Translations under genes and position numbers: made by a program | Assembly: GCA_041651035.1 (NCBI GenBank) | Contig: JBAZKC010000001.1 | Coordinates: forward strand, 195,244-259,243 | Direction of reading: 5' to 3' | Source of the DNA: Candidatus Omnitrophota bacterium | GTDB taxonomy: Bacteria; Omnitrophota; Gorgyraeia; Gygaellales; Profunditerraquicolaceae | Length of the DNA stretch: 64,000 bases | Shown here: positions 1 through 64,000 of the stretch, one piece after another | How the letters are laid out: every line of letters begins with the position of its first letter | How positions within the stretch are numbered: position 1 is the first letter of the stretch | Notes under the pieces: model-generated | The model's input: only the letters and a program-made list of their open reading frames with translations | The model's database searches: none | What the model was told of the DNA's origin: nothing

Positions 1-693
1 CTGTTTTGCCTTGCGCCTGCTGTTTAAGATATTCTCCGCGGACAGGATCTTTTTTACTTCCATGGCCACCTGCTTGGCGGAATCTATTAATATGACATTT
101 TCACCCATCACCTCTTTAATGACCGGCTTAAGCAAAGGATAGTGCGTGCAGCCTAAGATCACGGTATCTACGCCCGCGCGTTTTAACGGCTTAAGATACT
201 CCCGGGCCACATCCATGACCACATTCCCCTTAAGCCAGCCCTCCTCGACAAAAGGCACAAACAGCGGGCAGGCAACCGCGGTAACCTTAATTCCAGGATC
301 AAGTTGTTTTATTTCTTTTTCATAGGCAAGGCTCTTTATGGTGCCTTTCGTGCCGATAACGCCGATGCGTTTATTTTGCGTAGCGTAAACCGCTTCTCTT
401 ACTCCCGGGCCAAGCACGCCTATAATAGGAATCCTGAAGTGGCTCTTTATGACCGGCAGGGCAAAACTTGATACGGTATTACAGGCAACGCATATAAGCT
501 TTACATCCTGTTTAAGCAAAAATAAGATATTCTCTATGGAAAAACGGATCACCGTCTCTTTTGATTTTATACCGTAAGGCACGCGGGCGGTATCTCCGAA
601 ATAAACTATATTTTCATAAGGGAGCTGATGGATCAATTCTTTGACCACCGTAAGCCCCCCGACCCCTGAATCAAATACCCCTATCGGCTTCAT
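1..693 (-). CDS. murI: glutamate racemase, 3' end runs off window (start ATG at 693)
   Basis: reverse-strand translation MKPIGVFDSGVGGLTVVKEL...YFGDTARVPYG matches MurI N-terminus; ATGA overlap with upstream gene stop. Confidence 0.85.
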   Translation of the reverse strand, partial: MKPIGVFDSGVGGLTVVKELIHQLPYENIVYFGDTARVPYGIKSKETVIRFSIENILFLLKQDVKLICVACNTVSSFALPVIKSHFRIPIIGVLGPGVREAVYATQNKRIGVIGTKGTIKSLAYEKEIKQLDPGIKVTAVACPLFVPFVEEGWLKGNVVMDVAREYLKPLKRAGVDTVILGCTHYPLLKPVIKEVMGENVILIDSAKQVAMEVKKILSAENILNSRRKAKQ

Positions 694-1799
694 TTGTTAG
701 CGGCCTCCACTATAACCAGGTCGTCGGCATAATCACGTATCCCTTCCATTATGCTCTCTGCTATCCTCTGGCGGTAATAACTGTTCTTCAACATACGTTC
801 TTCATTATAATTTGACAAAAAACCGACTTCCACCAATACCGCCGGTATACGCGCGTTCCTTAATACTTCGTAACGCGCGCCTTTAACCCCTAAAACACGG
901 GCATTCAAATTACTGGAAGCGGCCCGGCATATGGACTGGGCTAACTCTATTGATTCGGCGCGGCCGGAAGTATAGATCATGTCCCAGAGTATCGCTTTCA
1001 GGTTTAAAGACTGGCTGTCAAAACAGGCATTATTTAAATTCAACGGCGCGTTACCGGCAGAGGCGAAAGCGCGCTTAGAATCGCTTACGCTGGGAGAAAC
1101 ATAATACACCTCAAAACCGCTCAAGCTCCTTACGCGGTTGGCGTTAGAATGTAGGCTCAGGAAAAAATCTGCCCCGGAATCATTGGTTATTTCTACCCGC
1201 CTGGGAAGAGGGATAAACCTGTCGCTAGCGCGGGTCATAACTACTTCTACTCCTTCGCCGCGCAGCAGGTTACTCAACCTTTTAGCTATGTCTAAATTAA
1301 CGTCTTTTTCTCTTAGCCCCGTTGTCCGGCCAATCGCGCCGGGATCATTTCCGCCGTGGCCGGCATCAACCACTACTCTTCTGATCTTTAAGGAAGATAA
1401 AGCGGGCCTGCCCGTAGGATAAACCTCTTTAAACAAGCTGTCTAAAACCTGTTCTTTAAATTTATAAGGCGCTACTACTGTGCCCTGATAAATATCCGCC
1501 GGATTACTGATATACCGGGGAACTCCGTCTATCAAGACGAGATTGTCGCCGACTCTCATGCTTATCCTATGCGAGCCCTTGCTTAACGAGACTACCCGGG
1601 TAAATGTATCATATTTCCAATCTATATTTTTTAGTTCGGCATAAGAGAACAAAGGAAAATAAGCCATGCCGTTTATATTATAAGAGGGCAACGCCATCTT
1701 TGCAGGAACAGTAGCGCAGCCAAATATAGTCAGGAAATAAAAAACAGGAAGCAAGGCTACGGCCCAAAACTTAAATTTTTTGAAAATAGTATTTAACAT
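690..1799 (-). CDS. N-acetylmuramoyl-L-alanine amidase (Amidase_3 family), signal/TM N-terminus
   Basis: motifs VVVDAGHGGNDPGA, DVNLDIAKRL, FLSLHSNA typical of AmiC-type amidases. Confidence 0.8.
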   Translation of the reverse strand: MLNTIFKKFKFWAVALLPVFYFLTIFGCATVPAKMALPSYNINGMAYFPLFSYAELKNIDWKYDTFTRVVSLSKGSHRISMRVGDNLVLIDGVPRYISNPADIYQGTVVAPYKFKEQVLDSLFKEVYPTGRPALSSLKIRRVVVDAGHGGNDPGAIGRTTGLREKDVNLDIAKRLSNLLRGEGVEVVMTRASDRFIPLPRRVEITNDSGADFFLSLHSNANRVRSLSGFEVYYVSPSVSDSKRAFASAGNAPLNLNNACFDSQSLNLKAILWDMIYTSGRAESIELAQSICRAASSNLNARVLGVKGARYEVLRNARIPAVLVEVGFLSNYNEERMLKNSYYRQRIAESIMEGIRDYADDLVIVEAANK

Positions 1800-1943
1800 T
1801 TAATACCGTAGTCCTTTGGATGTTTTAGTGGTGGTGCCGTACTCACTGTTTTGTACTTGCGCTCGGGGTGGCGCTTGTCGCGCTGTTTACCATATTGCTC
1901 CGGCTCATACAGCTTACGTTCCGTAAGCTGTGGGCTCATTAAG

Positions 1944-2330
1944 TGGAGGTGGGCGGAATTGAACCGCCGTCCTTAAGTAATCCGATAAAAACCGCTACAT
2001 GCTTAGACTGTCATTTATGCTTTGGCTTACCACTCCGACAGACAAGATTGAATAAGCTGCAACCCTAATTGTCTTGCCATCCATCCTAGGGCAAAATGGA
2101 CAGCCAGCTCATTAGTGCTCTATTCTATCCTATGAGCAAGGACAGATAGAGGCTTCGGACTTAATTAAGCCCGAAGGCTGGAATGAACGCCGGCCTTACG
2201 GCCATTGTTCCCGCTAAACGGTTGTTTACGCTTGCGTTTATATTGTGCACGGATTATTAACGCGGCTAACCATGCGTCCGCGGCATGCTGTTCTTATCCG
2301 ACTAACCTAAGTCGAACCCATTTCACCCCC
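1944..2330 (-). ncRNA. ssrA: tmRNA (SsrA), CCA not encoded
   Basis: minus-strand 5' GGGGGUGAAAUGGGUUCGACUUAGG and 3' GGACGGCGGUUCAAUUCCGCCCACCUCCA-A match tmRNA tRNA-like domain; acceptor 5' GGGGGUG pairs 3' CACCUCC; adjacent to smpB. Confidence 0.8.
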
Positions 2331-2447
2331 GATTTTCTGTCTATTACTTATCGGAAAATCGTCCCGCCGAGTATGCCAAAATTATCCGAGTTCCTTAAAA
2401 AGAATGAGGAAAATTCTGGCATATCTTACGAGGCGGGACAATAACAG

Positions 2448-2900
2448 TTATCTCCTATTCTTCATCATTCTGCGTATAGCCAAATCAGTTTCGCGGCGTT
2501 TTACATCTTCTCTTCTATCGTGGGTCTTTTTGCCCTTACAAATAGCGAGCTCTACCTTGACAAAACCACGGTCATTAAAATATAGTTTTAAAGGAACCAG
2601 CGTGTGCCCTTTTTGCACGAGCCGGCCGGCCATCTTCCTTATCTGGTTTCTATGCAAGAGCAGCTTCCTGCTCCTGGTAGATTCAACATTCAGGTAACTT
2701 GCCTCTGCGTAAGGGCTTATGTGCGTATTGTATAATATAACTTCATTACCCTCGACACGGGCAAAGCTATCGTTTAGGCTTACATTGCCGGCCCTGACTG
2801 ATTTTACCTCACTGCCTTTTAATTCTATGCCGGCTTCCATAGTCTCTAAGATATCATAGTCTCTACCGGCTTTCCTGTTGGCAGCGATAATCTTAGTCAT
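2448..2900 (-). CDS. smpB: SsrA-binding protein SmpB
   Basis: 150 aa, GIELKGSEVKS...LLLHRNQIRKM typical SmpB; adjacent tmRNA. Confidence 0.9.
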   Translation of the reverse strand: MTKIIAANRKAGRDYDILETMEAGIELKGSEVKSVRAGNVSLNDSFARVEGNEVILYNTHISPYAEASYLNVESTRSRKLLLHRNQIRKMAGRLVQKGHTLVPLKLYFNDRGFVKVELAICKGKKTHDRREDVKRRETDLAIRRMMKNRR

Positions 2901-3853
2901 CTTAGCATATTTCTCATAAAATATAAACTTAAAAACACGGGTATCGTAAATATGCTTATGATATGGCCGATCAATATCCCCTGGCTGATAAGCAGGTCTT
3001 CTTTATTATAGTGGCGGGTTATTACCGATAGTAAGGTAGCCGGCGGCATGGCTAATTGCATTACGATCAACAGGCCGATCAATTCAGGCAATTGGAATTT
3101 TATAATCAAGAAAATACCTACAGCCGGCAGAACTACCAATTTCAACATGCTCATCAGAAAAATAGCCTTTTTACTGACTCGGGCAATGTGTATTTCAGCA
3201 AGGCTGCCTCCTACTACAAACATAGCCAAAGGCAGGGTGCAGTCGCCTATCATCCGCAGCGGCTTCAAGAACTGCGCCGCAACAAAGTGATTCAACCCGG
3301 AGGCAACAAACAAAAGGCTTATTATCGTAGCTACTACCGGCGGGCTGAACAAACTTCCCAGCTCAAATTTCTTATTCTTATGGAAGTTGATTATATGTAC
3401 TCCCAACGAAAACATCACCACATTAAATCCTGAAAGGAACAAAAACAAATATATGAACATTGCCCCCATCTTTTCCTGCGGCAGGAGCGATGCTGATAAA
3501 ACCAGAGGCAAATATCCTGAATTCTGGAACGTAACCAGGCTCAAGAATTGCAGTTTATGTTGAGGGCCCTTAATAAATCCCGAGAACAAAAGCGCTAATA
3601 GCAGGCCTATGGCGGTTATAGCCATGCTTAACAAAGGAAAAATCCACCAATCCGGATAGAGACTGAATTTAAAATCGCTGATAAGCTGACAAAATATCAG
3701 CAACGGCAAAGTAACCTCTATTACCAGGCGGCTTAAGGCATTTAATCCCTCGGTTTTTAAAATATTCTTCTTAACCAGGAAATAGCCTATAGCTGCCAAG
3801 AGGAAACTCTGGGCCACTGCCACGCTGGTGATCTTAAAAGACTGCCAAAACAT
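2897..3853 (-). CDS. AEC-family (auxin efflux carrier-like) membrane transporter
   Basis: 318 aa, ~10 predicted TM helices, AEC-like topology. Confidence 0.55.
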   Translation of the reverse strand: MFWQSFKITSVAVAQSFLLAAIGYFLVKKNILKTEGLNALSRLVIEVTLPLLIFCQLISDFKFSLYPDWWIFPLLSMAITAIGLLLALLFSGFIKGPQHKLQFLSLVTFQNSGYLPLVLSASLLPQEKMGAMFIYLFLFLSGFNVVMFSLGVHIINFHKNKKFELGSLFSPPVVATIISLLFVASGLNHFVAAQFLKPLRMIGDCTLPLAMFVVGGSLAEIHIARVSKKAIFLMSMLKLVVLPAVGIFLIIKFQLPELIGLLIVMQLAMPPATLLSVITRHYNKEDLLISQGILIGHIISIFTIPVFLSLYFMRNMLR

Positions 3854-3943
3854 ATGCCTCTCCCTCTTAAAGAATTATATTATAACAATAAAGGCCCTAA
3901 GCCGCAATTCTTTTATAATCGCCGCGGCCTCCTTATAATGGGA

Positions 3944-3972
3944 TTGACAGAATTATAGCGGTAGGTTATACT
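3944..3972 (+). promoter_or_regulatory. sigma70-type promoter for tRNA-Leu (TTGACA-17-TATACT)
   Basis: TTGACA at 3944-3949, 17-nt spacer, TATACT at 3967-3972, 13 nt upstream of tRNA 5' end. Confidence 0.5.
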
Positions 3973-3985
3973 GAATTTCAATATT

Positions 3986-4066
3986 GCGGAAGTGGCGGAA
4001 TGGCATACGCGCACGTCTCAGAAGCGTGTGGGGTAACCCTTGAGGGTTCAACTCCCTCCTTCCGCA
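3986..4066 (+). tRNA. tRNA-Leu(CAG), type II (13-nt variable arm), CCA not encoded
   Basis: acceptor GCGGAAG/CTTCCGC, anticodon loop CUCAGAA, T arm GAGGG-TTCAACT-CCCTC, discriminator A. Confidence 0.85.
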
Positions 4067-4109
4067 CTAAATTGGCTTTGGCGTTCTTCAAAAAAAAGAG
4101 AAATAGAAT

Positions 4110-5108
4110 ATGCTTACAAAAGGATACGGGAAACTAAAATCCTCGTTTTTGCCGTTCTTTTTTGTCAGCCTGTTTGTTTCTTTAAACGCTTACGCGGACG
4201 ATACAAAAGCCCTATCCCTAAAAGCCCAGGCCCAGGATCAGGCAATAGAAGCAGCGCAGGAAGAATTCGACCCTTCAGCCGATGATTACCGGCAAAGATT
4301 AAGAAGAACAGTGTCAATGCCGGAAGAATATTTCCCTAACGAAATAGATTATTACATGCGGTATGTACCTTCGCGGGGAGCAAGTTCGCAATCAGGCAGC
4401 GTAGCAATAACTGATTCGGGAGCGGAATATAGCTATGAGCTCAAGGCCTTTGGGAAGCTTCCGGTCCAGTTTGGCGTAAGCACCGAGTATATAGGGGTAA
4501 AAAACAGCACTGCTGTCCAGCTTCCGGCCTATTTAACTTCTACGTCCTTTGGCGTAGAAACCACCCTGCCTTTCTTTGGAGTCGATAAAACTTATTTTAC
4601 TCTAGCCCTTGCTCCAACAATATCCACTGATAACTGGAATTTCCGTTCTTCGGCTTTCAGCCTGCTTCAACGCTATTTTCTGATACATCAGCCGAACGAA
4701 AAGTGGACTTTTATCTGTGGGGCGGCGGTATGGCCGGGTTACGAAGACGAGGTCCTGCCGATAGTAGGATTTATTTATAAACCAAATGATAAATGGACTT
4801 TTAACATTATACCAAAGGGGCCGGAAATTTCTTACGCCATGACCGAAAAACTTACGGTTTTCGGAGAAGGGGATATGTCCGGATATGAATTTGTAGTTAC
4901 TCAAGACGATCACAAGAATGTCAGGCTTGAATATAATGAAATACACGCAGGCGGCGGCCTCAGGTATAAGCCTAACAAAAATGTCAATGCCTCCGTTTCA
5001 ATAGGAGGCATGTTTAACCGTTCCCTGAAATACCGCCCAGACAGCCTGGGTAAGGTCGTGATCAAAGACGGTTTATATAGCGCATTCAGGCTGGAACTTT
5101 ATTTCTAG
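4110..5108 (+). CDS. secreted outer-membrane beta-barrel-like protein of unknown function
   Basis: N-terminal signal peptide; C-terminal ...FRLELYF ending in Phe (OMP beta-signal). Confidence 0.4.
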   Translation: MLTKGYGKLKSSFLPFFFVSLFVSLNAYADDTKALSLKAQAQDQAIEAAQEEFDPSADDYRQRLRRTVSMPEEYFPNEIDYYMRYVPSRGASSQSGSVAITDSGAEYSYELKAFGKLPVQFGVSTEYIGVKNSTAVQLPAYLTSTSFGVETTLPFFGVDKTYFTLALAPTISTDNWNFRSSAFSLLQRYFLIHQPNEKWTFICGAAVWPGYEDEVLPIVGFIYKPNDKWTFNIIPKGPEISYAMTEKLTVFGEGDMSGYEFVVTQDDHKNVRLEYNEIHAGGGLRYKPNKNVNASVSIGGMFNRSLKYRPDSLGKVVIKDGLYSAFRLELYF

Positions 5109-5118
5109 TATTATTATT

Positions 5119-6303
5119 TTAAGCCGCTTCATGCTTGAACCAGGCCCGGGTATTTAAACAAAACCTTACCAGCATCAGCATCACCGGAACTTCTATCAAA
5201 ACCCCGACTACTGTCGCTAAAGCAGCTCCCGAGGAAAGCCCGAAAACAATAGTGGCTGTGGCGATGGCGACTTCAAAATGGTTACTCGCCCCGATCATGG
5301 CAGATGGTGCCGCGTCTTCATAACTAAAATTCAATTTCTTTGCCAGCCAATAAGTGACCCCGAAAATTAAACAGGTCTGGATAAAAAGCGGAATGGCGAT
5401 CCAGAGGATCGTCTGCGGCCGCGAGAGGATCATCTCTCCTTTAAAAGAAAACAAAAGCACGAGCGTAAAAAGCAGCGCGATGATCGAAACCGGAGTCAGA
5501 AGATGAAGAAACTTACGCCTAAACCATTCCTCGCCTTTTCTTGATATTACCAATTCCCGCGAGAAATATCCCGCGACAAGCGGCAAAGCCACATAAACGG
5601 CTATAGATAAAAGCAGCGCCTGCCAGGGGACCGGCATCTTCCCTATCCCTAAAAGAAAACCGCCTAATATCCCGTAGAGAAACAACATGGATAAGGAATT
5701 AATGGCTACCATAACCAGAGTATGGCCGTCATTGCCTTTTGATAAAAATCCCCACACTAAAACCATGGCTGTGCAAGGAGCGATACCAAGCAGGATACAA
5801 CCGGCAAAATAACTCCGCCACAACGGGACCGAAAGCATCCTCATCCCTTCGTGCATAACTACAGTTCCTGCTCCATGGATAGACCCCAGAGACCAATCGG
5901 CACCCGGAGGTAATTTAACAAAATCAATCGCGTTATTCCCAATCAAGCCTTTAAACAAAACGCCCAGGAATAGATACGCGATGGCGTACATCGTAAAAGG
6001 TTTGATCGCCCAATTCACAAAAAGGGTAAGACCAACCGGCTTAGGAGATTTGCCCGCCTTAATCACTTCGGTAAAATCTATCTTGACCATGATGGGATAC
6101 ATCATAAAAAACAAGCAGATTGCTATCGGTATGGAAATAACCGGAGCTCCGTTTATATTAACAGACATACTATCAAGGAACTTGGCCGCCTGCGGAGCAA
6201 TTTTACCAAGGATAATGCCTGAAGCGATACATATAAAAACCCACAATGTCAGGTATTTTTCAAAAAAGCCCAGATTTCTTTCTTCGCGGACGGTTTTCTC
6301 CAT
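5119..6303 (-). CDS. acr3: arsenite efflux transporter, ACR3 family
   Basis: 394 aa, ~10 TM, ACR3-like segments incl. [13 protein letters not shown]. Confidence 0.85.
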
Positions 6304-6347
6304 ATACGCCTCCTCAGGAAATTATGTCTTTATTTATAAGATTCTTT

Positions 6348-7037
6348 TTAGAAAAGCGTTAAAATATAAATACCTACGTAATATACACCCGCCAGAACAA
6401 AAATAATCCCGGTAATCTTTCGAGTATAGTATTCAAGCCGCCTGATCCTATGAAACCAATGGCTAAAGGATGTCACGCCCAAAGCGATGGCAACAGCAAA
6501 TACAAGAACCGGTAGCCCGGTGCCAATTCCGTAAATAAATGGCAGGACAATACCACTTTTACTGTTAATCGCTAAAGGAATAAGGCTCCCAAAGAATAAC
6601 GCTGCCGAAATTGGGCAAAACGCCAGAGCAAAAATAAAACCAAGCAAAAAAGCACCTGGCGCGCCGGATTCTGCAAGCTTATTATGATGCTTTTGTGAAA
6701 GCGAGAGTCCCGGCAAACGAATAGTAATTATCTCAAGTAATATGAGCCCAGTAAAAATTAACAGCGGGCCCAAAGCTTTGCTCATATATTTCTGTAAGAA
6801 CTGCGCAACCTGAGGAACGCTTAAAAGAGAACTGATTATAATCCATCCTAAAATTGCATAAGAAACCATCCGCCCTAGCGTATACGCTAATCCTGAAACA
6901 AACACAAGCGCCGGATGGGTAATTTTCTTTGACAAAAAGGAAACGGCAGCCACGTTGCTGGCCAAAGGGCACGGGCTAATGGATGTCAGAATCCCCAGCC
7001 ACAATGCTGACGCAAAACCTATCCATATCTCTGTCAT
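6348..7037 (-). CDS. CcdA/DsbD-transmembrane-domain family thiol-disulfide transporter
   Basis: 229 aa, 6 TM, SPCP motif in TM1 as in CcdA; overlaps next gene (ATGA-type overlap at 7034-7037). Confidence 0.55.
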   Translation of the reverse strand: MTEIWIGFASALWLGILTSISPCPLASNVAAVSFLSKKITHPALVFVSGLAYTLGRMVSYAILGWIIISSLLSVPQVAQFLQKYMSKALGPLLIFTGLILLEIITIRLPGLSLSQKHHNKLAESGAPGAFLLGFIFALAFCPISAALFFGSLIPLAINSKSGIVLPFIYGIGTGLPVLVFAVAIALGVTSFSHWFHRIRRLEYYTRKITGIIFVLAGVYYVGIYILTLF

Positions 7038-7460
7038 TGAGCTTCCTTCAATAAATCAGCAACCCCGCTCTTTACATAATCAATAAATCTCTGCTTATTG
7101 CCAACATACTCCCAAATCTTATCAAGATTTATCCATTTTGTTTCTTTACCATCCTTGATCAATGATAAAATAAGTGACTTTGTGTAAAGCTGGTAATCCT
7201 TTGTATAATGTTGGTTGCCTTTGTCTTCCACATTAATAACTTTAAACTCCAGCTTTCCGGACGCAAGCGCATCTTTGAAATTAGCTTCTATCGCTTCTCT
7301 TGAATACTGCTCCAGTTTATGACAGGTAGTACAGCGAAATGTTCCGTGAAAATAATACGCCCTGACCTTGCTGTTTAATAGCTCTTCCGCGGCAAAAGAA
7401 GAATCTGTGCTAATACTAGCCAGTACAACAACCAGAAGAATGAGAAGTATTCTTTTCAGC
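7034..7460 (-). CDS. periplasmic thioredoxin-fold CxxC protein (signal peptide, FRCTTCHK); start non-canonical (CUG after AAGGAGG) or misplaced
   Basis: ORF continues upstream of the first ATG (7231) with a clear signal peptide KRILLILLVVVLASIS; no ATG/GTG/TTG in frame; SD AAGGAGG 5 nt before CUG at 7460. Confidence 0.4.
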
Positions 7461-7703
7461 TTTACCTCCTTGGTTGACCAAAATATCTCTTATTTCATCC
7501 TTACTTAACACCTTACCAACCGATACAACATTGCCGTCAACCGCCAATGCCGGAGTCATCATCACACCATAATCAGTAATTTTGCCTATATCTGTCACTT
7601 TGGAAATCTCAGCTACTATATTGAGCTCTTTTACTGCAGCTTCTGCATTAGCAGCTAGCTGTTTGCATTTTGGACAACCTGCCCCTAAAATCTCGATTCT
7701 CAT
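7416..7703 (-). CDS. small thioredoxin-family protein (redox-active disulfide protein 2 type, GCPKC), extra C-terminal CC pair
   Basis: 95 aa, MRIEILGAGCPKCKQL..., typical of trx-like genes in ars clusters. Confidence 0.7.
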   Translation of the reverse strand: MRIEILGAGCPKCKQLAANAEAAVKELNIVAEISKVTDIGKITDYGVMMTPALAVDGNVVSVGKVLSKDEIRDILVNQGGKAEKNTSHSSGCCTG

Positions 7704-7719
7704 TTTCTCCTCCGTTATT

Positions 7720-8502
7720 TTATCTTTTTACGGCAGAAACTTTTATGCTGGCTACCGCACCCTCAACACCCTTAAGATTCTCAAACATAGCGTCCACAGG
7801 ATAATCAGAATGGCTGACTACCTTTACATTTTGAAAACCCGCCATTTTAATAAACTTTAAATATTCCTCTTTCTTAATGGCTCCGGCAAGGCAACCCACA
7901 TATGCCTCAACCGACTCTTTAATCGCATCCGGCAAATCTTTGACAAGCACTAAATCTGAAACCATCAGTCTGCCGCCAAGTTTTAATACTCTAAAAGCTT
8001 CCTTAAATACCTGTTCTTTATCAGGCGAAAGATTAATAACGCAATTTGATATAATTACATCTACCGAGCTATTATCCACCGGTAACTTTTCGATCTCTCC
8101 AAATCTGAATTCTACATTCGTATAATTGCCTTTTAGGGCAATCGCTTGGGCTTTTTCAATCATCTCCGGCGTCATATCAACGCCAATAACGCGGCCGGTC
8201 TTCCCGACTTTAGGAGAAGCGAGAAAAGCATCAAACCCCGCACCGCTTCCCAAATCAAGCACAACCTCTCCTTCTTTAAGCGAAGCTATGGCAACCGGAT
8301 TGCCGCACCCAAAACCCAAATTCGCGCCTTCAGGAACAGCGTTCATTTCCGCATCGCTATAGCCAACTACCTTGCTTATAGTTTTCGCCTGGTCTCTGCC
8401 TCCACAACAAGAATTTGTAGAACAACAGGAAGTATTCTGCGTAACCGCCTTGGCATAACCCTCTCTAACAATCTTCTTTATATCGCTTGTTTTTCTTTTC
8501 AT
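7720..8502 (-). CDS. arsM: arsenite S-adenosylmethionine methyltransferase
   Basis: SAM motif VLDLGSGAG, conserved Cys clusters (CCSTNSCCGG, GCGNP, SNCVINL) typical of ArsM. Confidence 0.85.
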   Translation of the reverse strand: MKRKTSDIKKIVREGYAKAVTQNTSCCSTNSCCGGRDQAKTISKVVGYSDAEMNAVPEGANLGFGCGNPVAIASLKEGEVVLDLGSGAGFDAFLASPKVGKTGRVIGVDMTPEMIEKAQAIALKGNYTNVEFRFGEIEKLPVDNSSVDVIISNCVINLSPDKEQVFKEAFRVLKLGGRLMVSDLVLVKDLPDAIKESVEAYVGCLAGAIKKEEYLKFIKMAGFQNVKVVSHSDYPVDAMFENLKGVEGAVASIKVSAVKR

Positions 8503-8516
8503 ACTGTACTCCGATC

Positions 8517-9692
8517 TTATTTAACTATGAATCCGAAAATCATTCCGCTTATAGTTGCCATAACCACAACCAAAGCCACATATACTGCGGTTTTCTTAGT
8601 TCCTATAATGCTTCGTAAAACAAGCATGCTTGGCAAGCTCAAGGCAGGCCCAGCTAAAAGTAACGCCAAAGCGGGTCCTTTGCCCATACCAGATCCAATC
8701 AATCCTTGTAAAATAGGAACCTCTGTAAGCGTGGCAAAATACATAAATGCCGCGACAATAGATGAAAAGAAATTTGCCCATAATGAATTACCGCCGACAA
8801 GCGCTGCGACAAAACGCGACGGGATCACTCCTTCGTGGCCTACCCTTCCTAAAAGGAACCCTGATACAAGTACCCCACCCAAAAGAAGTGGAAGAATTTG
8901 AAGAGCAAAACCCCATGTCGCATGAGTCCACTCCTTTAATTCATTCTTCTTGAACCACTTCAAAAGCATGACAACTAAGCTCACAAGAGATAATCCTGCA
9001 ATCCACCACTTATACTGATAAATTATTGACCAAATCCCATGATCACCTTCAAGCGGCTTGCCCCAGTTAGCAAATACGAGGAACACTACCATCGAAGCGA
9101 AATAAAGAACCGTTTTACCTAAAGAGCGGGTTTCTTTTACTTCGCCTACATTAAAATCTCCGTTTGCATGACGCGCCCTCTCTTCTTTTAAGAATATCAA
9201 ATGCATTAATAGGCCAATAACTACGCTGAATATCACAGCACCGATTGCCCTTGCCAGCCCTAACTGCCAGCCAAGGATACGCGCTGTCAGAATGATAGCT
9301 AAAACATTTATGGCAGGTCCGGAATAAAGAAACGCGATTGCAGGACCAAGGCCAGCGCCTCTTTTATATATACCGGAGAACAAAGGTAAAACCGTACACG
9401 AACAAACCGCCAAGATGGCCCCGGATACTGAAGCAACGCTGTAGGAAAGAAATTTATTCGCTTTAGCTCCAAAATACCTCAGGACAGACGCTTGACTAAC
9501 AAAAACCGATATCGCCCCTGCGATAAAAAATGCCGGGACAAGGCATAAAAGCACATGCTCCCGCGCGTACCATTTTACAAGAGCCAACGCCTCAAATATT
9601 GCGTTACTGAATCGTAAGTTTTCTACCGGTAGATAAAAACATGCTAAAAATGCCGCTACTATATAAATAAACTTTTTCCAGTCTTTCATTAC
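8517..9692 (-). CDS. arsP: ArsP-like permease (DUF318 family, organoarsenical efflux candidate)
   Basis: ~8 TM; AVCSCTVLP motif resembling ArsP Cys motif; start chosen at ATG 9692 overlapping upstream stop (alternative ATG at 9719). Confidence 0.55.
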   Translation of the reverse strand, partial: VMKDWKKFIYIVAAFLACFYLPVENLRFSNAIFEALALVKWYAREHVLLCLVPAFFIAGAISVFVSQASVLRYFGAKANKFLSYSVASVSGAILAVCSCTVLPLFSGIYKRGAGLGPAIAFLYSGPAINVLAIILTARILGWQLGLARAIGAVIFSVVIGLLMHLIFLKEERARHANGDFNVGEVKETRSLGKTVLYFASMVVFLVFANWGKPLEGDHGIWSIIYQYKWWIAGLSLVSLVVMLLKWFKKNELKEWTHATWGFALQILPLLLGGVLVSGFLLGRVGHEGVIPSRFVAALVGGNSLWANFFSSIVAAFMYFATLTEVPILQGLIGSGMGKGPALALLLAGPALSLPSMLVLRSIIGTKKTAVYVALVVVMATISGMIFGFIVK

Positions 9693-9991
9693 TTGCTCCT
9701 TCCTCCAATTTTGCAACAACCGCCCTCGATCCTGATCGCCTTAATGTTTACTAAACCATCGGCAACCTTGTTTTGGGCAGAGGTTAAAATCCTTGAAAAT
9801 GTCGGCCGTGAAATCTTCATGATCTTTGCGGCTTCAACTTGCTTTAACCCTTCAAGACAGGCAAGGCGCACAGCCTCGAATTCATCCAGAGTTAAACAAA
9901 CCACTTCTAATTTATTCAGAGGTTTGCATAACGGCTTAAAACACCGCTCACCCGGAACGCATTTTACCCACCTTGTCTTTTTTGGCCTCAT
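9689..9991 (-). CDS. DUF134 (UPF0251) family DNA-binding protein, first gene of ars operon, Cys-rich
   Basis: FKP..LEVVCLTLDEFEAVRLACLEGL..AAKIMKISRPTFSRIL..GLVNIKAIRIEGG matches DUF134 consensus; extra Cys at N-term and GGCC at C-term. Confidence 0.65.
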   Translation of the reverse strand: MRPKKTRWVKCVPGERCFKPLCKPLNKLEVVCLTLDEFEAVRLACLEGLKQVEAAKIMKISRPTFSRILTSAQNKVADGLVNIKAIRIEGGCCKIGGRSK

Positions 9992-10002
9992 TTTACCTTA
10001 AG

Positions 10003-10028
10003 TATTGTTATGAACATATGTTCATAAC
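10003..10028. promoter_or_regulatory. perfect 26-bp palindrome TTGTTATGAACATATGTTCATAACAA (candidate operator)
   Basis: read directly; sits immediately downstream of the putative -10 of the ars operon promoter, 12 bp upstream of the DUF134 start codon. Confidence 0.5.
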
Positions 10029-10029
10029 A

Positions 10030-10057
10030 ATTTTAACAGATTTATTCCGCTTGTCAA
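10030..10057 (-). promoter_or_regulatory. candidate sigma70 promoter of ars operon (TTGACA-16-TAAAAT on minus strand)
   Basis: minus-strand TTGACA (10052-10057) and TAAAAT (10030-10035). Confidence 0.4.
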
Positions 10058-10076
10058 ATAATTTTTATAAAATAAA

Positions 10077-10108
10077 GGGGACGGTTCTGTTTTAACAGAA
10101 CCGTCCCC
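10077..10108. terminator. GC-rich hairpin GGGGACGGTTCTG-ttttaa-CAGAACCGTCCCC with flanking A/T runs (bidirectional terminator; repeat family A)
   Basis: 13-bp perfect stem, T-run downstream and A-run upstream. Confidence 0.6.
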
Positions 10109-10128
10109 TTGTTTTCCCTCTGATATGC

Positions 10129-11502
10129 CTAGGGGGATTTATGGGGGGTTTGTTCAATATTTATATAATCCTTAAAACCTATGCCCTCGCCCAACTCCTG
10201 CTTTACTACCCTTATCCTGTCCGGGACGTAGGGGTGGGTTTTATAATATGACCTTGGCATCAAGGGCCTGCGCCTGTTTATATCCTGCAGCTTAGTCAGG
10301 AAGTTAATCATACCGCGGGGGTCGTATCCGGCTGCTTTTAAATACCGCACACTTAACTGGTCGGCAAGCAATTCATCTTCCCGGGAATACCCTAGTAATA
10401 ATTCGGTAAAGGCGGTGTCCGCGGCAACGCCCGTTCCCGAGGATGCAGATGTTACGGCAACCAGTATCCTTAATACAGAATACCCTTCTATCGCCTGAAG
10501 TTTCTTGATGCTGTGGCGGGCGACAATATGGCCAACTTCATGGGCCAGGACACCTGCTAACTCGTTATCATCAGCCGCCTTTTCCACCAAGCCCCTGTTT
10601 ACATAAATAAAACCTCCGGGCAGAGACACGGCGTTTACTTCATCTTCATCCAGCACCATAAAATGATAAACTATTTCTTTCCTGTCACAGACAGCGGCTA
10701 TTTTCTTACCAATGTCCTCCACGCGTTTCTGCATAAGAGGATCGACAGCCGGCTTATATTCCTTTTCTACCTGCCGCGCGATAGCCTGGCCTATCTGCAC
10801 CTCTTTATCAGTACTGTAATAGAACGTCTCTTGCTGGCCGGTAACAATATTGTATTCAGTAGAACAACCAGAGAGAAAAACAGTAGATAGCAGGCAACAG
10901 GTAGCAGTTAGAAAGAAAAGAAATAATTTTACGTCCAACTCCTTAAGCATAAGATAAAGCTTTCTCAAGGGCAATCCCACGACGTTATAAAAACAGCCTT
11001 CGATCCTCCTGATAAAAAGAGCTCCCTGGCCCTGGATATCAAAACTGCCCGCTTTATCCAAAGGCGAAACGCGGTTAAAATAACCGTCTATTTCTTTATC
11101 GGACAATTTATCCATATAAACCTTGGTCTTTTCATAATCAACTAAGGCCCTGTTTTTATCCTTATCAATTACGGCGATACCGGTATAGAGCCACTGCGGC
11201 TTGCTGGACAACTTCTTTAACATAGCCCTGGCATGTTTTAAATCCCCGGGTTTACCGAATATCTTTTTATCCTGCACCACAATGGTATCCGCGGCGATAA
11301 TAATGCCTTGGCTGACTTTACAGGCAGCCTGCCGCGCCTTACGGATAGCGTTGCCTTTAACCATCTTTGCGTAAGACAAGCTTCCAGGTTTCCTCTGTTC
11401 TTTTATCCTGACGGGCAAAACCTTAAAACGCAATCCCAGTATTTCCAGAAGTTTCTTTCTAGCTTTAGATCCGGAGGCTAAATATATTTGTCTCATACCC
11501 AT
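10129..11502 (-). CDS. continuous ORF: N-terminal Maf nucleotide pyrophosphatase domain fused in frame to lipoprotein-type M48 zinc metallopeptidase (HEVGH)
   Basis: aa 1-~185 Maf-like (ASGSKARKKLLEILGL...); then MLKELDVKLFLFFLTATCCLLSTVFLSGCS (lipobox-like) and HEVGHIVARH M48 motif; no stop between. Confidence 0.65.
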   Translation of the reverse strand: MGMRQIYLASGSKARKKLLEILGLRFKVLPVRIKEQRKPGSLSYAKMVKGNAIRKARQAACKVSQGIIIAADTIVVQDKKIFGKPGDLKHARAMLKKLSSKPQWLYTGIAVIDKDKNRALVDYEKTKVYMDKLSDKEIDGYFNRVSPLDKAGSFDIQGQGALFIRRIEGCFYNVVGLPLRKLYLMLKELDVKLFLFFLTATCCLLSTVFLSGCSTEYNIVTGQQETFYYSTDKEVQIGQAIARQVEKEYKPAVDPLMQKRVEDIGKKIAAVCDRKEIVYHFMVLDEDEVNAVSLPGGFIYVNRGLVEKAADDNELAGVLAHEVGHIVARHSIKKLQAIEGYSVLRILVAVTSASSGTGVAADTAFTELLLGYSREDELLADQLSVRYLKAAGYDPRGMINFLTKLQDINRRRPLMPRSYYKTHPYVPDRIRVVKQELGEGIGFKDYINIEQTPHKSP

Positions 11503-11516
11503 TGTAGTAGCTTCGC

Positions 11517-12770
11517 CTAATTTGATGCCGCGCTCTCTCCGGCCAGATAACCCGTAGAAAACGCCGCCTGCAGATTAAACCCGCCTGTATCCGCGTCTAC
11601 ATCTATGATCTCTCCGGCAAAATACAGCCCAGGCATAAGCCGCGATTCCATAGTGCGCGGGTTTATGTCTTTTAAAGAAACGCCGCCGCAGGTAACCATA
11701 GCTTCCTCTATCGGCCTGGGCTTAATAATATCCAAACGCAGGCCCTTTAAAAGAGACACTATTTTCTCACGCTCAAGCTTTGTAACCTGGCTTACTTTTC
11801 TATCAGGAGCGATATTAGCTATGTCTATGAAACAATCTATCAGCCTTAGCGGCAATAAACTTTTAAGCGTATTCTTAAAGCTCTTTTTGGGATTCAACCC
11901 GAACTCTCTTAGCAGCCTGGCATCCAGCTGTTCCCTAGACAGCGCGGGTTTTAAATCTATCTCCACATAAACATGCTTATCCTGGATAAGCCAATCTACG
12001 ATCTGACAGCTTTTAGTCAGGACCAGGGGCCCTGAAATACCGGAAGCTGTAAATAATAACTCCCCGATCTCAGTAACAATTTGCTTCTGGCCGCGTTTAA
12101 CCGGTAAAGAGGCAAACTTAAGGCGTATATTTTTTAAAGACAGCCCTTCTAAACGCTCAGGATATTTTTGCCTGGTATCTAAAGGGACCAAGCCGGGCCT
12201 TAACTTCACTACAGAATGCCCTAACTTACGGGCTATCTCCAGGCCTTCTCCGGTAGAACCGGTAAAACTATAAGATATGCCCCCGGTAGCTAAAATAACT
12301 TTATCCGCGGATAAGAATTCTCCGCCGGAGAGCATAACCCCCTTTACCCTGCCATCCTGTACCGCTATATCTTTTACTGAAGACTTATAAAGGATTTTTA
12401 TCCCCTGCAACCCCTTTTTTAACACCTCCAGGATGCTGTTTGACTGATCAGTCACAGGAAATACTCTCAACTGCCTTTCTATTTTAAGCTCAAGGCCCCT
12501 GTCTTCAAAAAACTTCATTAAATCACGGTTAAAGAATTTCTTGAATGCGTCTCTTAAGAATTGGCCGTTATGGGAAAACCTTTCCAGGAATGATTCCAGA
12601 TCGCAGAGATTAGTAAGATTGCAGCGGCCTTTGCCGCTCAAAATAAGTTTCTTACCCAGGATGGGATTCTTTTCTAGGAGAATTACGTCTTGCTGTAATT
12701 GGCCGGCCCTGATCGCCGCCATCATGCCGGCAGGGCCGCCGCCTACCACAATTATTCTTTTTGCTTCCAC
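11517..12770 (-). CDS. HI0933/BaiN-family NAD(P)/FAD-dependent flavoprotein
   Basis: N-terminal VVGGGPAGMMAA dinucleotide fold, family-typical length 417 aa. Confidence 0.7.
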   Translation of the reverse strand: MEAKRIIVVGGGPAGMMAAIRAGQLQQDVILLEKNPILGKKLILSGKGRCNLTNLCDLESFLERFSHNGQFLRDAFKKFFNRDLMKFFEDRGLELKIERQLRVFPVTDQSNSILEVLKKGLQGIKILYKSSVKDIAVQDGRVKGVMLSGGEFLSADKVILATGGISYSFTGSTGEGLEIARKLGHSVVKLRPGLVPLDTRQKYPERLEGLSLKNIRLKFASLPVKRGQKQIVTEIGELLFTASGISGPLVLTKSCQIVDWLIQDKHVYVEIDLKPALSREQLDARLLREFGLNPKKSFKNTLKSLLPLRLIDCFIDIANIAPDRKVSQVTKLEREKIVSLLKGLRLDIIKPRPIEEAMVTCGGVSLKDINPRTMESRLMPGLYFAGEIIDVDADTGGFNLQAAFSTGYLAGESAASN

Positions 12771-12781
12771 TAAGGATACCT

Positions 12782-13342
12782 TTATCCAATAATATCCAAA
12801 CGGGAAAATATGGATTCCAGCGTTAAGCCGGCCTTTGCTAGGTTTTCTCCGGCGCCTTCCTGCCTGTCTACGATCACTATTGACCGCTCGATTATAACGC
12901 CTTGTTTTTCTAAAGCCTGTTTTGCTTCGATCAAAGCTTTGCCTGTTGTAGCCACATCATCAACCAAGGCCACCCTATCCCCTTTTTTTAACGCGGGGCC
13001 TTCAATTTGACGCATCGTACCGTGTTCTTTACTGCTCTTGCGCACGATAAACGTCTTTATCGGAATACGGTTAATATGGCTGAGGCAGGCAACAGCTCCC
13101 ACGATAGGGTCAGCGCCCAGAGTAGGCCCTCCGACAGCGTCAATCTTGCTTCCTTTTATCAATTCCAGGATGATACTTGCCACAAGATAAACGCCCTCAG
13201 GGGTCAAGGTGATTATACGTCCGTCAAGATAATAATCGCTGGTCTTGCCGGAGGACAAAATGAATTGCCCTTTTTTTAAGGCATCCTTCTTAAGAAGGGC
13301 CAATAATCCTTTTTTCAGCTCTTTTAAATTATTCTCTTCCAT
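12782..13342 (-). CDS. pyrE: orotate phosphoribosyltransferase
   Basis: PRTase motif VALVDDVATTGKAL, 186 aa. Confidence 0.8.
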   Translation of the reverse strand: MEENNLKELKKGLLALLKKDALKKGQFILSSGKTSDYYLDGRIITLTPEGVYLVASIILELIKGSKIDAVGGPTLGADPIVGAVACLSHINRIPIKTFIVRKSSKEHGTMRQIEGPALKKGDRVALVDDVATTGKALIEAKQALEKQGVIIERSIVIVDRQEGAGENLAKAGLTLESIFSRLDIIG

Positions 13343-13405
13343 AGTGGATTTATTTTACTATTTTAAACAACTTATGTCAACCAGATTAGCGCGGCCTCAT
13401 TTATT

Positions 13406-13434
13406 TTGACAAATCCTGATTTAATTGTTATCAT
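13406..13434 (+). promoter_or_regulatory. sigma70-like promoter TTGACA-17-TATCAT directly abutting comF start
   Basis: TTGACA 13406-13411, TATCAT 13429-13434; first ATG at 13435, second at 13441. Confidence 0.4.
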
Positions 13435-14220
13435 ATGCCTATGATCCGTCGTCTTATAAACGGCCTCATAGACATTATATACCCTAAGAAATGTCTGGCC
13501 TGCGATAAGAAACTTGACGCGTCAGCGGCCGGTGCTTCGGTCATACACTACTCTCAGGATAAGCTCCTCCGGGACAGGCCAGCCGGGGATTTTATCTGCG
13601 GGGGCTGCTGGGACGGCATCAAAAGGAACCTGCCTCCTTTCTGTCACAGCTGCGGCAGGCGCCTGGAAAAAACAAGCTTTAGCAAAAATATCTGCCCGCG
13701 CTGCGTTAAGAAAAAATTGCATTTTGACCGGGCATTCAGCCCTTGCGTCTACACGGGAGTAACCAAAGAATTGATCCATGAGTTTAAATATAAAAATAAA
13801 GATTATCTCGGTTCTCCTTTGAGCGGCTTAATGGCTGAATTTATCAGAGAATATAACCTGCCTATGGATTGTTTGGATTTCATCGTTCCCATCCCTTTAC
13901 ATAAGACTAAATTACGCGAGAGAGAATTCAACCAGGCTGAAGTCTTAAGTAAGTATATCGCCAAAGAGTTCAGAAAAGACCTGCTGGTTGGAGCACTTCT
14001 GCGCCATCGGCCGACCAAGACGCAAACAGGACTGGAAACAAATGAGCGTTTCTTAAATGTTAAAGGAAGCTTCTCGGTAAAAAAGCCCGGTGACGTAAAA
14101 GGCAAAAACCTGCTCATAGTTGACGACGTGTTGACCACGGGGGCAACCTCTTCCGAAGCGGCGCGGGCATTAAAAGACGCGGGAGCTAATATCGTATTTA
14201 TCCTGACCCTGGCTAATTAA
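13435..14220 (+). CDS. comF: ComF-family protein (double zinc ribbon + phosphoribosyltransferase domain)
   Basis: CxxC pairs then LLIVDDVLTTGATSSEAARAL PRT motif. Confidence 0.75.
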   Translation: MPMIRRLINGLIDIIYPKKCLACDKKLDASAAGASVIHYSQDKLLRDRPAGDFICGGCWDGIKRNLPPFCHSCGRRLEKTSFSKNICPRCVKKKLHFDRAFSPCVYTGVTKELIHEFKYKNKDYLGSPLSGLMAEFIREYNLPMDCLDFIVPIPLHKTKLREREFNQAEVLSKYIAKEFRKDLLVGALLRHRPTKTQTGLETNERFLNVKGSFSVKKPGDVKGKNLLIVDDVLTTGATSSEAARALKDAGANIVFILTLAN

Positions 14221-14224
14221 ACCT

Positions 14225-15331
14225 ATGAAAATACTGAGGAATTATTTCTTAAAAGAATTCATCGGGCCGCTATTGCTGTCATTGGGCGTGCTCAGTTTCA
14301 TAATGATCGTGGTAGGCAACCTAAAAAGAATAGCCGACCTGGTAATTAACCGGGGCGTTGACCTGTATAGCGTCTTAAAGCTATTCCTGCTTATGGCCCC
14401 CTATATGATTACTTACGCGCTGCCTATTTCCGTATTGATCGCCGTGCTCATATCACTGGGGAGATTGTCAAGCGATAATGAAATTGTGGCTATAAGGGCA
14501 AGCGGGGTAAATTTATTCAGCCTGATACTGCCGCTTATTATGGTGGGAACGATCTTAAGCCTGGCGCTGGTCATATTTAACGACCGGGCTGCTTCCTACG
14601 CGCATTACGAATATAGGAAAACAATAGTAGCGGTGGGGATAAAAAATCCTACTGCCGCGTTTGAAGAAGGGGTATTCATTAATTCTTTCCAGAAATACAT
14701 CTTGTTTATCTACCACGTAGACCAGAAGAAAAACAAGCTTAACAACGTACGCATCTATGAACCTCAAGGAGAAGGCAAGCCCACCCGTACTATCGTTGCT
14801 AAAGCCGGAGAGTTTATCGCCGTACCGGAGAAGAATACCGTCAAGTTAAAGCTTATAGACGGGACAAGCGATGAGCCGGATCCGGAGAACCCCACTAATT
14901 TCTATAAATTGAATTTCAAGACTTACTTCATGAATTTAAACCTGGCCCAGGCCCAGAACAAAGATAAAATAGGGAAAAAACCTAAAGATATGAACATACA
15001 GGAGCTAAGAAATGAGATTGCTAATCTGGAAAAAGACGGGGTTGACACTACGCCGCTGGCCACCGAGATACAAGAAAAAATAACCCTGGCTTTCTCCTGC
15101 CTGGTGTTCATACTCCTGGGCGCGCCTCTGGCAATGATCACCCGCCGGAGGGAAAAATCGATCAACATCGGCATCGCCATACTGGTAATAGTCATATATT
15201 ACCCTCTCTTTATCGGCTGCGAGGCCCTGGCAATACAAAACTACCTTGCCCCTGGGATCGCCATGTGGATCCCCAATATCATCTTTGGGGCGATCGGGAT
15301 AATCTTAACTCACAAGCTATGCGCATCCTAG
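14225..15331 (+). CDS. lptF: LptF/LptG-family LPS export permease
   Basis: YjgP/YjgQ-like topology, 368 aa. Confidence 0.7.
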   Translation: MKILRNYFLKEFIGPLLLSLGVLSFIMIVVGNLKRIADLVINRGVDLYSVLKLFLLMAPYMITYALPISVLIAVLISLGRLSSDNEIVAIRASGVNLFSLILPLIMVGTILSLALVIFNDRAASYAHYEYRKTIVAVGIKNPTAAFEEGVFINSFQKYILFIYHVDQKKNKLNNVRIYEPQGEGKPTRTIVAKAGEFIAVPEKNTVKLKLIDGTSDEPDPENPTNFYKLNFKTYFMNLNLAQAQNKDKIGKKPKDMNIQELRNEIANLEKDGVDTTPLATEIQEKITLAFSCLVFILLGAPLAMITRRREKSINIGIAILVIVIYYPLFIGCEALAIQNYLAPGIAMWIPNIIFGAIGIILTHKLCAS

Positions 15332-16419
15332 ACCGCTATATATTAAGATCCGTACTGTCTATCTTCTTTTCCTGTATTTTTACCTTCCTCTTCATGTATG
15401 TTATTATCGACCTATTATCCCACTTAGAAGATGTATTAAAACACCAGGTCAGCTTCTATATCCTGATACAATACTATATGTCGTACCTGCCTATTATGTT
15501 TGTTCAGGTAGCGCCTTTTGCCTGCCTGCTCAGCACGTTATATACGCTCGGAAAACTAAACCAGGATAACGAGATCATCGCTATGCGCTCAGCGGGATTA
15601 AGCATATTCCAGATAACCAAGACGATAATTATATTCGGGATGCTGATCAGCTTGTTTATATTCTGGGTTGGCGATAAGATCGTCCCGGGATCCCTGGTAT
15701 TGACCCAAAGAATAAAATCCCAGATGGAAGAGGGCACAAAAAGAGCTAAAGGAAAAGAACAGGAAACCATCACTAACCTTACTATGTACGGCCTGAAGAA
15801 CAGGCTCTTCTTTATAAATAAATTTTATCCCGCCTCAAGCACAATGGAAGGCATAACCATACTGGAACACGACGAGCATCAAAATATAAGCAAGAAAATC
15901 GCGGCGAATAAAGGAGTTTATACTGATGGCCTATGGAAGTTTTACCGGTGCATAACCTACAACTTTGACCAGAATGGACAGATATTGCAGGAACCCCAGT
16001 ATTCCGAAGAAGAAATAATGATCATACCTGAAACCCCGCAGGATTTTATAAATCAAAGGCAGCGCCCGGACTTTATGTCCATAGCCCAGCTTGAGGACTA
16101 TATATGGAAATTATCCAGAAGCGGGGCCTCTACAGTTATACGCGGCCTTAAACTGGACCTTTACCAAAGGTTCACTTCACCCTTCACCAGCCTGATCATT
16201 ATTCTCCTGGGCATACCTTTTTCATTAATAATGAGAAGGCGCGCTACGGGGCTGTCTTCCATAGGTATTTCCATTATGGTAGGATTCTTATACTATATAC
16301 TGGAAGCGGTAAGTATCGCCTTGGGAAGAGGAGGAATACTCCCTCCGATGTTAGCAGCTTCTTTGAGCCATATTATAGCACTGCTGTTTGGCCTACACCT
16401 GATTGACACTCTGCCTTAA
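15265..16419 (+). CDS. lptG: LptF/LptG-family LPS export permease (paralog)
   Basis: YjgP/YjgQ-like, 384 aa; true start probably downstream of 15331 overlap. Confidence 0.7.
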   Translation: MDPQYHLWGDRDNLNSQAMRILDRYILRSVLSIFFSCIFTFLFMYVIIDLLSHLEDVLKHQVSFYILIQYYMSYLPIMFVQVAPFACLLSTLYTLGKLNQDNEIIAMRSAGLSIFQITKTIIIFGMLISLFIFWVGDKIVPGSLVLTQRIKSQMEEGTKRAKGKEQETITNLTMYGLKNRLFFINKFYPASSTMEGITILEHDEHQNISKKIAANKGVYTDGLWKFYRCITYNFDQNGQILQEPQYSEEEIMIIPETPQDFINQRQRPDFMSIAQLEDYIWKLSRSGASTVIRGLKLDLYQRFTSPFTSLIIILLGIPFSLIMRRRATGLSSIGISIMVGFLYYILEAVSIALGRGGILPPMLAASLSHIIALLFGLHLIDTLP

Positions 16420-17540
16420 TTAATGTATATCCGGGGGATGCGGCTGCCTAAGCCGCAGACAAATTCATAGGGAATAGTTCCGGAAAGCCGCGCTAATTCT
16501 TCCGTAGTGATATTGTTCCTGCCTTGTGAACCGATAAGCACAACCTCATCTCCGGCCTTAACCGGAAAATTGCCCACATCTACCATGATCTGGTCCATAC
16601 AGATCCTTCCGCAGATCTTAAAACGCCTTCCGCCGATTAAAACCGGCGCCCTGCCGGATAAGTTACGGGGATATCCATCGCCGTAACCTATAGGCAAAGT
16701 CGCGATCCTTGTCTCTCTCTTGGTAACGTAGTCATGCCCATAGCTTATACCATAACCGACAGGCACCTTCTTGACAAATACAACCTTTGTTTTTAAACTT
16801 AAGACCGGCTTTAATTTTATCTTTGAACTTTTCGCAGGATACAACCCATAAACCACTAACCCGGGCCTGGCCATGTTAAAATGGCTGACCTTGTAGTCAA
16901 TAAGAGCTATGCTGTTTGCCGCGTGGACCAAAGGTATATTTATCCCGGAGCTGTTTAACCTTTGGATCAAATGTTTAAACAGGTTTATCTGATAGGATGT
17001 AAACTCTTTATTCATATCCGCGAAGGCAAAATGCGTGAATATTCCCTCGATATTTATAAATTTCATTTTATGGACTTTCCCTACCAGCTTCTCGGCGTCT
17101 TCAGATAAAACTCCGATCCTGCCCATACCCGTATCAACCTTAATATGCACGTTTACCGGCCTGCCCAGCGCCCGGGCTTTATTGTTTAAACTAAAAGCCA
17201 GCCCTTCGTCACAGACAGTGGGAGTAAGTTTATATCTAAATACGGGTTTGATATCGTTTTTAAGCACCAACCCCAGTATCAAAATAGGCAAGGACACCCC
17301 TGCTTTCCTTAATTTTATACCTTCATCAATAGAGGCAACGCCAAAGAAATCCACCCCGTCAGACACCAGCCTCCTGGCTATGGGAATTAAACCATGCCCG
17401 TAGGCATCTGCCTTGATAGTGACCATAACCTTAGTAGAAGCCGACAGTTTCTTTCTTACCTGATTTAAATTGTAAGTAAGGTTGCCTAACTTGATCTCCG
17501 CCCAGGTGGGCCTGTATCCTATATGGCTGTTTTTATTCAT
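16416..17540 (-). CDS. alr: alanine racemase
   Basis: PLP motif VTIKADAYGHG, 374 aa. Confidence 0.85.
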   Translation of the reverse strand: MNKNSHIGYRPTWAEIKLGNLTYNLNQVRKKLSASTKVMVTIKADAYGHGLIPIARRLVSDGVDFFGVASIDEGIKLRKAGVSLPILILGLVLKNDIKPVFRYKLTPTVCDEGLAFSLNNKARALGRPVNVHIKVDTGMGRIGVLSEDAEKLVGKVHKMKFINIEGIFTHFAFADMNKEFTSYQINLFKHLIQRLNSSGINIPLVHAANSIALIDYKVSHFNMARPGLVVYGLYPAKSSKIKLKPVLSLKTKVVFVKKVPVGYGISYGHDYVTKRETRIATLPIGYGDGYPRNLSGRAPVLIGGRRFKICGRICMDQIMVDVGNFPVKAGDEVVLIGSQGRNNITTEELARLSGTIPYEFVCGLGSRIPRIYIN

Positions 17541-17548
17541 ATCGCGCT

Positions 17549-18247
17549 TTACACTTTACGCTTATTTATCTGGCATTCTTTGGGATAAAGATAGATCGGC
17601 TTTATATCAAGAGGGCTGTCGAATTGCCTCTCCTTTATCCTCTCTAACGAAAGCTCAATGATATGGCGGGCTTTCGGATACCAATGATCCTTGTCTAAAA
17701 TACCCGCTCCTTTTATATTCCTCAAGATATCTTCTTTATACAAACCGACCGCGTCGCCCAATATTATACTGCCGGGTTTAGCGCACTTCAGGAATTCTTC
17801 CGGGCTAAGCAGCATATAGGGCTTTAGCCTGCGCGCCATCCCGTCCTTATTCTTATAAACAGAGCAGTAGATAAGGTTTCTTTTGGCATCGATAGCGGGG
17901 ATAACCAGTTTGTCTACGCCCGCCGCGTTCCTGGCTAAGATATCCAGAGTCGGTATCCCTATCACAGGTTTATTCACCGGCCAACTCAATCCTTTTATGG
18001 CAGCAAGGCCCAGGCGTATGCCGGTAAAAGAACCCGGGCCCAGGCCACAGGCAAAATAATCAATATCGGAAACCCGCCATCGCAACGCGTCCAGGATCCT
18101 TTTTATGGTTTGAGCCAGTAAAACAGAAAGCCCTCTTGATACTTCCAAATTGTATTCATATATCTTAGGCCCGCGGGGGATCCCGGCATCATCATAGATA
18201 CCTATACATAAGAACTTAGTAGTTGTATCAATGCCTAATATCTTCAT
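17549..18247 (-). CDS. tsaB: tRNA t6A biosynthesis protein TsaB
   Basis: MKILGIDTTT..., YeaZ-like. Confidence 0.8.
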   Translation of the reverse strand: MKILGIDTTTKFLCIGIYDDAGIPRGPKIYEYNLEVSRGLSVLLAQTIKRILDALRWRVSDIDYFACGLGPGSFTGIRLGLAAIKGLSWPVNKPVIGIPTLDILARNAAGVDKLVIPAIDAKRNLIYCSVYKNKDGMARRLKPYMLLSPEEFLKCAKPGSIILGDAVGLYKEDILRNIKGAGILDKDHWYPKARHIIELSLERIKERQFDSPLDIKPIYLYPKECQINKRKV

Positions 18248-18698
18248 GTATCCTCTCCAGTAATTCTTTATAACGCCTGCCGGATGCGGAAAACTTAAGC
18301 GATCTTCGCGAGCTGTCTTTAAAAGACAACTCTATCTTAAGGAATCCTCGCGGCAAAAGATACCCCAGCCTATCGGCCCACTCAATGATCGAAACTCCGT
18401 CGCCATAAAGGTATTCTTCATACCCTATGGCCGCTATATCTTTCGGGTCCTTTAGCCTGTAGAGATCAAAATGGTATACCGGTAACTTGCCGCTGTTATG
18501 CTCGCGTATCAATACAAACGAAGGGCTGATAACTTTATTTTTCTCAATACCTAAGCCTCCAGCAATACCCTTGGCCAGGACTGTCTTGCCGGAGCCTAAT
18601 TGTCCGAATAGGCAGATAACATCTCCTTTTTGCAGGTTTTTTGCGATGGCCCTGCCGATGCCTAGCGTGTCTTTTACAGACTTAGAAATCATTGTCAT
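18228..18698 (-). CDS. tsaE: tRNA t6A biosynthesis ATPase TsaE
   Basis: P-loop GQLGSGKT, YjeE-like 156 aa. Confidence 0.8.
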   Translation of the reverse strand: MTMISKSVKDTLGIGRAIAKNLQKGDVICLFGQLGSGKTVLAKGIAGGLGIEKNKVISPSFVLIREHNSGKLPVYHFDLYRLKDPKDIAAIGYEEYLYGDGVSIIEWADRLGYLLPRGFLKIELSFKDSSRRSLKFSASGRRYKELLERIHEDIRH

Positions 18699-19594
18699 TA
18701 AAAATGCCTGAACCCTTCGGGCTTGATGATCCTTTCCCTGTTCTTCTTATCTACCAGCCTTAAACCGGATCTCCTGTCTGTGATTCCTCCGATCGGTTTA
18801 AAGATAGCTGATCTTTTATGCAATATCTTTTTTGCTTCTTCGCGCGATAAGGTAAAAAGCAGCTCAAAATCTTCGCCGCTATAGAGCGCGTCATTAAGGC
18901 CGCGCGCCTGTTTGCTTAAAGGGATCAAATCTTCATATATTACCGCGCCCACCGAACTTTCCGTTAAAATATGGCCTAAATCTTGGGCTAGCCCGTCGGA
19001 GATATCGATCATTGAGTTTACCTTAAAATTCTTGGCCAAGAACCTGGCTTCTTCTAATCTGGGCTTAAACTTAAGATGTTTCCCCTGTATAGAGCCTCCA
19101 AGCGCCCCGGTCAGAAATATTACATCGCCTATCTTAGCGCCGCTTCTTAAGGTCAGGCGCTCTTTCTCCACAATGCCAGCCATACTGACATCTATAATAA
19201 GCTGCCCAGCGGAACTGATATCTCCTCCTATAATATTGATATGGTAATCCCTGGCAACGCTAAGCATGCCTTTAAAAAGCCGGTCTATAAATTTTACAGT
19301 AGTATCCCTGCGCATTGCCAGCGATATCAGGCAATAACGCGGCATGCCGCCGCAACTGGCTATGTCGCTGACTGATACAGCTAATGCCTTTCTGCCGATC
19401 AAATACGGATCGTCTTTAATGGTAAAATCCACTCCCTGGACTATCATATCGCAGGTAAGGAGCTGGTATCTCTTTTTATCAAAAGAAACTACGGCGCAAT
19501 CATCGCCTGAAGCCTTAATGACCGAAGGATCGGTCTTTATGAATTTCTTAAATCTTTTAATCAAGCCAAATTCGCCTAATTTAGTTATCAGCAT
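18698..19594 (-). CDS. thiL: thiamine-monophosphate kinase
   Basis: AIR-synthase-related fold, GEFGLIKRF start typical of ThiL. Confidence 0.8.
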   Translation of the reverse strand: MLITKLGEFGLIKRFKKFIKTDPSVIKASGDDCAVVSFDKKRYQLLTCDMIVQGVDFTIKDDPYLIGRKALAVSVSDIASCGGMPRYCLISLAMRRDTTVKFIDRLFKGMLSVARDYHINIIGGDISSAGQLIIDVSMAGIVEKERLTLRSGAKIGDVIFLTGALGGSIQGKHLKFKPRLEEARFLAKNFKVNSMIDISDGLAQDLGHILTESSVGAVIYEDLIPLSKQARGLNDALYSGEDFELLFTLSREEAKKILHKRSAIFKPIGGITDRRSGLRLVDKKNRERIIKPEGFRHF

Positions 19595-19597
19595 TTT

Positions 19598-20641
19598 CTA
19601 TTTGCCCAATATCTTTATAATATTCTTTTTATAAGGCGGCCGGATCACGCCTTTATCCGTGATAATCGCGGTAATTAAATTACGCGGGGTCACATCAAAC
19701 GCGGGATTAAAAACCTTTATATTACTCGGGGCGATAGCCCGCTTAAAAAATAATCCCGTGACCTCTTCAGCCGGCCGTTCTTCAATGGGTATATCTTTGC
19801 CGCTTTTTATCCTTAGATCAAAAGTAGAAACAGGCGCTGCGATATAAAAAGGTATCTTATGATACTGGCTTAGGATGGCTAAATTATACGTGCCGATCTT
19901 ATTAGCGGTATCGCCATTAGGAGCGATCCTGTCAGCACCCGCTATTACCTTATCTATCTTCCCCTGTTTCATTAATGTAGCTGCCGTATTGTCGCAGATA
20001 AGAGTTACATCAACACCTTTCTTATGCAATTCCCAGGCAGTAAGGCGCGCGCCCTGTAATAATGGCCTGGTTTCACAGGCGTATACTTTTATATTCTTCC
20101 TTTGTTCTTTGGCGCGATAAATAACTCCTAACGCGGTGCCGTAATCAATCGTCGCTAATATCCCCGCGTTACAAATTGTCAATATCCTCTGGCCCTTTTT
20201 TATCAAGCCTGCCCCGTAAGAACCTATTTTCCTGCAGGCTGCTTTGTCTTCCTCGATTATGCTCCTGGCTTCACTGAATAATATCTTCTTTATCAAAGAT
20301 ATGGGCTTATCCTGGTTTATCAAGGCAGCCTTGCGCATCCTTTCTAAGCCCCAGAAAAGATTTCTTGCGGTAGGACGGGAAGAAGCCAGATAGGCAATTA
20401 CCTTATTTAGTTCTTTATTAAATTTAGTAAAATTGCCTGCCTTCAAGTCCCTGATACCAAGATATACCCCTAAACCTGCTGCCGCTCCTAATGCCGGGGC
20501 TCCGCGCACCTGTAAGATCTTTATCGCCCGCCACAAGGTTTTTAAATCCTTGATATAAAAATACTTTAATTCCAAAGGCAGCCTTGTCTGGTCGATAATC
20601 TTTATAGAGTTATTTTTCCATTCTATGGTTTTTATATTCAT
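19598..20641 (-). CDS. mtnA: S-methyl-5-thioribose-1-phosphate isomerase (start at MNIKTIEW, ATG 20641)
   Basis: eIF-2B/MtnA family motifs RGAPALG; upstream 52 aa of the listed ORF cover a repeat hairpin and are likely not translated. Confidence 0.8.
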   Translation of the reverse strand: MNIKTIEWKNNSIKIIDQTRLPLELKYFYIKDLKTLWRAIKILQVRGAPALGAAAGLGVYLGIRDLKAGNFTKFNKELNKVIAYLASSRPTARNLFWGLERMRKAALINQDKPISLIKKILFSEARSIIEEDKAACRKIGSYGAGLIKKGQRILTICNAGILATIDYGTALGVIYRAKEQRKNIKVYACETRPLLQGARLTAWELHKKGVDVTLICDNTAATLMKQGKIDKVIAGADRIAPNGDTANKIGTYNLAILSQYHKIPFYIAAPVSTFDLRIKSGKDIPIEERPAEEVTGLFFKRAIAPSNIKVFNPAFDVTPRNLITAIITDKGVIRPPYKKNIIKILGK

Positions 20642-20652
20642 TGTTTTTCTCC

Positions 20653-20707
20653 GGGGACACCCCTGCCTGCCGGCAGGCAGGCTTAGCTTTAGCAGATTGG
20701 GTGTCCC
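20653..20707. repeat. GC-rich hairpin repeat family B: GGGACACCC...CTTAGCTTTAGCAGATTGGGTGTCCC with nested 20-bp palindrome CCTGCCTGCCGGCAGGCAGG
   Basis: same outer arms and CTTAGCTTT core as hairpin at 55669-55702. Confidence 0.5.
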
Positions 20708-21828
20708 TAAAAGCCGAGTATTTTTGCCAGCGGGCTTTTCTTCACCTTTATCGCTGAAGCGGGACAAGCCTCCTGGCAGCAAAAACAGGCAATACATTTA
20801 GAATAATCAAAAATGGGCCGCTTATTTTTCATGCTTATTGCCTGATTAGGGCAGGCCTCTATACAGGCAGCGCACCTGATACAATTATCACGCTGGACAT
20901 AAGGATAATATTTAATAAGTTTTTTGGCCAGGTTAATAATCGGCCGCGGGATATTCTTTCTTAAGGATGAGGTGACGGGTAATAAAAATGGCTCGATTCT
21001 TAACTCTTCTAATTTCTCCCCGAGGATCTCAATAGAGTTTGTATCAGCTATACCTAACCCCCTCTTGGCCGCTTCTTTAGTGGTCAATATATCTAAGGGG
21101 TTAAATCCCATGATCAAGGCCGCAACGCTATCCACAGATACGGCGTCGGGGCTTGCGAACAGTAAATTCAAGCTGCGCAATTTACCGCCGGTTGCCGGGC
21201 CGTCCCCTTCCATAGCTGTTATCCCGTCTACAATAGTTAATGCCGGCTTTGCCTCCTGATAAACATCTACCAGTATCCCGGCGAAATCTTCTTTATCAAA
21301 ATATTTTTTATGCAACTCTGTTTTATATGTCCCTGAAACCAAGCCAAAAAGATTCTTTATCGCGCAGGTCAAAACAGTAAGTTCGTGGGTTTTAAGCTTA
21401 GGCACATTCAGGAGGTAATCGCAGTCATCTAACCAGGAGGTTAAAGGAAATTTTCCGCGCCAGCGCCGTTTATTAAATTCTACCAAAGAAACATTTTCCT
21501 GCTGGCATACTCTCTTTATCCCTGACCTTTCATAAACTTTATCCACATTCTCTGCCTGCTTGTCCCATATGCTTGGGCCGTCACCGACAAATATCTGGCA
21601 GTTGATCTCTTTTAATATTTTTATTACCGCGCGGACGACCTCAGGATGCGTGTCTATGCCGCATTCCGGCTCTTTAGCCATTAGGAGATTGGGTTTTACC
21701 AATACCCTGCTTGCGGGCTTGATATACGCGGGAATCCCCCCGATCAAGCCTACTCCCTTTTTCACGGCTTCCTCTACCAGGGCGGATTCATAACTATTAC
21801 ATTTTACGACGGATACAGGAGACTTCAT
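20707..21828 (-). CDS. DUF362 domain protein with C-terminal 2x[4Fe-4S] ferredoxin domain
   Basis: C-terminal CIRCAACIEACP and CIACFCCQEACP cluster motifs. Confidence 0.65.
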   Translation of the reverse strand: MKSPVSVVKCNSYESALVEEAVKKGVGLIGGIPAYIKPASRVLVKPNLLMAKEPECGIDTHPEVVRAVIKILKEINCQIFVGDGPSIWDKQAENVDKVYERSGIKRVCQQENVSLVEFNKRRWRGKFPLTSWLDDCDYLLNVPKLKTHELTVLTCAIKNLFGLVSGTYKTELHKKYFDKEDFAGILVDVYQEAKPALTIVDGITAMEGDGPATGGKLRSLNLLFASPDAVSVDSVAALIMGFNPLDILTTKEAAKRGLGIADTNSIEILGEKLEELRIEPFLLPVTSSLRKNIPRPIINLAKKLIKYYPYVQRDNCIRCAACIEACPNQAISMKNKRPIFDYSKCIACFCCQEACPASAIKVKKSPLAKILGF

Positions 21829-22610
21829 TTTATATTAAAAAACTGTCTTGCGGTATCTGTGGTAACACGCTCCACTTCATCTACGCCGATCTCTTTAATC
21901 CCGGCTATTACTTGCGCCAGCTGCCTAACATTGGCCGGCTCATTCCTCTTGCCGCGTGAGCCTTCCGGAGATAAATAGGGCGCGTCTGTCTCCAGCAATA
22001 ATCTGTTAAGCGGAGCGGCTTTGATCACATCTCTTAGCCCTTCTGCCTTTTTATAAGTCACATTACAGGCAAAAGAAACCAGGAAGCCCAGATCAAGGCA
22101 CTCGCTTAAGAATGCTTTATCCCCGGAGAAACAATGTATTACTGCCTTAACCGGCATCGCCTCTTTTAAGATCCTTAATGTATCCACCTGGGCATCGCGC
22201 GTATGAATGACCAACGGCAGGCCTGATTCTTTCGACAGCGCCAGCAAATTCAGGAATAAGGGGATCTGGTTCTCTATCTGGGAATATTGCTTGAAATAAT
22301 CCAGGCCTATCTCGCCTATGGCGACAACTTTATCTTTAGCTGCCAGGTCCCTTATAGCGCCCGCGATCTGCGGGGTAAAACCATCCGCTTCATGGGGATG
22401 GACGCCGACTGCGGCGTATATTGACGCGTATTTTCGCGACAGCTCCACAGCCCTTTCTGAACCCTTGAGGCTTGAGCCTACGTCAATAATATAAGATATA
22501 CCCTGCTCTTTCGCGCGGCTGATAACTTCGTCTCTATCCTGGTCGTATTCCGGGAAATCTAAATGACAGTGTGTATCGACTAACATAAAATTACGCCTCT
22601 TTAGTCTCAA
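21825..22610 (-). CDS. tatD: TatD-family metal-dependent DNase/hydrolase
   Basis: LVDTHCHLD start motif. Confidence 0.8.
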   Translation of the reverse strand: MRLKRRNFMLVDTHCHLDFPEYDQDRDEVISRAKEQGISYIIDVGSSLKGSERAVELSRKYASIYAAVGVHPHEADGFTPQIAGAIRDLAAKDKVVAIGEIGLDYFKQYSQIENQIPLFLNLLALSKESGLPLVIHTRDAQVDTLRILKEAMPVKAVIHCFSGDKAFLSECLDLGFLVSFACNVTYKKAEGLRDVIKAAPLNRLLLETDAPYLSPEGSRGKRNEPANVRQLAQVIAGIKEIGVDEVERVTTDTARQFFNIK

Positions 22611-24096
22611 TTCGGGGGAATAGCGGAGCGCCTTTTCTTATCGTATCGCCGCCAATCTGTTCTTTGATCAAACCGGCTGTGCGGGGCATAAACGCCTCTA
22701 ATTCATCCGCGGCTTTCCTGATTACTTCTACCAATAGGCGGATAAATACCTTGAGTTCGCCTTCTTTGTTATCTTTAGCCAGATTCCATGGCTTAGTAAC
22801 TTCAATATGCTTGTTTGCCATGCCTATCAGTTCCCATATAGCTTCCAGGGCAAGGCTAAAGTTCTGGTTATCCAATTGCCCGCTAACCGTTACATCCAAC
22901 TGCTCGATCTTAACTAATATATCTTCTACTTGTTTATTATCCTTAACCGCGTTAAGATCCGCTTCCGGGATACTGCCTTTAAAGTATTTCTCGATCATAG
23001 TCAAAGTCCGATAGACCAGATTTCCCAGGTCATTAGCTAAATCACTGTTATAACGTTTAATGATCGCTTCTTCTGAAAAATTACCATCCAAACCAAAAGG
23101 CACATCGCGTAATAAGAAATACCTGTAGGCATCTAAGCCGTATTTTTCTACCATCTCTAAAGGATTAACCGCATTCCCGCGTGATTTAGACATTTTGCTT
23201 TCATTGATCATCCACCAGCCGTGAGCGAAAATTGCCTTGGGAAGTTCTACCCCCAAAACATGCAGCATAATAGGCCAATAAACAGTATGCTGCCTCAAGA
23301 TATCCTTGGCCATCAAGTGTAAATCCGCGGGCCACCATTTAGAATGATATTTTCCATCCTTATCAAATTCACCAACCGCGCTTATATAATTTATGAGCGC
23401 GTCAAACCAGACATAGGTTACATGATCTCCGGCGAATGGCACAGGTATGCCCCAGCTTAAGCGTTCTTTCGGGCGGGAAATACAGAGGTCATTTAATTTG
23501 TTTAATGCCAGGAAGCTTAAAACTTCATGGCAACGGTTCTGCGGACGGATGAAAGATGGGTTTTTCTTAATATAGTCGATCAACCAATCCTGATAATTGG
23601 ATAACTTAAAGAAATAATTGGCTTCACTGATCTTTTCTACAGGACGCTTACAATCCGGGCACTTCCCTTCTACCGCCTGTGACTCTAACCAAAATGTTTC
23701 GCAAGGCGTACAATACAACCCCTCGTAATTATCTTCGTAAATATCGCCTTTTTTATTGAGAATATCCAAGACTGTTTGCACGGTTTTGATATGCCGCTCT
23801 TCGGTGGTGCGGATAAAATCATTATAAGAAATATCCAGCGCCTTCCAGAGATCCTTAAAACTCTTTACAGTCTTATCCGCGAAAGCCTGCGGGGTTAATT
23901 TCGCCTCATCAGCCGCTCTTTGGATCTTTTGGCCATGCTCGTCAGTCCCGGTAAGAAACCAGACATTTTCTTCACCTAAAGATTTGCGCATGCGGCGAGA
24001 TAATGTGTCGGCGGCAATGGTCGTATAGGAATGCCCTATATGCGGGGAGGCATTGACATAGTATAGAGGAGTGGTTATATAGAATTTATTAGCCAT
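22591..24096 (-). CDS. metG: methionine--tRNA ligase
   Basis: class I HIGH (PHIGHSYT) and KMSKS motifs. Confidence 0.9.
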   Translation of the reverse strand: MANKFYITTPLYYVNASPHIGHSYTTIAADTLSRRMRKSLGEENVWFLTGTDEHGQKIQRAADEAKLTPQAFADKTVKSFKDLWKALDISYNDFIRTTEERHIKTVQTVLDILNKKGDIYEDNYEGLYCTPCETFWLESQAVEGKCPDCKRPVEKISEANYFFKLSNYQDWLIDYIKKNPSFIRPQNRCHEVLSFLALNKLNDLCISRPKERLSWGIPVPFAGDHVTYVWFDALINYISAVGEFDKDGKYHSKWWPADLHLMAKDILRQHTVYWPIMLHVLGVELPKAIFAHGWWMINESKMSKSRGNAVNPLEMVEKYGLDAYRYFLLRDVPFGLDGNFSEEAIIKRYNSDLANDLGNLVYRTLTMIEKYFKGSIPEADLNAVKDNKQVEDILVKIEQLDVTVSGQLDNQNFSLALEAIWELIGMANKHIEVTKPWNLAKDNKEGELKVFIRLLVEVIRKAADELEAFMPRTAGLIKEQIGGDTIRKGAPLFPRIETKEA

Positions 24097-24105
24097 ATTA
24101 CGGGG

Positions 24106-24903
24106 TTATTTCTGCGTTTCCTTATAGCTTATTTCCACCTGCGTGCCATCTTCTAATTCTACAGTGGCGGTGCGCTTGAAAACATTTATGTTTATGACTT
24201 TGCCTTTACCCTTCGGAGTGTGCACGCGCTCCCCTTCGCGGGGTAGGCCCTTAGATAGAAGCTTATATGTTTCATATTCAAAAGAAAGGCAGCACATCAA
24301 CCTGCCGCAGAGGCCGGATATTTTGGGCGGGTTTAAAGGCAGCCCCTCTTCCTTGGCCATTTTTATGGTAACCGGTTCAAAGTCTTTTAAGAATTTCGCG
24401 CAGCAAAGTTCTCTTCCGCAGGGCCCAAATCCGCCGAAGAGCCTGGCTTCATCCCTTACCCCTATCTGCCTTAATTCGATCCTCGCCTTGAATATCTTTG
24501 CTAAGTCTTTCACCAGGTCCCTGAAATCGATCCTGCCGTTAGCGGTAAAATAAAATACAATCTTGGTGCGGTCAAAAGAATACTCTGCCTGCACAAGCTT
24601 CATATCTAACTTGTGCTCCCCTATTTTCTTAACACAGGCGCTAAACGCTTCCTTTGCCTTGCTCCTGTTGTCTTCTATTTGTTTTAAGTCGCTTTCTTTG
24701 GCGGCGCGCAATACTTTCTTAAGCGGCTCTTTTGCCGCCTGATCAGGAGAAGACCCCTCTTTGGGAGAAACAATTTGCCCGTAATCCAGGCCGCGGTCGT
24801 GTTCTACGATAACATAATCCCCTTCTTTGACATCCAGGTTGTTAGCGTTGTAGAAATGGACCTGGCCCGAATCCCTTAACCTGACAAGAATCATTCCTTG
24901 CAT
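24106..24903 (-). CDS. PSP1 C-terminal domain protein (YaaT-like)
   Basis: PSP1-like domain; synteny tmk-holB-yaaT as in Firmicutes. Confidence 0.65.
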   Translation of the reverse strand: MQGMILVRLRDSGQVHFYNANNLDVKEGDYVIVEHDRGLDYGQIVSPKEGSSPDQAAKEPLKKVLRAAKESDLKQIEDNRSKAKEAFSACVKKIGEHKLDMKLVQAEYSFDRTKIVFYFTANGRIDFRDLVKDLAKIFKARIELRQIGVRDEARLFGGFGPCGRELCCAKFLKDFEPVTIKMAKEEGLPLNPPKISGLCGRLMCCLSFEYETYKLLSKGLPREGERVHTPKGKGKVININVFKRTATVELEDGTQVEISYKETQK

Positions 24904-25853
24904 AATAGGCTCCTTAAATCGTATAGTAATAATTTAACATTGATATTACGCTCTAAATACAATATTGAATCTGATATGGAACGCGGGATCTCGTTTAGGT
25001 CCAGAAAAGAAAAACGGCTCATAAGGTTTAATAATTCGTCTTTACGGTCGAGGTTGATGATCTCTGAATAGGGCATGCCTATCTTAACAAAATAGATATC
25101 CCGAAACCAGGCGGCCAATACATTCAGGTAATTGCGCACATCCTGCCTCTCATCTATGGGCAGGTTCTCCAGGCTGTAAGGCTTGCGCGAAAGAACAAGC
25201 TTATCGATAACCCGGTTTTTATCATTTAATATATCTGTTCCTTTGAGCCTCAAGGCGCAGCCAAGCCTGCCCTCTGAAAAATAAGCTAAAAAGTGCGCCG
25301 TATCAGCATCAAGACTATAATTTTCCTTAAGAACCTCCTGGAGCTTTGCTCTATTTAACGGAAAAAACTTCAGGGCCTTGCACCTGGAAATTATGGTCTT
25401 AAATAACAACGCGGGTTTATCGCTGACTAAGATGATCAAACTTCCTTTGGGAGGCTCTTCTAATATCTTTAAGAGTGCCCCGGAGGCCTCAGCAGTCAGC
25501 TTATGCGCGTTGTCGATAATAAACGCTTTTCTCTTGCCTTCGTATGGCCTTAAACTTATATCCGCCTTAAGCTGGCGTATAGTTTCTATCTTGATCTCCG
25601 GTTCAACGCTCTCGATGATACGCACATCAGGATGCTGGTTATTTTCTATCTTTACGCAGGATGCGCATCTATCACAAGCGTCGAGGCCGTCTTCCAGGCA
25701 ATTTACCTGTTTTGCCAGTGTTTTAGCTGCCAGTTTCTTACCCACGCCTTCGGGCCCGGTAAAAAGATAGCCGCCTTCAAGACGGGATTGCTCAATATAA
25801 CCCTTAAGTATACTGATCGGTTTATCCTGGCCTTTGATATCTTTAAAGGACAT
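24891..25853 (-). CDS. holB: DNA polymerase III delta' subunit
   Basis: AAA+ GPEGVGK, clamp-loader delta' length. Confidence 0.75.
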   Translation of the reverse strand: MSFKDIKGQDKPISILKGYIEQSRLEGGYLFTGPEGVGKKLAAKTLAKQVNCLEDGLDACDRCASCVKIENNQHPDVRIIESVEPEIKIETIRQLKADISLRPYEGKRKAFIIDNAHKLTAEASGALLKILEEPPKGSLIILVSDKPALLFKTIISRCKALKFFPLNRAKLQEVLKENYSLDADTAHFLAYFSEGRLGCALRLKGTDILNDKNRVIDKLVLSRKPYSLENLPIDERQDVRNYLNVLAAWFRDIYFVKIGMPYSEIINLDRKDELLNLMSRFSFLDLNEIPRSISDSILYLERNINVKLLLYDLRSLLCKE

Positions 25854-26454
25854 ATTTTTCCATGACTTCCCTTATTTTAAGCTGTGTTTTATTTTTATCC
25901 GCGTCAACCTTTACGATCTTTATCCTTTTGGGCTCTAAAGACGCTAATTTAAGGTACCCGTTCCTTACGCGGAAATGGTATTGAAGCGATCTTTTCTCGA
26001 TGCGGTCTTTGGTCGACTCACGATGCTTAAGGCCATCCTTAATAGGCAGGTCTAAGAATATAGTAGCGTCCGGTTTTATGCCGTAAGCGGCGGACTTTCC
26101 TACGTTTTTAATAAAGCCTATGTCCACGCCTAATCCGTACCCCTGATAGGCTATAGTTGAATCCAGAAACCTGTCGCAGATAACAATACGGCCTTTAGAT
26201 AACTCCGGTTTAATAATCTCATCGACGATCTGCGCCCTGGCTGCCATATACAGCAGGGTCTCGCATACCGGCGAGATATTATTCTTTGGCTCTAATAAGA
26301 TACTCCTGATCTTCTCTCCTAACTCTGTGCCTCCGGGCTCGCGCAGATAAACTACCGGCAGGCCCTTATTCTTTAAATACTCATAGAGAAGCCTGGATTG
26401 CGTGCTCTTACCGCAGCCTTCAGAACCCTCAAATGTGATTAATTTACCTTTCAT
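25843..26454 (-). CDS. tmk: thymidylate kinase
   Basis: ITFEGSEGCGKSTQ P-loop. Confidence 0.9.
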   Translation of the reverse strand: MKGKLITFEGSEGCGKSTQSRLLYEYLKNKGLPVVYLREPGGTELGEKIRSILLEPKNNISPVCETLLYMAARAQIVDEIIKPELSKGRIVICDRFLDSTIAYQGYGLGVDIGFIKNVGKSAAYGIKPDATIFLDLPIKDGLKHRESTKDRIEKRSLQYHFRVRNGYLKLASLEPKRIKIVKVDADKNKTQLKIREVMEKYVL

Positions 26455-26673
26455 CTCTTCCTTTATTTCAGGGTTTTGCTTCCGCGTGCTGAAATTTCTT
26501 GCCGTCTGTTTCAGTTTACTCCTCGTTTCCGCCAGTAGGCTTACGCGGGGCAGGCGTGCTCTAACTCGTCGTAATTCCTCACAGACTCTAATTTAAAACA
26601 CTGTGCCAAGAAATTTCTAATGCACGCTCCAGCAATAACCCTAAAATTTTATACTATAAGCTATCCGCTAAGA

Positions 26674-28071
26674 TTATAATTTACGACGCCAAGTTGTCCC
26701 ATCTTTAGTATCTTCCAAGATAATACCTTTTACTTCTAATTCTTTACGTATCTTATCGGCTTCGGGAAAATTGCAGGCTCTCTTCGCATCATTACGCCTA
26801 TTAATTAAAGATAACTCTTCTTCCGATAGAGATTTAACTCCTATTTTATACAATTGTAAACCTAGTATTCCACCCAACTCAAGTAACAATCCCTTTGCTT
26901 GACAAATAAAATTATCAGTATAAATATTCTTATTCATAGCGCTGATTAATTCAAAAATGGAAGCCAAGGCCTGGGGAGTATTGAAATCATCATCCATTGC
27001 TTCCATGAATTTATATTTTATACCAACTACTAGATCATTATCTGGCATCTTAAGTAAAACCTTCACATTACTCAATTTTTCCAATAAAATAGTAATCTTT
27101 TCGTAAGCCTGCTTAGCCTCCTGGATTTTTCCATCGGTATAATCAACTGGATGGGAATAATGCGTAGATAAAAACAGCAGCTTTAACAAATCCCCATTCT
27201 TATATTTATTCAGAAAGTCTTTTACGGTGATAAAGTTCCCCAGGGACTTTGACATTTTCTGTCCGTTGATGGTAAGTAGTCCGTGGTGTATCCAATATCT
27301 GGCGAATTTGCATCCTGCGCCTTCGGATTGAGCGATCTCGTTCTCATGGTGAGGAAAGATCAGGTCTATCCCGCCGCCGTGAATATCGAACTCATCGCCT
27401 AAAATATCTGAACTCATTACGGAACATTCGATGTGCCAGCCGGGCCTGCCTTTGCCCCAGGGGCTCTCCCAGGAGGGCTCGTTTTCTTTAGCGGATTTCC
27501 AGAGCGCGAAATCTAAAGGATTTCTTTTATTCTCGGTAGGAGAAACTCTCGCGCCGGATTCCATTTGGCCCAGCGCCTGGTTTGACAATTTACCGTAATT
27601 TCTTGCTTTAGTGATATCAAAATAAACATCGCCGCCGGAAACATAAGCCGTGCCCTTATCAATTAATTTCTGGATGAAAGCCAGCATTTTGGGGATGTAT
27701 TCGCTGGCCTTAGGCTCAATGATCCCCTCATCTCCTATATTCAGGATCTTTAAGGATTCATGGTAAGAGGAAAGGTATTTGTCCGCTACTTTCTTAAAGC
27801 TTGAATTTAAATCCTCGCCCGGGAATTCTTCCCTGGCCTTATTAATGATCTTATCGTCTACGTCGGTAACATTGCGCACAAACTTTACTTCGTATCCTCT
27901 ATAAACAAGATACCTCCGGATAACGTCAAATATATAGGCGCTCCTGGCGTGTCCGATATGAGGCTCGTCATAAACAGTAGGGCCGCAGACGTACATCTTT
28001 ATCCGGCTGCCGGATAAAGATGTAAATGCTTCTTTTTTTCGCGTCAGAGAATTATATATATAAAGAGACAT
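26674..28071 (-). CDS. cysS: cysteine--tRNA ligase
   Basis: HIGH (PHIGHARS) and KMSKS motifs. Confidence 0.9.
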   Translation of the reverse strand: MSLYIYNSLTRKKEAFTSLSGSRIKMYVCGPTVYDEPHIGHARSAYIFDVIRRYLVYRGYEVKFVRNVTDVDDKIINKAREEFPGEDLNSSFKKVADKYLSSYHESLKILNIGDEGIIEPKASEYIPKMLAFIQKLIDKGTAYVSGGDVYFDITKARNYGKLSNQALGQMESGARVSPTENKRNPLDFALWKSAKENEPSWESPWGKGRPGWHIECSVMSSDILGDEFDIHGGGIDLIFPHHENEIAQSEGAGCKFARYWIHHGLLTINGQKMSKSLGNFITVKDFLNKYKNGDLLKLLFLSTHYSHPVDYTDGKIQEAKQAYEKITILLEKLSNVKVLLKMPDNDLVVGIKYKFMEAMDDDFNTPQALASIFELISAMNKNIYTDNFICQAKGLLLELGGILGLQLYKIGVKSLSEEELSLINRRNDAKRACNFPEADKIRKELEVKGIILEDTKDGTTWRRKL

Positions 28072-28081
28072 TAAAGATGGG

Positions 28082-28765
28082 CTATTTATTTTCCAGCTTT
28101 TCGATTCTTTTCCCTAACTCTTCTAAGGATTGCACTATGGGGTCAAGCACATGGACATGGTCTAAGCTGACATCGATTTTCTTGCCGTCCTGCTTTGTGA
28201 TCCTCCCCGGTACGCCCACAACCGTAGAATTCACGGGGACATCCTTAATTACTACGGCGTTTGAGCCTATATAAGAATTATCGCCTATGGTAATATTGCC
28301 CAGCACTTTCGCCCCTGCCCCGATCACCACATTATTGCCGACCGTAGGATGGCGCTTGCCTTTTTCTAACCCTGTGCCTCCTAAGGTTACGCCTTGATAC
28401 AGGAGCACATCATCGCCGATGATAACAGTCTCACCAATCACTACTCCCATGCCGTGATCGATAAAAAACCTTTTTCCTATCTTAGCGCCCGGGTGTATTT
28501 CGATGCCGGTTGTAAACCTGGAAACCTGGCTTATCAACCGCGCCAAAAAGAACAGGCGCAGCTTATAGAAAGAATGCGCTACTCGATAGGCTATCAAAGC
28601 GTGTAAGCCCTGGTAAAGCAAGAGCACTTCCAGCAAGCTCTTGGAGGCGGGGTCTTTTTTCCGGGCGGCATTGATATCTCCATAGAAAAATATCATAATA
28701 AGGATAATCTTTGCGATCAATATTGCCAACAATATCAATAATATTTGCAGGACGCAGGATAACAT
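28082..28765 (-). CDS. cysE: serine O-acetyltransferase (start uncertain; likely internal Met ~28696)
   Basis: hexapeptide repeats, DPA...[15 protein letters not shown]. Confidence 0.8.
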
Positions 28766-28767
28766 CT

Positions 28768-29250
28768 TTATCCCTCCCTGGTTAGTATAGCTACGGCGTA
28801 GACAGCAATTGCTTTCTTCTCTCCGGTCTCGCCTAAGCCCTGATTTGTCTTGGCCTTTATGTTCACGCGGCCCTCTTCTATGTTCAAGGCTCCGGACATG
28901 CTTTTCTGTATTTGTTTTTTAAAAGGTAAAAGTGCCGGCTCCCGGGCGATTATCACCGTATCGATATTAGAAACCTGGTAATTTTGTTCCTTTAGCAGGC
29001 CCGCGGTTATTTTTAATAATTCCAGGCTGGAAATGCCGCGGTATTTGGGGTCTGTATCGGGGAAATGCTCGCCGATATCGCCCTTTCCTATCGCGCCCAA
29101 CAACGCGTCGCATACGGCGTGTATTAACGCGTCTCCGTCAGAATGGCCCAGGAGACCTTTGGTATAAGGGATAAGGACTCCGCCAATAAATAATTTGCGG
29201 CCTTCGACTAAAGGGTGGATATCGTAACCAATGCCTATTTTGTATTCCAT
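28768..29250 (-). CDS. ispF: 2-C-methyl-D-erythritol 2,4-cyclodiphosphate synthase
   Basis: [11 protein letters not shown] motif. Confidence 0.9.
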
Positions 29251-29942
29251 TCTTTAGCTATCGCTTCCGCTGATACCAGGTCTTCAGGCGTAGTAATTTT
29301 GATATTGCTGTAAGAACTTAAAACTACACTTACCGTAGCACCGAGTTTCTCTACCAGCATGGAATCATCCGTTACAGTAACATTCCCGAACTTCTCATAC
29401 GCCTTTAAGATCAGGTTTTTCTTGAATGCCTGCGGTGTCTGGATCTCCCAGAGGTTTTCTCTATTAAGCGTCTTTTCTACCGTAAATTTACTTACGGTTT
29501 TTATGGTGCTTTTTACCGGAACACCCGCGATAGCCGCGCCACTTTCTTTAGCCGCTTTTATTACCGAGGATATCAAACCCTTATCTATAAAAGGCCTGGC
29601 CGCGTCCTGTATCAGGACCATATCGGAACAACTGTTTAGAGCTTTAAGGCCGTTACGCACTGAATCCTGTCGCCGTAAGCCGCCCTTAACCACGCCGGCA
29701 ACCTTGCCTATCCTGTATTGGCTTATCTTTCTGATTATATACCTGGAATTATCAGTATTTGCTACAATAATGATGTCTTTTACTAAAGGATGCCTGCTAA
29801 GCGTTTCCAGGCAATATATTATAACCGGCTTACGGTTGATCTCGACTAATGTCTTAAAGGCACCGGGATTTTTAGACCGGGACATTCTACGAAAGAACCG
29901 TTTACCCCTGCCGGCCGAAAGGACTATTGCCGTTACATACAT
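29235..29942 (-). CDS. ispD: 2-C-methyl-D-erythritol 4-phosphate cytidylyltransferase
   Basis: AIVLSAGRGKRF N-terminus. Confidence 0.85.
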   Translation of the reverse strand: MYVTAIVLSAGRGKRFFRRMSRSKNPGAFKTLVEINRKPVIIYCLETLSRHPLVKDIIIVANTDNSRYIIRKISQYRIGKVAGVVKGGLRRQDSVRNGLKALNSCSDMVLIQDAARPFIDKGLISSVIKAAKESGAAIAGVPVKSTIKTVSKFTVEKTLNRENLWEIQTPQAFKKNLILKAYEKFGNVTVTDDSMLVEKLGATVSVVLSSYSNIKITTPEDLVSAEAIAKEWNTK

Positions 29943-29943
29943 A

Positions 29944-30921
29944 CTATCGCTCTATCTTGGTAAAAATCATTCTTCCCGTTTGCGTCTGCAGGACTGAAGT
30001 AACTACTACCCTTACTTCCTGCCCGATAAGCCGGCGCGCCTCTTCTATCACCACCATCGTCCCGTCGTCTAAGTATCCGACTGCCTGGTTATGCTCTTTG
30101 CCCTCTTTGATCAATTTTATCTGCATCTCTTCTCCCGGAAAAACTACGGGCCTTAAGGCATTTGCCAGTTCATTTATATTAAGCACTTGTATGCCCTGTA
30201 TGGTCGCTACGCGGTTTAAATTAAAATCAACTGTCAATATCTTTGCTTCCAATAACTTGGCAAGTTTTACCAGCTTGGCGTCCACTTCCGAGGTCTCCGG
30301 GAAATCTCCGTCGTGCAGCGATATATCCAGCCCCGATTCCTTCTGCAGGCTATGAAGCATTTCCAATCCGCGCCTGCCTCTCTGGCGCTTTATGGGATCG
30401 GTCGAATCAGCGATCTGTTGCAATTCTTTTAACACAAACTTGGGAATGATCATCTTGTCCGCTAAAAACTTTGTTTTACAGATATCCAGGATCCGGCCGT
30501 CGATGATCACGCTTGTATCCAGCAAAACAGAACTTTCAGACGTATCCTGCCTGTGGAGTTTTACATAAGGAATAATAACATTAAATTCATCTTTACCGCG
30601 CAGTCCTATCAACATTCCGATATAACAAAAAACCAGGGTGAGGGCCAGCCTTATTTGAGAAAGGGAGCCCTGCGAGATAGGTACCAGGCTAAAGGCGTCA
30701 CCGACTAATTTTGCCATAATCAGGCCTAATATGAGCCCGAACACAATACTAGAAAGCCCTTTTAACGACGCCTTACGCATATGGATCTCAATAATTACGA
30801 TTATACCTGCGACTAAAACCCCCGCGGCAGCTCCTATGAAACCGTATGGTTCCGGTGCCCGATAGTAACCGACTATTAAGCCAGCTATTAAAAATAAAAT
30901 ACGCGCCACAAATAAATTCAT
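29944..30921 (-). CDS. membrane-anchored PIN + TRAM domain protein (YacL-like)
   Basis: N-terminal TM helices, PIN-like core, C-terminal TRAM. Confidence 0.6.
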
Positions 30922-30953
30922 ATATTACCTCCTCCGCCTGCCGAAAGACAGGC

Positions 30954-32336
30954 CTACTTGCTGTTAGGCAAGCTTAATACTATATCCAACGCCTCTTTTA
31001 ATGTCGAGACAGGAGATAGCTCTATCGCTTTCTTGCCCAGGTTTAAATTCTTGTAATTGTTCCTCGGCAAGATGCAGTGTTTAAATCCTAATTTTTCCGC
31101 TTCATTTATACGTAAAGCTGCCTGGGATATACTCCTGATCTCGCCTGCCAATCCGACTTCCCCTAAGACCACTGTATCGGGCATAACCCGCTGGTCACGA
31201 AAAGCTGAAGAGACAGCAACAGCCACGCCCAGATCCGCTCCCGGGTCTTCGATCTTTATCCCTCCGGCGGCATTTACAAAGATGTCTTCAGCCTCAAGCG
31301 ATAAGCCGATGCGTTTCTCCAGCACAGCGACTAATAACACCAGCCGGTTGTAATCAAAACCCTGGGCGCGCCTGCTGGCATAGCCGAAACTGGACCTGCT
31401 TACTAATGACTGGACTTCTACTAAAAGCGGCCGGGACCCTTCCAATATCGAAACAACCACCGAGCCGGAAACATCTTTGGGCCTTTCTGACAAAAATATT
31501 TCCGAAGGATTCTTGACCTCCGATAACCCTGCCGAACCCATTTCGAATACGCCTATCTCATTAGTAGAGCCGAATCTGTTTTTCACCGCCCGCAAGATCC
31601 TGTATACCGAGAACCTGTCTCCTTCAAAATAAAGCACAGTATCTACAATATGTTCTAAGACCCTGGGCCCGGCAAGAGTACCTTCTTTAGTCACATGGCC
31701 GATGATAAAAATGGATGTGCCGCTGGTCTTAGCCAGCTGGGTAAGTAAACCGGCGCATTCTCTTACCTGGCTGACACTCCCGGGAGAAGAACTGATAGAC
31801 GGTTCAAAGCAGACCTGTATAGAATCAACTATTACCACGTCAGGGCCGATCTTTTTTATATATTCCATGATCAAAGACAGGTCTGTCTGATTAACTATGT
31901 ATAGATTGCCCGATTCCAGCGACCCTAAACGCCTGGCCCTTAATTTTGTCTGGGCTATGGATTCCTCTCCGCTTACATAAAGAACAGTTTTACCCTGCCG
32001 GGTCAGCTGATTAGAGATCTGTAATGACACCGTGGATTTACCAACCCCGGGGTCCCCGCCGATCAACACCACCGACCCTCTTACTATCCCTCCGCCTAAT
32101 ACCCTGTCTAATTCCAGTATACCGGTTTTAAGGCGGTTCTCCTCCTGGGCCTGGACATCCTTTAATAAGACTGGTTCATCTTTATATAACGCGGACCTTT
32201 CTCTGGGCTTGGCAGCGGATAAGGCGTAGTCTTCTTCCACCAGAGAATTCCAACTGCTGCAATCAGGGCACCTGCCCAGCCATTTAGGCGACTGGTAACC
32301 GCAGTTTTGACAACTGAATATTGTCTTGGTCTTCAT
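30954..32336 (-). CDS. radA: DNA repair protein RadA
   Basis: N-terminal C4 zinc finger CQNCGY...CPDC, RecA-like P-loop, Lon-like C-term. Confidence 0.9.
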   Translation of the reverse strand: MKTKTIFSCQNCGYQSPKWLGRCPDCSSWNSLVEEDYALSAAKPRERSALYKDEPVLLKDVQAQEENRLKTGILELDRVLGGGIVRGSVVLIGGDPGVGKSTVSLQISNQLTRQGKTVLYVSGEESIAQTKLRARRLGSLESGNLYIVNQTDLSLIMEYIKKIGPDVVIVDSIQVCFEPSISSSPGSVSQVRECAGLLTQLAKTSGTSIFIIGHVTKEGTLAGPRVLEHIVDTVLYFEGDRFSVYRILRAVKNRFGSTNEIGVFEMGSAGLSEVKNPSEIFLSERPKDVSGSVVVSILEGSRPLLVEVQSLVSRSSFGYASRRAQGFDYNRLVLLVAVLEKRIGLSLEAEDIFVNAAGGIKIEDPGADLGVAVAVSSAFRDQRVMPDTVVLGEVGLAGEIRSISQAALRINEAEKLGFKHCILPRNNYKNLNLGKKAIELSPVSTLKEALDIVLSLPNSK

Positions 32337-32340
32337 ATAA

Positions 32341-32952
32341 CTATCTATTCTCTTTTGTCTTTATGAGTAATTTCCAGGGATGTTTCCTTATATCGATAAC
32401 CAGCGCTTCCAATTCGTTATATATTTTATCATCATAAAGGAGCTTGCCGATGGTGCCTTCCTTATTATTTATCCTGTTGATGCCTTGGTCTAACCCGTCG
32501 GCGATTTTCTTGGCTAAGACCGTTACCTCATGCATAGGCACGGGATCCTGCCCCGCTAATTTTTGATTAGCAGCCAGGTATTCATTTTTATTGCCGGGCA
32601 TGATCTCAACATATTTCTCTCCTAAGAGGCCTAATGTGTTGACCCAGATAGTGGAATCAACCGGTATCTTAACACTGCTTTTTACCCAGCAGAGCACCTG
32701 GACTCTAGGCTTTAGCTGGGTGGTATCCTTAACCAGGTTAATACGCTTAATCTGGCCTACGTCAACGCCTGAAAACCTGACCGGGGCTCCTATTTTTATG
32801 CCATTTACGAAGTTAAACATAAACTTGATCTCGTAGCCTGAAGTCCAGGTCTTAAAACCTCCTATAGATAAAACAAACACGGCCAGGATCATCAAGCCCG
32901 CGAAGACAAAAACCCCTACTTTTAATTCCAGTTTTGTTTTCCCGAATATCAT
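32341..32952 (-). CDS. mlaD: MlaD (MCE-domain) protein
   Basis: N-terminal TM + MCE domain; operon with mlaE/mlaF. Confidence 0.65.
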   Translation of the reverse strand: MIFGKTKLELKVGVFVFAGLMILAVFVLSIGGFKTWTSGYEIKFMFNFVNGIKIGAPVRFSGVDVGQIKRINLVKDTTQLKPRVQVLCWVKSSVKIPVDSTIWVNTLGLLGEKYVEIMPGNKNEYLAANQKLAGQDPVPMHEVTVLAKKIADGLDQGINRINNKEGTIGKLLYDDKIYNELEALVIDIRKHPWKLLIKTKENR

Positions 32953-32973
32953 TTTATGCCTCCATTATCTGAT

Positions 32974-33735
32974 TTACTTAAATTGCTCCAGGGTCTCTGT
33001 TATGGGCCCGTGGCTTAAGCCGTTTATGAATTGGCGCACTACAGGATGCTCGGTATTCTGGATCTCTTCCGGCGTGCCTTCCGCTATGATCTTACCCTGA
33101 TACATCATAGCTATCCTGTCTCCTACTTTATAGGCGCTCTTCATATCGTGAGTTACTACGATAGAGGTGACCTTCAATTTATCATGCAGGCTTTTTATCA
33201 GTTCATTTATATTGTCGGCGGTAATAGGGTCAACTCCGGTCGTGGGCTCATCATAAAGTATTATCTTGGGGTTTATGCATATCGCCCTGGCTAAAGCCAC
33301 GCGTTTTTTCATGCCTCCGCTTAATTCAGAAGGCATTAAATTTCCGATACCGCATAAACCCACCAGGCACAATGCTTCTTCCGCTTTTTCCAATAATTCT
33401 TTAGGGCTGATGTGGCCGTGCTCGATAAAACTAAACCCCACGTTCTCCGCCACAGTCAGGGAATCAAAAAGAGCCCCTCCCTGAAAAACCATCCCGACCT
33501 GCATGCGCAGGTCGTTTAAGTCTTCCCGGTTAAAACCCGTGATTTCTTTGGCATTGATAAATATTTTTCCTTTATCGGGCTTAAGCAGGCCGATGACGTG
33601 TTTTAAAAGGACGGATTTCCCGCAGCCGGAGCGCCCTATTACCACACAGGTTTCGCCTGTATTTATCTTAAGGCTTAGTTCATCTAAGACCCTGCGGTTA
33701 TTAAAACTCTTGCTTATCCCTGAGATCTCTATCAT
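32974..33735 (-). CDS. mlaF: ABC transporter ATP-binding protein MlaF
   Basis: Walker A GRSGCGKS, LSGGMKKR signature. Confidence 0.75.
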   Translation of the reverse strand: MIEISGISKSFNNRRVLDELSLKINTGETCVVIGRSGCGKSVLLKHVIGLLKPDKGKIFINAKEITGFNREDLNDLRMQVGMVFQGGALFDSLTVAENVGFSFIEHGHISPKELLEKAEEALCLVGLCGIGNLMPSELSGGMKKRVALARAICINPKIILYDEPTTGVDPITADNINELIKSLHDKLKVTSIVVTHDMKSAYKVGDRIAMMYQGKIIAEGTPEEIQNTEHPVVRQFINGLSHGPITETLEQFK

Positions 33736-33748
33736 AAGTTATGCCTAT

Positions 33749-34534
33749 TTAAGGGAAAATAAAATAAAACAACGCTGTAAAGAAACAGTCGGCAACGATG
33801 ATCATGATGAATGCCGTAACCACCGAACGGGTAGTAGCGCGGCCGACACCCTCTGCCCCGCCTTCCACGTTAAAGCCTTCATGGCAGCTTACCAGAGCAA
33901 TGATCATGCCGAAGAATACCGACTTAAGAATACCGGTAAAAAGATCTTTATAAAATAAAGAATCAAAAGTAACGTGCAGGTACATACTGGAAGATATGCC
34001 CAGTTTATACACACAGATCAAATAACTGCCGAATATGCCGATTGCGTCGGCATACACTGTCAATAAAGGCAGCATCAGGCTTAAGGCCAGAAAACGGGGG
34101 ACAACCAGATATTTTATGGGATTTACGGCTAAGGTCTCCAGCGCGTCTATCTGTTCGGTAACCTGCATCGAGCCTAACTCCGCGGTTATAGAAGCGCCTA
34201 CCCTGCCTGCCACCACCAGCGCGGTAATAACCGGCCCCAGTTCTCTTACAACAGAAAGAGCGACCATGCTGGCGATATAGAGTTCGGAACCTATGCGCTG
34301 CATAAAATACGCGGTCTGCAGGGCAAAAATAAAACCGATAAACAAGGCGACCAGCGATACTATAGGGAAGCTGTCGTAACCAGCTTTTTTCGCCTGTTCA
34401 AAAATATGGTCTCTTTTTAAGGGGGGGGTAAATGTCAAATAAAGAGTCTGGGCTGTCAGATTAGCCAGCCCCCCGCAAAAATACAAGAAGGAAAGGATCC
34501 TGCTGCCGAAATTTATGAAAAAATTATCTATCAT
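33749..34534 (-). CDS. mlaE: ABC transporter permease MlaE
   Basis: MlaE-like 261 aa permease. Confidence 0.75.
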   Translation of the reverse strand: MIDNFFINFGSRILSFLYFCGGLANLTAQTLYLTFTPPLKRDHIFEQAKKAGYDSFPIVSLVALFIGFIFALQTAYFMQRIGSELYIASMVALSVVRELGPVITALVVAGRVGASITAELGSMQVTEQIDALETLAVNPIKYLVVPRFLALSLMLPLLTVYADAIGIFGSYLICVYKLGISSSMYLHVTFDSLFYKDLFTGILKSVFFGMIIALVSCHEGFNVEGGAEGVGRATTRSVVTAFIMIIVADCFFTALFYFIFP

Positions 34535-36951
34535 GATTCGAAAAGTAACTCGTCGTTCTTACGCGAGACTTTCACGAGAGAGCCGCTCTTGAATTTCTTT
34601 GAGATTATCTCGGATGCCAGCGGGTCTTCCAAAAATCTCTGTATCGTCCTTTTTAAGGGCCTGGCGCCGAAGACAGGATCAAAACCTTTTTCGATAAGCA
34701 GATCCTTTGCCTCCAGGCTTACCTCTAGGCCTATATTCTGCTCACGCAGCCTTTCAGCTACGTGGCTGATCTCAATATCAATGATACGCTGTAGGTCCTC
34801 TTTGACCAGCTGCCGGAAAACAATTATATCGTCTATGCGGTTTAAGAATTCCGGTTTAAAGGTCCTCTTTACCTCCTCAAGCAATTTATCCTTCATCTCC
34901 TGGTAAGTGATCTCTTCCTTCTGGGTTTTAAAACCAAGAGAGCCGGTCTTGCGGATCAATTCCGCTCCGACATTGGAAGTCATAATAATGATCGTATTCC
35001 GGAAATCAACTTTTCTGCCGAAGCTATCCGTAAGCCGCCCGTCTTCGAATACCTGAAGGAGCAGGTTAAATACATCCGGATGCGCTTTCTCGATCTCATC
35101 TAATAGTATAACCGAGTAAGGCCTGCGCCTCACCTTTTCAGTAAGCTGTCCTCCCTCTTCATAGCCCACGTATCCCGGAGGAGCTCCTATTAAACGGGAA
35201 ACGTTGAATTTCTCCATATATTCTGACATATCCAACTGTACGAGCGCGTCTTCGTCGCCAAACATGAACTCAGCCAGCACGCGCGCAAGAAGGGTCTTGC
35301 CGACTCCGGTAGGGCCTAGGAATATAAATGAACCAATGGGCCTCTTAGGGTCTTTTATACCGGCGCGCGAACGCCTTACCGCGTGGGCGATCGCCGAAAT
35401 AGGCTCGGCCTGCCCTATTACATGCTTATATAGTTCCTCTTCTATCTTTAATAATTTTTCGCCCTCTTTCTCTTCCAGCCTGACTATGGGTATGCCTGTC
35501 CACTGGGCGACGATCTTGGCGATATCTTCTTCTGTTACTTCCGGCCGTGTCTTATCTTTGGTCTGGGACCATTCGCGGTTTAACTGCTCTAATTCCTGGC
35601 GCGCGCCCCTCTCCTGGTCCCTTAACGATGCCGCCTTCTCAAAATCCTGGCTTTTTATATACGCCTCTTTTTCCTTGCGCAGCGCTTCTACTTTTGCTTC
35701 CAATTTCTTTATATCCGGAGGCACAACCAGAACATTCAGCCTCGCCCGGGAACCTGCCTCATCCATTAAATCGATCGCCTTATCAGGCAGGAACCTGCCT
35801 GAAATATAACGGTCGGATAACTTTGCTGCCGCCTCAAGCGCATCGTCGCGAAACGTTACGCGGTGATGCGCTTCATACTTATCACGCAGCCCCTTTAATA
35901 TTTCCACGGTCTGATCTACGGTAGGAGGCTCAACCATGATAGTCTGGAACCTTCTCTCTAACGCGGCATCTTTCTCAATATACTTTCTGTATTCATCAAT
36001 AGTGGTGGCTCCGATGCATTGCATTTCTCCGCGGGAAAGCGCGGGTTTTAAGATATTGGAAGCGTCTATAGCGCCTTCAGCGGCACCCGCCCCTACCAAT
36101 GTATGCAGCTCGTCGATAAATATAATGACATCCTGGGAACGTTTTATCTCTTCCATTACCGCTTTGATCCTCTCTTCAAACTGCCCGCGGTATTTGGTGC
36201 CGGCGACCATTAACGCCAGATCCAGGACAACAATACGCTTATTCCTTAACACCTCCGGGATATTCCCCTCTACAATTGACTGCGCCATGCCTTCGACTAT
36301 GGCGGTTTTACCCACGCCTGCCTCGCCTAATAATACTGGATTATTTTTGGTGCGCCGGCTTAATACCTGTATAACCCGTTCTATCTCCAGGTGCCTGTCG
36401 ATTACCGGATCAAGCTTATTTTCTTTTGCCAGCGCGGTCAGATCACGGCCAAAGGCATCCAGCGCCGGAGTCTTGGTCTTGGCCTGTTGTCCCCCCTGGC
36501 CAAAACTGGGTAAAGCAGAACCCAGAAGCTCCATTACTTCGCTCCTCACTGTATTTAAATCCATCCCTAAATTCAATAATACCTGCGAAGCTATGCCTTC
36601 GCCTTCGCGGATAAGCCCCAGTAGGAGATGTTCGGTGCCGATATAATTATGCCCTAAAGAACGCGCCTCTTCAGCCGCCAGCTCCAGCGCTTTCTTGGCG
36701 CGCGGAGTAAAAGGTATATCTCCGATGATCTGGGTGGTCGGGCCGGGCTGGACCAGCTTTTCGATCTCCAGGCGTATGTTCTCTAAAGAAACACCCATCT
36801 TTTCCAATACCGCCGAGGCCACGCCTTCGCCTTCGCGGATAAGCCCTAATAATATATGTTCCGTGCCGATATAATCATGATTAAAACGCCTGGCTTCTTC
36901 TTTGGCTAAAATGATTACTTTTCTTGCTCTCTCGGTAAACCTGTTAAACAT
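34531..36951 (-). CDS. clpC: ATP-dependent Clp protease ATP-binding subunit ClpC
   Basis: double Clp-N repeats, two AAA+ modules, UVR motif; 806 aa. Confidence 0.85.
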   Translation of the reverse strand: MFNRFTERARKVIILAKEEARRFNHDYIGTEHILLGLIREGEGVASAVLEKMGVSLENIRLEIEKLVQPGPTTQIIGDIPFTPRAKKALELAAEEARSLGHNYIGTEHLLLGLIREGEGIASQVLLNLGMDLNTVRSEVMELLGSALPSFGQGGQQAKTKTPALDAFGRDLTALAKENKLDPVIDRHLEIERVIQVLSRRTKNNPVLLGEAGVGKTAIVEGMAQSIVEGNIPEVLRNKRIVVLDLALMVAGTKYRGQFEERIKAVMEEIKRSQDVIIFIDELHTLVGAGAAEGAIDASNILKPALSRGEMQCIGATTIDEYRKYIEKDAALERRFQTIMVEPPTVDQTVEILKGLRDKYEAHHRVTFRDDALEAAAKLSDRYISGRFLPDKAIDLMDEAGSRARLNVLVVPPDIKKLEAKVEALRKEKEAYIKSQDFEKAASLRDQERGARQELEQLNREWSQTKDKTRPEVTEEDIAKIVAQWTGIPIVRLEEKEGEKLLKIEEELYKHVIGQAEPISAIAHAVRRSRAGIKDPKRPIGSFIFLGPTGVGKTLLARVLAEFMFGDEDALVQLDMSEYMEKFNVSRLIGAPPGYVGYEEGGQLTEKVRRRPYSVILLDEIEKAHPDVFNLLLQVFEDGRLTDSFGRKVDFRNTIIIMTSNVGAELIRKTGSLGFKTQKEEITYQEMKDKLLEEVKRTFKPEFLNRIDDIIVFRQLVKEDLQRIIDIEISHVAERLREQNIGLEVSLEAKDLLIEKGFDPVFGARPLKRTIQRFLEDPLASEIISKKFKSGSLVKVSRKNDELLFES

Positions 36952-36962
36952 ACTACCTCCCG

Positions 36963-38015
36963 TTATAATATTTTTAATCTATCCCTGATCAGATCAGCGC
37001 GTTTTACATCCCGCTCCTGCGCGGAAAGCTTCTTATTTTCTATCTTCTGCAAATGCGCGGGCTGCGTGATAATAAACAATTCATTGATCGCGGCCCGGTT
37101 GATATCTTTAAGTACCCCCAGGTCAACTCCTAACCTCACCATAGACAGCAGTTCTATCGTCTCCTGGCTGGATATGATATAGGCGCTCTTAAGTATGCCC
37201 AGGCTGCGGTTTATCCTGTCTTCTAAGACCGCCTTGTTTTTAGAAAGCATCACTTCCCTTGCCTGATTTTCCTGCTCTATGATCTGGCGGATGATCCCAT
37301 TAATACTGTTAATGATCTCGTCTTCACTGTGCCCTAAAGAAACCTGATTGGAGATCTGGAAAAAGTTACCGCTTGCCTGCGTGCCTTCACCATACAGCCC
37401 CCGCGTGGCAAAACTCAATTTCGCGATGGCGGCTAATACGCGGTCTATCTGATGGGTCATTACCAGCGCCGGCAGATGCAGCATTACCGAACCGCGCATA
37501 CCCGTGCCTGTATTCGTAGGGCAGGCTGTAAGATACCCCCACTCCTGGCTGAAGGCAAAAGGCAGTTCTTTGTTCATGCTCTCGTCTATTTCGTTGATAA
37601 TATTCCAGGCTTCAAAGAGATTAAACCCCGACTGCATTACCTGCATGCGGATATGGTCCTCTTCATTTATCATTATAGACACGATCTCTTCATTATCTAT
37701 CACTACCGCTTTATGATTTGTTTTCTGGGCATGCTCCAAAGACATAAGATGCCTTTCTACCAGGAATTGCTTATCTATACTATCCAGATCCGCCAGCCTG
37801 AATATGGTTGTCTGTTTCAAGTAGTTGATCTTAGAGACGGCCTCTTCAACTGTCGTTAAAACCTGCTCGCCCTGTTTTTTATCCGCCCAGTGCGGAAAAG
37901 CCATTCCCTCCAGATTCCTGGCCAGGCGTATACGGCTGGAAATCACAATATCCGAATTAGGGCCTGTGCTCTTAAGCCATTCACTGGTATGTTTTAGAAG
38001 ATCACTCAGTTCCAT
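36963..38015 (-). CDS. mcsB: protein arginine kinase McsB (ATP:guanido phosphotransferase)
   Basis: phosphagen-kinase-like domain; position between mcsA and clpC. Confidence 0.85.
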   Translation of the reverse strand: MELSDLLKHTSEWLKSTGPNSDIVISSRIRLARNLEGMAFPHWADKKQGEQVLTTVEEAVSKINYLKQTTIFRLADLDSIDKQFLVERHLMSLEHAQKTNHKAVVIDNEEIVSIMINEEDHIRMQVMQSGFNLFEAWNIINEIDESMNKELPFAFSQEWGYLTACPTNTGTGMRGSVMLHLPALVMTHQIDRVLAAIAKLSFATRGLYGEGTQASGNFFQISNQVSLGHSEDEIINSINGIIRQIIEQENQAREVMLSKNKAVLEDRINRSLGILKSAYIISSQETIELLSMVRLGVDLGVLKDINRAAINELFIITQPAHLQKIENKKLSAQERDVKRADLIRDRLKIL

Positions 38016-38505
38016 TCTTCTCCATCTCTTTTATCTGATCGCGTATCTTGGCGGCCTCTTCAAACGCCTCCGCCTCAATTTTATTCTGAAGCTTAGCGCG
38101 CAACTCGCGCAGGCCTTCTTCTTTCTTCGGAGACTTAACAGCCTTAAAAGGAGACTTACCGAGATGCTGGCCTGAACCGTGTATCCTTTTTAACAAAGGC
38201 CCGAGGTATTTCTTGAATGAATTATAGCATTCCCCGCATCCTAACCGGCCTATCTTTTTAAAATCCGCGAAGGTAAGGCCGCAGCTTGCGCATTTAACGG
38301 CTACCAAAGCCTCCGCTTCTTTAGTATTGGGCTTGGTAAATTCTGTCATACCGGCCAAGAGGTCGCTTAATCCGAATTGCTGCTCCATCTGCGCGTTCTT
38401 CTGGCGCGCGCACTCTTCGCATAAGTGCAGCTCATTCATTTGCTCGTCTATGATTTCCGTCAGATGCACGGTCGCCGGATTCTTACCGCAGATATCGCAT
38501 AACAT
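38002..38505 (-). CDS. mcsA: McsA-like activator (CxxC zinc fingers + UVR domain)
   Basis: CDICGK..CEEC, CASCG..CGEC pairs and UVR-like C-terminus. Confidence 0.7.
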   Translation of the reverse strand: MLCDICGKNPATVHLTEIIDEQMNELHLCEECARQKNAQMEQQFGLSDLLAGMTEFTKPNTKEAEALVAVKCASCGLTFADFKKIGRLGCGECYNSFKKYLGPLLKRIHGSGQHLGKSPFKAVKSPKKEEGLRELRAKLQNKIEAEAFEEAAKIRDQIKEMEKNGTE

Positions 38506-39374
38506 TAATATCTTACTCCTTCTTCTTTTGTCAGCTCCTTGAATTTCTTCATGATATCCAAGGTGAGCTTACCGGGTTTGCCTGTGCCGATAACACGGCC
38601 ATCGACATTAACCACGGGGATGATCTCCGCCGCTGTCCCGGTCAGGAAACACTCATCGGAAATATACACCTCATGGCGGGTGATCACATGTTCGTGCACG
38701 GGTATCCCATTGTTCCGGGAGATCTCTAATACCGCGTCGCGGGTAATGCCTCTTAATGTCCCCATGCACTGCGGAGGAGTATAGAGATGGTCGCGTTTTA
38801 CAATAAAGATATTATCCCCGGTGCACTCGGCGACATAGCCTAAAGAATCCAGCATTATTGCCTCATCAAAACCGGCGTTGCCCGCCTCAATCTTGGCTAA
38901 GATATTATTCAAATAATTCAATGATTTGATCTGAGGGTTTAACGCCTCAGGCAGGTTCCTTATTGTGGGCACGGTAATTATTCTTAATCCTTCCTTGTAT
39001 AACTTTTCCGGATACAGCGCTATTTTGTCGGCGATGATTATAACTGTAGCACCCCCCGTGCATTTACGCGGGTCTAATCCCAGGTCTCCTTCGCCGCGCG
39101 TAACTATCAGCCTGATATAAGCGTCCTTAAGATTATTCGCTTTTAAAGCCGCGACAACCGCCTTGATCATCTGCCCCCTGGTCAAAGGGATCTTCAACAT
39201 TATGCTCTGCGCTGATTCAAAAAGCCGGTCAATATGTTCTTTTAACTTAAATACCAGGCGATTATAAGAACGTATGCCCTCAAAAACTCCGTCGCCGTAT
39301 AAAAGCCCGTGGTCAAACACAGAGATCTTTGCTTTATTCTTCTCATAAAATTTACCGTTGATATAGATCTTCAT
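38505..39374 (-). CDS. ilvE: branched-chain/D-amino-acid aminotransferase (class IV)
   Basis: class IV aminotransferase N-terminus YGDGVFEGIR. Confidence 0.8.
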   Translation of the reverse strand: MKIYINGKFYEKNKAKISVFDHGLLYGDGVFEGIRSYNRLVFKLKEHIDRLFESAQSIMLKIPLTRGQMIKAVVAALKANNLKDAYIRLIVTRGEGDLGLDPRKCTGGATVIIIADKIALYPEKLYKEGLRIITVPTIRNLPEALNPQIKSLNYLNNILAKIEAGNAGFDEAIMLDSLGYVAECTGDNIFIVKRDHLYTPPQCMGTLRGITRDAVLEISRNNGIPVHEHVITRHEVYISDECFLTGTAAEIIPVVNVDGRVIGTGKPGKLTLDIMKKFKELTKEEGVRY

Positions 39375-39392
39375 GCCGCCTCCTCCCTATGC

Positions 39393-40067
39393 CTAATTCA
39401 CGAGTACGCCGTCTCTTAAATAATATACCTTATCCGCTGTTTTTGTTAAATCTATATTATGCGTCACTAAAACAACCGTCATTTGGTTTTCCAGGTTTAT
39501 TTTCCTGATCAAAGAAATTATTTCGTCTCCGGTCTTGGAATCAAGGTTCCCCGTCGGCTCATCGCACAAAAGAAGGCTCGGGCGGTTAACCAGGCTGCGG
39601 ACAATGGACACTCTCTGCTTTTCCCCTCCCGAGAGCTGATTGGGGAAATGCGTGGTCCTTTGGCCTAAGCCCACCTCTTCTAAAAGGCTCAACGCGTTTT
39701 CCCGCATACTGCAGCTTGAGGAGCGCGGCTTGCGGTTGATCAACGCGGGCATAAGCACATTCTCTAAAACCGTAAACTCCGATAATAGATGGTAAAATTG
39801 GAACGCGAAGCCTATTTTTCTATTTCTTACCGCGGAGATCTCGGCGTCGTTTAACCGGTAGATATCTTCCTCTTCAAAAATAACCCTGCCTTCCGTAGGC
39901 ATATCCAGCCCGCCTAATATATGCAGCAGCGTGGACTTACCCGCGCCTGAAGGCCCCACGATAGCCACAAACCTGCCCTTCTCTATGCGTAGATCTATGC
40001 CCTTTAGGACTGCCAGGGATTTCTTGCCGTTATTATAAACCTTGCGGATATTCTTTGCCTCTAACAT
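39393..40067 (-). CDS. lolD: lipoprotein-releasing ABC ATPase LolD
   Basis: Walker A GPSGAGKST, LSGGEKQR. Confidence 0.75.
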   Translation of the reverse strand: MLEAKNIRKVYNNGKKSLAVLKGIDLRIEKGRFVAIVGPSGAGKSTLLHILGGLDMPTEGRVIFEEEDIYRLNDAEISAVRNRKIGFAFQFYHLLSEFTVLENVLMPALINRKPRSSSCSMRENALSLLEEVGLGQRTTHFPNQLSGGEKQRVSIVRSLVNRPSLLLCDEPTGNLDSKTGDEIISLIRKINLENQMTVVLVTHNIDLTKTADKVYYLRDGVLVN

Positions 40068-40075
40068 AAAGGTCC

Positions 40076-41266
40076 TTACTCGTACCTTAAGGCCTCCACT
40101 GGTTTTAATTGGCTGGCCTTTGCTGCCGGGTATACAGTAGAAATCAAGACAATAGCCATAGCGGCCACGGTGATCAAGACGATGTCCGGCCAGAACACTA
40201 TAGACACAGGCAATCTATCAATATAATATACATCCTTGGGCAATTTTATGAATTGGTATTTTTTAAGCAGGCCGCACAGGGTAACACCGCCGAATATGCC
40301 GAAGATAACGCCCAGTGTCCCGATAAGCAGGCCTTCATAAGTAAAGATCCTTCTTATGTCCGAAGAAGTCATACCCAGGGTCCTTAATATGCCTATATCC
40401 TTGGTCTTTTCCACGACCATGACTATCAGAGTGCTTATGATATTAAAAGACGCTACCAATATTATCAAGGTTAAAATGATAAACATGGTGAATTTCTCTA
40501 ATTCCAGGGCGGCAAAGAAATTCTGATTTGCCTCCATCCAGGTCTTTAAGTTATAATTGAGGCCTAAAACAGCCGAGAATTCCTGCTTTACTTTATCCGC
40601 TAAATACAGATTATCCAGCTTTATGGCTACGGCGCTTATCTGGCCGTATAAACCCAGCATCTCCTGGGCGCTCTTTAAATGCACGAACAAAAGATTCATA
40701 TCGTAATCGTACATCCCGGAATTAAAGATGCCCGTCACTTTCAGATTATATTGCTTGCCTAACGGCGATATAACCGTAAGATTGGAATTTAACCCTAATC
40801 CCAGATATATGGCTAATTCTTTTCCGATGATGACGCCGTCGCTCTTTAAGCCGTCGATATCTCCGGAGATAACGTATTGCTTTATCTTGGTCACTTCGGT
40901 TTCTGTGGAAGGTTCTATGCCTTTTAAGCCTACCGCCAGGAACCTGTTGCCTTCCTTGATCAATAACTGGCCCTGAATATAAGGGCTTATGCCTTTGACG
41001 CGCGGGTTTGAAGAAATCTTCCTGGCTAAGGCCTCGTATTCATCATTGCTTATCGGCTTATAACCCGATAAGGTAATATGCGAATAATTTCCCACGATCT
41101 TATCGCGAAGGTCTTTATCAAAACCGGTCATTACGGCGATAACCACGATCAAGGCCGTCATGCCTATGGCCACTCCCATGATAGAAATAACGCTGATCAG
41201 GGAGATGAATTTTTCTTTCCTCTTGGTGATTAGATACCGCCAGCTTATGAATAATTCTGTTTTCAT
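40076..41266 (-). CDS. lolC: LolC/LolE-family (FtsX-like) permease
   Basis: 4 TM with large periplasmic loop, FtsX/MacB-like. Confidence 0.7.
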   Translation of the reverse strand: MKTELFISWRYLITKRKEKFISLISVISIMGVAIGMTALIVVIAVMTGFDKDLRDKIVGNYSHITLSGYKPISNDEYEALARKISSNPRVKGISPYIQGQLLIKEGNRFLAVGLKGIEPSTETEVTKIKQYVISGDIDGLKSDGVIIGKELAIYLGLGLNSNLTVISPLGKQYNLKVTGIFNSGMYDYDMNLLFVHLKSAQEMLGLYGQISAVAIKLDNLYLADKVKQEFSAVLGLNYNLKTWMEANQNFFAALELEKFTMFIILTLIILVASFNIISTLIVMVVEKTKDIGILRTLGMTSSDIRRIFTYEGLLIGTLGVIFGIFGGVTLCGLLKKYQFIKLPKDVYYIDRLPVSIVFWPDIVLITVAAMAIVLISTVYPAAKASQLKPVEALRYE

Positions 41267-42744
41267 TTTATGCCGGGGTTCTCCCCCGAAGGGGGCTGTT
41301 CCTGATCTTCTGGCCGTAACAACGGAAACAGGATCACATCTCTTATAGACGGTTGGTCTAAAAGCAGCATCACTAATCTATCTATGCCAATGCCTAAGCC
41401 GCCCGCAGGAGGCATACCGTGTTCTAAGGCTAAACAATAATCATCGTCCACATTCTTCCCTTCGCCGGGGTTTAATTCCCTGACCTCTTCTTCAAAACGT
41501 CTTCTTTGTTCAAGAGGGTCATTTAACTCTGAATAGGCATTGCCGGTCTCCAGCCCCGCTATGAACAACTCAAACCTCTCGCAGATATGGGGGTTGTCTT
41601 TCTTGCCCTTGGCAAGCGGAGATAAATTCGTAAAATAGTCCGTAACAAATGTCGGGCTTATACTTAGATCTTCTTCCAGTATTTCCTCGATTATCTTGTT
41701 TACCTGCGAACGGGAAAGGCGGGTCTTATCTTTTGCCAATCCCTTGATTTGTAATTTCTTCAACATGACAGCTACCTCATCGCCCGCGTCGATATCAAAC
41801 TTCTCCTTAACCATTTCAGAAAAAGAACGCCTCTGCCACGGAGGAGCTAAATTTATAGCCTTGCCCTGATAGACGATCTCTTCCTTACCCAAGACCTCCT
41901 TAGCTACGTAAGCGATCAGGTCCTGGGAAAGCTGCATCATATCTTCATAGTCGGCATAAGCTTTGTAAACCTCAAGCATGGTAAATTCAGGATTATGCCT
42001 TGTAGATACGCCTTCATTACGGAAAGAACGGTTTATTTCGTATACGCGGTCAAGCCCCGCGACTAAAAGCCTTTTTAGATACAGCTCCGGGGCGATCCTT
42101 AGATACAGATCAAAATCATATTCATTATGATGCGTCTTAAAAGGCCTGCCTGCCGCCCCACCGGCGATCGGATGCATCATAGGGGTCTCTACCTCCAGGA
42201 ATCCTTTCTCGTCTAAGAAGCTCCTTATGGCTTTAATGATCCTGGAGCGCATCAAGAATACTTTTTTTACCTCTTCATTCGCGACTAGATCTAAATAACG
42301 CTGCCGGTAACGCAGTTCTATGTCTTTTAAGCCATGCCATTTCTCAGGCAAGGGCCTTAAGGCTTTTGCGAGCACGGCAAACCCTTCTGCCTTAACCGTA
42401 GGCTCACCGCTATGGGTCTTAAATAACTCGCCTTTTATTTCTATAATATCGGCGATATCCACGTCGTCAAAAACAAGAAAGCCCTCTTGGCCTAAGATGT
42501 CAGCCTTAACATAAAGCTGTATTCTTCCCGTAGAGTCTCTTAAATCCAAAAACAGCACTTTGCCGTGAGAACGCTTAGCCATGACCCTGCCGGCGACAAC
42601 AACCTTCATGCCTTCCTGAAATTTAGCCAATACTTCTCCGATATCCATACGGGACCGGTCAGGCCTGTCGTAAGCAGGGATATTTTTCTTCTTAAGGGAC
42701 TCTAATTTATCCCTTCTCTGTTGTAGGATTTCATTTAGTTCCAT
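41263..42744 (-). CDS. lysS: lysine--tRNA ligase (class II)
   Basis: OB-fold N-term, class II motifs. Confidence 0.9.
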   Translation of the reverse strand: MELNEILQQRRDKLESLKKKNIPAYDRPDRSRMDIGEVLAKFQEGMKVVVAGRVMAKRSHGKVLFLDLRDSTGRIQLYVKADILGQEGFLVFDDVDIADIIEIKGELFKTHSGEPTVKAEGFAVLAKALRPLPEKWHGLKDIELRYRQRYLDLVANEEVKKVFLMRSRIIKAIRSFLDEKGFLEVETPMMHPIAGGAAGRPFKTHHNEYDFDLYLRIAPELYLKRLLVAGLDRVYEINRSFRNEGVSTRHNPEFTMLEVYKAYADYEDMMQLSQDLIAYVAKEVLGKEEIVYQGKAINLAPPWQRRSFSEMVKEKFDIDAGDEVAVMLKKLQIKGLAKDKTRLSRSQVNKIIEEILEEDLSISPTFVTDYFTNLSPLAKGKKDNPHICERFELFIAGLETGNAYSELNDPLEQRRRFEEEVRELNPGEGKNVDDDYCLALEHGMPPAGGLGIGIDRLVMLLLDQPSIRDVILFPLLRPEDQEQPPSGENPGIK

Positions 42745-42809
42745 AGAGTTATAATTATATCTTATATCTATTTTCCTGTCAATATATTCACGGTGGGCAG
42801 AAAGAATCA

Positions 42810-42842
42810 GGGGGACGGTTCTATTTCTTAGAACCGTCCCCC
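42810..42842. terminator. GC-rich hairpin GGGGGACGGTTCT-atttctt-AGAACCGTCCCCC + T-run (repeat family A)
   Basis: same 12-nt arm GGGGACGGTTCT as hairpin at 10077-10108. Confidence 0.5.
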
Positions 42843-42860
42843 TGGTTTTTGCGAGAAAAC

Positions 42861-43820
42861 TTAAGCCTTGTATTCAGAAAGCTGTTTTATGCGCTTGAGC
42901 ATATTGGGGTGGGTACTTAACGCTTCTAATAACCTGTCGCCAAAACTCAAATGTATTTTCTTTATCCTTAACTGCTCTAATTCATGGATATCCAGGGTCC
43001 CGCTCTTATCTAAGTCAAGCTGGCTTAATTCTCTGATATCTTTTAATGCCCGTGAAGGATCATTAACAAAGAACGCCTTTAGGCCTTCAGTTTCTTTTAA
43101 GGTCTCTTTATCCATACGCGCGGAGCCATAAACAAGTTTATACAGGCTTGAGGCCAGGGCGGAAGGCTGGTTACCCAATAGCACAGAGCCTTTGTCTGCG
43201 AAATATTCCCTGATACGCGAGGCATAAAGCACCAGCAAATTAGTAATGAAATAAAATAAAAACGCGGCTAAGCCTATAAGAACGGTATTGCCGCCTCTTT
43301 CATCACGCCTGCGCCCATAAAATAAAAACTGCCAGGCGATACGATACATGATCATCGGGATAACCGAAAGGAGAGTAATGGTCAGGACATCGCGGTTCTT
43401 AAGATGGCTTAACTCATGGCCCAGGACAGCCCTTAATTCATCTTCGTTTAGCAGCCGCAGGATCCCTTCTGTGACACAAACCCGTCCGTCTTTTAAAGAC
43501 CTGCCAAAAGCAAAAGCGTTGGGGATAGGGATCTGCGCGATACCTATTCTAGGCATAGGGATCTGCGCTCTTTTAGCCAGATCTTCTACTATTTGATAAA
43601 GCTTAGGGTAATCCTCTTTCTTGACATATTTTACCCGCATCGTCCATTCTACTATCTTTGGCCCGATCATATACTGGATAAATATCATTACTAACGACAA
43701 TATAAGATAAAAGTAGAAATTGGTTACTCCCAGGTACGAACCGATCATAACAATGACCGCGTAAATAATGGCAAAAAGGGCAGCCATTAAAAGCCACATC
43801 CTTAATTTTAAGAACAACAT
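42861..43820 (-). CDS. htpX: HtpX-like M48 zinc metalloprotease
   Basis: HELSHLKNRD zinc motif, 4 TM. Confidence 0.75.
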   Translation of the reverse strand: MLFLKLRMWLLMAALFAIIYAVIVMIGSYLGVTNFYFYLILSLVMIFIQYMIGPKIVEWTMRVKYVKKEDYPKLYQIVEDLAKRAQIPMPRIGIAQIPIPNAFAFGRSLKDGRVCVTEGILRLLNEDELRAVLGHELSHLKNRDVLTITLLSVIPMIMYRIAWQFLFYGRRRDERGGNTVLIGLAAFLFYFITNLLVLYASRIREYFADKGSVLLGNQPSALASSLYKLVYGSARMDKETLKETEGLKAFFVNDPSRALKDIRELSQLDLDKSGTLDIHELEQLRIKKIHLSFGDRLLEALSTHPNMLKRIKQLSEYKA

Positions 43821-43848
43821 TTTACATCCCTCCTATTAGATTTTTTTC

Positions 43849-45039
43849 TCAAGCCTTCCAGATCAAGAATACGCCTAAGCCAAAAAACAAAACTGCCATT
43901 AGTATCTTTATAGTTAAAAGGTGTTTCTTTAAGAAAGCGGAGAATTGCCCTGATGTAACCCCTAATAAAGCAAAGAGAAATATAACCAGCAAAGGCGTGA
44001 TAAACATAAGATTATACAACAAAAGATAGGCTAAAGCCTGCAATTTAAGTTCAGTTGTCTTTAAAATAAAGCTTATGGTGGGCAAATAAGTCTGCCCTGT
44101 GCAGATCGCCTCCAGGATAGATACTAAAAATCCGGTAAATAAAGCGGTTATCCCTAACCTAAAGACATGTTTTGGCAATGACTGCCCTTCTGCCTTAGAC
44201 GGTTTAGTCTTTCTATAATGCATGCCAATAACATAATGTATCCTGTTTTTAATTGACTCCGGCAGCTGCAATAACATCCCTTGAGTGTCTTTATCTTTCC
44301 TGAATTTCAGGAAATCATGGGCCGCCAGTATCGCCAATACAATACTGAATAACCCGATTGAAATATTTAATACCTTAGTCAATACCCAGAACCCTTTTAA
44401 TTGATAAATAAAATTAAATATGCCTAAGCCGACCAAAAGATAGGTAAGGAACACGGCGGATACAAAAGAAAGGCCGATAACAATCAACTCTTTCTTTCTG
44501 TATCCCTGCAGGGCTAAAAAAGAAATAAAGAAAACGATCACGGTAAAGGCGCAAGGATTGATCCCGTCGATCAAACCCGCTCCGATAACAGTAATAAGGG
44601 CAAAACTCCTGAAACGCGCGGTTAGATCTACTACCGGCAGGGCCTCCTCTTTAACAGCGTTGACTAACGGCCCCCTGCTAATCAGGGACTTAAGGGTGCT
44701 CACGATCTCTTTTTTATTGCTCAAGAATTTTCCTTCAAAGAAAAAAACCGGCAGATCTATCTCTGCTGCTTCCTTATATTCCGCCCTCAAGCTCAACAGG
44801 AATTTATAATTATCCATATTGGTTATATCGCGGTACTCTATCTGGATCAAGCCGCCAAACTCCTGGTTTATTTTTGGCACTAAGTCGCTTTTTGCTTCCA
44901 CGCATTTATTACAGCCTGGAGAATAAAAAATGAATAATTTACGAAGAGACGAAGGGGTATCCTGCGCGTAAGCGAAACCGCAGCTTACTGCCATCCCCAG
45001 GATAAAGACAAAAGTAAAATAAATTTTCTTATAATTCAT
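43849..45039 (-). CDS. DsbD-like thiol:disulfide interchange protein (periplasmic thioredoxin domain SPGCNKC fused to CcdA-type TM domain)
   Basis: signal peptide, CxxC thioredoxin motif, TM domain with GINPCAF. Confidence 0.65.
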   Translation of the reverse strand: MNYKKIYFTFVFILGMAVSCGFAYAQDTPSSLRKLFIFYSPGCNKCVEAKSDLVPKINQEFGGLIQIEYRDITNMDNYKFLLSLRAEYKEAAEIDLPVFFFEGKFLSNKKEIVSTLKSLISRGPLVNAVKEEALPVVDLTARFRSFALITVIGAGLIDGINPCAFTVIVFFISFLALQGYRKKELIVIGLSFVSAVFLTYLLVGLGIFNFIYQLKGFWVLTKVLNISIGLFSIVLAILAAHDFLKFRKDKDTQGMLLQLPESIKNRIHYVIGMHYRKTKPSKAEGQSLPKHVFRLGITALFTGFLVSILEAICTGQTYLPTISFILKTTELKLQALAYLLLYNLMFITPLLVIFLFALLGVTSGQFSAFLKKHLLTIKILMAVLFFGLGVFLIWKA

Positions 45040-45049
45040 AGCGCGCCTA

Positions 45050-46492
45050 TTACTTTATGATCTTAGCCGCTGCCTTTAAGGCTTCGGCCTTGTTCTTAAT
45101 CTTTCCTATCGCCTGTAATTCTTCTATCTCGGATAAAATCCTGCCGATCAAAGGCGAGGGCTCTAATTTTAATTTCTTTATCAGGTCATCCCCGTTTATC
45201 AGCCGCGGCAGCTTCTTTTCTTTTGACCTCTTAAAATATTCTTTAATAAGCCCCAGGGATATCTTTTCATGGTGGAGGCGTAATTCTTCGGTAGTCAACG
45301 GCCCCTTAGTGGCGCGCTGGTCAGCGACGGATAATAAAAGCGTGCTTACGGCTTCGCTGCCGGAGTCGCGGAAATACCTGAATACCGCCCGGGGGCTGAG
45401 TTCTTCAATGCCGGCCATATACCCCGGCCTTAAATGCCATAGCACCATCTTATGCAGAGAGTATATCTCGTCGCAGGAAAGCTTAAGCCGCCTTACGATA
45501 TTTTTACTGATATCCAAACCCACCCTTTCATGTCCGTGGAACCTGACCCTGCCGTTCTGGCGGCGCAGGGTATCGGGTTTGCCTATGTCATGCAAGATCA
45601 GCGCTAATTTTATCAATGCCCCGCGTTTTCTATCTCCGCAAATATATTCATTCAGGTAATTCTGGATCTCTTTGTTGTTTTTGGTTTCTTTAACCAAAAC
45701 CTCCAGCTGCCTGACTGCTTCTAAGCTGTGCCTCCAGACGTCAAGATGATGATACCTCCCCTGTTTTACTCCGCGCATCTTCTCGGTTTCAGGAAAGATT
45801 ATTTTTAAGATCCTTAATTTATCCATCATGGCCAGGTAATCAAAGGCATGGGGGCTCTCAAAGATCTTAAACAGCTCGTCGCGGATACGCTCGCTGGAAA
45901 CATCCCGCAGCTTCTTTTTTTCTGATTCCGCCAATTTCAGGGTTGTTTTATCTATTTTAAATCCCAGCAGGCAGGCAAAGCTAAAAATGCGCAATATCCT
46001 TAAAGGGTCTTCGGTGAATGCCTTTTTGTTTGCTACCTTTATTATCTTTGCTTTCAGGTCTTGCCTTCCTTTATAAGGATCAACCAAGAGGCTATCCGGA
46101 TCATTACACTTAAGATAGCTTTCTAATTCCAGCGCCATAGAGTTTATGGTAAAGTCGCGGTGAAAAAGGTCATCTTCTAAAGTTTCCTCCCGGAAATCCG
46201 TAAAATCCAGGGTACATACCTTATCTTTTATTTTTTTAACCAGGCGGCAGGCGCCGCGCTCTTTATCTAAAACGACAAAACCGGCCTTGATCTCTCCAGA
46301 AAGATCCCTGCCGAAATTTATGGCCCCTCTTTTTAAACAGAAATCAATATCCGGATTATCCTTTTCTCTGTTTAAAAGGGAATCGCGCAAGATCCCTCCC
46401 ACCAGGTAAAGCTTTATTTTCTTCGCCCTGGCGAAAGAATAAACTAATCTTAATATAGCTTGATTTCCCAAACTAAACCTGAAGCAACCCAT
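45050..46492 (-). CDS. cca: CCA-adding tRNA nucleotidyltransferase with HD domain
   Basis: PolyA_pol head GGILRD..D.D, HD motif LHDIGKP. Confidence 0.75.
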   Translation of the reverse strand: MGCFRFSLGNQAILRLVYSFARAKKIKLYLVGGILRDSLLNREKDNPDIDFCLKRGAINFGRDLSGEIKAGFVVLDKERGACRLVKKIKDKVCTLDFTDFREETLEDDLFHRDFTINSMALELESYLKCNDPDSLLVDPYKGRQDLKAKIIKVANKKAFTEDPLRILRIFSFACLLGFKIDKTTLKLAESEKKKLRDVSSERIRDELFKIFESPHAFDYLAMMDKLRILKIIFPETEKMRGVKQGRYHHLDVWRHSLEAVRQLEVLVKETKNNKEIQNYLNEYICGDRKRGALIKLALILHDIGKPDTLRRQNGRVRFHGHERVGLDISKNIVRRLKLSCDEIYSLHKMVLWHLRPGYMAGIEELSPRAVFRYFRDSGSEAVSTLLLSVADQRATKGPLTTEELRLHHEKISLGLIKEYFKRSKEKKLPRLINGDDLIKKLKLEPSPLIGRILSEIEELQAIGKIKNKAEALKAAAKIIK

Positions 46493-46496
46493 TTAT

Positions 46497-46907
46497 TTAT
46501 TTTTCCTTATTAAATATCTCCGCCCGTTTGATGATGTCGTCTTCGACAAATATGGGCGTATGCGCCCTTACGGCAAGGGCAATGCTGTCTGAAGGGCGGG
46601 CATCTATGATCTTTATGGAGCCGGATGCGGTTTTTAGGACTATCTTGGCATGGAAAGTATTATCTTCTAATTTATCAATAATGATCTTATCGATAGTAGC
46701 TTCTAAATCCTTTATGGCGGAATGCAAGAGGTCGTGAGTCAAGGGCCGAGGAGGACTAAACCCGCTGATCTTTAATTTTATCGCCGAAGCCTCAGGAAGG
46801 CCTATAACAATAGGCAGTATCCTGGTGCCTTCTTTTTCCTTTAAAACAATAAGCTGGTCATGCCTTTTTTCATCAATTACGATCTTATTTAATTCCATCT
46901 CTACCAT
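46497..46907 (-). CDS. bifunctional nuclease family protein (DUF151)
   Basis: 136 aa; BFN-like. Confidence 0.55.
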   Translation of the reverse strand: MVEMELNKIVIDEKRHDQLIVLKEKEGTRILPIVIGLPEASAIKLKISGFSPPRPLTHDLLHSAIKDLEATIDKIIIDKLEDNTFHAKIVLKTASGSIKIIDARPSDSIALAVRAHTPIFVEDDIIKRAEIFNKEK

Positions 46908-46909
46908 GG

Positions 46910-47395
46910 TTAAAATTTCTTCCTTGCCTGGGTTTTGCGTTTCTCTTTGCCTAAAATATCCTTTAATTCCACCATAAATTGCCCGACGTCCTTGAATTGC
47001 CTGTATACGGAGGCAAACCGGACATAGGCCACATCATCTAAGGCCTTTAATTTCTCCATAACTAATTCTCCAACGCGTGAGGAATGGACTTCGCGGTCGG
47101 ATTTCTTTTGCACGGCGCGCTCTATCTGCGTGATGATCTCTTCCATCTTCTCCATACCAATAGGCCTCTTCTCGCAGGCCCTGATAATGCCGGAGAGTAT
47201 CTTCTTGCGGTCAAACGGCTCGCGCCGGCCGTCTTTCTTTATCACCATTAAAGATACTTCTTCAATATATTCATAGGTAGTAAAACGTTTGCCGCAATTC
47301 AGGCATTCGCGCCTTCTGCGCACCGCTGACTCTTCAGCCGTAGCGCGGGAATCCACAACCTTGTCCTCTTTGTAGCCGCAATAAGGGCACTTCAC
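46910..47395 (-). CDS. nrdR: transcriptional repressor NrdR
   Basis: MKCPYCG zinc ribbon + ATP-cone. Confidence 0.85.
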
Positions 47396-47925
47396 TTAAG
47401 CCTCGCTCTTATTATTTTTATCCCGGCCTCTTTAAGCATCCGCTGGGCTAATTCATCAGGATAGCCTTCCAGCATTACCACCTTTTTAACTCCGGCGCTG
47501 ATCAGCATTTTAGTGCAGGTTACGCAGGGTTGATTAGTTACATAAAGGACGGAATCCTTTAAGTCTACTCCATGGATTACCGCCTGGATTATTACATTCT
47601 GCTCCGCGTGCAGGCCCCTGCATAATTCCTGGCGCTGGCCTGAAGGGATATTTAATTTCTGGCGGATGCAGCCGGCATCAATACAATGGGCTAAACCAGA
47701 AGGCACACCGTTATATCCGGTGGCTAAAATCCTTTTATCGCGGACCGCCACAGCTCCTACGTATCTGCGCAGGCAGGTTGAGCGCCGGGAAACAAGCTTG
47801 GCCATCTCTAAAAAATATTCATCCCAACTCGGGCGTTCCACAGATTTCCCCGGCAGACAAGGCTGCCCCGGGCCCGCATAGTGGGATTTTAGTATATTCT
47901 TACGGGATATATTTTTCTTTTTCAT
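47392..47925 (-). CDS. dCMP deaminase (ComEB-like)
   Basis: HAEQN and PCVTC zinc-binding motifs. Confidence 0.75.
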
Positions 47926-49175
47926 ATTTTCTTGAATAGCTCCGGATAGAGGGGGAATTTCTTTGTCAAGATCAATACTTCTTTTTTGATTTTTGAGAGC
48001 GCCTCAAGATCGTTACTTAGGGCTATGGCATCGTTTATAAACCGGGCGATCTTCTGCATCTGGAGCTCTTTCATCCCGCGGGTAGTCACCGCGGCAGTGC
48101 CTAAGCGTATGCCGCTGGCAACATTGGCGCTTTTTTTGTCAAAAGGAATGAGGTTTTTATTCACGGTAATACCAGCGTGCCCTAAGACCAAAGACGCGTC
48201 GCTTCCGGTAATGCCTTTTCCGGATAGATCTACCAGCATTAAATGCGTGTCAGTGCCTCCGGAAACTATACGGAATCCATACCCGGCCAAAGATTTAGCA
48301 AGTTCCCGGGCATTTTTTACTACCTGTTCCTGATAAACTTTGAATTTCGGGCTCATTGCCTGACGAAAAGCAATGGCCTTAGCGGCAATAACATGCATTA
48401 AAGGGCCTCCCTGTATACCCGGAAAGATGATAGAGTCTATTTTCCTGGCAAATTCTTCTTTACAGATGATAAATCCGCCCCGCGGCCCGCGCAATGTCTT
48501 ATGAGTGGTAGAAGTAACAAATTCAGCGAAAGGCACCGGCGAAGGATGGACGCCCGCGGCGACAAGCCCGGCAATGTGCGCCATGTCCACAAAAAGATAC
48601 GCGCCTACTTTATCGCAGATCTTACGGAATTGCTTAAAGTCAAGTATCCTGGGATACGCTGAGGCTCCTGCCAGGATCATTTTAGGCTTATGTTTTTTCG
48701 CTAAGCTTAAAATATTATCATAATCCAATGTTTCGGTCTTTGGGTCCAAGCCATAACCGATAACATTATAGAACATGCCGGAGAAATTATGCGGGTGGCC
48801 GTGCGTTAAATGCCCTCCTGAGGCCAGGTCCATCGCTAAAACCGTATCGCCTAATTTCAACGCGGAAAAATAAACCGCCATATTCGCCTGACTGCCGGAA
48901 TGCGCCTGGACATTGACATGTTCAGCCCCAAACAATTTCTTTGCCCGTTCGATAGCCAATGTTTCGGCGTCATCTACGTATTCGCATCCGCCATACCAGC
49001 GGCGGTGAGGATACCCTTCAGCGTATTTATTGGTAAGGACCGAACCCTGCGCTTCAAGCACGGCAAGAGAAGCAAAATTCTCGGAGGCGATTAACTCCAG
49101 GTTATCTTCTTCTCTTATTATTTCATTCTTTATCGCGTTATAAATTTCCGGATCGATATTCTTTATGTGTTCCAC
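47922..49175 (-). CDS. glyA: serine hydroxymethyltransferase
   Basis: PLP site [13 protein letters not shown]. Confidence 0.9.
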
Positions 49176-49633
49176 TTTTTTCGGCTCCTTATCTCTTTTT
49201 CAATATCTTTTATCCGGTTCAGGCGCGCCTTGTGCCTGCCGCCCTGGAATTTTGTATTTAACCAAACTCCCGCGATCCTTCTGGCTAACGCGGAGTTTAC
49301 GAAAGCGGATCCCAAGACCAGCACATTGCTGTCGTTGTGCTGGCGGGAAAGCCGGGCCGCCTTTATGTTATAACATAGCGCCGCGCGCACTCCGGGCAGC
49401 CTGTTTGCCACGATAGAGTTGCCTATACCGCTCTTACAAATAAGAATGCCTCTTTCCACCCTGGCACCGGATATTTCTTTAGCTAAGGCGTAGGCGAAAT
49501 CAGGATAATTACAGCGCTCCTTTGAATAAGTGCCTAGATCTTTTATCTTCAGGCCTTTATTTTTCAGGTAAGGCTTTAATTTTTCTTTAAGCATGAATCC
49601 CGCGTGATCAGAAGCTATGGCTATGCGTTTCAT
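49163..49633 (-). CDS. rpiB: ribose-5-phosphate isomerase B
   Basis: RpiB/LacA/LacB N-terminus [13 protein letters not shown]. Confidence 0.85.
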
Positions 49634-50709
49634 ATTATACTGCTTATCCTTTCCACGGATTCTTTAATTACCTCAAAGGTCTTTTCGTAAAACTCTACGG
49701 GCTTACCTATAGGATCGTCTATCTCCAGGCTATTATCGCTTATTTTAGCAAATTCTTTTAATAAGAAAAGCTTAAATTTTACTTCAGGGAACATTTCTAA
49801 GATCCTTTTTTCCTGCAGCTGTTCCATCACCAGGATCATGTCGGCTTTCTTGACCATATCCGGGGTTATTCTTTGTGAAATATGTCCGGACACATCCATC
49901 CCCCTTTTTCTTAAAATCTCCCTTGTTGACTCTGTCGCGCCCGTTCCCCCCATCATCATTATACCGGCAGATACAACTTCAACGTCATCCCTGTTTTTTT
50001 CTTTCAATATCTTTTTTAAAACAGCTTCAGCCATTACTGAACGGCAGGAATTCCCCGTGCAGACAAAAAGAATGTTTTTCTTCCGCAGTATAGCCAGGAT
50101 ATCTTCTTTTTTTACCGCCCCTTCTCTTAAAACTTCAGGCGGCAGGACAGTCAAGTCTACAATGGAAGATTCGATCCCCAGCCTGGCGCTGCCTGCGTCT
50201 ATGGCAAGTTCTACCAGCCCGTTTAAGTCCTTTATCGCCTCCGAGAAATTTACCGGAGCGGGCTTTCCGGAGATATTTGCCGACGGACAAATTATAGGCA
50301 CGCCTGCCTGCGCGATTATCTCCAAAGCAACTTTATTATCCGGCATACGCAGGCCGATAGTGCCAATACCGGAGGCGCCTCCGCTGTTCTTGGACTTAAG
50401 TATAAGCGTCAATGGCCCGGGCCAGAATTTATCTATAAGCCTGTAGGCAGAAGCCGGGATAGCGCTGGCGAATTCTTCTATTCTTTCTTTTTTATCTACA
50501 TGCAGGGAAAAGGGCTTGTTTTCCGGCCTCTTCTTTATTTTATATAACCTGCCCAATGCTTTGTTGTTGGACATATCAGCCGCTATACCGTAGACTGTTT
50601 CCGTAGGAATGATCACCAGCCTGCCGTCCTTTAAGGCATCGGCAGCTTCTTTGAGGCGGCTCTGTTCGGGCCTTTCAGGGCTTACCTTGATTATTTTAGT
50701 AGAGATCAT
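49630..50709 (-). CDS. fusion: threonylcarbamoyl-AMP synthase (TsaC/YrdC domain) + low-molecular-weight phosphatase (YwlE-like, CTGNSCRS)
   Basis: N-term YRLIDKFWPGPLTLIL (YrdC); C-term ILFVCTGNSCRSVMAE P-loop of LMW-PTP family. Confidence 0.75.
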   Translation of the reverse strand: MISTKIIKVSPERPEQSRLKEAADALKDGRLVIIPTETVYGIAADMSNNKALGRLYKIKKRPENKPFSLHVDKKERIEEFASAIPASAYRLIDKFWPGPLTLILKSKNSGGASGIGTIGLRMPDNKVALEIIAQAGVPIICPSANISGKPAPVNFSEAIKDLNGLVELAIDAGSARLGIESSIVDLTVLPPEVLREGAVKKEDILAILRKKNILFVCTGNSCRSVMAEAVLKKILKEKNRDDVEVVSAGIMMMGGTGATESTREILRKRGMDVSGHISQRITPDMVKKADMILVMEQLQEKRILEMFPEVKFKLFLLKEFAKISDNSLEIDDPIGKPVEFYEKTFEVIKESVERISSII

Positions 50710-51194
50710 AAAACTACCGGCGTATTCTTTACTTTTGCGGCCATTTCTTTCTTGTATCTGCGCATCTTTAAAGATATCTTTTTATTCCTGATACCCAGGA
50801 TCTCCAGAGAAAACAACGCGGCGTTCCTGGCTCCGGCTTTGCCGATAGCCATGCACGCCACCGGAATTCCCGCCGGCATCTGGACTGTAGATAGCAATGA
50901 ATCCAGGCCCTTAAGGCTCTTTGTTTCAATAGGGATACCTACAACCGGCAACGCGGTATGAGAGGCAACTACCCCGGCTAATGCCGCTGCCCCGCCTGCG
51001 GCGGCAATAAAAACCTTAACGCCTCTTTTTGGCGCGGCTTCCACGTATGCGGATAGTTCTCTGGGCGTGCGGTGCGCGGATAAAATTTTAATTTCAAAAC
51101 CAACTTTAAATTCTTTAAGGATATTAACTGCTTCACTGACTATCTCTAAATCCGACTGGCTGCCCATGATTATGCTTATCGCGTTATTGCTCAT
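50706..51194 (-). CDS. purE: N5-carboxyaminoimidazole ribonucleotide mutase
   Basis: IIMGSQSD motif. Confidence 0.9.
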   Translation of the reverse strand: MSNNAISIIMGSQSDLEIVSEAVNILKEFKVGFEIKILSAHRTPRELSAYVEAAPKRGVKVFIAAAGGAAALAGVVASHTALPVVGIPIETKSLKGLDSLLSTVQMPAGIPVACMAIGKAGARNAALFSLEILGIRNKKISLKMRRYKKEMAAKVKNTPVVL

Positions 51195-52480
51195 CTTGCC
51201 TCCATTGCTTTCTTGCCGATATCCCGTCGATAATACATGCCGTCAAAATGTATTTTCTCTAACGCCTGATAGGTCTTATCAACCGCTTCTTTTATTGTGC
51301 CGCCTAATCCGGTTACTCCCAATACCCTGCCGCCGCTAGTAAAAACCCGCTCCTTGCCGCAAGCGGACTGTTTTTTTGTCCCGGCGTGGAATACCACTAC
51401 GTCTTTAAGCCCGGCCGCATCATCTAAGCCGGATATCTCTTTTCCTTTTTCGTATTCTCCGGGATACCCCTTTGACGCGCAGACAGTACATACAGAGGCG
51501 CGGCTGTCCCAGTTAAGGCTTTTATAGCGGGACAACTTTCCATCTGTAGCGGCTAACATTATTTCCAACAAATCCGATTCCAAGCGCGGTAATATCGCCT
51601 GTGTCTCCGGGTCTCCAAAGCGCACATTGAATTCCAGGGCTTTTGGCCCGTCGCTGGTCAGCATGATCCCGGCATATAAAACACCTCTATATTCTATGCC
51701 TTCTCGAGCTAAACCGTCTATCGTCCTGTAAACTATCTTATCTAATATCTCTTTAAATAATTCTGGAGTTACCACAGGCGCGGGCGAATACGCTCCCATG
51801 CCGCCCGTATTAGGGCCCTGGTCATTATCAAATATACGCTTATGGTCCTGGCTGGAGGCTAAAGGGATAACTTCTCTGGAGTCGGTAATTACAATTATAG
51901 ACGCTTCCTGGCCTTTTAAGCAATCTTCAACGATGATCTTATTACCGGCATCGCCGAAAGCCCTTTCCTGCATTATCGAAGTTACCGCCTCTTGAGCCTC
52001 TTGCGTGCTGCCGGCTACGACCACACCTTTACCCTGGGCCAAGCCGTCTGCCTTGATCACACAGGGAGCTCCGATCTTACCGATATATTCCTTTGCTTCA
52101 TACGCATTATCAAAGACCTTGAAAGGCGCGGTAGGAACGTTATATTTGGCCATTATCGTCTTGGCAAAGACTTTGCTGGCCTCTAACTCTGCCGCTTTTT
52201 TCCGCGGCCCAAAGATATTCAGTTTATATTTTGCGAACTCATCAACAATACCCAAAGACAGGGGCACTTCAGGGCCGACTACGGTCAGCCCTATGTTTTC
52301 TTTTCTGGCAAAATCCAATAATCCGGGGATGTCATCGGCTTTTATATCGATACATTCGGCTGAATCCGAGATCCCGCAGTTTCCCGGCGCGCAGAAGATC
52401 TTATCCGCTAATTTGGATTGCGCGATCTTCCAGACTAAGGCGTGCTCTCTACCGCCTGAACCTATAACTAAAATTCTCAT
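51191..52480 (-). CDS. purD: phosphoribosylamine--glycine ligase
   Basis: ATP-grasp, MRILVIGSGGREHAL. Confidence 0.9.
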   Translation of the reverse strand: MRILVIGSGGREHALVWKIAQSKLADKIFCAPGNCGISDSAECIDIKADDIPGLLDFARKENIGLTVVGPEVPLSLGIVDEFAKYKLNIFGPRKKAAELEASKVFAKTIMAKYNVPTAPFKVFDNAYEAKEYIGKIGAPCVIKADGLAQGKGVVVAGSTQEAQEAVTSIMQERAFGDAGNKIIVEDCLKGQEASIIVITDSREVIPLASSQDHKRIFDNDQGPNTGGMGAYSPAPVVTPELFKEILDKIVYRTIDGLAREGIEYRGVLYAGIMLTSDGPKALEFNVRFGDPETQAILPRLESDLLEIMLAATDGKLSRYKSLNWDSRASVCTVCASKGYPGEYEKGKEISGLDDAAGLKDVVVFHAGTKKQSACGKERVFTSGGRVLGVTGLGGTIKEAVDKTYQALEKIHFDGMYYRRDIGKKAMEAR

Positions 52481-52490
52481 TCCAGCCTTC

Positions 52491-53510
52491 TTAAATTATT
52501 TCTACTTCTTTTTTACCTTTTATAACCTCGCCGATGATCCAGGATTTCAGTTTAAGCCCGGCGAGTTTTAAGATCACGGCCTGGGCGTACTTGGGCCGCG
52601 TTATTAAAACCATACCCACACCCATATTCAAAGTATGGTACATTTCTCTATCTTCTATATTACCCCTGTTCTGGATGAGGCGGAATATTTTCGGCACAGC
52701 CCAGGAACTTTTACGTATCCTCACATTCACATTATCCGGCAGGATACGCGCTATCTTATCGTAGAATGCCCCGCCGGTAATATGAGAAATACCCTTGATA
52801 GAATCCGCAAGCCCCTTAGTCCGTGAGTCCGCCAGTAAAGAAAGCACAGGCTTAACATAGATACGCGTCGGCTTAAGCAGCTCATCGCTCATTCGCCTCA
52901 ATTCACCGGGTGATAACGCTTTTCTTACCAGCGAATAACCGTTAGAGTGGATGCCGCTTGATTCTAACCCGATCACCGCATCTCCTGCTTCTATCTTTGA
53001 GCCGTTAATGATCTTATTTCTTTCAACCGCCCCCACGCAAAAACCTGCCACATCGTAATCGCCATCTTTATACATTCCGGCCATCTGAGCGGTTTCTCCG
53101 CCGATCAAAGCGCAGCCTGCCTGCATACAGCCGTTATTTATACCCTTTATTATATCGACTAAAATATCAGCATCCAGTTTACTGAAAGCGATGTAATCTA
53201 AAAAGAAAAACGTTTCCGCCCCCGCGCAAAGGATATCATTGACATTCATGGCCACGGCATCTATTCCTATGGTGTCGTGCTTATTTGCCAAGATGGCGAT
53301 CTTTAGTTTTGTCCCTACACCGTCGGCGGAAGAAACTAAAACCGGGTCTTTGTATTTGCCTTCAGGGAACCTGAAAAAACTCCCAAAACCTCCGATATCC
53401 CCTAAAACTTCTTTGCGGAAAGATTTTCTGGCCAGGGGCTTTATCATGCTCTTAAACGCGGCAGCCCCTTTGATATCTACGCCGGATTTTTTATAAGTTA
53501 ACCCCTTCAT
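52491..53510 (-). CDS. purM: phosphoribosylformylglycinamidine cyclo-ligase
   Basis: AIR synthase family motifs. Confidence 0.9.
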   Translation of the reverse strand: MKGLTYKKSGVDIKGAAAFKSMIKPLARKSFRKEVLGDIGGFGSFFRFPEGKYKDPVLVSSADGVGTKLKIAILANKHDTIGIDAVAMNVNDILCAGAETFFFLDYIAFSKLDADILVDIIKGINNGCMQAGCALIGGETAQMAGMYKDGDYDVAGFCVGAVERNKIINGSKIEAGDAVIGLESSGIHSNGYSLVRKALSPGELRRMSDELLKPTRIYVKPVLSLLADSRTKGLADSIKGISHITGGAFYDKIARILPDNVNVRIRKSSWAVPKIFRLIQNRGNIEDREMYHTLNMGVGMVLITRPKYAQAVILKLAGLKLKSWIIGEVIKGKKEVEII

Positions 53511-53523
53511 TAAAACTCCCTCC

Positions 53524-54177
53524 CTAACGGGATTTATAGAACTTCCTGATCGCCGCTACCACCCCTTCAGGGCTGTCCGTAACCGTGAATATATCTAAAT
53601 CTTTTTGGCTGATATTGCCGTTTTTCAAGGCTGAATATTTGATCCAATCAAGCATTCCCTGCCAATACTCCGAGCCAAATACAACTACCGGGAACCGGGA
53701 GATCCTTTCGGTCTGGATAAGATTAAGGGCCTCGGTAAATTCATCCAATGTCCCATATCCTCCGGGTAAGATAACAAAGGCCTTGGCATATTTTACAAAC
53801 ATTACCTTTCTGACAAAGAAATAGCGAAAATCTAAAAGCAGGTCCACATACTTGTTGGGTTTCTGGCGCGAAGGTATTTGTATATTTAAGCCGATGGACT
53901 GGCCTTGAGCCTTCCTCGCGCCTTTATTAGCCGCCTCCATCAAACCAGGCCCGCTGCCGGTAATAACAGCGTAGCCTTCTTTCGCCAGAAGATAGGAGAT
54001 CTTCTCGGCTAATTTATAATACTTACTGCCCGGCTTGGTGCGGCTTGACCCGAATACGGAGACTGCCTTGCCTATTTTAGAAAGGACTTCAAACCCCTCT
54101 ACAAATTCAGACATTATCCTAAATACACGCCAGGGATCCTCTGTGAAGAATTCACTCTTAAGGTCTCTCTCATCCAT
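53524..54177 (-). CDS. LOG-family (TIGR00730) nucleotide phosphoribohydrolase
   Basis: GGYGTLDE and PGGxG motifs. Confidence 0.75.
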   Translation of the reverse strand: MDERDLKSEFFTEDPWRVFRIMSEFVEGFEVLSKIGKAVSVFGSSRTKPGSKYYKLAEKISYLLAKEGYAVITGSGPGLMEAANKGARKAQGQSIGLNIQIPSRQKPNKYVDLLLDFRYFFVRKVMFVKYAKAFVILPGGYGTLDEFTEALNLIQTERISRFPVVVFGSEYWQGMLDWIKYSALKNGNISQKDLDIFTVTDSPEGVVAAIRKFYKSR

Positions 54178-54301
54178 CGTTATTTCCTTTCCTGCTCTAA
54201 ACGCCGGCTTTTTTCCGCTCCCTGAGCATTAAGGCTCAGGGATCTTGCAAAGGGAATTAACAGGTGTATTGGCTTCTCAAATTGTACGCGGGATCCCGCT
54301 C

Positions 54302-55600
54302 TTACCGTGACGGGAAAATGCGGGAAAAAATCTTGTTTACGTTACGCAGATAATAATCCAGATCAAAAATCTTATTCAGATCCTGTTTCTTAAGATGGCG
54401 CGAGACATCCTTATCTTTAGAGAGGATATCTTTAAAATCAGACCTCTCTTTCCAGGACTTCATGGCGCATCTCTGGACCATATCATAAGCCGCGGGGCGG
54501 CTAAGCCCTTTATTCATCAATTCCAGGAGCGCGCGCTGCGAAAAGATCAGGCCGCGGGTGTGGACCAAATTAGCCAGCATATTCCCCGGATAAACGCTTA
54601 AGCCTTCAATCACCTCGGTAAACTTATTCAGCATATAATCCAAAAGGATGGTAGAATCCGGTATAATTATCCGCTCGGCGGAAGAATGGCTTATATCGCG
54701 CTCATGCCATAGGGTAATATTTTCCATTGCCGCCAGCGCGTTACCGCGCAGGATACGGCTCAAACCGCAGACACGTTCGCAGATCACGGGATTACGTTTG
54801 TGCGGCATGGCGGAAGACCCTTTCTGGCCCTTGCCAAAAGGCTCCTCCGCTTCTAAAACCTCTGTTCTCTGCAAATGCCTTATCTCTGTGGCGAATTTTT
54901 CTAAAGAAGACCCGATGATCGCTAATGTGGTTAAATACTGGGCGTATACATCTCTTTGTATTACCTGCGTGGATATTTTAGCGGCTTTTAACCCGAGCTT
55001 TTTACAAACATAAGTTTCTACTTCCGGCTCGATATTAGAACACGTCCCTACTGCCCCGGATATCTTTCCTACAGCCGCGGCTTCTTTTGCCTGAGATAGG
55101 CGGCAGGCATTGCGTTTGGTCTCATCAAACCAAAGCGCTAATTTTAAACCAAAGGTAGTGGGTTCCGCGTGCACGCCGTGGGTGCGGCCGATACAAACCA
55201 TATCTTTGTATATTTTCGCCTTAGCGGAAAGTGCTTTTAGTAATCTATCTAGATCTGCGGCCAATATATCGGATGCCGCCCTTAACTGCACCCCAAGGGT
55301 GGTATCTAAAATATCAGATGATGTAAGGCCCATATGCAGGTATTTCGCGTCCTGCCCAATATAATGTGCGATATTGGTAATAAAAGCTACTACATCATGT
55401 TGTGTATTTTCTTCTATCTTTTTTATCTGCGCGACATTGAATTTTGCTTTTTTCTTTATCCTGCGGAGGGCGTCTTGCGGGATTTTCTTCTGCCTGGCGA
55501 GAGCCTCTAAAACCAGTATCTCTATGGCAAGCATGGTATTGAACTTGAATTCATCCTGCCAGATCTTATTCATTCCGGGAAGACAATAACGTTCGATCAT
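54302..55600 (-). CDS. purB: adenylosuccinate lyase
   Basis: fumarate lyase signature GSSAMPHKRNP. Confidence 0.9.
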   Translation of the reverse strand: MIERYCLPGMNKIWQDEFKFNTMLAIEILVLEALARQKKIPQDALRRIKKKAKFNVAQIKKIEENTQHDVVAFITNIAHYIGQDAKYLHMGLTSSDILDTTLGVQLRAASDILAADLDRLLKALSAKAKIYKDMVCIGRTHGVHAEPTTFGLKLALWFDETKRNACRLSQAKEAAAVGKISGAVGTCSNIEPEVETYVCKKLGLKAAKISTQVIQRDVYAQYLTTLAIIGSSLEKFATEIRHLQRTEVLEAEEPFGKGQKGSSAMPHKRNPVICERVCGLSRILRGNALAAMENITLWHERDISHSSAERIIIPDSTILLDYMLNKFTEVIEGLSVYPGNMLANLVHTRGLIFSQRALLELMNKGLSRPAAYDMVQRCAMKSWKERSDFKDILSKDKDVSRHLKKQDLNKIFDLDYYLRNVNKIFSRIFPSR

Positions 55601-55668
55601 AAGAGCTCCTTTTTTCTATTCAGAGAAAAGTATTATACCAGAAAGCGCCTGCCTTAGCAAACAAAAAA

Positions 55669-55702
55669 GGGACACCCTTAGCTTTGGCAAGTTGGGTGTC
55701 CC
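55669..55702. terminator. hairpin GGGACACCC-ttagctttggcaagtt-GGGTGTCCC with upstream A-run (terminator of the 891-aa gene; repeat family B)
   Basis: 9-bp perfect arms; same arms/core as 20653-20707. Confidence 0.5.
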
Positions 55703-58377
55703 TAACCTAAAATGATATTAAGCGTATTTATTTTGCTAGAGGGAAGGCTGAGGATGGTTTTCCGGCTGATTCTAACAGCCTGCGGCGCTTTTATAGGCAG
55801 GGGTTTGGAATTGAGGCTTACTTTTATTATCTTATACTTTCCGTAGTCTAACTTTTTAGGATTGATAAAATTGATCCGGAGGCGGCGCCGGGCGAAAATC
55901 CTGTTAACGGTAATAGTTGCCGCGCGTTTAAACTGCTCACAGCTTAATTTCGGCTCAATAACCAGATCACCGTATTCGCCCTTTATGCCGAATACCTGGG
56001 TAATAACCGTCAGCACAAACCAACTGGCAGAGCCGGTAAGATAAGAATACATGCCTTTCCCCTCGAGATCAAAGTATTCCGGAAGGCAAGGATAGATCCT
56101 GCTCTTTTTTGTATCCACTGCCATATTATATATTGAATTCAGGACTCCCCAGCCGTCTTTGACAAATCCGCGTTTATATAACGCGTAACAGAACATTACG
56201 ATCATATGGTTAAAGAACGCGCCGTTTTCTTTATCCCCGTAAACAAAAGAGAACGCGCGGCCGAAATCATGCTGTTCATCCTTAAAATCCGTATTCAAGT
56301 GGAATCCTTTGATATCTTTATTCCAAAGATATTTCCGGCTGCTTTTAATGATCTCTCCAACCTGCCAGCTTTCCGCCACCGAGCTCATAACCGGAAATAC
56401 CTGCGAGATCAAGACCATCCTGACTCCGGAACCAAAAGCCCCTTCTACTTTTCTTTTCTTATTATCATAATAGCCGTTAAAGAAACCCTGTTTCTGCCAT
56501 TCTGTCCTGCGGATATGATTTGCCATCCACGCGGATTTCATTTCCAGGTCATCAGCCAAACCCAGAGTATCAATATTTATTTTATTGCCCTTAACAACGG
56601 ATTCGGTTTGCGCGAAATATCTGTTTAAGGTATCTTGTTTGGCTTTGATACTGTTATAATTTATTTTATTAAAAAGAACAGCTAATTCCTGCGCTACCTC
56701 AATTTGTCGTTTATCTATTTTACGCAATATCCCCGCTAATAATTTAAGGCTCCAGGCATACATACAGCTGAAAGCCACGCTCTCGCCGTTTTCCTTAGCC
56801 ATATCCAGGCCGTCATTCCAATCCGCGCCTTCCAGCCGGACATGATTATGGCTGCCGACGTTAAAAAACTGTACCAGGACTTGCACCAGGAGATGCTCTA
56901 ACACTGACCCATTGTAGATCTTGCCCGAGGAAGTTTTAAGCTTATTCCCATAAGCCGGAGTCCAACTATGGTCTAATTTGCGCGCGCGCCAAAGCTCATG
57001 ATTACGAAAATAAGGGGCTTGAGCAAATAAAATAGCCGAATCCCCGGTCTCATGAATATATGAATCCAGGGTCAACAGCGGCCATATCCCGTGATCCATC
57101 CACACCCGGCTGACATTATTACGGTCAGAGATAAATTCTCCCTGGCCTTTGCCGATAATAGTAGCATTAGAGCCGTCAATCCTCACCCCGGCAAAATTAT
57201 TGATCAATAATTCGCGCATCCCTTCAGGCTGGCTTAAAATCAGGCCTAAGCAATCCTGCCATAGATCCCTCCAACCTCTTCCACCCCGGCCATAATCAAA
57301 ATCCGGCAGGAATGAATTGCCAAATATCCTTCTTAATGTAGGTTGGATACTTACCCAGCGGAACCAATTATCAAAATCCGGATCACCGGTAGAAAGGCTG
57401 GCCTGGCTGCCCTTCTCCTGCCAGAAGTCACGGGTTACATCCAGGGCTTTTTCTACTTTCTTTAACGTCTTAAATTTAGAAACGATCTTTTGAATCTCGG
57501 CTTCTTTTTCCGCGATGCCCATAAGCACAGTATAGGTATGCGCTTGCCCGGGCTTAAGGCTTACAGTATGAAAACGCAAGCCTCCTATTACTTCTTTACC
57601 TTGAATATGAGCGGACCCGCCGGGAAGAATATTATTTAAGACGCAGGCAGGCGCTTCTAAATCTCCTCCCTCGCCGCAAAATTCCTCTTGCGTAGGATAA
57701 AGATACTGCGGAGCTTTGAATTCTTCATCCCAGCCTAAAACAAAATAAAGCTTTTTATTGAGATGATGCCCGGCTTCATCAAATATTAAAGTAGGTTGAG
57801 TGATCAGGCCTAATTTATGCTTCTTTACCCGCTGCAGCAGAGAAGTTACGTGGCGATGATCACGCAGATTATTGGCTGAGCGGGCATATATAGGTATGGC
57901 CGCGTAAGGAATGAATTCTATTTTTCGGGAAGAAATATTGGTGAGTTTAACCTGCATGATCTCTACAGGCTCCCCGCTTGACGGGATAAAAGAACGGATT
58001 TCCGCGCTTAGGCCAACCTGCCGGTTCTCTCTTAAAACACTGTGCCAGAGCAGGCCGGCTTTCAGGCTGACCCGGTCAGCCTGGATTTGTTTTAGGTCCT
58101 TAGAGGCTCCGGCGGCAGACCATACTTTATTATCTTTACTACTAACGGAGTAAATCCAAAAATTACGGGAGGCTCTGGAGTTGACTAGATCGGCGCGGGA
58201 AGACGGGGCAAGCAGGAAACTATTCTGTCCGGCCTTGATATCGCCGGCAAGGACAGGAGTAATAGAAGACATCAAAGACTCATTACACAGCGGAAAGAAA
58301 AGAGTTTTTATTTTGTGCGCGTTGGAGGATTTGAAACTGCCTGAATTATCCGTAAATTCCCAAATATTCTCTTTCAT
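55702..58377 (-). CDS. large glycoside hydrolase/phosphorylase-like protein ((alpha/alpha)6-barrel, GH94/GH15-like), family assignment uncertain
   Basis: 891 aa, no signal peptide; resemblance to cellobiose-phosphorylase-like proteins by eye only. Confidence 0.4.
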   Translation of the reverse strand: MKENIWEFTDNSGSFKSSNAHKIKTLFFPLCNESLMSSITPVLAGDIKAGQNSFLLAPSSRADLVNSRASRNFWIYSVSSKDNKVWSAAGASKDLKQIQADRVSLKAGLLWHSVLRENRQVGLSAEIRSFIPSSGEPVEIMQVKLTNISSRKIEFIPYAAIPIYARSANNLRDHRHVTSLLQRVKKHKLGLITQPTLIFDEAGHHLNKKLYFVLGWDEEFKAPQYLYPTQEEFCGEGGDLEAPACVLNNILPGGSAHIQGKEVIGGLRFHTVSLKPGQAHTYTVLMGIAEKEAEIQKIVSKFKTLKKVEKALDVTRDFWQEKGSQASLSTGDPDFDNWFRWVSIQPTLRRIFGNSFLPDFDYGRGGRGWRDLWQDCLGLILSQPEGMRELLINNFAGVRIDGSNATIIGKGQGEFISDRNNVSRVWMDHGIWPLLTLDSYIHETGDSAILFAQAPYFRNHELWRARKLDHSWTPAYGNKLKTSSGKIYNGSVLEHLLVQVLVQFFNVGSHNHVRLEGADWNDGLDMAKENGESVAFSCMYAWSLKLLAGILRKIDKRQIEVAQELAVLFNKINYNSIKAKQDTLNRYFAQTESVVKGNKINIDTLGLADDLEMKSAWMANHIRRTEWQKQGFFNGYYDNKKRKVEGAFGSGVRMVLISQVFPVMSSVAESWQVGEIIKSSRKYLWNKDIKGFHLNTDFKDEQHDFGRAFSFVYGDKENGAFFNHMIVMFCYALYKRGFVKDGWGVLNSIYNMAVDTKKSRIYPCLPEYFDLEGKGMYSYLTGSASWFVLTVITQVFGIKGEYGDLVIEPKLSCEQFKRAATITVNRIFARRRLRINFINPKKLDYGKYKIIKVSLNSKPLPIKAPQAVRISRKTILSLPSSKINTLNIILG

Positions 58378-58430
58378 AGTTTTCTAAATTACCACGGTTG
58401 CAAGGTTCTTTCAAGGAATATTAAATAAAA

Positions 58431-58454
58431 GGCCCGCCAGAAATCCTGGCGGGC
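58431..58454. terminator. hairpin GGCCCGCCAG-aaat-CCTGGCGGGC with U-run on minus strand, downstream of tRNA-Met exon 2
   Basis: 10-bp stem; A-run upstream on plus strand. Confidence 0.55.
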
Positions 58455-58500
58455 TTTATGTTGCGGGGGCAAGATTTGAACTTGCGACCTCAAGGTTATG

Positions 58501-59139
58501 CTTACTACTACAGCTTTCGCTGCTTTGCCACAAAACTTGGCAAATTCGTAGTCTGGACTATATCTTTGTCCTTAATCTTTAGGACTTCTGCCGTATAGTC
58601 TCTACACCTTCCCGCCATAAATTCCTGGCGGACTTGGCTCGGTATTACCTTGAATTACTTCGAGGGTTCCACCGAATTTGACAGACTATCCTTCAGCCGT
58701 CTCCGGCCGAGGAGCCCATCGGACAACAAATCCCATCGCTCTCTATACTTCGCTGATTTAGGTTTACGCTGTCTCTTGTCTGTCTCTACAAATGTTACTG
58801 TACTTTCGTAGTTGGAGAAAACAGATAGAGGCATCACGTAAAATACGCGTAAATCAGCGAGGTAAGTTATCGCGAAATCAAAATCATCCGCATTGTAACG
58901 CATCCTTAACATGCGCCGGCGATTAGTCTTAGTTCTACGGGCATCAACAACATAACATCTTGCCTTTGCATCAAACCAAGCACTCTTCACCTGAATGCGA
59001 ATAAGCCTGCCATGAAGATCGATTGCTAAATCATATGCAAGTCGATCTCCGACAGGCCGTAACACCCTGAAGCCTCTTTTTAAAAGTTCAGTTGTTACTG
59101 CTGATTCCGCAATATCGGCTTTGAGCTTTGTGTCCATTG
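58501..59139 (-). other. group I self-splicing intron (639 nt) in anticodon loop, ribozyme core in 3' third
   Basis: 5' exon ends with U, intron ends with G (omega-G at 58501); conserved core elements AGAGACUA (R, 58576-58583 rc) and AAGAUAUAGUCC (S, 58555-58566 rc), P/Q-like AAUUUAUGGCGGGAA / GUCCGCCAGG. Confidence 0.8.
58655..59137 (-). CDS. intron-encoded PD-(D/E)XK-fold endonuclease (putative homing endonuclease, I-Ssp6803I-like), start AUG at intron nt 3-5
   Basis: 160 aa MDTKLKADIAESAVTTELLKRGFRVLRPVGDRLAYDLAIDLHGRLIRIQVK = E...D...(E/Q)xK nuclease motif; the listed ORF start (59185) reads through tRNA exon 1 and is spurious. Confidence 0.65.
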   Translation of the reverse strand: MDTKLKADIAESAVTTELLKRGFRVLRPVGDRLAYDLAIDLHGRLIRIQVKSAWFDAKARCYVVDARRTKTNRRRMLRMRYNADDFDFAITYLADLRVFYVMPLSVFSNYESTVTFVETDKRQRKPKSAKYRERWDLLSDGLLGRRRLKDSLSNSVEPSK

Positions 59140-59269
59140 AGCCTTGCGAGCTACCAGGCTGCTCCACCCCGCTATTGTCGTTCATTATAGTTTATTCGCT
59201 GCCTTCAACTAACAAAGAACATTTATTCCCCTGACGCATAATTATACTAGAATTTGGCGTTGTTACAAA

Positions 59270-59551
59270 TTATCTTTTTCTCTCAGGAACTATTCTAATG
59301 GGGATCTCGCCCTTGCGCACTATACCCATCTTTTCCCTGGCGATCTTTTCTTGATACACCGGGTCATTTTCCACGAGGATAAGTTCCTGCTGTAAAAGAG
59401 CGTTTTCTATATTTAATCTTTTGATATTACCTATTAAGTCGCGGTTCTTATCTCTTAATTCCTGTAACTTTGTGTAACCCGGCAAGAATACCACCAGGAC
59501 GAAAACCGCGATACCAAAGATCCAGAATGCTTTTCTTAATACCGGCAACAT
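59270..59551 (-). CDS. ftsB: septum formation initiator family protein (FtsB/DivIC-like)
   Basis: 93 aa, N-terminal TM + coiled coil. Confidence 0.6.
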   Translation of the reverse strand: MLPVLRKAFWIFGIAVFVLVVFLPGYTKLQELRDKNRDLIGNIKRLNIENALLQQELILVENDPVYQEKIAREKMGIVRKGEIPIRIVPERKR

Positions 59552-59554
59552 TAA

Positions 59555-60862
<1,308 letters not shown>

Positions 60863-60966
60863 TTATACATACAAATATTAGTAAGTCAATGGAAATAACG
60901 GGAATGGCCCTGTTTTTAACAAACCAAAGAAAGAATTTGACTTGCCGGGCCTGATATGCTATTTTA

Positions 60967-62655
60967 TTGTCTATGAACTGGAAGAATATTAAATTTTACT
61001 GGAAATTATACTGGATAAGGATAATCATCTCCCTTGTTGCCGCGGCAATATTTGTCCTGCTTAATATCGTCATCATAAGCGGGCTGAAGGCCTGGAGAGA
61101 ATCAGAATCATACCTGCGCCAATCCCAGCTGGCTACCGCGCCCTTACAGATGTTCATCTGGGGCGTTATGGGCATTATCCAGGGAACGGTCTATGTCTTT
61201 ATGATGTACTGGCTGTTTTATAAAAAAGGCTCTACCTCCTTTACTCAAACAGCCAAGAAATCCATTTCCGGATCAGAGATCGGGATCAAGTGGGATGATG
61301 TGATCGGTATGGATGAAGCAAAACAAGAAGCACTGGAAGTGGTAAAGTTAGTTAAGGACCGCGCGGAATTGCAGCGCATCGGCGGTAAGATCTTAAGAGG
61401 TATCCTGATGTTAGGGCCTCCCGGCTGCGGGAAAACTTATCTGGCTAAAGCCATCGCCACCGAATCAAGCCTCCCTTTTATATCCATGTCCGGTTCGGAA
61501 TTCGTAGAGATGTTCGTAGGCGTAGGCGCCGGAAGGATCCGTAATCTTTTTAAACAAGCGCGGTATCTGGCGGAATTAAAAGGCGGCTGCCTGGTGTTCA
61601 TCGATGAAATAGACGCCGTAGGCGCGCAGAGATCCGCTGATTCCGGATTCGGAGGCCAGACTGAAACCAATACCACCCTAAATCAGCTTTTGGTGGAAAT
61701 GGACGGCTTAAAAGAAAAAGATTTCAATATTGTAATAATCGGGGCGACAAATATGCCGGAACAATTTCTAGACGCCGCGCTGTTGCGCCCGGGCAGGTTC
61801 GATCGTAAGATCCACGTGGATAAGCCCAGCCTCGAAGACCGCGAGAAGTTGTTCGCTTATTACCTTAATAAAGTAAAATACGACGAAACCAGCGTAAAGA
61901 TAGACCGCCTCGCCCGCATTACGGTAGGTAACAGCCCCGCGGATATATACAATATCGTCAGGGAATCAGCTCTCATCGCTGTCCGGAACAATAGGACCTC
62001 TCTGATCATGAAAGATATTGATGACGCTCGGGAAAGGATCACCCTGGGAGTCAAGCGCAGGATCAAACTTGGCGAAAAAGAAAAATGGCAGATCGCCTAT
62101 CATGAAGCAGGCCACGCCATTGTTACCTATCTGCTCGTGCCCTCAAAGGACGTGTTTAAAATAACTATTACCCCGCGCGGGCATACGGGTGGCGCGACCT
62201 GGATACCTGAACGCGAAGAGATACTTATCGAAGACCAGAGACAGCTTCTAAACGAGATCAAGATATCTCTTGGCTCATATGCCGCGGAAAAATTAAAACT
62301 TGGCTTTACCACCTCCGGCGTAAGCGGAGATTTCGCCAACGCGTTGTTCATAGCGCACAATATGGTTTGGCGTATGGGCATGGGAAAAACAGGTATAATC
62401 GGGGACTTTCACGCCCTTGATTTTTATAGACGCATGGGAAGCGGCCCCATGATATCCGAAGAAATGAAGAGCCGCTTAGATAACGACATGCAGGAAATAA
62501 TGCAGGTGTCCCTAGAAGAGGTTGCCCAATTATTGAAAAAAGAAGAACCGCTTATTGACCGCCTGGCGAAGGAACTTGTTGTTAAAGAAGAGCTCAATTA
62601 TGATGAGATCGAAACCATATTCAAGGAGTTCGGTAAGACGCGCCCTTCTTCTTAA
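60967..62655 (+). CDS. ftsH: FtsH-family ATP-dependent zinc metalloprotease (short N-terminus, no large periplasmic domain)
   Basis: AAA Walker A GPPGCGKT, HEAGHAIV zinc motif. Confidence 0.8.
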   Translation: MSMNWKNIKFYWKLYWIRIIISLVAAAIFVLLNIVIISGLKAWRESESYLRQSQLATAPLQMFIWGVMGIIQGTVYVFMMYWLFYKKGSTSFTQTAKKSISGSEIGIKWDDVIGMDEAKQEALEVVKLVKDRAELQRIGGKILRGILMLGPPGCGKTYLAKAIATESSLPFISMSGSEFVEMFVGVGAGRIRNLFKQARYLAELKGGCLVFIDEIDAVGAQRSADSGFGGQTETNTTLNQLLVEMDGLKEKDFNIVIIGATNMPEQFLDAALLRPGRFDRKIHVDKPSLEDREKLFAYYLNKVKYDETSVKIDRLARITVGNSPADIYNIVRESALIAVRNNRTSLIMKDIDDARERITLGVKRRIKLGEKEKWQIAYHEAGHAIVTYLLVPSKDVFKITITPRGHTGGATWIPEREEILIEDQRQLLNEIKISLGSYAAEKLKLGFTTSGVSGDFANALFIAHNMVWRMGMGKTGIIGDFHALDFYRRMGSGPMISEEMKSRLDNDMQEIMQVSLEEVAQLLKKEEPLIDRLAKELVVKEELNYDEIETIFKEFGKTRPSS

Positions 62656-63496
62656 CCTATCCGTTATTCTTTTCCTATTCTCCGGATGCTCCCTTTCCAC
62701 CGCACCCACCTATATCAAAGAAGGCCTGGATAAGGCTATTCAGGATATCTGCAAAAAAGAATACAGCATGGACGTCAAGGTAACGCTATCCGGCTCGACG
62801 CTATGGGTATATTTACCGGTTGAAGACATGCTCGCCAAATCAGATAAACCCGAAAAATATTTAGAGAAATTCATAATTGATGATAACAAGGTCGACTTTA
62901 AAGAAGGCCTGCTTAAACTGGATTACATGATCAAAAGCATACCGGAGAACGAAAAAACCCAGGAATATAAATATAATAAAGCTGTATTGGATAAGATAAA
63001 CAACGTCTGGAAGGCCTTGCGCCGCGTGCTCTTCAGTATGGAACGCTCTAAGGAAGGCAACGAACCAAAGTTTTTATGCCTGGTTACTGCCGATATAAAG
63101 AACGGCTTTGAGACAAAAGAAATATCTTATTACCAGGACTTAAAGAAAGTTTCTTATGAATTTATCTCCTGGACAGAATACCAGCACCGCGTTATTGAAC
63201 AATCAGAAGTATCATCTACGATAATGGGGGATATGGAAGGCAAACATATGGATTATAAAGATATATCCATGGAGGAATTTATAGCTTTCCAGATAAAACA
63301 CAGGATCAAGCTTAAATTTCAGAAGCCGGAAGTAGGTAAGGATATAGATATAGACAAAGAAATATTAAAAATAGCTGCCTACACCATAAGAACGTATGAT
63401 ATTAAGAATTTTACAGGCCTGGAATTAAACAACCTGGTTACAAATAATAGAATTGTCCTAAACCGCGCGGCTTTGTGGGCAAGGCCTATTGAGTAG
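62600..63496 (+). CDS. hypothetical lipoprotein (start moved to ATG 62600; listed ORF starts 62555 inside ftsH)
   Basis: MMRSKP...LLLNLSVILFLFSGCS lipobox; Lys/Glu-rich; no recognisable domain. Confidence 0.4.
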   Translation: MMRSKPYSRSSVRRALLLNLSVILFLFSGCSLSTAPTYIKEGLDKAIQDICKKEYSMDVKVTLSGSTLWVYLPVEDMLAKSDKPEKYLEKFIIDDNKVDFKEGLLKLDYMIKSIPENEKTQEYKYNKAVLDKINNVWKALRRVLFSMERSKEGNEPKFLCLVTADIKNGFETKEISYYQDLKKVSYEFISWTEYQHRVIEQSEVSSTIMGDMEGKHMDYKDISMEEFIAFQIKHRIKLKFQKPEVGKDIDIDKEILKIAAYTIRTYDIKNFTGLELNNLVTNNRIVLNRAALWARPIE

Positions 63497-64000
63497 CGAT
63501 CCGCACTATCCTGCCTTCTACTTTTAATTTACCCTCTACAAACAAACTTATAGCTTCAGGATAAAGCTTGTGCTCGATTTTATGGATCCTGGATTCAAGA
63601 GATTCTAAGGTATCGTCCGCCTCTATCCGGACCGGTGCCTGCAGAATTATCGGCCCGTGGTCCATCTCTTCATCTACAAAATGCGCCGTAACACCGGTTA
63701 CTTTCGCGCCATAATCAAAGGCGTCTTTTATCGCCTCTGCCCCCTTAAAAGAAGGAAGCAGCGCCGGATGGATATTTAAGATACGATTCTTATATTTAGA
63801 GACAAATGCCGGGCTTAATATCCGCATGAAACCTGCCAGGACAATTAAATCTATTTTATTCTCTTCCAAACGCTCTATGATCTTTGCTTCAAAATTCTCT
63901 TTCAAAGGGAAATCTTCTTTTTTTATTAACGCGGTGTTTACGCCCGCGCGCTTTGCCTTTTTTAAAACTCCTGCCTTTGGGTTATCGCAGACTAAAAGTT
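63486..64000 (-). CDS. purN: phosphoribosylglycinamide formyltransferase, 5' end beyond window
   Basis: translation continues to window edge (..LLVCDNPKAGVLKKAKRAGV..NIHPALLP..). Confidence 0.8.
   Translation of the reverse strand, partial: LLVCDNPKAGVLKKAKRAGVNTALIKKEDFPLKENFEAKIIERLEENKIDLIVLAGFMRILSPAFVSKYKNRILNIHPALLPSFKGAEAIKDAFDYGAKVTGVTAHFVDEEMDHGPIILQAPVRIEADDTLESLESRIHKIEHKLYPEAISLFVEGKLKVEGRIVRIATQ

Follow-up and report, generated by a model that had tools for sequence, protein, structure and literature searches.

A 100-aa protein of the DUF134/UPF0251 family is probably the dedicated, autoregulated repressor of the ars operon that its own gene heads, and would be released from its operator by arsenicals. 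Comparison of related loci points to this through the linkage of the gene to ars genes, the conservation of an operator at its promoter, the co-variation of operator bases with the putative recognition helix, and a clade-specific set of cysteines tied to ars cargo. Repression rather than activation, binding as a dimer, the identity of the effector and the choice of ligating cysteines are what we infer in addition. The original prediction, that a DUF134 protein replaces ArsR as an autoregulated repressor acting on a palindrome, draws support from these features together with a family-wide operator signal.

A seven-gene ars operon headed by a DUF134 gene

Within the window, the 64-kb stretch of DNA that was analysed, seven consecutive ORFs, all on the minus strand and tightly packed, occupy positions 5119-9991. 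In order of transcription, Pfam and NCBIfam matches identify a DUF134/UPF0251 protein of 100 aa with a sigma-70 region-4-like HTH (9689..9991; PF02001, E=3.7e-20), an ArsP_1-family permease of 390 aa (8517..9689; PF03773, 264 bits), the arsenite S-adenosylmethionine methyltransferase ArsM (7720..8502; NF008823, 352 bits, cut-off 263), an ArsE-type thioredoxin-like protein (MTH895/ArsE; 7416..7703; TIGR00412, 104 bits, cut-off 62) with the C-terminal tail SSGCCTG, an ArsF-family protein with a signal peptide and a CxxC motif (7034..7459; NF040494, 117 bits, cut-off 60), an ArsG-family membrane protein of the DsbD/CcdA superfamily (6348..7037; NF040495, 282 bits, cut-off 200) and an ACR3 arsenite efflux transporter (5119..6303; TIGR00832, 381 bits, cut-off 283). 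ACR3, ArsM, ArsE, ArsF and ArsG all exceed the curated NCBIfam cut-offs; the top NCBIfam matches of the permease are Cu/Zn exporters and lie below cut-off. The DUF134 stop codon overlaps the ArsP start (TAATG, with the ArsP ATG at 9689), gaps of 14 nt and 16 nt separate ArsP from ArsM and ArsM from ArsE, ArsE and ArsF overlap by approximately 44 nt, ArsF and ArsG overlap in the sequence ATGA, and 44 nt lie between ArsG and ACR3. No ATG, GTG or TTG start was found in the ArsF ORF. Its most likely start is a CTG at 7459, 5 nt past an AGGAGG, and most ArsF orthologs have a TTG at the corresponding position. Both the gene order and the close packing with stop/start overlaps are therefore as they had first been read from the DNA. 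The arrangement is that of an ars operon, with an efflux pump and arsenic enzymes in one transcription unit behind a single strong promoter.

A thiol-disulfide module had also been proposed within the cluster. Its three genes are present but the module is not new, since NCBIfam recognises them as ArsE, ArsF and ArsG, a set that a citation in PMC9144182 attributes to Chen, Zhang and Rosen (2019). As in the ArsEFG set of Shewanella putrefaciens, genes 4-6 encode a thioredoxin-like protein, a CxxC protein with a signal peptide and a DsbD-like membrane protein that pass the respective NCBIfam cut-offs; here, in contrast, the module lies under the DUF134 promoter, alongside ArsP, ArsM and ACR3.

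The comparison of related loci took in 80 genomes at species level (224 matched) as well as further contigs from metagenomes. DUF134 heads the ars operon in every related locus that has enough downstream DNA. Behind it, on the same strand, come different combinations of ArsP, ArsM, ArsE, ArsF, ArsG and ACR3, down to minimal operons of DUF134 and ACR3 alone (L052, L063). The genes flanking these operons are unrelated between loci, which thus occupy many contexts. Inserted genes include 11 LMWPc arsenate reductases, a CDF cation exporter in five operons, and DGC-domain and PF04060 'FeS' proteins in some. Some operons of a second clade are without ACR3 and ArsM (L093).

A conserved palindrome covers the expected start of transcription

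The ars promoter is shielded from transcription arriving from upstream by an intrinsic terminator hairpin of the upstream gene (10075..10110, minus strand), which has a 16-bp stem and then a run of T. The candidate promoter of the original prediction, TTGACA-16-TAAAAT, is the best sigma-70-like match between 4900 and 10300 (11/12). Its -35 box (10052..10057, minus strand) is conserved as TTGAC in 81 unique orthologous promoters. After a spacer of 16 nt the -10 hexamer TAAAAT (10035-10030) forms, with a TG upstream of it, the extended -10 TGtTAAAAT (10030..10038, minus strand), which is conserved as TGnTAAA among orthologous promoters.

The final 2 nt of the -10 and the expected start of transcription fall within the perfect 28-nt palindrome ATTGTTATGAACATATGTTCATAACAAT (10004..10031, unstranded), the putative DUF134 operator, whose conserved core is TTATGAACAnnTGTTCATAA. 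A perfect palindrome of 26 nt had been noted at this promoter at 10003-10028; the 26-mer is indeed present and perfect, but it lies 2 nt away, at 10005-10030, and the full perfect repeat is 28 nt long. The window has a single copy of it, and 0 of 100 shuffles contain it.

The original prediction led to the expectation that other genomes would carry DUF134 genes beside arsM or acr3 together with the same half-sites. Linkage was seen in all usable loci, and TTATGAACAnnTGTTCATAA was present in 88/88 upstream regions (without mismatch in 62, with one in 23 and with two in 3), so that the palindrome was absent from none of these orthologous clusters. It always lies directly 3' of the -10 and 10-22 nt ahead of the start codon. 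The 20-mer comes close to the maximum in information content, the spacer and the downstream stretch have almost none, and the flanks have diverged. Operators occur at a density of one site per locus across 1.06 Mb. In L028 and L053, weaker copies of the operator lie ahead of a TetR gene and of an efflux operon.

A conserved palindrome over the core promoter and +1 of the regulator's own gene is the layout of an autoregulated pair. With the palindrome directly against the -10 and over the expected transcription start, a bound DUF134 protein would block RNA polymerase. We considered whether the protein might instead bind there as an activator or dual regulator, given the likeness of its HTH to sigma-70 region 4 and to LuxR/ECF-type domains, among which activators are numerous. 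This is improbable: a site abutting the -10 on its downstream side, over the expected +1, is in a position typical of repression and not of activation, and a promoter so near consensus (11/12 plus the TG) should have no need of an activator. It is extremely improbable that the repeat acts in RNA, as a 5' leader hairpin or attenuator. A perfect, hairpin-capable repeat does lie between promoter and start codon, but the -10 ends within its left arm and the start is expected about 7 nt further on, so the left arm should be mostly untranscribed; moreover, no Rfam family reaches threshold, and symmetric base changes in the two arms follow the DUF134 helix (see below).

DUF134 probably stands in for ArsR

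No ArsR-family gene had been noticed in the cluster, and this held on a wider search. Pfam analysis of 19 small ORFs of the window gave no HTH_5 or HTH_20 match, and tblastn with three ArsR/SmtB seeds (E<=1) gave no match anywhere in the window or among the first 88 loci fetched. The DUF134 protein itself has no Pfam match to the HTH_5 or HTH_20 winged-helix domains.

The locus may work in an ArsR-like way, since it has the first-gene layout, a putative operator at its own promoter and conserved cysteines. Like the ArsR/SmtB proteins R773 ArsR, AfArsR, CgArsR and ArArsR, the DUF134 protein would be a small, autoregulated ars repressor encoded by the first gene, with its operator at the promoter. 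Known As(III) sensors use three cysteines, often with a vicinal pair, for example C95/C96/C102 in AfArsR and C15/C16/C55 in CgArsR, and in the ArsR/SmtB family such three-thiolate sensing has arisen independently at differing positions (PMC11868830). The DUF134 protein differs in having a sigma-70-region-4-like three-helix HTH (PF02001) rather than a winged helix, with no sequence similarity to ArsR, and in having five conserved cysteines and a 20-nt perfect palindrome directly past the -10.

The best functional analogue of ars-linked DUF134 is MarR_ars. As(III) and Sb(III) release the repressor AdMarR_ars of Achromobacter, which belongs to a branch of a non-ArsR family that was recruited to ars genes. 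Conserved cysteines, a vicinal pair among them, mark this branch (C36, C37 and C157; bioRxiv 10.1101/2021.08.12.456183). MarR_ars, however, has a MarR winged-helix fold, differs in hosts and cargo (arsV), and is proven by experiment where the role of DUF134 is deduced; by sequence DUF134 is no MarR. If our reading is correct, a non-winged-helix scaffold would join ArsR types 1-4 and MarR_ars among the arsenic sensors. This would strengthen the picture in which As(III) sites evolve repeatedly by the sprinkling of cysteines onto any DNA-binding dimer. It would also explain ars control in Omnitrophota, an abundant uncultured phylum of groundwater and sediment whose ars regulator would be overlooked by surveys for arsR only.

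Ars-linked DUF134 proteins carry five conserved cysteines

The DUF134 protein passes the PF02001 gathering score over residues 2-93 (72.7 bits, cut-off 27). It scores 55.7 bits against 115 for PRK04217 (NCBIfam), and is therefore not an equivalog of that model. AlphaFold predicts a three-helix HTH core with helices at 35-46, 51-57 and 62-83 (pLDDT above 90); confidence is confined to this core (residues 31-80), and the cysteine-bearing termini have pLDDT 53-64. In Foldseek, ECF sigma region 4 and the DeoR DNA-binding domain come out on top, with E>0.03 in every case.

The extra cysteines reported at both ends of the protein are found in the translated gene, as KCVPGERCFKPLC at residues 10-22 and GGCC at 90-93. 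In two ars-linked clades, compared down to an identity of about 45%, C17 and C93 do not vary at all, and conservation of C11, C22 and C92 is 90% or more. At positions 11, 17, 22, 92 and 93, by comparison, 150 diverse DUF134 representatives have mostly F/S, Y, G (132/150), N/P/A and V/Y/F, respectively. Ars genes lie downstream of 29/29 genes of the five-Cys type and 0/11 real cases of other DUF134 types. The ars-linked DUF134 proteins thus share with the MarR_ars type of recruited regulator a subfamily-specific cysteine set that includes a vicinal pair and co-occurs with ars cargo.

Genomic context and cysteine pattern suggest that these thiols sense arsenicals. A DUF134 dimer would bind TTATGAACA-nn-TGTTCATAA through its sigma-70-region-4-like HTH (ISRPTFSRI). 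As(III), possibly also methyl- or aryl-As(III), would then be bound by thiolates drawn from the N-terminal hairpin region (C11, C17 and C22) and from the C-terminal strand (the vicinal pair C92-C93). The resulting shift in conformation would free the operator and allow the full transcript to be made, from DUF134 through ArsP, ArsM, ArsE, ArsF and ArsG to ACR3.

Five conserved cysteines exceed an S3 arsenic site, and could instead bind Zn or an Fe-S cluster. DUF134 might accordingly autoregulate via the palindrome while its cysteines sense redox or persulfide stress or Cd/Zn/Cu, or hold structural Zn or Fe-S. The abundance of thioredoxin and DsbD-type proteins in the operons would suit such a role, as would the CDF exporters and the DGC-domain and PF04060 proteins in some, the L093-type operon and the Cu/Zn exporter models closest to the permease. 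We nevertheless consider it unlikely, because most of the identified cargo is ACR3, ArsM, ArsEFG and LMWPc arsenate reductases, minimal DUF134-ACR3 pairs exist, and the five-Cys signature accompanies ars cargo and not other DUF134 cargo. Vicinal Cys pairs, moreover, are characteristic of arsenical sites, and their geometry suits Zn or Fe-S ligation poorly. For a DUF134 protein that senses arsenicals, the below-cut-off Cu/Zn exporter matches, the CDF exporters and the content of L093 suggest that the inducer range may exceed arsenic.

Half-sites co-vary with the DUF134 recognition helix

The recognition helix of the DUF134 protein is ISRPTFSRI (residues 60-68). For loci fetched through protein similarity and not by motif, operator arms were compared with the helix of the adjoining DUF134 protein. 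With an SRPT helix 138/152 arms read GAACA, whereas GCACA is found in 6/10 arms with SRST and 7/8 with HRST, and GCATA in 7/8 with HQST. It can be seen that R62 to Q tracks C to T, and P63 to S tracks A to C. DNA-reading residues thus co-vary with operator bases, as in an autoregulated pair, although few independent lineages stand behind the co-variation because the SRST loci share a related promoter. Clade 2 operators read ATGCATATATATGCAT at an unchanged position. Should the correspondence hold, operator specificity could be predicted, and redesigned, from a code at positions 62/63 (R with C:G, Q with T:A, P/S with A/C). The 100-aa protein with its 20-bp operator could serve as a compact arsenic biosensor part.

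The exact operator was found at 121 metagenome sites, 50 of them ahead of five-Cys DUF134 genes and 28 ahead of other DUF134 subfamilies. When sites at contig ends are set aside, 80/112 lie directly upstream of some DUF134-subfamily gene. At the 33 sites (32 loci) that have no close DUF134 gene, the flanking ORFs include 7 NifX-like and 2 DUF5320, both of them usual DUF134 partners.

These data also bear on whether an unlinked regulator such as LexA binds the palindrome, leaving DUF134 with a role elsewhere. The core GAACATATGTTC is identical in form to the Gram-positive-type SOS box (GAAC-N4-GTTC), the 20-mer stands ahead of LexA-like genes at two metagenome sites (L140, L176) and beside TetR genes at two more, and the weaker copies in L028 and L053 could be counted here too. 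We judge this very improbable. The DUF134 half-sites are conserved over 10 nt, longer than the SOS box, and are tied to DUF134-family genes; they co-vary with the DUF134 recognition helix; and clade 2 operators are unlike an SOS box yet keep their position. No LexA or RecA genes were found in the Omnitrophota DNA examined.

The putative operator in the wider DUF134 family

Since the palindrome also precedes 28 non-ars DUF134 genes, the operator appears to belong to the whole family. A wider proposal, which we regard as evenly balanced, is that DUF134 is an unrecognised family of one-component transcription factors that have a sigma-region-4-like HTH as their scaffold and, at the promoters of their own genes, a CATATG-centred palindromic operator, in which a five-Cys branch ('DUF134_ars') has become an independent sensor of trivalent arsenicals, displacing ArsR across Omnitrophota and some other uncultured phyla. 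A literature search found no published account of DUF134 function, in keeping with the earlier remark that arsenic regulation is not an established role for the family; a first function and DNA motif for DUF134/UPF0251 would follow if the proposal is true.

Members at large (PF02001) share the domain and HTH with the ars-linked proteins, and many with an SRPT-type helix are preceded by an identical palindrome, but they are without C17, C22, C92 and C93 and have no adjoining ars genes. They stand alone, or are fused to or lie next to NifB/NifX-like, DUF5320 or zinc-ribbon modules. Bacteria and archaea have them, as do about 200 sequenced plasmids from enterobacteria and clostridia. In an E. coli IncF plasmid, related TTGGCATATGCCA repeats surround a -10-like TATAAA box at the DUF134 gene.

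A DUF134 gene heads a seven-gene arsenic operon

The minus strand carries seven consecutive ORFs at 5119-9991, arranged head to tail, and every one has a profile match, in agreement with the original prediction of an arsenic operon headed by a DUF134 gene. Profile searches identify the first product as a DUF134/UPF0251 protein (PF02001, E = 3.7e-20) and the second as an ArsP_1-family permease (264 bits). The last five genes pass the curated cut-offs of their NCBIfam profiles, and encode the arsenite methyltransferase ArsM (NF008823, 352 bits against a cut-off of 263), an MTH895/ArsE thioredoxin-like protein (7416-7703; TIGR00412), an ArsF-family protein (7034-7459; NF040494), an ArsG-family DsbD-like membrane protein (NF040495) and ACR3 (TIGR00832). 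Since the ArsE, ArsF and ArsG models all pass, the thiol-disulfide trio that had been singled out here is the ArsEFG module; its genes are present as described, but the module is not new, being already named in NCBIfam and attributed, through the reference list of PMC9144182, to Chen, Zhang and Rosen 2019.

The DUF134 end and ArsP start have TAATG in common, ArsF and ArsG share ATGA, and ArsE and ArsF overlap by approximately 44 nt. ArsF has no ATG, GTG or TTG start ahead of residue 77; a CTG (7459-7457), 5 nt past an AGGAGG, aligns with the TTG start of most orthologues, and a canonical start is also missing at this position in two related loci, L041 and L072. The ArsE-type thioredoxin (7416-7703, minus strand) has a C-terminal extension ending HSSGCCTG and weakly matches ArsD (PF06953, E = 0.002). 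Vicinal cysteine pairs are seen in three operon products: DUF134 (C92-C93), this thioredoxin and the N-terminus of ArsM (CCSTNSCC).

The absence of an ArsR-family gene, also part of the original prediction, was borne out within the 64-kb window: tblastn (E<=1) with three ArsR/SmtB/CadC seeds against the window and the first 88 loci retrieved gave no ArsR/SmtB relative, and Pfam detected no ArsR among 19 small ORFs of the window.

A perfect palindrome overlaps the DUF134 promoter

The preceding gene's terminator hairpin (10075-10110) forms the upstream end of the 137 nt before DUF134. At 10129-11502 (minus strand) there is a single 457-aa ORF which, by eye, appears to fuse a Maf-like N-terminal half with a lipoprotein-type signal and a C-terminal half resembling an HExxH peptidase. 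A promoter scan placed a -35 element, TTGACA, at 10057-10052 and a -10 element with an extended TG, TGtTAAAAT, at 10038-10030 of the minus strand, separated by a 16-nt spacer. With 11/12 matches plus the extended -10 TG, this promoter ranks first among sigma-70-type matches over the 5.4 kb searched. The palindrome predicted over this promoter is indeed perfect, but it had been placed 2 nt too low and spans 28 nt, 10004-10031, so that it takes in the final 2 nt of the -10. It occurs once in the window and is absent from 100 shuffles.

Transcription should start approximately 7 nt past the -10, inside the left arm of the palindrome, and the full RNA hairpin therefore could not form. An Rfam scan of 4900-10400 gave nothing at threshold, with one 27-bit sub-threshold match on the opposite strand. 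That the palindrome works as an RNA hairpin is scarcely credible given this promoter geometry and the co-variation of helix and half-site described below, and the better reading is a site that acts in the DNA rather than an RNA element. Both the position of the site and the promoter being already near consensus argue against activation by DUF134 instead of repression, to which we give little credence.

The putative operator co-varies with the DUF134 recognition helix

The original prediction would have the palindrome kept in orthologous clusters, and its conserved 20-mer core, TTATGAACAnnTGTTCATAA, is found in 88/88 upstream regions (62 without mismatch, 23 with one and 3 with two), always directly after the -10 and 10-22 nt ahead of the start codon, at one site per locus. 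Across 81 unique upstream sequences the information content is close to maximal over the 20-mer, moderate for TTGAC and TGnTAAA, and almost nil both downstream and in the spacer. On this comparison the putative operator is a phylogenetic footprint. In a more distant ars-linked clade, another palindrome occupies this promoter position.

Among loci fetched by protein similarity, which represent few independent lineages, the half-site is predictable from the DUF134 recognition helix. In counts that ignore shared ancestry, the commonest half-site is GAACA for helix SRPT (138/152 arms), GCACA for both SRST (6/10 arms) and HRST (7/8 arms), and GCATA for HQST (7/8 arms). Arg-to-Gln at position 62 goes with C-to-T in the half-site, a change that fits the usual contacts of Arg with G and Gln with A.

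The exact 20-mer was found at least 121 times on metagenome contigs. Among the matches listed, it lies directly ahead of DUF134 genes of the ars-linked, five-cysteine type at 50 sites and of other-subfamily DUF134 genes, most with an SRPT-type helix, at 28; of the remainder, 2 precede fragments, 9 fall at contig ends and 32 are elsewhere. We examined 33 sites (32 loci) lacking a close DUF134 gene, four of which have a distant non-ars DUF134. Among the matches listed, their flanking ORFs include 7 NifX-like and 2 DUF5320 proteins, the usual neighbours of DUF134, and also 2 LexA-like and 2 TetR genes together with a recurrent longer inverted repeat. The helix/half-site co-variation and these family-wide sites are two independent lines pointing to DUF134 itself as the binder, and much of the DUF134 family probably has this palindrome as its cognate operator.

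The palindrome core resembles the GAAC-N4-GTTC SOS box. Binding by LexA or another regulator is very improbable, as the co-variation, the promoter geometry and the family-wide occurrence of the 20-mer ahead of DUF134 genes all argue against an unlinked factor. No LexA or RecA gene for promoter comparison was found in the Omnitrophota window and loci examined. In two AT-rich contigs (L140, 11648-11667; L176, 6007-6026) the 20-mer precedes a LexA-like gene (Peptidase_S24) by approximately 47 nt; these copies look like a Cheo-type SOS box resembling the DUF134 operator.

A 34-nt palindrome, ggtcagtTTATGAACATATGTTCATAAactgacc, recurs in L099, L101, L112, L170 (two copies), L181 and L206, metagenomic contigs of GC approximately 0.49 with no DUF134 gene nearby, and looks like a dispersed repeat. 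Extra sites in 1.06 Mb of related loci were limited to 3-mismatch copies in L028 (8900-8919 and 9625-9644) and L053. These stand directly after -10-like boxes, ahead of a TetR-family gene and a TolC/HlyD-type efflux operon that follow straight after the ars operon, and may be additional DUF134 targets or the TetR protein's own sites.

DUF134 is linked to ars genes across related loci

The database holds 2,296 relatives of the DUF134 protein at E<=1e-5, the named ones nearly all from Candidatus Omnitrophota MAGs. A scan of species-representative genomes gave 224 relatives, and 80 of their loci were analysed. The proposed linkage to ars genes held wherever a locus extends far enough downstream: DUF134 is always the first gene, and varying combinations of ArsP, ArsM, ArsE, ArsF, ArsG and ACR3 come after it on its strand, with ACR3 alone in two loci (L052 and L063). 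The genes flanking these operons are unrelated from locus to locus. The more distant ars-heading clade has the same cysteine pattern, is 53-67% identical, and carries MAG labels that include Pseudomonadota, FCPU426 and Omnitrophota.

Related operons have inserted genes, among them 11 for arsenate reductases of the low-molecular-weight phosphatase type, 8 for DGC-domain proteins and, in five operons (L019, L022, L044, L049 and L074), those for CDF exporters. In these five the CDF cation-efflux gene, of 296 aa (PF01545 plus ZT_dimer), sits between ArsP and ArsM; inserts at other loci are the DGC-domain genes, PF04060 FeS genes (5) and Usp genes (3). Some Omnitrophota contigs, L062 (11246 onward) and L074 (6 onward), have a second DUF134 paralogue no more than a few kb away from the ars-linked copy; these paralogues, 43% and 63% identical respectively, are not of the five-cysteine type and have no 20-mer upstream.

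Five conserved cysteines suggest a thiol-based sensor

C11, C17, C22, C92 and C93 are invariant among close relatives of the DUF134 protein, and invariant or at least 90% conserved over both ars-linked clades. In 150 diverse DUF134 representatives the five columns are, in order, mostly F/S, Y, G (132/150), N/P/A and V/Y/F; since other DUF134 proteins lack these cysteines, they are not needed for the fold. Among the metagenome matches listed with at least 1.2 kb downstream, and with shared ancestry ignored, ars genes follow the five-cysteine type in 29/29 loci and other DUF134 types in 2/13. Both exceptions belong to the ars clade and are damaged or variant, one frameshifted (L104) and one with CC changed to CF (L150).

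The As(III) sites of ArsR proteins have three cysteines in varying places, often with a vicinal pair (PMC11868830), and that of MarR_ars, an arsenic-recruited MarR subfamily, has three with a vicinal pair (bioRxiv 10.1101/2021.08.12.456183). The DUF134 cysteine pattern mirrors how these sites arose. By this analogy, it is reasonable to propose that trivalent arsenicals would bind the DUF134 thiols and thereby release the putative repressor.

The main rival is that DUF134 is an operator-binding repressor responding to thiol or persulfide stress, soft metals, or a Zn or Fe-S cofactor. The five cysteines, the CDF inserts in some operons and an operon variant without ACR3 would all suit such a signal, which we consider unlikely.

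An AlphaFold model of the DUF134 protein (60-sequence alignment, mean pLDDT 75.5) has a confident three-helix HTH at residues 31-80. Short strands at residues 9-24 and 93-95 (pLDDT 53-64) could, in this model, unite the N-terminal cysteines with C92/C93 in a single sheet. Foldseek gave generic HTH matches only, to ECF sigma region 4, PhyR and the DNA-binding domain of DeoR, with no E-value below 0.03, and a sequence search of the PDB found no DUF134 structure. The DUF134 scaffold and the winged helix of ArsR are not related.

DUF134 outside the ars operons

Arsenic operons, cysteine-based arsenic repressors and the recruitment of a non-ArsR family (MarR_ars) are already known. Literature searches for DUF134, UPF0251, COG1342 and PF02001 found nothing on DUF134 function or a link to arsenic, consistent with the earlier statement that an arsenic-responsive regulatory role is not known to be established for this family; nothing relevant was found for Omnitrophota and arsenic, and the ars-linked clade has no named NCBIfam model. 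The regulator reading as a whole is drawn from comparison among genomes and, if true, would supply a first function and operator for this widespread, uncharacterised family.

DUF134 is also found next to NifB/NifX genes on approximately 200 sequenced plasmids, from Klebsiella, Citrobacter, Escherichia and Clostridium. On an E. coli IncF plasmid (NZ_CP147085.1; L223, 4930-4990), a DUF134 gene with the helix GVSRQTLANI is followed by a NifB/NifX-family gene and preceded by a TATAAA box with TTGGCATATGCCA and TGGCGTATGCCAA repeats around it. This plasmid-borne system could serve as a culturable model for the family.

Follow-up and report, generated by a model that had tools for sequence, protein, structure and literature searches.

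In the literature, the tagging of proteins for degradation by arginine phosphorylation is regarded as a Gram-positive trait. In the arginine phosphatase YwlE, the hydroxyl of Thr11 and the residue Asp118 recognise the guanidinium group, and replacement of Thr11 by Ile shifts the activity toward phospho-tyrosine (PMC7772506; bioRxiv 10.64898/2026.01.13.697720). Specificity among the low-molecular-weight (LMW) phosphatases is not absolute, because the tyrosine-type PtpA of Staphylococcus aureus is also active on phospho-arginine (recent preprint). One protein of the t6A pathway, TsaD of Bacillus subtilis, reportedly carries arginine phosphorylation and is under the control of McsB, YwlE and ClpCP (PMC7546277). 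A fusion of a TsaC domain to a phosphatase is not mentioned in the t6A literature that we consulted (PMC10321239, PMC10484737, PMC4615747), and a literature search for McsB in Omnitrophota or Planctomycetes found "McsB" and "Planctomycet" together only in an unrelated context.

Here we describe such a fusion, a previously unremarked variant of known enzymes, in a 64-kb stretch of Omnitrophota DNA (the window, by which we mean the whole stretch analysed). Our explanation, to which we assign as a whole a probability of roughly 0.7, is that the protein is a bifunctional threonylcarbamoyl-AMP (TC-AMP) synthase and YwlE-type arginine phosphatase, fused in an ancestor of the PVC group.

Architecture and integrity of the fused gene

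The fused gene is read from an ATG start codon as one open reading frame (Table 1). In the 359-residue product, Pfam recognised PF01300 (Sua5_yciO_yrdC) at residues 25-197 with an E-value of 1.9e-56 and PF01451 (LMWPc) at residues 213-353 with an E-value of 2.3e-32, and neither a stop codon nor a frameshift was read between the two halves. With the NCBIfam match TIGR00057, these results bear out the initial annotation, which had described a TsaC(YrdC)::LMW-phosphatase fusion of this length with the P-loop CTGNSCRS. The AlphaFold2 model of the whole protein had a pLDDT of 94.7 and a pTM of 0.91.

Table 1. Features of the window that bear on the fused gene, in order of position.
Feature	Position	Strand	Basis or remark
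tsaB, t6A pathway partner	17549-18247	-	PF00814
tsaE, t6A pathway partner	18228-18698	-	PF02367
clpC	34531..36951	-	Clp_N twice, AAA, AAA_2, UVR; GTEH motifs at residues 29-32 and 105-108 (N-domain)
mcsB, protein arginine kinase	36963..38015	-	NF002194, 464.5 against a cut-off of 385
mcsA-like activator	38002..38505	-	NF053706, 161 bits, under the cut-off of 210 but the sole match; UVR motif
glyA, serine hydroxymethyltransferase	47922..49175	-	PF00464, E 2e-165
rpiB	49163..49633	-	PF02502, TIGR01120; start overlaps the stop codon of the fused gene (ATGA)
Fused gene, TsaC-type TC-AMP synthase domain and YwlE-like LMW phosphatase domain, 359 aa	49630..50709	-	Open reading frame, Pfam, NCBIfam
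C-terminal LMW phosphatase domain, YwlE-like, residues 208-359	49630..50088	-	PF01451
D332-P333 general-acid motif in the context DPIG (D-loop)	49711..49716	-	Read in sequence
P-loop C217-T-G-N-S221-C-R223-S224: nucleophile Cys217, phosphate-binding Arg223, Ser221 at the position of YwlE Thr11	50038..50061	-	Read in sequence
N-terminal TsaC/Sua5-type catalytic (YrdC) domain, residues 1-207	50089..50709	-	PF01300; no SUA5 domain after it
purE	50706..51194	-	PF00731; stop overlaps the start codon of the fused gene (ATGA)

A false joining of two genes during assembly, for example at the A7 run close to where the two domains join, was considered and ruled out, because the same architecture is kept in many diverged lineages: both domains were present in 120 of the 120 closest database proteins (60-75% identity) and in 36 of the 150 cluster representatives (clustered at 50% identity) that were nearest to the phosphatase domain out of 1.84 billion. 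Across 93 fusion proteins with 37-75% identity to the one in the window, no catalytic residue of either domain varied. Conservation of the C-terminal half equals or exceeds that of the N-terminal half, with identities for the N- and C-terminal halves of 64% and 64% (locus L001), 62% and 68% (L003), 61% and 66% (L005), and 47% and 58% (L006). The named fusion proteins found in the searches carry only the label "L-threonylcarbamoyladenylate synthase" or the equivalent JGI label, and the phosphatase half is therefore invisible in the annotation.

Gene neighbourhood of the fusion

The fused gene belongs to a minus-strand run of genes consisting of purD, purE, the fusion, rpiB, glyA, a dCMP deaminase gene and nrdR, and purE is its conserved upstream neighbour in the Omnitrophota loci. 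Fusions were found in Omnitrophota, in Planctomycetota and in one record assigned to "Candidatus Aerophobetes", always with rpiB as the next gene. We compared the gene order in Bacillota loci (L018, L024, L025, L046, L059, L064, L071 and L078) with that in PVC loci (L005-L013, L017 and L039). The Bacillota loci have separate sua5, ywlE and rpiB genes, often with glyA or a dCMP deaminase gene, in the same order, and rpiB comes after the phosphatase, fused or free-standing, at all PVC loci and at most Bacillota loci with an adjacent ywlE. Because the Bacillota order sua5-ywlE-rpiB matches the order fusion-rpiB, the fused phosphatase domain occupies the position of ywlE. The Bacillus-like order ywlC-ywlE-rpiB-glyA with its first two genes fused, as originally noted, was thus recovered in this comparison: the genes are separate in Bacillota and joined in the window and its PVC relatives. 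At the loci examined, neither a tyrosine-kinase gene nor a polysaccharide-export gene adjoined the fusion. In Pontiella, a 221-residue TsaC that lacks the SUA5 domain adjoins a separate ywlE.

The N-terminal synthase domain

The protein scored 216.8 bits against the NCBIfam model for L-threonylcarbamoyladenylate synthase (TIGR00057), well above the cut-off of 123.2. The motifs P-T-E-T-V-Y-G, K-x-R, P-G-P-x-T, R-x-P and S-A-N-x-S-G, which we take to be catalytic from established knowledge of the TsaC/Sua5 family, are all present in the window protein and are invariant or nearly so in the 93 fusions. The residues that never varied in this set are T36, T38, V39, Y40, G41, K59, R61, P97, G98, T101, R121, S143, N145, S181 and R195. 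The best fold matches of the domain were Sua5 and the TsaC2 of Thermotoga maritima (23-37% identity, E about 1e-24). Escherichia coli YrdC was 23-24% identical in the fold search, and the type-1 TsaC model NF007919 gave 63.7 bits against a cut-off of 175, so that the domain falls outside type 1. Judged by its sequence, the N-terminal domain is Sua5-derived.

The genes tsaB and tsaE are both present in the window, as expected of a bacterial t6A pathway, and tsaD is absent from its 64 kb. The fusion is presumably the only TsaC of the genome.

Pfam found no match to the SUA5 domain (PF03481) in the fusion protein, and the linker motif of the Bacillota Sua5 is also missing. A plain joining of ywlC to ywlE therefore does not describe the fusion. 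The initial annotation, which had put it in those terms, was right about the joining, but the SUA5 domain of B. subtilis YwlC is not part of the product.

The absence of this domain raises the question of whether the phosphatase fold mainly replaces a lost SUA5, either as a structural or regulatory partner of TsaC or as an enzyme that hydrolyses some small phosphorylated by-product, instead of acting as a protein phosphatase of the McsB pathway. The phosphatase domain does take the place of the SUA5 domain in the sequence, the SUA5 domain is itself described as an atypical Rossmann fold whose function is unknown (PMC10321239), and the pTM of 0.91 for the two-domain model may indicate a fixed interface. 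Foldseek alignments to Sua5 span both domains, up to 394 columns, but the full-length superpositions have an rmsd of 14-22 Å and a TM score of about 0.54; therefore, just one domain superposes on Sua5. Furthermore, the full phosphatase catalytic set (Cys, Arg and Asp-Pro) is invariant, which a purely structural role would not need, and the YwlE-type phosphatase of Pontiella stands free beside a TsaC that already lacks SUA5. Other fusions point to joining with whichever operon neighbour adjoins and not to a role specific to TsaC. We therefore consider it improbable that replacement of SUA5 is the main role of the domain, and favour a YwlE-type protein phosphatase.

Specificity of the C-terminal phosphatase domain

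Residues C217, R223 and D332-P333 were invariant in the 93 fusion sequences. The residue that would set specificity, at position 5 of the P-loop, is a hydroxyl residue in most of the nearest relatives. Of the 120 closest homologues, 113 have the P-loop CTGNSCRS and 3 have CTGNTCRS, whereas of the seven Planctomycetota fusions that were read six have CTGNTCRS and one CSGNSCRS. Ser and Thr thus alternate at this position within the fusion family, with Ser predominating in Omnitrophota. Among the 150 nearest phosphatase domains the residue is Ser or Thr in 135, and Ile, Leu or Val in only 6. The D-loop has the form DP-x-G, which the fusion shares with YwlE (DPFGG), whereas the tyrosine phosphatases have DPYY, DPYR or DPWY.

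In a sequence search of solved structures, the best matches were 4egs, the YwlE of Geobacillus stearothermophilus (4pic) and the YwlE of B. subtilis, with 85, 79 and 73 bits, followed by Wzb/AmsI at about 62 bits and ArsC at about 47 bits. The YwlE structures also ranked first in the fold search (TM 0.84-0.93, normalised to the target; rmsd 1.7-2.2 Å), and in both searches the margin of YwlE over the tyrosine phosphatases was modest. In a neighbour-joining tree built on BLOSUM-based distances, the window domain, 30 fusions and three YwlE references fell on one side of a split with 239 of 300 bootstraps, and all seven tyrosine-phosphatase references together with every protein with a hydrophobic P-loop fell on the other. 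A single split leaving out both the tyrosine phosphatases and ArsC appeared in 19 of 300 bootstraps, and in a crude tree built on identity distances the corresponding split of YwlE and the window domain from the tyrosine phosphatases and ArsC appeared in 8 of 200. By sequence, by fold and by the 239 bootstraps, the domain is nearer to YwlE than to the tyrosine-specific LMW phosphatases, as had been proposed at the outset.

These results bear on the possibility that the domain is a phosphatase of tyrosine type to which McsB is irrelevant. Pfam and NCBIfam do name the fold after tyrosine phosphatases, no arginine-phosphatase model was among the NCBIfam matches, and Wzb and Etp were the best-scoring named NCBIfam models; their scores of 69 and 67 bits, however, lie far under the cut-offs of 243 and 247. 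In fold, the domain resembles Wzb almost as closely as it does YwlE, and the specificity of LMW phosphatases is leaky (bioRxiv 10.64898/2026.01.13.697720). On the other hand, Ser takes the place of Ile, Leu or Val at position 5 of the P-loop, DPIG stands where the aromatic D-loop would be, the tree separates the domain from the tyrosine phosphatases, the domain sits in the ywlE position of the operon, and the genes for tyrosine kinases and polysaccharide export do not adjoin it. Thus, we give little credence to a tyrosine-type enzyme.

A second alternative is an ArsC of the pI258 type, an arsenate reductase coupled to thioredoxin. Its P-loop is identical to CTGNSCRS and its D-loop has a similar DP-x-G form. 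The window also holds an arsenic-type cluster at 5119-9719 (ArsP, an ArsM-like methyltransferase, a thioredoxin-fold protein, DsbD_2 and an ACR3-like transporter) that contains no ArsC, and the single, short ArsC reference stays inside the large YwlE-like clade of the tree; for this last reason the tree was not used against ArsC. However, the Cys82/Cys89 relay that recycles ArsC is missing. The window domain has just the two cysteines of the P-loop, as do 110 of the 120 closest homologues. The NCBIfam ArsC models scored 50-57 bits against cut-offs of 174-215, in the search of solved structures ArsC ranked under the tyrosine phosphatases as well as under YwlE, and the fused gene lies in a housekeeping purine and one-carbon operon, 40 kb from the arsenic cluster. 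We exclude ArsC because of the missing cysteine pair and not because of the P-loop, and the probability left to it is very small.

The initial annotation had read the Ser in the P-loop as a sign of arginine-phosphate specificity. This holds insofar as the hydroxyl is kept and Ser and Thr interchange; the P-loop alone does not discriminate, since pI258 ArsC has the same one. We found no assay of a Ser-type enzyme of this family in the literature, and the equivalence of Ser221 and Thr11 is therefore inferred. With its YwlE-like features, the domain most likely prefers phospho-arginine on proteins.

McsA, McsB and ClpC in a diderm setting

The 120 best homologues of the window McsB are 78-89% identical to it, and the named records among them are from Omnitrophota and are called protein arginine kinase. 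Trentini et al. 2016 reportedly placed the phospho-arginine sites of B. subtilis ClpC at Glu32 and Glu106, to which the two GTEH motifs of the window ClpC would correspond. The genes mcsA, mcsB and clpC sit among Lol, Mla and Lpt genes, and the window contains the diderm markers LptF/G, MlaDEF and a LolCDE-like set, which supports the description of the organism as diderm-looking. Neither ClpP nor CtsR turned up in the 64-kb window. The arginine-phosphate tagging system proposed in the initial annotation is borne out for mcsA, mcsB and clpC, which are adjacent genes, with the McsA score under its cut-off.

In the window, mcsB lies 11.6 kb from the fusion, and a survey of 84 loci detected no mcsB within 10 kb of either the fusion or sua5-ywlE. 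In a second genome, the fusion and mcsA-mcsB-clpC are on one contig of 80,945 bp (Ga0129287_10000057). Co-occurrence of the fusion with McsB was thus seen directly only in the window and on one further contig. Because mcsB has no genomic linkage to the fusion, the argument that connects the two rests on their co-occurrence on long contigs.

Proposed function and origin

We propose that the N-terminal domain would be the TC-AMP synthase of the cell, which begins the synthesis of the universal tRNA modification t6A by forming TC-AMP from threonine, bicarbonate and ATP as its first step, and that TsaD, TsaB and TsaE would use this product to make t6A at position 37 of tRNA. The C-terminal domain would be an active cysteine phosphatase of the YwlE type, in which Cys217 would attack the phosphate held by the P-loop and Arg223 while Asp332 would act as the general acid. 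The hydroxyl of Ser221 would take the role of Thr11 of YwlE in binding the guanidinium, and the preferred substrate would therefore be protein phospho-arginine. The fusion would then reverse the marks, placed by McsA-activated McsB, that send proteins to ClpC. As for its origin, it probably arose from an old, translationally coupled operon sua5-ywlE-rpiB-glyA in an ancestor of the PVC group, where the SUA5 domain would have been lost first, as in Pontiella, and the reading frames joined afterwards.

The fusion might also reflect a genuine functional coupling and not simply the chance that the two genes were neighbours in an operon. In that case, the phosphatase would replace SUA5 at a fixed interface with TsaC and tether arginine dephosphorylation to the t6A machinery. 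Such a tether could shield TsaD and its partners from tagging by McsB and from ClpC-dependent degradation; alternatively, the binding of substrate in TsaC could gate the phosphatase activity. We regard this coupling as speculative and rather unlikely. If it is true, diderms of the PVC group link translation fidelity to arginine-phosphate proteostasis, which is generally held to be confined to Gram-positive bacteria.

With regard to the bifunctional enzyme, the fusion and the ancestral adjacency of sua5 and ywlE provide a testable genomic hint of a connection between t6A and arginine phosphorylation, a connection reported for TsaD in one B. subtilis study. In Omnitrophota, a conserved set of kinase, activator, unfoldase and probable eraser occurs among genes of outer-membrane biogenesis. 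The Ser form of the P-loop, common in the nearest relatives, is a naturally occurring change at the residue that decides between arginine and tyrosine specificity.

Comparison with known systems

The phosphatase domain has the same fold as the YwlE of B. subtilis and G. stearothermophilus (PDB 4kk3 and 4pic) and as the unnamed YwlE-like protein 4egs of Thermoanaerobacter tengcongensis. They have in common the C-x5-R-S P-loop with a second Cys at position 6 and a hydroxyl residue at position 5, the DP-x-G loop, a gene position between the TC-AMP synthase gene and rpiB, and genomes with McsA, McsB and ClpC. The fusion differs from YwlE in having Ser for Thr at the specificity position and Ile for Phe or Tyr after Asp-Pro, in being covalently joined to TsaC and not free-standing, and in its host, a diderm bacterium of the PVC group in which no ctsR lies beside mcsA-mcsB. 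The ArsC of pI258 (PDB 1ljl) shares the P-loop, the DP-x-G loop and the fold family with the fusion, which differs from it in lacking the cysteine relay, in its longer C-terminal region and in its low scores against the ArsC models.

The synthase domain is of the same catalytic type as Sua5/TsaC2 (B. subtilis YwlC; the Sulfolobus tokodaii, Pyrococcus abyssi and T. maritima structures 3aje, 6f87 and 9dsq), with which it shares all conserved motifs at 23-37% identity in the fold alignments. In contrast to Sua5, the fusion has neither the linker motif P-G-M-x-Y-T-H-Y-x-P nor the SUA5 domain, and the phosphatase domain comes straight after the L-R-E-G motif. The single-domain, type-1 TsaC (YrdC) of E. 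coli likewise has no SUA5 domain and shares the fold (1hru, target-normalised TM 0.81), but the window domain is set apart from it by the low identity and by the NF007919 score under the cut-off. Finally, a TsaC-like domain is likewise a module of a larger protein in HypF, TobZ, TsaN and the TsaC/HemK of Mycoplasma genitalium (PMC10321239, PMC10484737, PMC4615747). With the exception of TsaC/HemK, the partners in those proteins share the same chemistry, whereas here the partner would be a protein phosphatase of a different pathway.

An intact fusion gene in a conserved operon

The 359-residue ORF encodes a single polypeptide in which both catalytic domains, TsaC and a cysteine phosphatase of the YwlE lineage, are intact. 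Pfam places a Sua5/YciO/YrdC domain at residues 25–197 (E = 1.9e-56) and a low-molecular-weight (LMW) phosphatase domain at residues 213–353 (E = 2.3e-32), and the protein scored 216.8 (cut-off 123.2) against the NCBIfam model TIGR00057 (L-threonylcarbamoyladenylate synthase). The P-loop was read in the DNA, where a single frame runs from one half into the other without a stop codon. These results confirm the two-domain fusion proposed in the initial annotation. A run of seven adenines occurs at about 50100–50110 (minus strand), in linker-coding DNA immediately before the phosphatase domain; it is a type of site where slippage or sequencing error could split or join frames and has no consequence here. 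An AlphaFold2 model, with an alignment of 93 fusion proteins as input, had a pLDDT of 94.7 and a pTM of 0.91; the latter suggests that the domains adopt a defined relative arrangement.

The gene order on the minus strand is purD, purE, fusion, rpiB, glyA, dCMP deaminase, nrdR, a BFN-domain protein and the CCA-adding enzyme, so that rpiB and glyA do lie beside the fusion as claimed. ATGA overlaps link the purE stop to the fusion start and the fusion stop to the rpiB start, and the gene is co-transcribed, and probably translationally coupled, with both neighbors. Beside the purine operon, an 891-aa protein (55702–58377, minus strand) has GH94 (cellobiose/chitobiose phosphorylase-like) supersandwich and catalytic domains.

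The fusion is a real, conserved gene of an Omnitrophota bacterium. The order from purD to nrdR is retained in relatives about 64% identical, and both domains are present in all of the best 120 database matches (60–75% identity), which are annotated as threonylcarbamoyl-AMP synthase only; the named proteins among them come from Candidatus Omnitrophica/Omnitrophota, plus one record labelled Margulisiibacteriota. Across the 93 aligned fusion proteins (37–75% identical to the window protein), the invariant residues are T36, T38, V39, Y40, G41, K59, R61, P97, G98, T101, R121, S143, N145, S181 and R195 in the TsaC half and C217, N220, C222, R223, S224, D332 and P333 in the phosphatase half, and the C-terminal half is at least as conserved as the N-terminal half. 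In one family member, P0125, the TsaC motifs are degenerate (PIGGCYMIAGD for PTETVYG; no S-A-N) while the phosphatase motifs are intact, and the functional part in that lineage may be the phosphatase half alone.

Features of the window discussed here
Feature	Position	Strand	Remarks
SBF/ACR3-like transporter	5119–6303	−	
DsbD_2 membrane protein	6348–7037	−	
Thioredoxin_3 small redox protein	7416–7703	−	
ArsM-like SAM methyltransferase	7720–8502	−	N-terminal Cys-rich stretch
ArsP-family permease	8517–9719	−	
DUF134 protein	9689–9991		upstream of arsenic-type cluster
mcsB	36963–38015	−	NCBIfam protein arginine kinase equivalog, 464.5 (cut-off 385)
clpC	downstream of mcsB		both N-domain GTEH motifs read
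TsaC-phosphatase fusion	49630–50709	−	ORF, 359 residues
Asp-Pro of phosphatase domain	49711–49716	−	gat cct
P-loop C-T-G-N-S-C-R-S	50038–50061	−	tgc acg ggg aat tcc tgc cgt tca

A probable YwlE-type phosphatase domain

Five lines of evidence (sequence, fold, nearest relatives, tree and D-loop) point to a YwlE-type phosphatase. A sequence search of solved structures ranked 4egs from T. tengcongensis first, followed by YwlE of G. stearothermophilus (E = 3.2e-21) and B. subtilis (E = 3e-19), then AmsI and Wzb (about 1e-16) and then ArsC (about 1e-11). The 4egs entry was deposited as ‘Ribose 5-phosphate isomerase RpiB’; its sequence is that of a YwlE-like phosphatase (CTGNTCRS, DPYGM), and the neighboring gene is the probable source of the molecule name. 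In the fold search, YwlE structures were the top matches to this domain, with a small lead over Wzb and PtpA. The phosphatase domain alone was also searched exhaustively with HMMER in 1.84 billion cluster representatives; among the 150 nearest proteins returned, position 5 of the P-loop was Ser in 87, Thr in 48 and Ile, Leu or Val in 6. Two large proteins, P0121 (1679 aa; six matched stretches) and P0166 (2197 aa), contain several LMW-phosphatase repeats with the P-loop CAGNACRS.

A neighbor-joining tree was built from BLOSUM-based distances, with reference sequences checked against PDB entries. In 239 of 300 bootstraps, the window protein grouped with the three YwlE references and each of the 30 sampled fusions, apart from all seven tyrosine-phosphatase references, and every protein with a hydrophobic P-loop residue fell on the tyrosine-phosphatase side of this split. 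Relative to the tyrosine phosphatases, the C-terminal domain thus groups with YwlE, a comparison on which its assignment had been made to depend. YwlE (DPFGG, DPYGM) and the fusions (DPIG) share a D-loop of the form DP-x-G, whereas tyrosine phosphatases have DPYY, DPYR, DPYK or DPWY.

In YwlE, the Thr11 hydroxyl and Asp118 bind the guanidinium group, and with Ile in place of Thr11 activity moves away from phospho-arginine towards phospho-tyrosine, in both YwlE and fly DARP (PMC7772506; bioRxiv 10.64898/2026.01.13.697720). Ser221 of the fusion retains a hydroxyl at this position. Because Ser and Thr alternate within the fusion family, the two appear to be functionally interchangeable, and Ser221 would be equivalent to Thr11; no assay of an enzyme with Ser at this position turned up in the literature. 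The initial reading took the P-loop to be consistent with arginine specificity. By itself the motif is not decisive: CTGNSCRS is also exactly the P-loop of the pI258 arsenate reductase (confirmed against PDB 1ljl), a match that the initial reading overlooked.

This identity raises the alternative that the C-terminal domain is a pI258-type, thioredoxin-coupled arsenate reductase (ArsC). The ArsC D-loop is also DP-x-G, the tree leaves the single ArsC sequence inside the YwlE-like clade, and the window contains an arsenic-type cluster (5119–9719, minus strand) without an arsenate reductase. We nevertheless consider this alternative unlikely. The only cysteines of the fusion domain are those of the P-loop, and it therefore lacks the Cys82/Cys89 relay; two cysteines only are likewise found in 110 of the 120 closest homologues (best 120 matches). 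Moreover, ArsC family models gave 50–57 bits on the fusion against cut-offs of 174–215, ArsC ranked under both YwlE and the tyrosine phosphatases among solved structures, and the fusion belongs to a housekeeping operon.

An McsA-McsB-ClpC system in a diderm organism

The predicted mcsA-mcsB-clpC cluster was also recovered, with McsB above its cut-off and clpC adjacent. Upstream of mcsB, a 167-aa McsA-like protein with a UVR motif scored 161, below the cut-off of 210, in its sole match. The GTEH motifs of ClpC would correspond to the phospho-arginine-binding glutamates reported by Trentini et al. (2016). No ctsR accompanies the cluster. Within the region 32341–41266 (minus strand), ilvE and LolCDE-like genes adjoin the cluster at one end and mlaE, mlaF, mlaD and radA at the other, an order repeated in a second Omnitrophota contig (L086). 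Together with an LptF/G permease encoded in the window, these Lol and Mla genes support the earlier view of a diderm organism.

McsB is strongly conserved in Omnitrophota: the best 120 matches, which annotation pipelines already label as protein arginine kinase, are 78–89% identical. The JGI contig Ga0129287_10000057 (80,945 bp) carries the fusion at about 32–34 kb and mcsA-mcsB-clpC at about 58–62 kb, with window-like flanks. In two further pairs, the fusion and McsB records come from contigs of matching length (25,615 and 24,846 bp). No other locus examined had mcsB nearer than 10 kb to the fusion, and the distance of 11.6 kb in the window therefore does not represent operonic linkage.

Distribution and origin of the fusion

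The fusion alignment was scanned against a sample of genomes, one per GTDB species, and the loci were re-analyzed.

Arrangement of TsaC/Sua5 and phosphatase domains in sampled loci
Lineage	Loci	Arrangement	P-loop position 5
Omnitrophota	L005, L006, L011	contiguous fused ORF	Ser
MAGs labelled Planctomycetales	L007, L008	contiguous fused ORF	Ser
Phycisphaerae/Sedimentisphaerales	L009, L010, L012	contiguous fused ORF	Thr (CTGNTCRS)
Pirellulales	L013	contiguous fused ORF	Ser (CSGNSCRS)
Other Planctomycetota	L017, L039	contiguous fused ORF	Thr (CTGNTCRS)
Pontiella sp. (Kiritimatiellota)	L016, 3084–4250	221-aa TsaC without SUA5, 43 bases, separate 152-aa YwlE-like phosphatase (DPFGG), rpiB	Thr (CTGNTCRS)
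Bacillota	e.g. L018, L046, L059, L071	two-domain Sua5 with P-G-M-K-Y-T-H-Y-x-P linker, separate ywlE in other frame	Thr (CTGNTCRS)

The Bacillus-like order suggested at the outset is borne out: sua5, ywlE and rpiB are separate in Bacillota, and the first two are joined in the sampled fused loci. In most Bacillota loci sampled, rpiB comes after ywlE, often with glyA or the deaminase next; in some, a gene intervenes before ywlE, as ywlD does in B. subtilis. Because rpiB follows the phosphatase in these loci, and does so immediately in Pontiella and wherever the ORF is fused, the window's phosphatase domain occupies the ywlE slot of an old operon. The fusion no longer has the SUA5 domain, and the Pontiella arrangement resembles a transitional state between those of Bacillota and the fused loci. 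A divergent fusion cluster named Candidatus Aerophobetes (P0194) has the P-loop CTANMCRS, with Ala for Gly and Met at the specificity position.

In fold alignments, the N-terminal domain shares 23–37% identity with Sua5 and T. maritima TsaC2 and 23–24% with E. coli YrdC, and the type-1 TsaC model scores far under its cut-off. Judged by these comparisons, the domain is Sua5-derived. Full-length alignments to Sua5 span both domains while superposing only one (rmsd 14–22 Å, TM 0.54); the phosphatase domain takes the place of SUA5 in sequence, not demonstrably in space.

Proposed function and reasons for the fusion

The N-terminal domain would supply TC-AMP for t6A, and the C-terminal domain would remove phosphate from protein arginines, thereby opposing McsB. 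This YwlE-type, McsB-opposing reading is well supported. Both enzyme families are well known and the architecture is visible in precomputed Pfam matches; in the literature searched, t6A papers included, we found no description of a TsaC-phosphatase fusion and no discussion of McsB in Omnitrophota or Planctomycetes. Overlapping tsaB (232 aa) and tsaE (156 aa) genes lie at 17549–18698 (minus strand), about 31 kb from the fusion, so that this single 64-kb window contains three of the four genes of the bacterial t6A pathway.

We favor a plain explanation of the joining, namely that overlapping, translationally coupled operon neighbors fuse easily. Ser/Thr-type phosphatase domains were also found with RpiB fused on the C-terminal side (P0239 and P0270, about 300 aa) and, by eye, after a PurD-looking N-terminus (P0150, 586 aa); a ywlE-like gene therefore seems to join whichever operon neighbor it has. 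Three points speak against pure accident: the adjacency of sua5 and ywlE is deeply conserved, the pTM is high, and TsaD of B. subtilis is reported to be arginine-phosphorylated and to be stabilized by YwlE against McsB/ClpCP (PMC7546277).

What the first reader, a model, noticed from the sequence alone, without database searches (positions are those of the whole stretch)
58461..59270. Initiator tRNA-Met gene split by a group I intron that carries a PD-(D/E)XK homing-endonuclease ORF
What first looked like an orphan 3' tRNA fragment (58461-58500) next to a small nuclease gene is exon 2 of a tRNA-Met(CAU). Exon 1 lies 639 nt away at 59140-59173. Joining the exons gives AGCGGGGUGGAGCAGCCUGGUAGCUCGCAAGGCU|CAUAACCUUGAGGUCGCAAGUUCAAAUCUUGCCCCCGCAA. 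This has the fMet-type D arm, AGGUC variable loop, UUCAAAU T loop, acceptor CCCCCGCAAC and an unpaired 1:72 position. The intervening sequence follows group I rules: exon 1 ends in U33, the intron ends in G, and the 3' third has the conserved core strings AGAGACUA and AAGAUAUAGUCC plus a P4-like pairing. A 160-aa ORF begins at intron nucleotides 3-5 and has an E..D..QVK restriction-fold motif. Intron-containing tRNA-fMet genes with a PD-(D/E)XK homing endonuclease (I-Ssp6803I) are known essentially from cyanobacteria. This host, with McsAB/ClpC and an LPS envelope, does not look cyanobacterial, so lateral spread of this mobile intron or a new host range is possible. A candidate promoter (TTGTAA-16-TATAAT, minus strand, about 59241-59268) sits upstream.
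Basis: partly seen in the sequence, partly recalled or inferred. Interest (0 to 1): 0.85.

Follow-up and report, generated by a model that had tools for sequence, protein, structure and literature searches.

The report
Mobile intron splitting initiator tRNA gene
The initiator methionine tRNA gene of this uncultured Omnitrophota bacterium is interrupted by a self-splicing group I intron carrying its own DNA-cutting "homing" enzyme; this element was characterised in cyanobacteria, and it turns out to be common in Omnitrophota and present in several other phyla.

Summary
The finding is correct in almost every detail. On the minus strand, 59173-59140 and 58500-58461 are the two halves of a tRNA-Met(CAU) with initiator features. 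They are separated by a 639-nt intron (59139-58501) inserted between U33 and C34. Rfam's group I intron model scores above its curated threshold. A P2-P9 structure drawn on the window holds in 60 related introns: 92.5% of cells are paired and 45 of 63 pairs show compensatory changes. The 160-aa ORF starts at intron nucleotide 3. It is a clear I-Ssp6803I homologue (PDB 2OST E 1e-46; Pfam PDDEXK_5 E 6e-44) and is under purifying selection (dN/dS about 0.04-0.12). Intronless tRNA genes identical to the predicted ligated exons sit at the same eno-ftsB-tRNA locus in related Omnitrophota, so the splice junction is right and the intron is a presence/absence polymorphism. The host is Candidatus Omnitrophota. 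This is not a one-off lateral transfer: relatives of the endonuclease occur in 443 species genomes across several phyla, and NCBI already names the protein "group I intron-associated PD-(D/E)XK endonuclease". In the papers I could search, endonuclease-bearing tRNA-fMet introns are reported only from cyanobacteria. Verdict: a real, well-formed new member of a known kind, of moderate interest. Splicing and cleavage are inferred, not shown.

The parts
59140..59173 (-). tRNA-fMet exon 1 (positions 1-33: acceptor 5' strand, D arm, anticodon-stem 5' strand, C32, U33)
   Evidence: ARAGORN with introns allowed. It is identical to the 5' half of intronless tRNA genes in syntenic Omnitrophota contigs L094 and L164.
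58501..59139 (-). Group I intron, 639 nt, inserted between U33 and C34; its last base G58501 is the terminal guanosine
   Evidence: Rfam RF00028 scores 58.4 bits against a threshold of 50. The same insertion site is seen in 66 of 66 parsed relatives.
58655..59137 (-). Homing-endonuclease ORF of 160 aa, in the P1 loop. The ATG is intron nucleotides 3-5 and the stop UAA lies in the GUAA loop of P5.
   Evidence: PDB 2OST (I-Ssp6803I) E 1e-46 and 54% identity in alignment A1. Pfam PF11645 E 6e-44. dN/dS is 0.04-0.12.
58713..58719 (-). Internal guide sequence AUGGGCU. GGCU pairs with exon G30-U33 to form P1, with a U33-G wobble at the splice site. UG pairs with intron C+1 A+2. AUG can pair with exon-2 C34-A35-U36 to form a 3-bp P10.
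   Evidence: Read from the sequence. GGGC is nearly invariant in 60 introns. The pairings themselves are inferred.
58501..58712 (-). Ribozyme core. P2 58710-58704/58699-58693; P3 58685-58680/58592-58587; P4 58675-58670/58644-58639; P5 58665-58659/58654-58648; P6a 58632-58626/58617-58611; P7 58600-58595/58561-58556; P8 58585-58581/58572-58568; P9.0 58552-58548/58508-58504; P9a 58544-58538/58530-58524; P9b 58523-58510.
   Evidence: 92.5% of cells are paired against 29-42% for slid controls, and 45 of 63 pairs have changes on both sides. RNAalifold recovers the same helices on its own. The MFE z-score is -5.5.
58461..58500 (-). tRNA-fMet exon 2 (C34 to A73). C74 is at 58460 and CCA is not fully encoded.
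58422..58454 (-). Intrinsic terminator: 10-bp stem with 8 G:C pairs, followed by CTTTTATTTA
59241..59268 (-). Candidate sigma-70-type promoter TTGTAA-16-TATAAT, about 60 nt upstream of the tRNA 5' end
   Evidence: 10 of 12 consensus matches, which is weak on its own. A second TATAAT at 59189-59184 lies 10 nt upstream of the tRNA but has no good -35 element.

Best explanation
This is the native initiator tRNA gene of an Omnitrophota bacterium, at the conserved eno-ftsB-tRNA locus, interrupted in its anticodon loop by a compact IC3-like group I intron that carries a homing-endonuclease gene in its P1 loop. How it most likely works follows; all steps are inferred from family knowledge unless marked as shown. 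The gene is transcribed as one precursor ending at the terminator at 58454-58432. The guide sequence AUGGGCU pairs with the end of exon 1, placing a U33-G wobble at the 5' splice site. Free guanosine bound at P7 attacks that site. The terminal G58501 then enters the G site. Exon 2 aligns through a short P10 (CAU with AUG). The exons are ligated to give a 74-nt tRNA-fMet that RNase P, 3' trimming and CCA addition complete. It is shown here that exactly this ligated sequence exists as an uninterrupted gene in relatives. The 160-aa protein is translated from the precursor or the excised intron. By homology with I-Ssp6803I it should bind as a tetramer to the pseudo-palindromic DNA encoding the anticodon stem-loop of an intronless tRNA-fMet allele and cut it. 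Repair from an intron-bearing copy would then copy the intron and endonuclease gene in (homing). The intron-bearing allele is immune because the insertion splits the target. The start codon lies 2 nt from the splice site inside P1, and the last 21 codons plus the stop read through the guide sequence, P2, P3, J3/4, P4 and half of P5. Translation and ribozyme folding should therefore compete, which probably keeps endonuclease expression low.
For: Group I identity: the Rfam hit is above the gathering score, the helices covary in 60 homologues, and the MFE z-score is -5.5. tRNA identity and junction. L094 and L164 carry an uninterrupted tRNA 100% identical to the joined exons, at the same eno-ftsB locus with enolase 81-83% identical. 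Initiator features: CAU anticodon, A1xA72 mismatch and A11:U24. Position 1:72 is never Watson-Crick in 66 relatives. Endonuclease: 2OST E 1e-46, PF11645, D36/Q49/K51 invariant including in I-Ssp6803I, and dN/dS 0.04-0.12 against 16 Omnitrophota homologues. Same architecture as the prototype: a 95%-identical I-Ssp6803I relative (L201) has the ORF in the P1 loop, with its 3' end overlapping the guide sequence and P2, a homologous ribozyme (nhmmer E 1e-46) and the same junction with exon 2. Mobility: at least 120 metagenome contigs carry the exact intronless 30-nt junction, and 13 of them are syntenic Omnitrophota loci (enolase 70-85% identical). These are interleaved in divergence with intron-bearing relatives (enolase 58-83%).
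Against: No RNA or biochemical data exist for this organism, so splicing, translation and cleavage are all inferred. P10 is only 3 bp and is not conserved in all relatives. The putative ribosome-binding signal is weak: AAGG lies 4 nt before the AUG, inside the anticodon stem and P1. The target site differs from the Synechocystis one at six positions (27-29 and 41-43), so the specificity must have shifted, and this is untested. Synonymous divergence is near saturation, so the dN/dS values are rough. Whether this is the only tRNA-fMet gene in the genome could not be checked, because only 64 kb were available.
Confidence: 0.88

Rival explanations
1. The intron still splices, but the endonuclease is no longer an active homing enzyme. 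It could be decaying in the late phase of the homing cycle, or retained for another role such as helping splicing. The element would then be inherited only vertically.
For: Only two of the 269 bacterial tRNA introns in a 2025 survey were endonuclease-bearing tRNA-fMet introns, and its authors infer little current mobility (bioRxiv 10.1101/2025.07.03.662931). The ORF has an awkward start inside P1 and a tail running through the ribozyme core.
Against: The ORF is intact, the catalytic-signature residues are invariant and dN/dS is about 0.1. The intron is patchily present among close relatives at one locus, as expected for ongoing gain and loss. No maturase activity is known for this family (from my own knowledge).
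Confidence: 0.08
2. Recent lateral transfer from a cyanobacterium into this one lineage.
For: The prototype and most published members are cyanobacterial (PMC3384342; PMC1995217; preprint).
Against: The protein is only 54% identical to I-Ssp6803I but 73-88% identical to over a hundred Omnitrophota clusters. The best cyanobacterial-side hits cluster separately. The locus and its flanks are conserved within the phylum.
Confidence: 0.02
3. A dead, split tRNA pseudogene, with a functional tRNA-fMet encoded elsewhere.
For: The rest of the genome was not available. Standard tRNA finders report no tRNA here.
Against: Both exons are 100% identical to intact genes in relatives. Ribozyme helices are kept by compensatory changes. 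A promoter-like site and a strong terminator flank the unit. In the survey, about 90% of intron-containing tRNA genes had no intronless twin.
Confidence: 0.02

Closest known systems
Synechocystis sp. PCC 6803 tRNA-fMet group I intron encoding I-Ssp6803I (655-nt intron, 150-aa ORF; PDB 2OST)
   Same: Same host gene and same insertion site (33/34). The ribozyme is homologous (nhmmer E 1e-46 to the near-identical L201). The endonuclease family is the same (54% identity). The ORF is placed the same way, in the P1 loop with its 3' end overlapping the guide sequence and P2. Size is similar, 639 against 655 nt.
   Different: The host phylum is Omnitrophota, not Cyanobacteriota. The start codon is at intron nucleotide 3 rather than about 21. 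The ORF runs on to the P5 loop, adding about 20 residues of ribozyme-encoded tail. The target differs at anticodon-stem pairs 27:43, 28:42 and 29:41 (CAAGG/CCUUG against UCGGG/CCCGA).
Azoarcus tRNA-Ile and cyanobacterial tRNA-Leu(UAA) IC3 group I introns
   Same: A compact intron of about 200 nt in the anticodon loop of a bacterial tRNA, with a very short P1. The core strings GUCAAAUUCGG, CCGAGCCAAG and GGUGUAGAGACUA are shared.
   Different: Those introns sit at other sites (34/35 for tRNA-Leu) in other tRNAs and carry no ORF. The IC3 assignment made here is by resemblance, not by a formal classifier.
Free-standing endonuclease next to an ORF-less intron ('collaborative homing': phage psbA F-CphI, T3 gene 5.3 / I-TslI; reviewed in PMC3984707)
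   Same: In 14 of the 80 related genome loci, and in Scytonema millei, the same endonuclease family sits free-standing just downstream of a tRNA-fMet that carries an ORF-less intron at the same site.
   Different: The window itself has the intron-embedded form. The free-standing form is in bacterial chromosomes rather than phages, and its target is untested.

Membership tests
Group I intron (Rfam RF00028) | Covariance-model match at or above the curated gathering score | tested here: met
   58.4 bits against 50, E 3e-12, model positions 1-253.
Group I intron (Rfam RF00028) | Conserved P3-P9 core, including the P3/P7 pseudoknot, supported by covariation | tested here: met
   63 pairs in 11 helices, 92.5% of cells paired, 45 pairs with changes on both sides, 0 of 500 shuffles as high. 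RNAalifold agrees for the helices that are not pseudoknotted. P7 is almost invariant, so covariation says little about it.
Group I intron (Rfam RF00028) | U at the end of the 5' exon paired to G of an internal guide (P1), and G as the last intron base | tested here: met
   U33 precedes the splice site in 66 of 66 loci, and the intron ends in G in 66 of 66. The guide GGGC is nearly invariant. The pairing itself is inferred.
Group I intron (Rfam RF00028) | Guanosine-dependent self-splicing | not testable with these tools
   This needs an in vitro transcript with GTP and Mg2+. The indirect support is that the predicted ligation product equals intact genes in relatives.
I-Ssp6803I / PDDEXK_5 homing endonucleases (PF11645) | Sequence membership in the family | tested here: met
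   PF11645 scores 149.9 bits against a cut-off of 26.1. 2OST_A E 1e-46 over residues 2-139.
I-Ssp6803I / PDDEXK_5 homing endonucleases (PF11645) | PD-(D/E)XK-type catalytic signature retained | tested here: met
   D36, Q49 and K51 are invariant in 14 sequences including I-Ssp6803I. Their assignment as catalytic residues rests on my recollection of the structure paper, which was not held.
I-Ssp6803I / PDDEXK_5 homing endonucleases (PF11645) | [quoted passage not shown] | tested here: inconclusive
   The intron location is met. Cleavage is not testable here. Intronless target alleles do exist in relatives.
Bacterial initiator tRNA (tRNA-fMet) | CAU anticodon, non-Watson-Crick 1:72, and A11:U24 | tested here: met
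   A1xA72, A11:U24 and CAU in the ARAGORN cloverleaf. Position 1:72 is mismatched in all 66 relatives.
Bacterial initiator tRNA (tRNA-fMet) | Three consecutive G:C pairs 29-31:39-41 in the anticodon stem | tested here: not met
   The stem is A29:U41, G30:C40, G31:C39. The same variant is in 44 of 66 related intron-bearing genes, and 22 of 66 have the canonical three. I still file it as the initiator. It is orthologous by locus, intron site and all other features to the canonical copies. AU/GC/GC initiators are known from other bacteria, but that is from memory and was not checked here.

The most novel reading that the evidence does not exclude
The tRNA-fMet / I-Ssp6803I system is a widespread, currently active mobile element across at least six bacterial phyla. 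In it the same endonuclease lineage has moved repeatedly between a free-standing position just downstream of an ORF-less-intron tRNA-fMet and a position inside the intron's P1 loop. That would give a natural chromosomal series for testing how mobile group I introns are assembled: a pre-adapted free-standing endonuclease invades an intron. It would do so in an essential, usually single-copy gene.
Probability: 0.4. Interest if true: 0.6.

Novelty: new member of a known kind. Interest (0 to 1): 0.35.

Why it matters
The papers I could search describe endonuclease-bearing tRNA-fMet introns only from cyanobacteria. A 2025 survey of 4,934 complete genomes found just two, both cyanobacterial. This window, with the 443 related species genomes, shows the element is common in the uncultured phylum Omnitrophota and present in several other phyla, and that intron-plus and intron-minus alleles coexist among close relatives. 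There is a practical point for annotators. Default tRNA finders miss the gene, so such genomes appear to lack an initiator tRNA, and gene callers extend the endonuclease ORF through tRNA exon 1. There is also a point for evolution research. The family offers many natural variants of a small tetrameric endonuclease whose target, the anticodon stem-loop, covaries with it. It also offers both free-standing and intron-embedded forms for studying how mobile introns arise.

Tried and rejected

ARAGORN labelled many relatives 'tRNA-Leu(caa)', 'Ser', 'Pro' or 'Thr' with the intron at 38 or 39. I rejected these calls. They arise because the intron begins with CAA, CGA or UGG. The group I rules (U before the site, G at the end) and the intronless alleles fix the junction at U33|C34.

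NCBIfam gave no hit for the protein, although NCBI names it. The exact 176-aa deposited protein was not found by the look-up of encoding contigs.

Three key papers were not held: Zhao 2007 (PMC1864971), Paquin 1997 (PMC179611) and Zhao 2009 (PMC3008403). The I-Ssp6803I target sequence and catalytic-residue assignments therefore rest on reviews and memory.

My regular expressions parsed 66 of the 81 loci (the 80 genome loci plus the window). A profile HMM was used to classify the rest.

The proximal TATAAT at 59189-59184 was considered as the promoter, but it has no acceptable -35 element.

RNAalifold paired the guide GGGC with the 3' strand of P7. I rejected this as an artefact, because exon 1 is absent from that alignment and the program cannot draw the P3/P7 pseudoknot.

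I did not run a structure prediction, because 54% identity to a solved structure made it unnecessary.

Full report
**Observation**

- ARAGORN with default settings and Rfam's tRNA model report no tRNA here.
- When introns are allowed, ARAGORN calls a tRNA-Met(CAU) spanning 59173-58460 with a 639-nt intron. The joined exons (59173-59140 plus 58500-58461) fold into a normal cloverleaf.
- Rfam's group I intron model matches 58738-58528 at 58.4 bits, above its gathering score of 50, over the full length of the model.
- The ORF from the ATG at 59137 to the TAA at 58657-58655 encodes 160 aa.

**The tRNA**

The gene has the bacterial initiator hallmarks of a CAU anticodon, a mismatched 1:72 pair (A x A) and A11:U24.
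- It lacks one hallmark. The anticodon stem reads A29:U41, G30:C40, G31:C39, so there are two rather than three consecutive G:C pairs.
- This is a lineage trait, not damage. Of 66 related intron-bearing genes, 44 have A:U at 29:41 and 22 have G:C, and none has a Watson-Crick 1:72 pair.
- The strongest support for the proposed exon junction comes from relatives.
- Thirteen of those contigs have the window's gene order, with enolase 70-85% identical, an FtsB-like gene, and in some the 891-aa downstream protein.
- Two of them (L094, L164) carry a tRNA gene identical over all 74 nt to the window's joined exons.

**The ribozyme**

I drew P2-P9 on the window sequence and counted pairs over an alignment of 60 homologous introns from other genomes.
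- 92.5% of cells form standard pairs, against 29-42% when partners are slid by 1-3 columns.
- 45 of 63 pairs show changes on both sides, and no shuffle out of 500 reached any observed measure.
- RNAalifold recovers P2, P3, P4, P6, P6a, P8, P9.0, P9a and P9b without being given the structure.
- The window sequence alone folds with a z-score of -5.5.
- The guide sequence AUGGGCU (58719-58713) can pair with G30-U33 of exon 1, placing U33 opposite G. It can alternatively pair with C34-A35-U36 of exon 2 as a 3-bp P10. These pairings are inferred.
- The intron ends in G in all 66 parsed relatives, and U33 precedes the site in all of them.
- The core resembles the compact IC3 tRNA introns. That is a resemblance, not a formal subgroup assignment.

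**The protein**

- It matches the solved I-Ssp6803I structure 2OST at E 1e-46 over residues 2-139, and Pfam PDDEXK_5 at E 6e-44. It is 54% identical to I-Ssp6803I in alignment A1.
- D36, Q49 and K51 are invariant in an alignment that includes I-Ssp6803I.
- Against 16 Omnitrophota homologues, dN/dS is 0.04-0.12. Synonymous sites are near saturation, so these values are rough.
- The deposited gene call is 176 aa because it starts upstream of the tRNA and reads through exon 1. All homologues and I-Ssp6803I begin at the MDTKLK/STKLK position, so the 160-aa start is right.
- The last 21 codons and the stop are ribozyme sequence: the guide, P2, P3, J3/4, P4 and the 5' strand of P5, with the stop in the GUAA loop of P5.
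- Many homologues stop earlier, at about 145 aa. The tail is therefore unlikely to matter for the protein.

**Comparison with the prototype**

A contig encoding a 95%-identical relative of I-Ssp6803I (L201) shows the same layout.
- The ORF sits in the P1 loop, although its start is about 21 nt into the intron rather than at nucleotide 3.
- The 3' end of the ORF overlaps the guide and P2.
- The ribozyme is homologous (nhmmer E 1e-46) and the junction with exon 2 is the same.
- The published intron is 655 nt with a 150-aa ORF (PMC1995217).
- The window element is therefore the same kind of element, not a variant architecture.

**Host and distribution**

- The exact protein is deposited as Candidatus Omnitrophota, and the 120 best hits (73-88% identity) that carry names are Omnitrophica/Omnitrophota.
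- Across one genome per species, 443 genomes encode a relative. The best 80 are mostly Omnitrophota.
- The best 80 also include Bacteroidota (among them cultured Arcicella species), Patescibacteria, Margulisiibacteriota, Melainabacteria and 'Deltaproteobacteria' MAGs.
- Hits nearest I-Ssp6803I are mostly cyanobacterial, but include Hymenobacter and a Planctomycetes MAG. NCBI names the family 'group I intron-associated PD-(D/E)XK endonuclease'.
- At 50% clustering the family has 201 representatives at E 1e-10 or better.
- The eno-ftsB-tRNA gene order holds in 49 of the 80 loci.
- Intron-bearing relatives (enolase 58-83% identical to the window) and intronless relatives (70-85%) overlap in divergence. 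The intron has therefore been gained or lost repeatedly among close relatives.
- This fits a long residence and spread within the phylum, not a recent jump from cyanobacteria.

**Literature**

- Reviews describe I-Ssp6803I and its close homologues as cyanobacterial (PMC3384342; PMC3943268).
- A 2025 preprint surveyed 4,934 complete genomes and found 269 tRNA group I introns in 14 phyla. It treats 33/34 in tRNA-fMet as a well-known site.
- That preprint found only two endonuclease-bearing tRNA-fMet introns, both cyanobacterial. It also notes that about 90% of intron-containing tRNA genes have no intronless twin (10.1101/2025.07.03.662931).
- I found no paper that links group I introns to Omnitrophota. 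The library does not hold most papers of subscription journals.

**Mechanism and confidence**

- The best-supported account is a self-splicing, homing-competent intron in the native initiator tRNA gene.
- Shown here: the sequence family memberships, the covarying structure, the correctness of the junction, the presence/absence polymorphism, and selection on the protein.
- Inferred: splicing chemistry, translation of the ORF, tetrameric binding and cleavage of the anticodon stem-loop DNA, and competition between translation and folding.
- The promoter assignment is weak and the terminator is strong.

**Verdict**

The finding is real and correctly interpreted. It is a new member of a known kind, extending the published host range, but that extension is already implicit in database annotation. 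Interest is moderate (0.35). The more interesting lead lies outside the window: the same endonuclease family occurs free-standing just downstream of tRNA-fMet genes that carry an ORF-less intron.

Noticed in passing
L048, L051, L052, L061, L064, L065, L068, L070, L072, L074, L075, L077, L078, L080 (HEG at about 1501-1914; tRNA with intron ending about 60-260 nt upstream); L203 (Scytonema millei) 1087-2028: A second architecture. The tRNA-fMet carries an ORF-less 202-325-nt group I intron at the same 33/34 site. A terminator follows, and then a free-standing gene of the same endonuclease family. By nearest-neighbour identity, the free-standing and intronic endonucleases are interleaved, which suggests repeated switches. 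This resembles the phage 'collaborative homing' arrangements.
   Followed up: partly
window 59145-59141 and 58493-58489 (anticodon stem); trna set from L001-L080: The initiator tRNA has A29:U41 instead of the near-universal third G:C pair. 44 of 66 related intron-bearing tRNA-fMet genes share this and 22 of 66 have G:C. The endonuclease target (the anticodon stem-loop DNA) therefore varies within the family.
   Followed up: partly
window 59138-59185 (-): The deposited gene call (P0001, 176 aa) starts at an ATG upstream of the tRNA and reads through exon 1. Default tRNA finders miss the split tRNA. Such genomes would therefore appear to lack an initiator tRNA and to have an over-long 'endonuclease'.
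   Followed up: yes
window 58655-58719 (-): The ORF's last 21 codons and its stop are encoded by ribozyme core sequence, and its stop UAA sits in the GUAA loop of P5. Many homologues stop earlier, at about 145 aa, shortly after the conserved ...RERWDLLSDG... segment (the exact stop position was not mapped). The C-terminal tail therefore appears to depend on reading frame rather than on function.
   Followed up: partly
window 1941-2330 (-): A tmRNA (Rfam 173 bits) with a long 24-residue tag, ASVNNRLAGTMAVRPAFIPAFGLN. It does not end in the usual ...LAA.
   Followed up: no
L011 67-376 and 1501-1923; L048 about 1330-1420: L011 has an ORF-less-intron tRNA-fMet. About 1.1 kb downstream it has an endonuclease copy preceded by the intron's 5' start (CAATGGACACAAA), but with no exon 1 and no ribozyme. 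That copy lies next to an HNH-like ORF. L048 has a duplicated tRNA 3' fragment between the tRNA and the free-standing endonuclease gene. These may be scars of rearrangement.
   Followed up: no
L056 2227-2302; L076 877-953 (complement): In two Patescibacteria/Saccharibacteria loci, a second uninterrupted tRNA-Met(CAU)-type gene lies next to the intron-bearing one. I did not determine whether it is an elongator, tRNA-Ile2 or a second initiator.
   Followed up: no
window 58684-58689 (-): A second copy of AUAGUC lies just 5' of P3 (GGAUAGUCUGUC). It could pair with the 5' strand of P7 as an alternative to the true P7 3' strand at 58561-58556. It may be a folding trap or switch, or it may be chance.
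   Followed up: no
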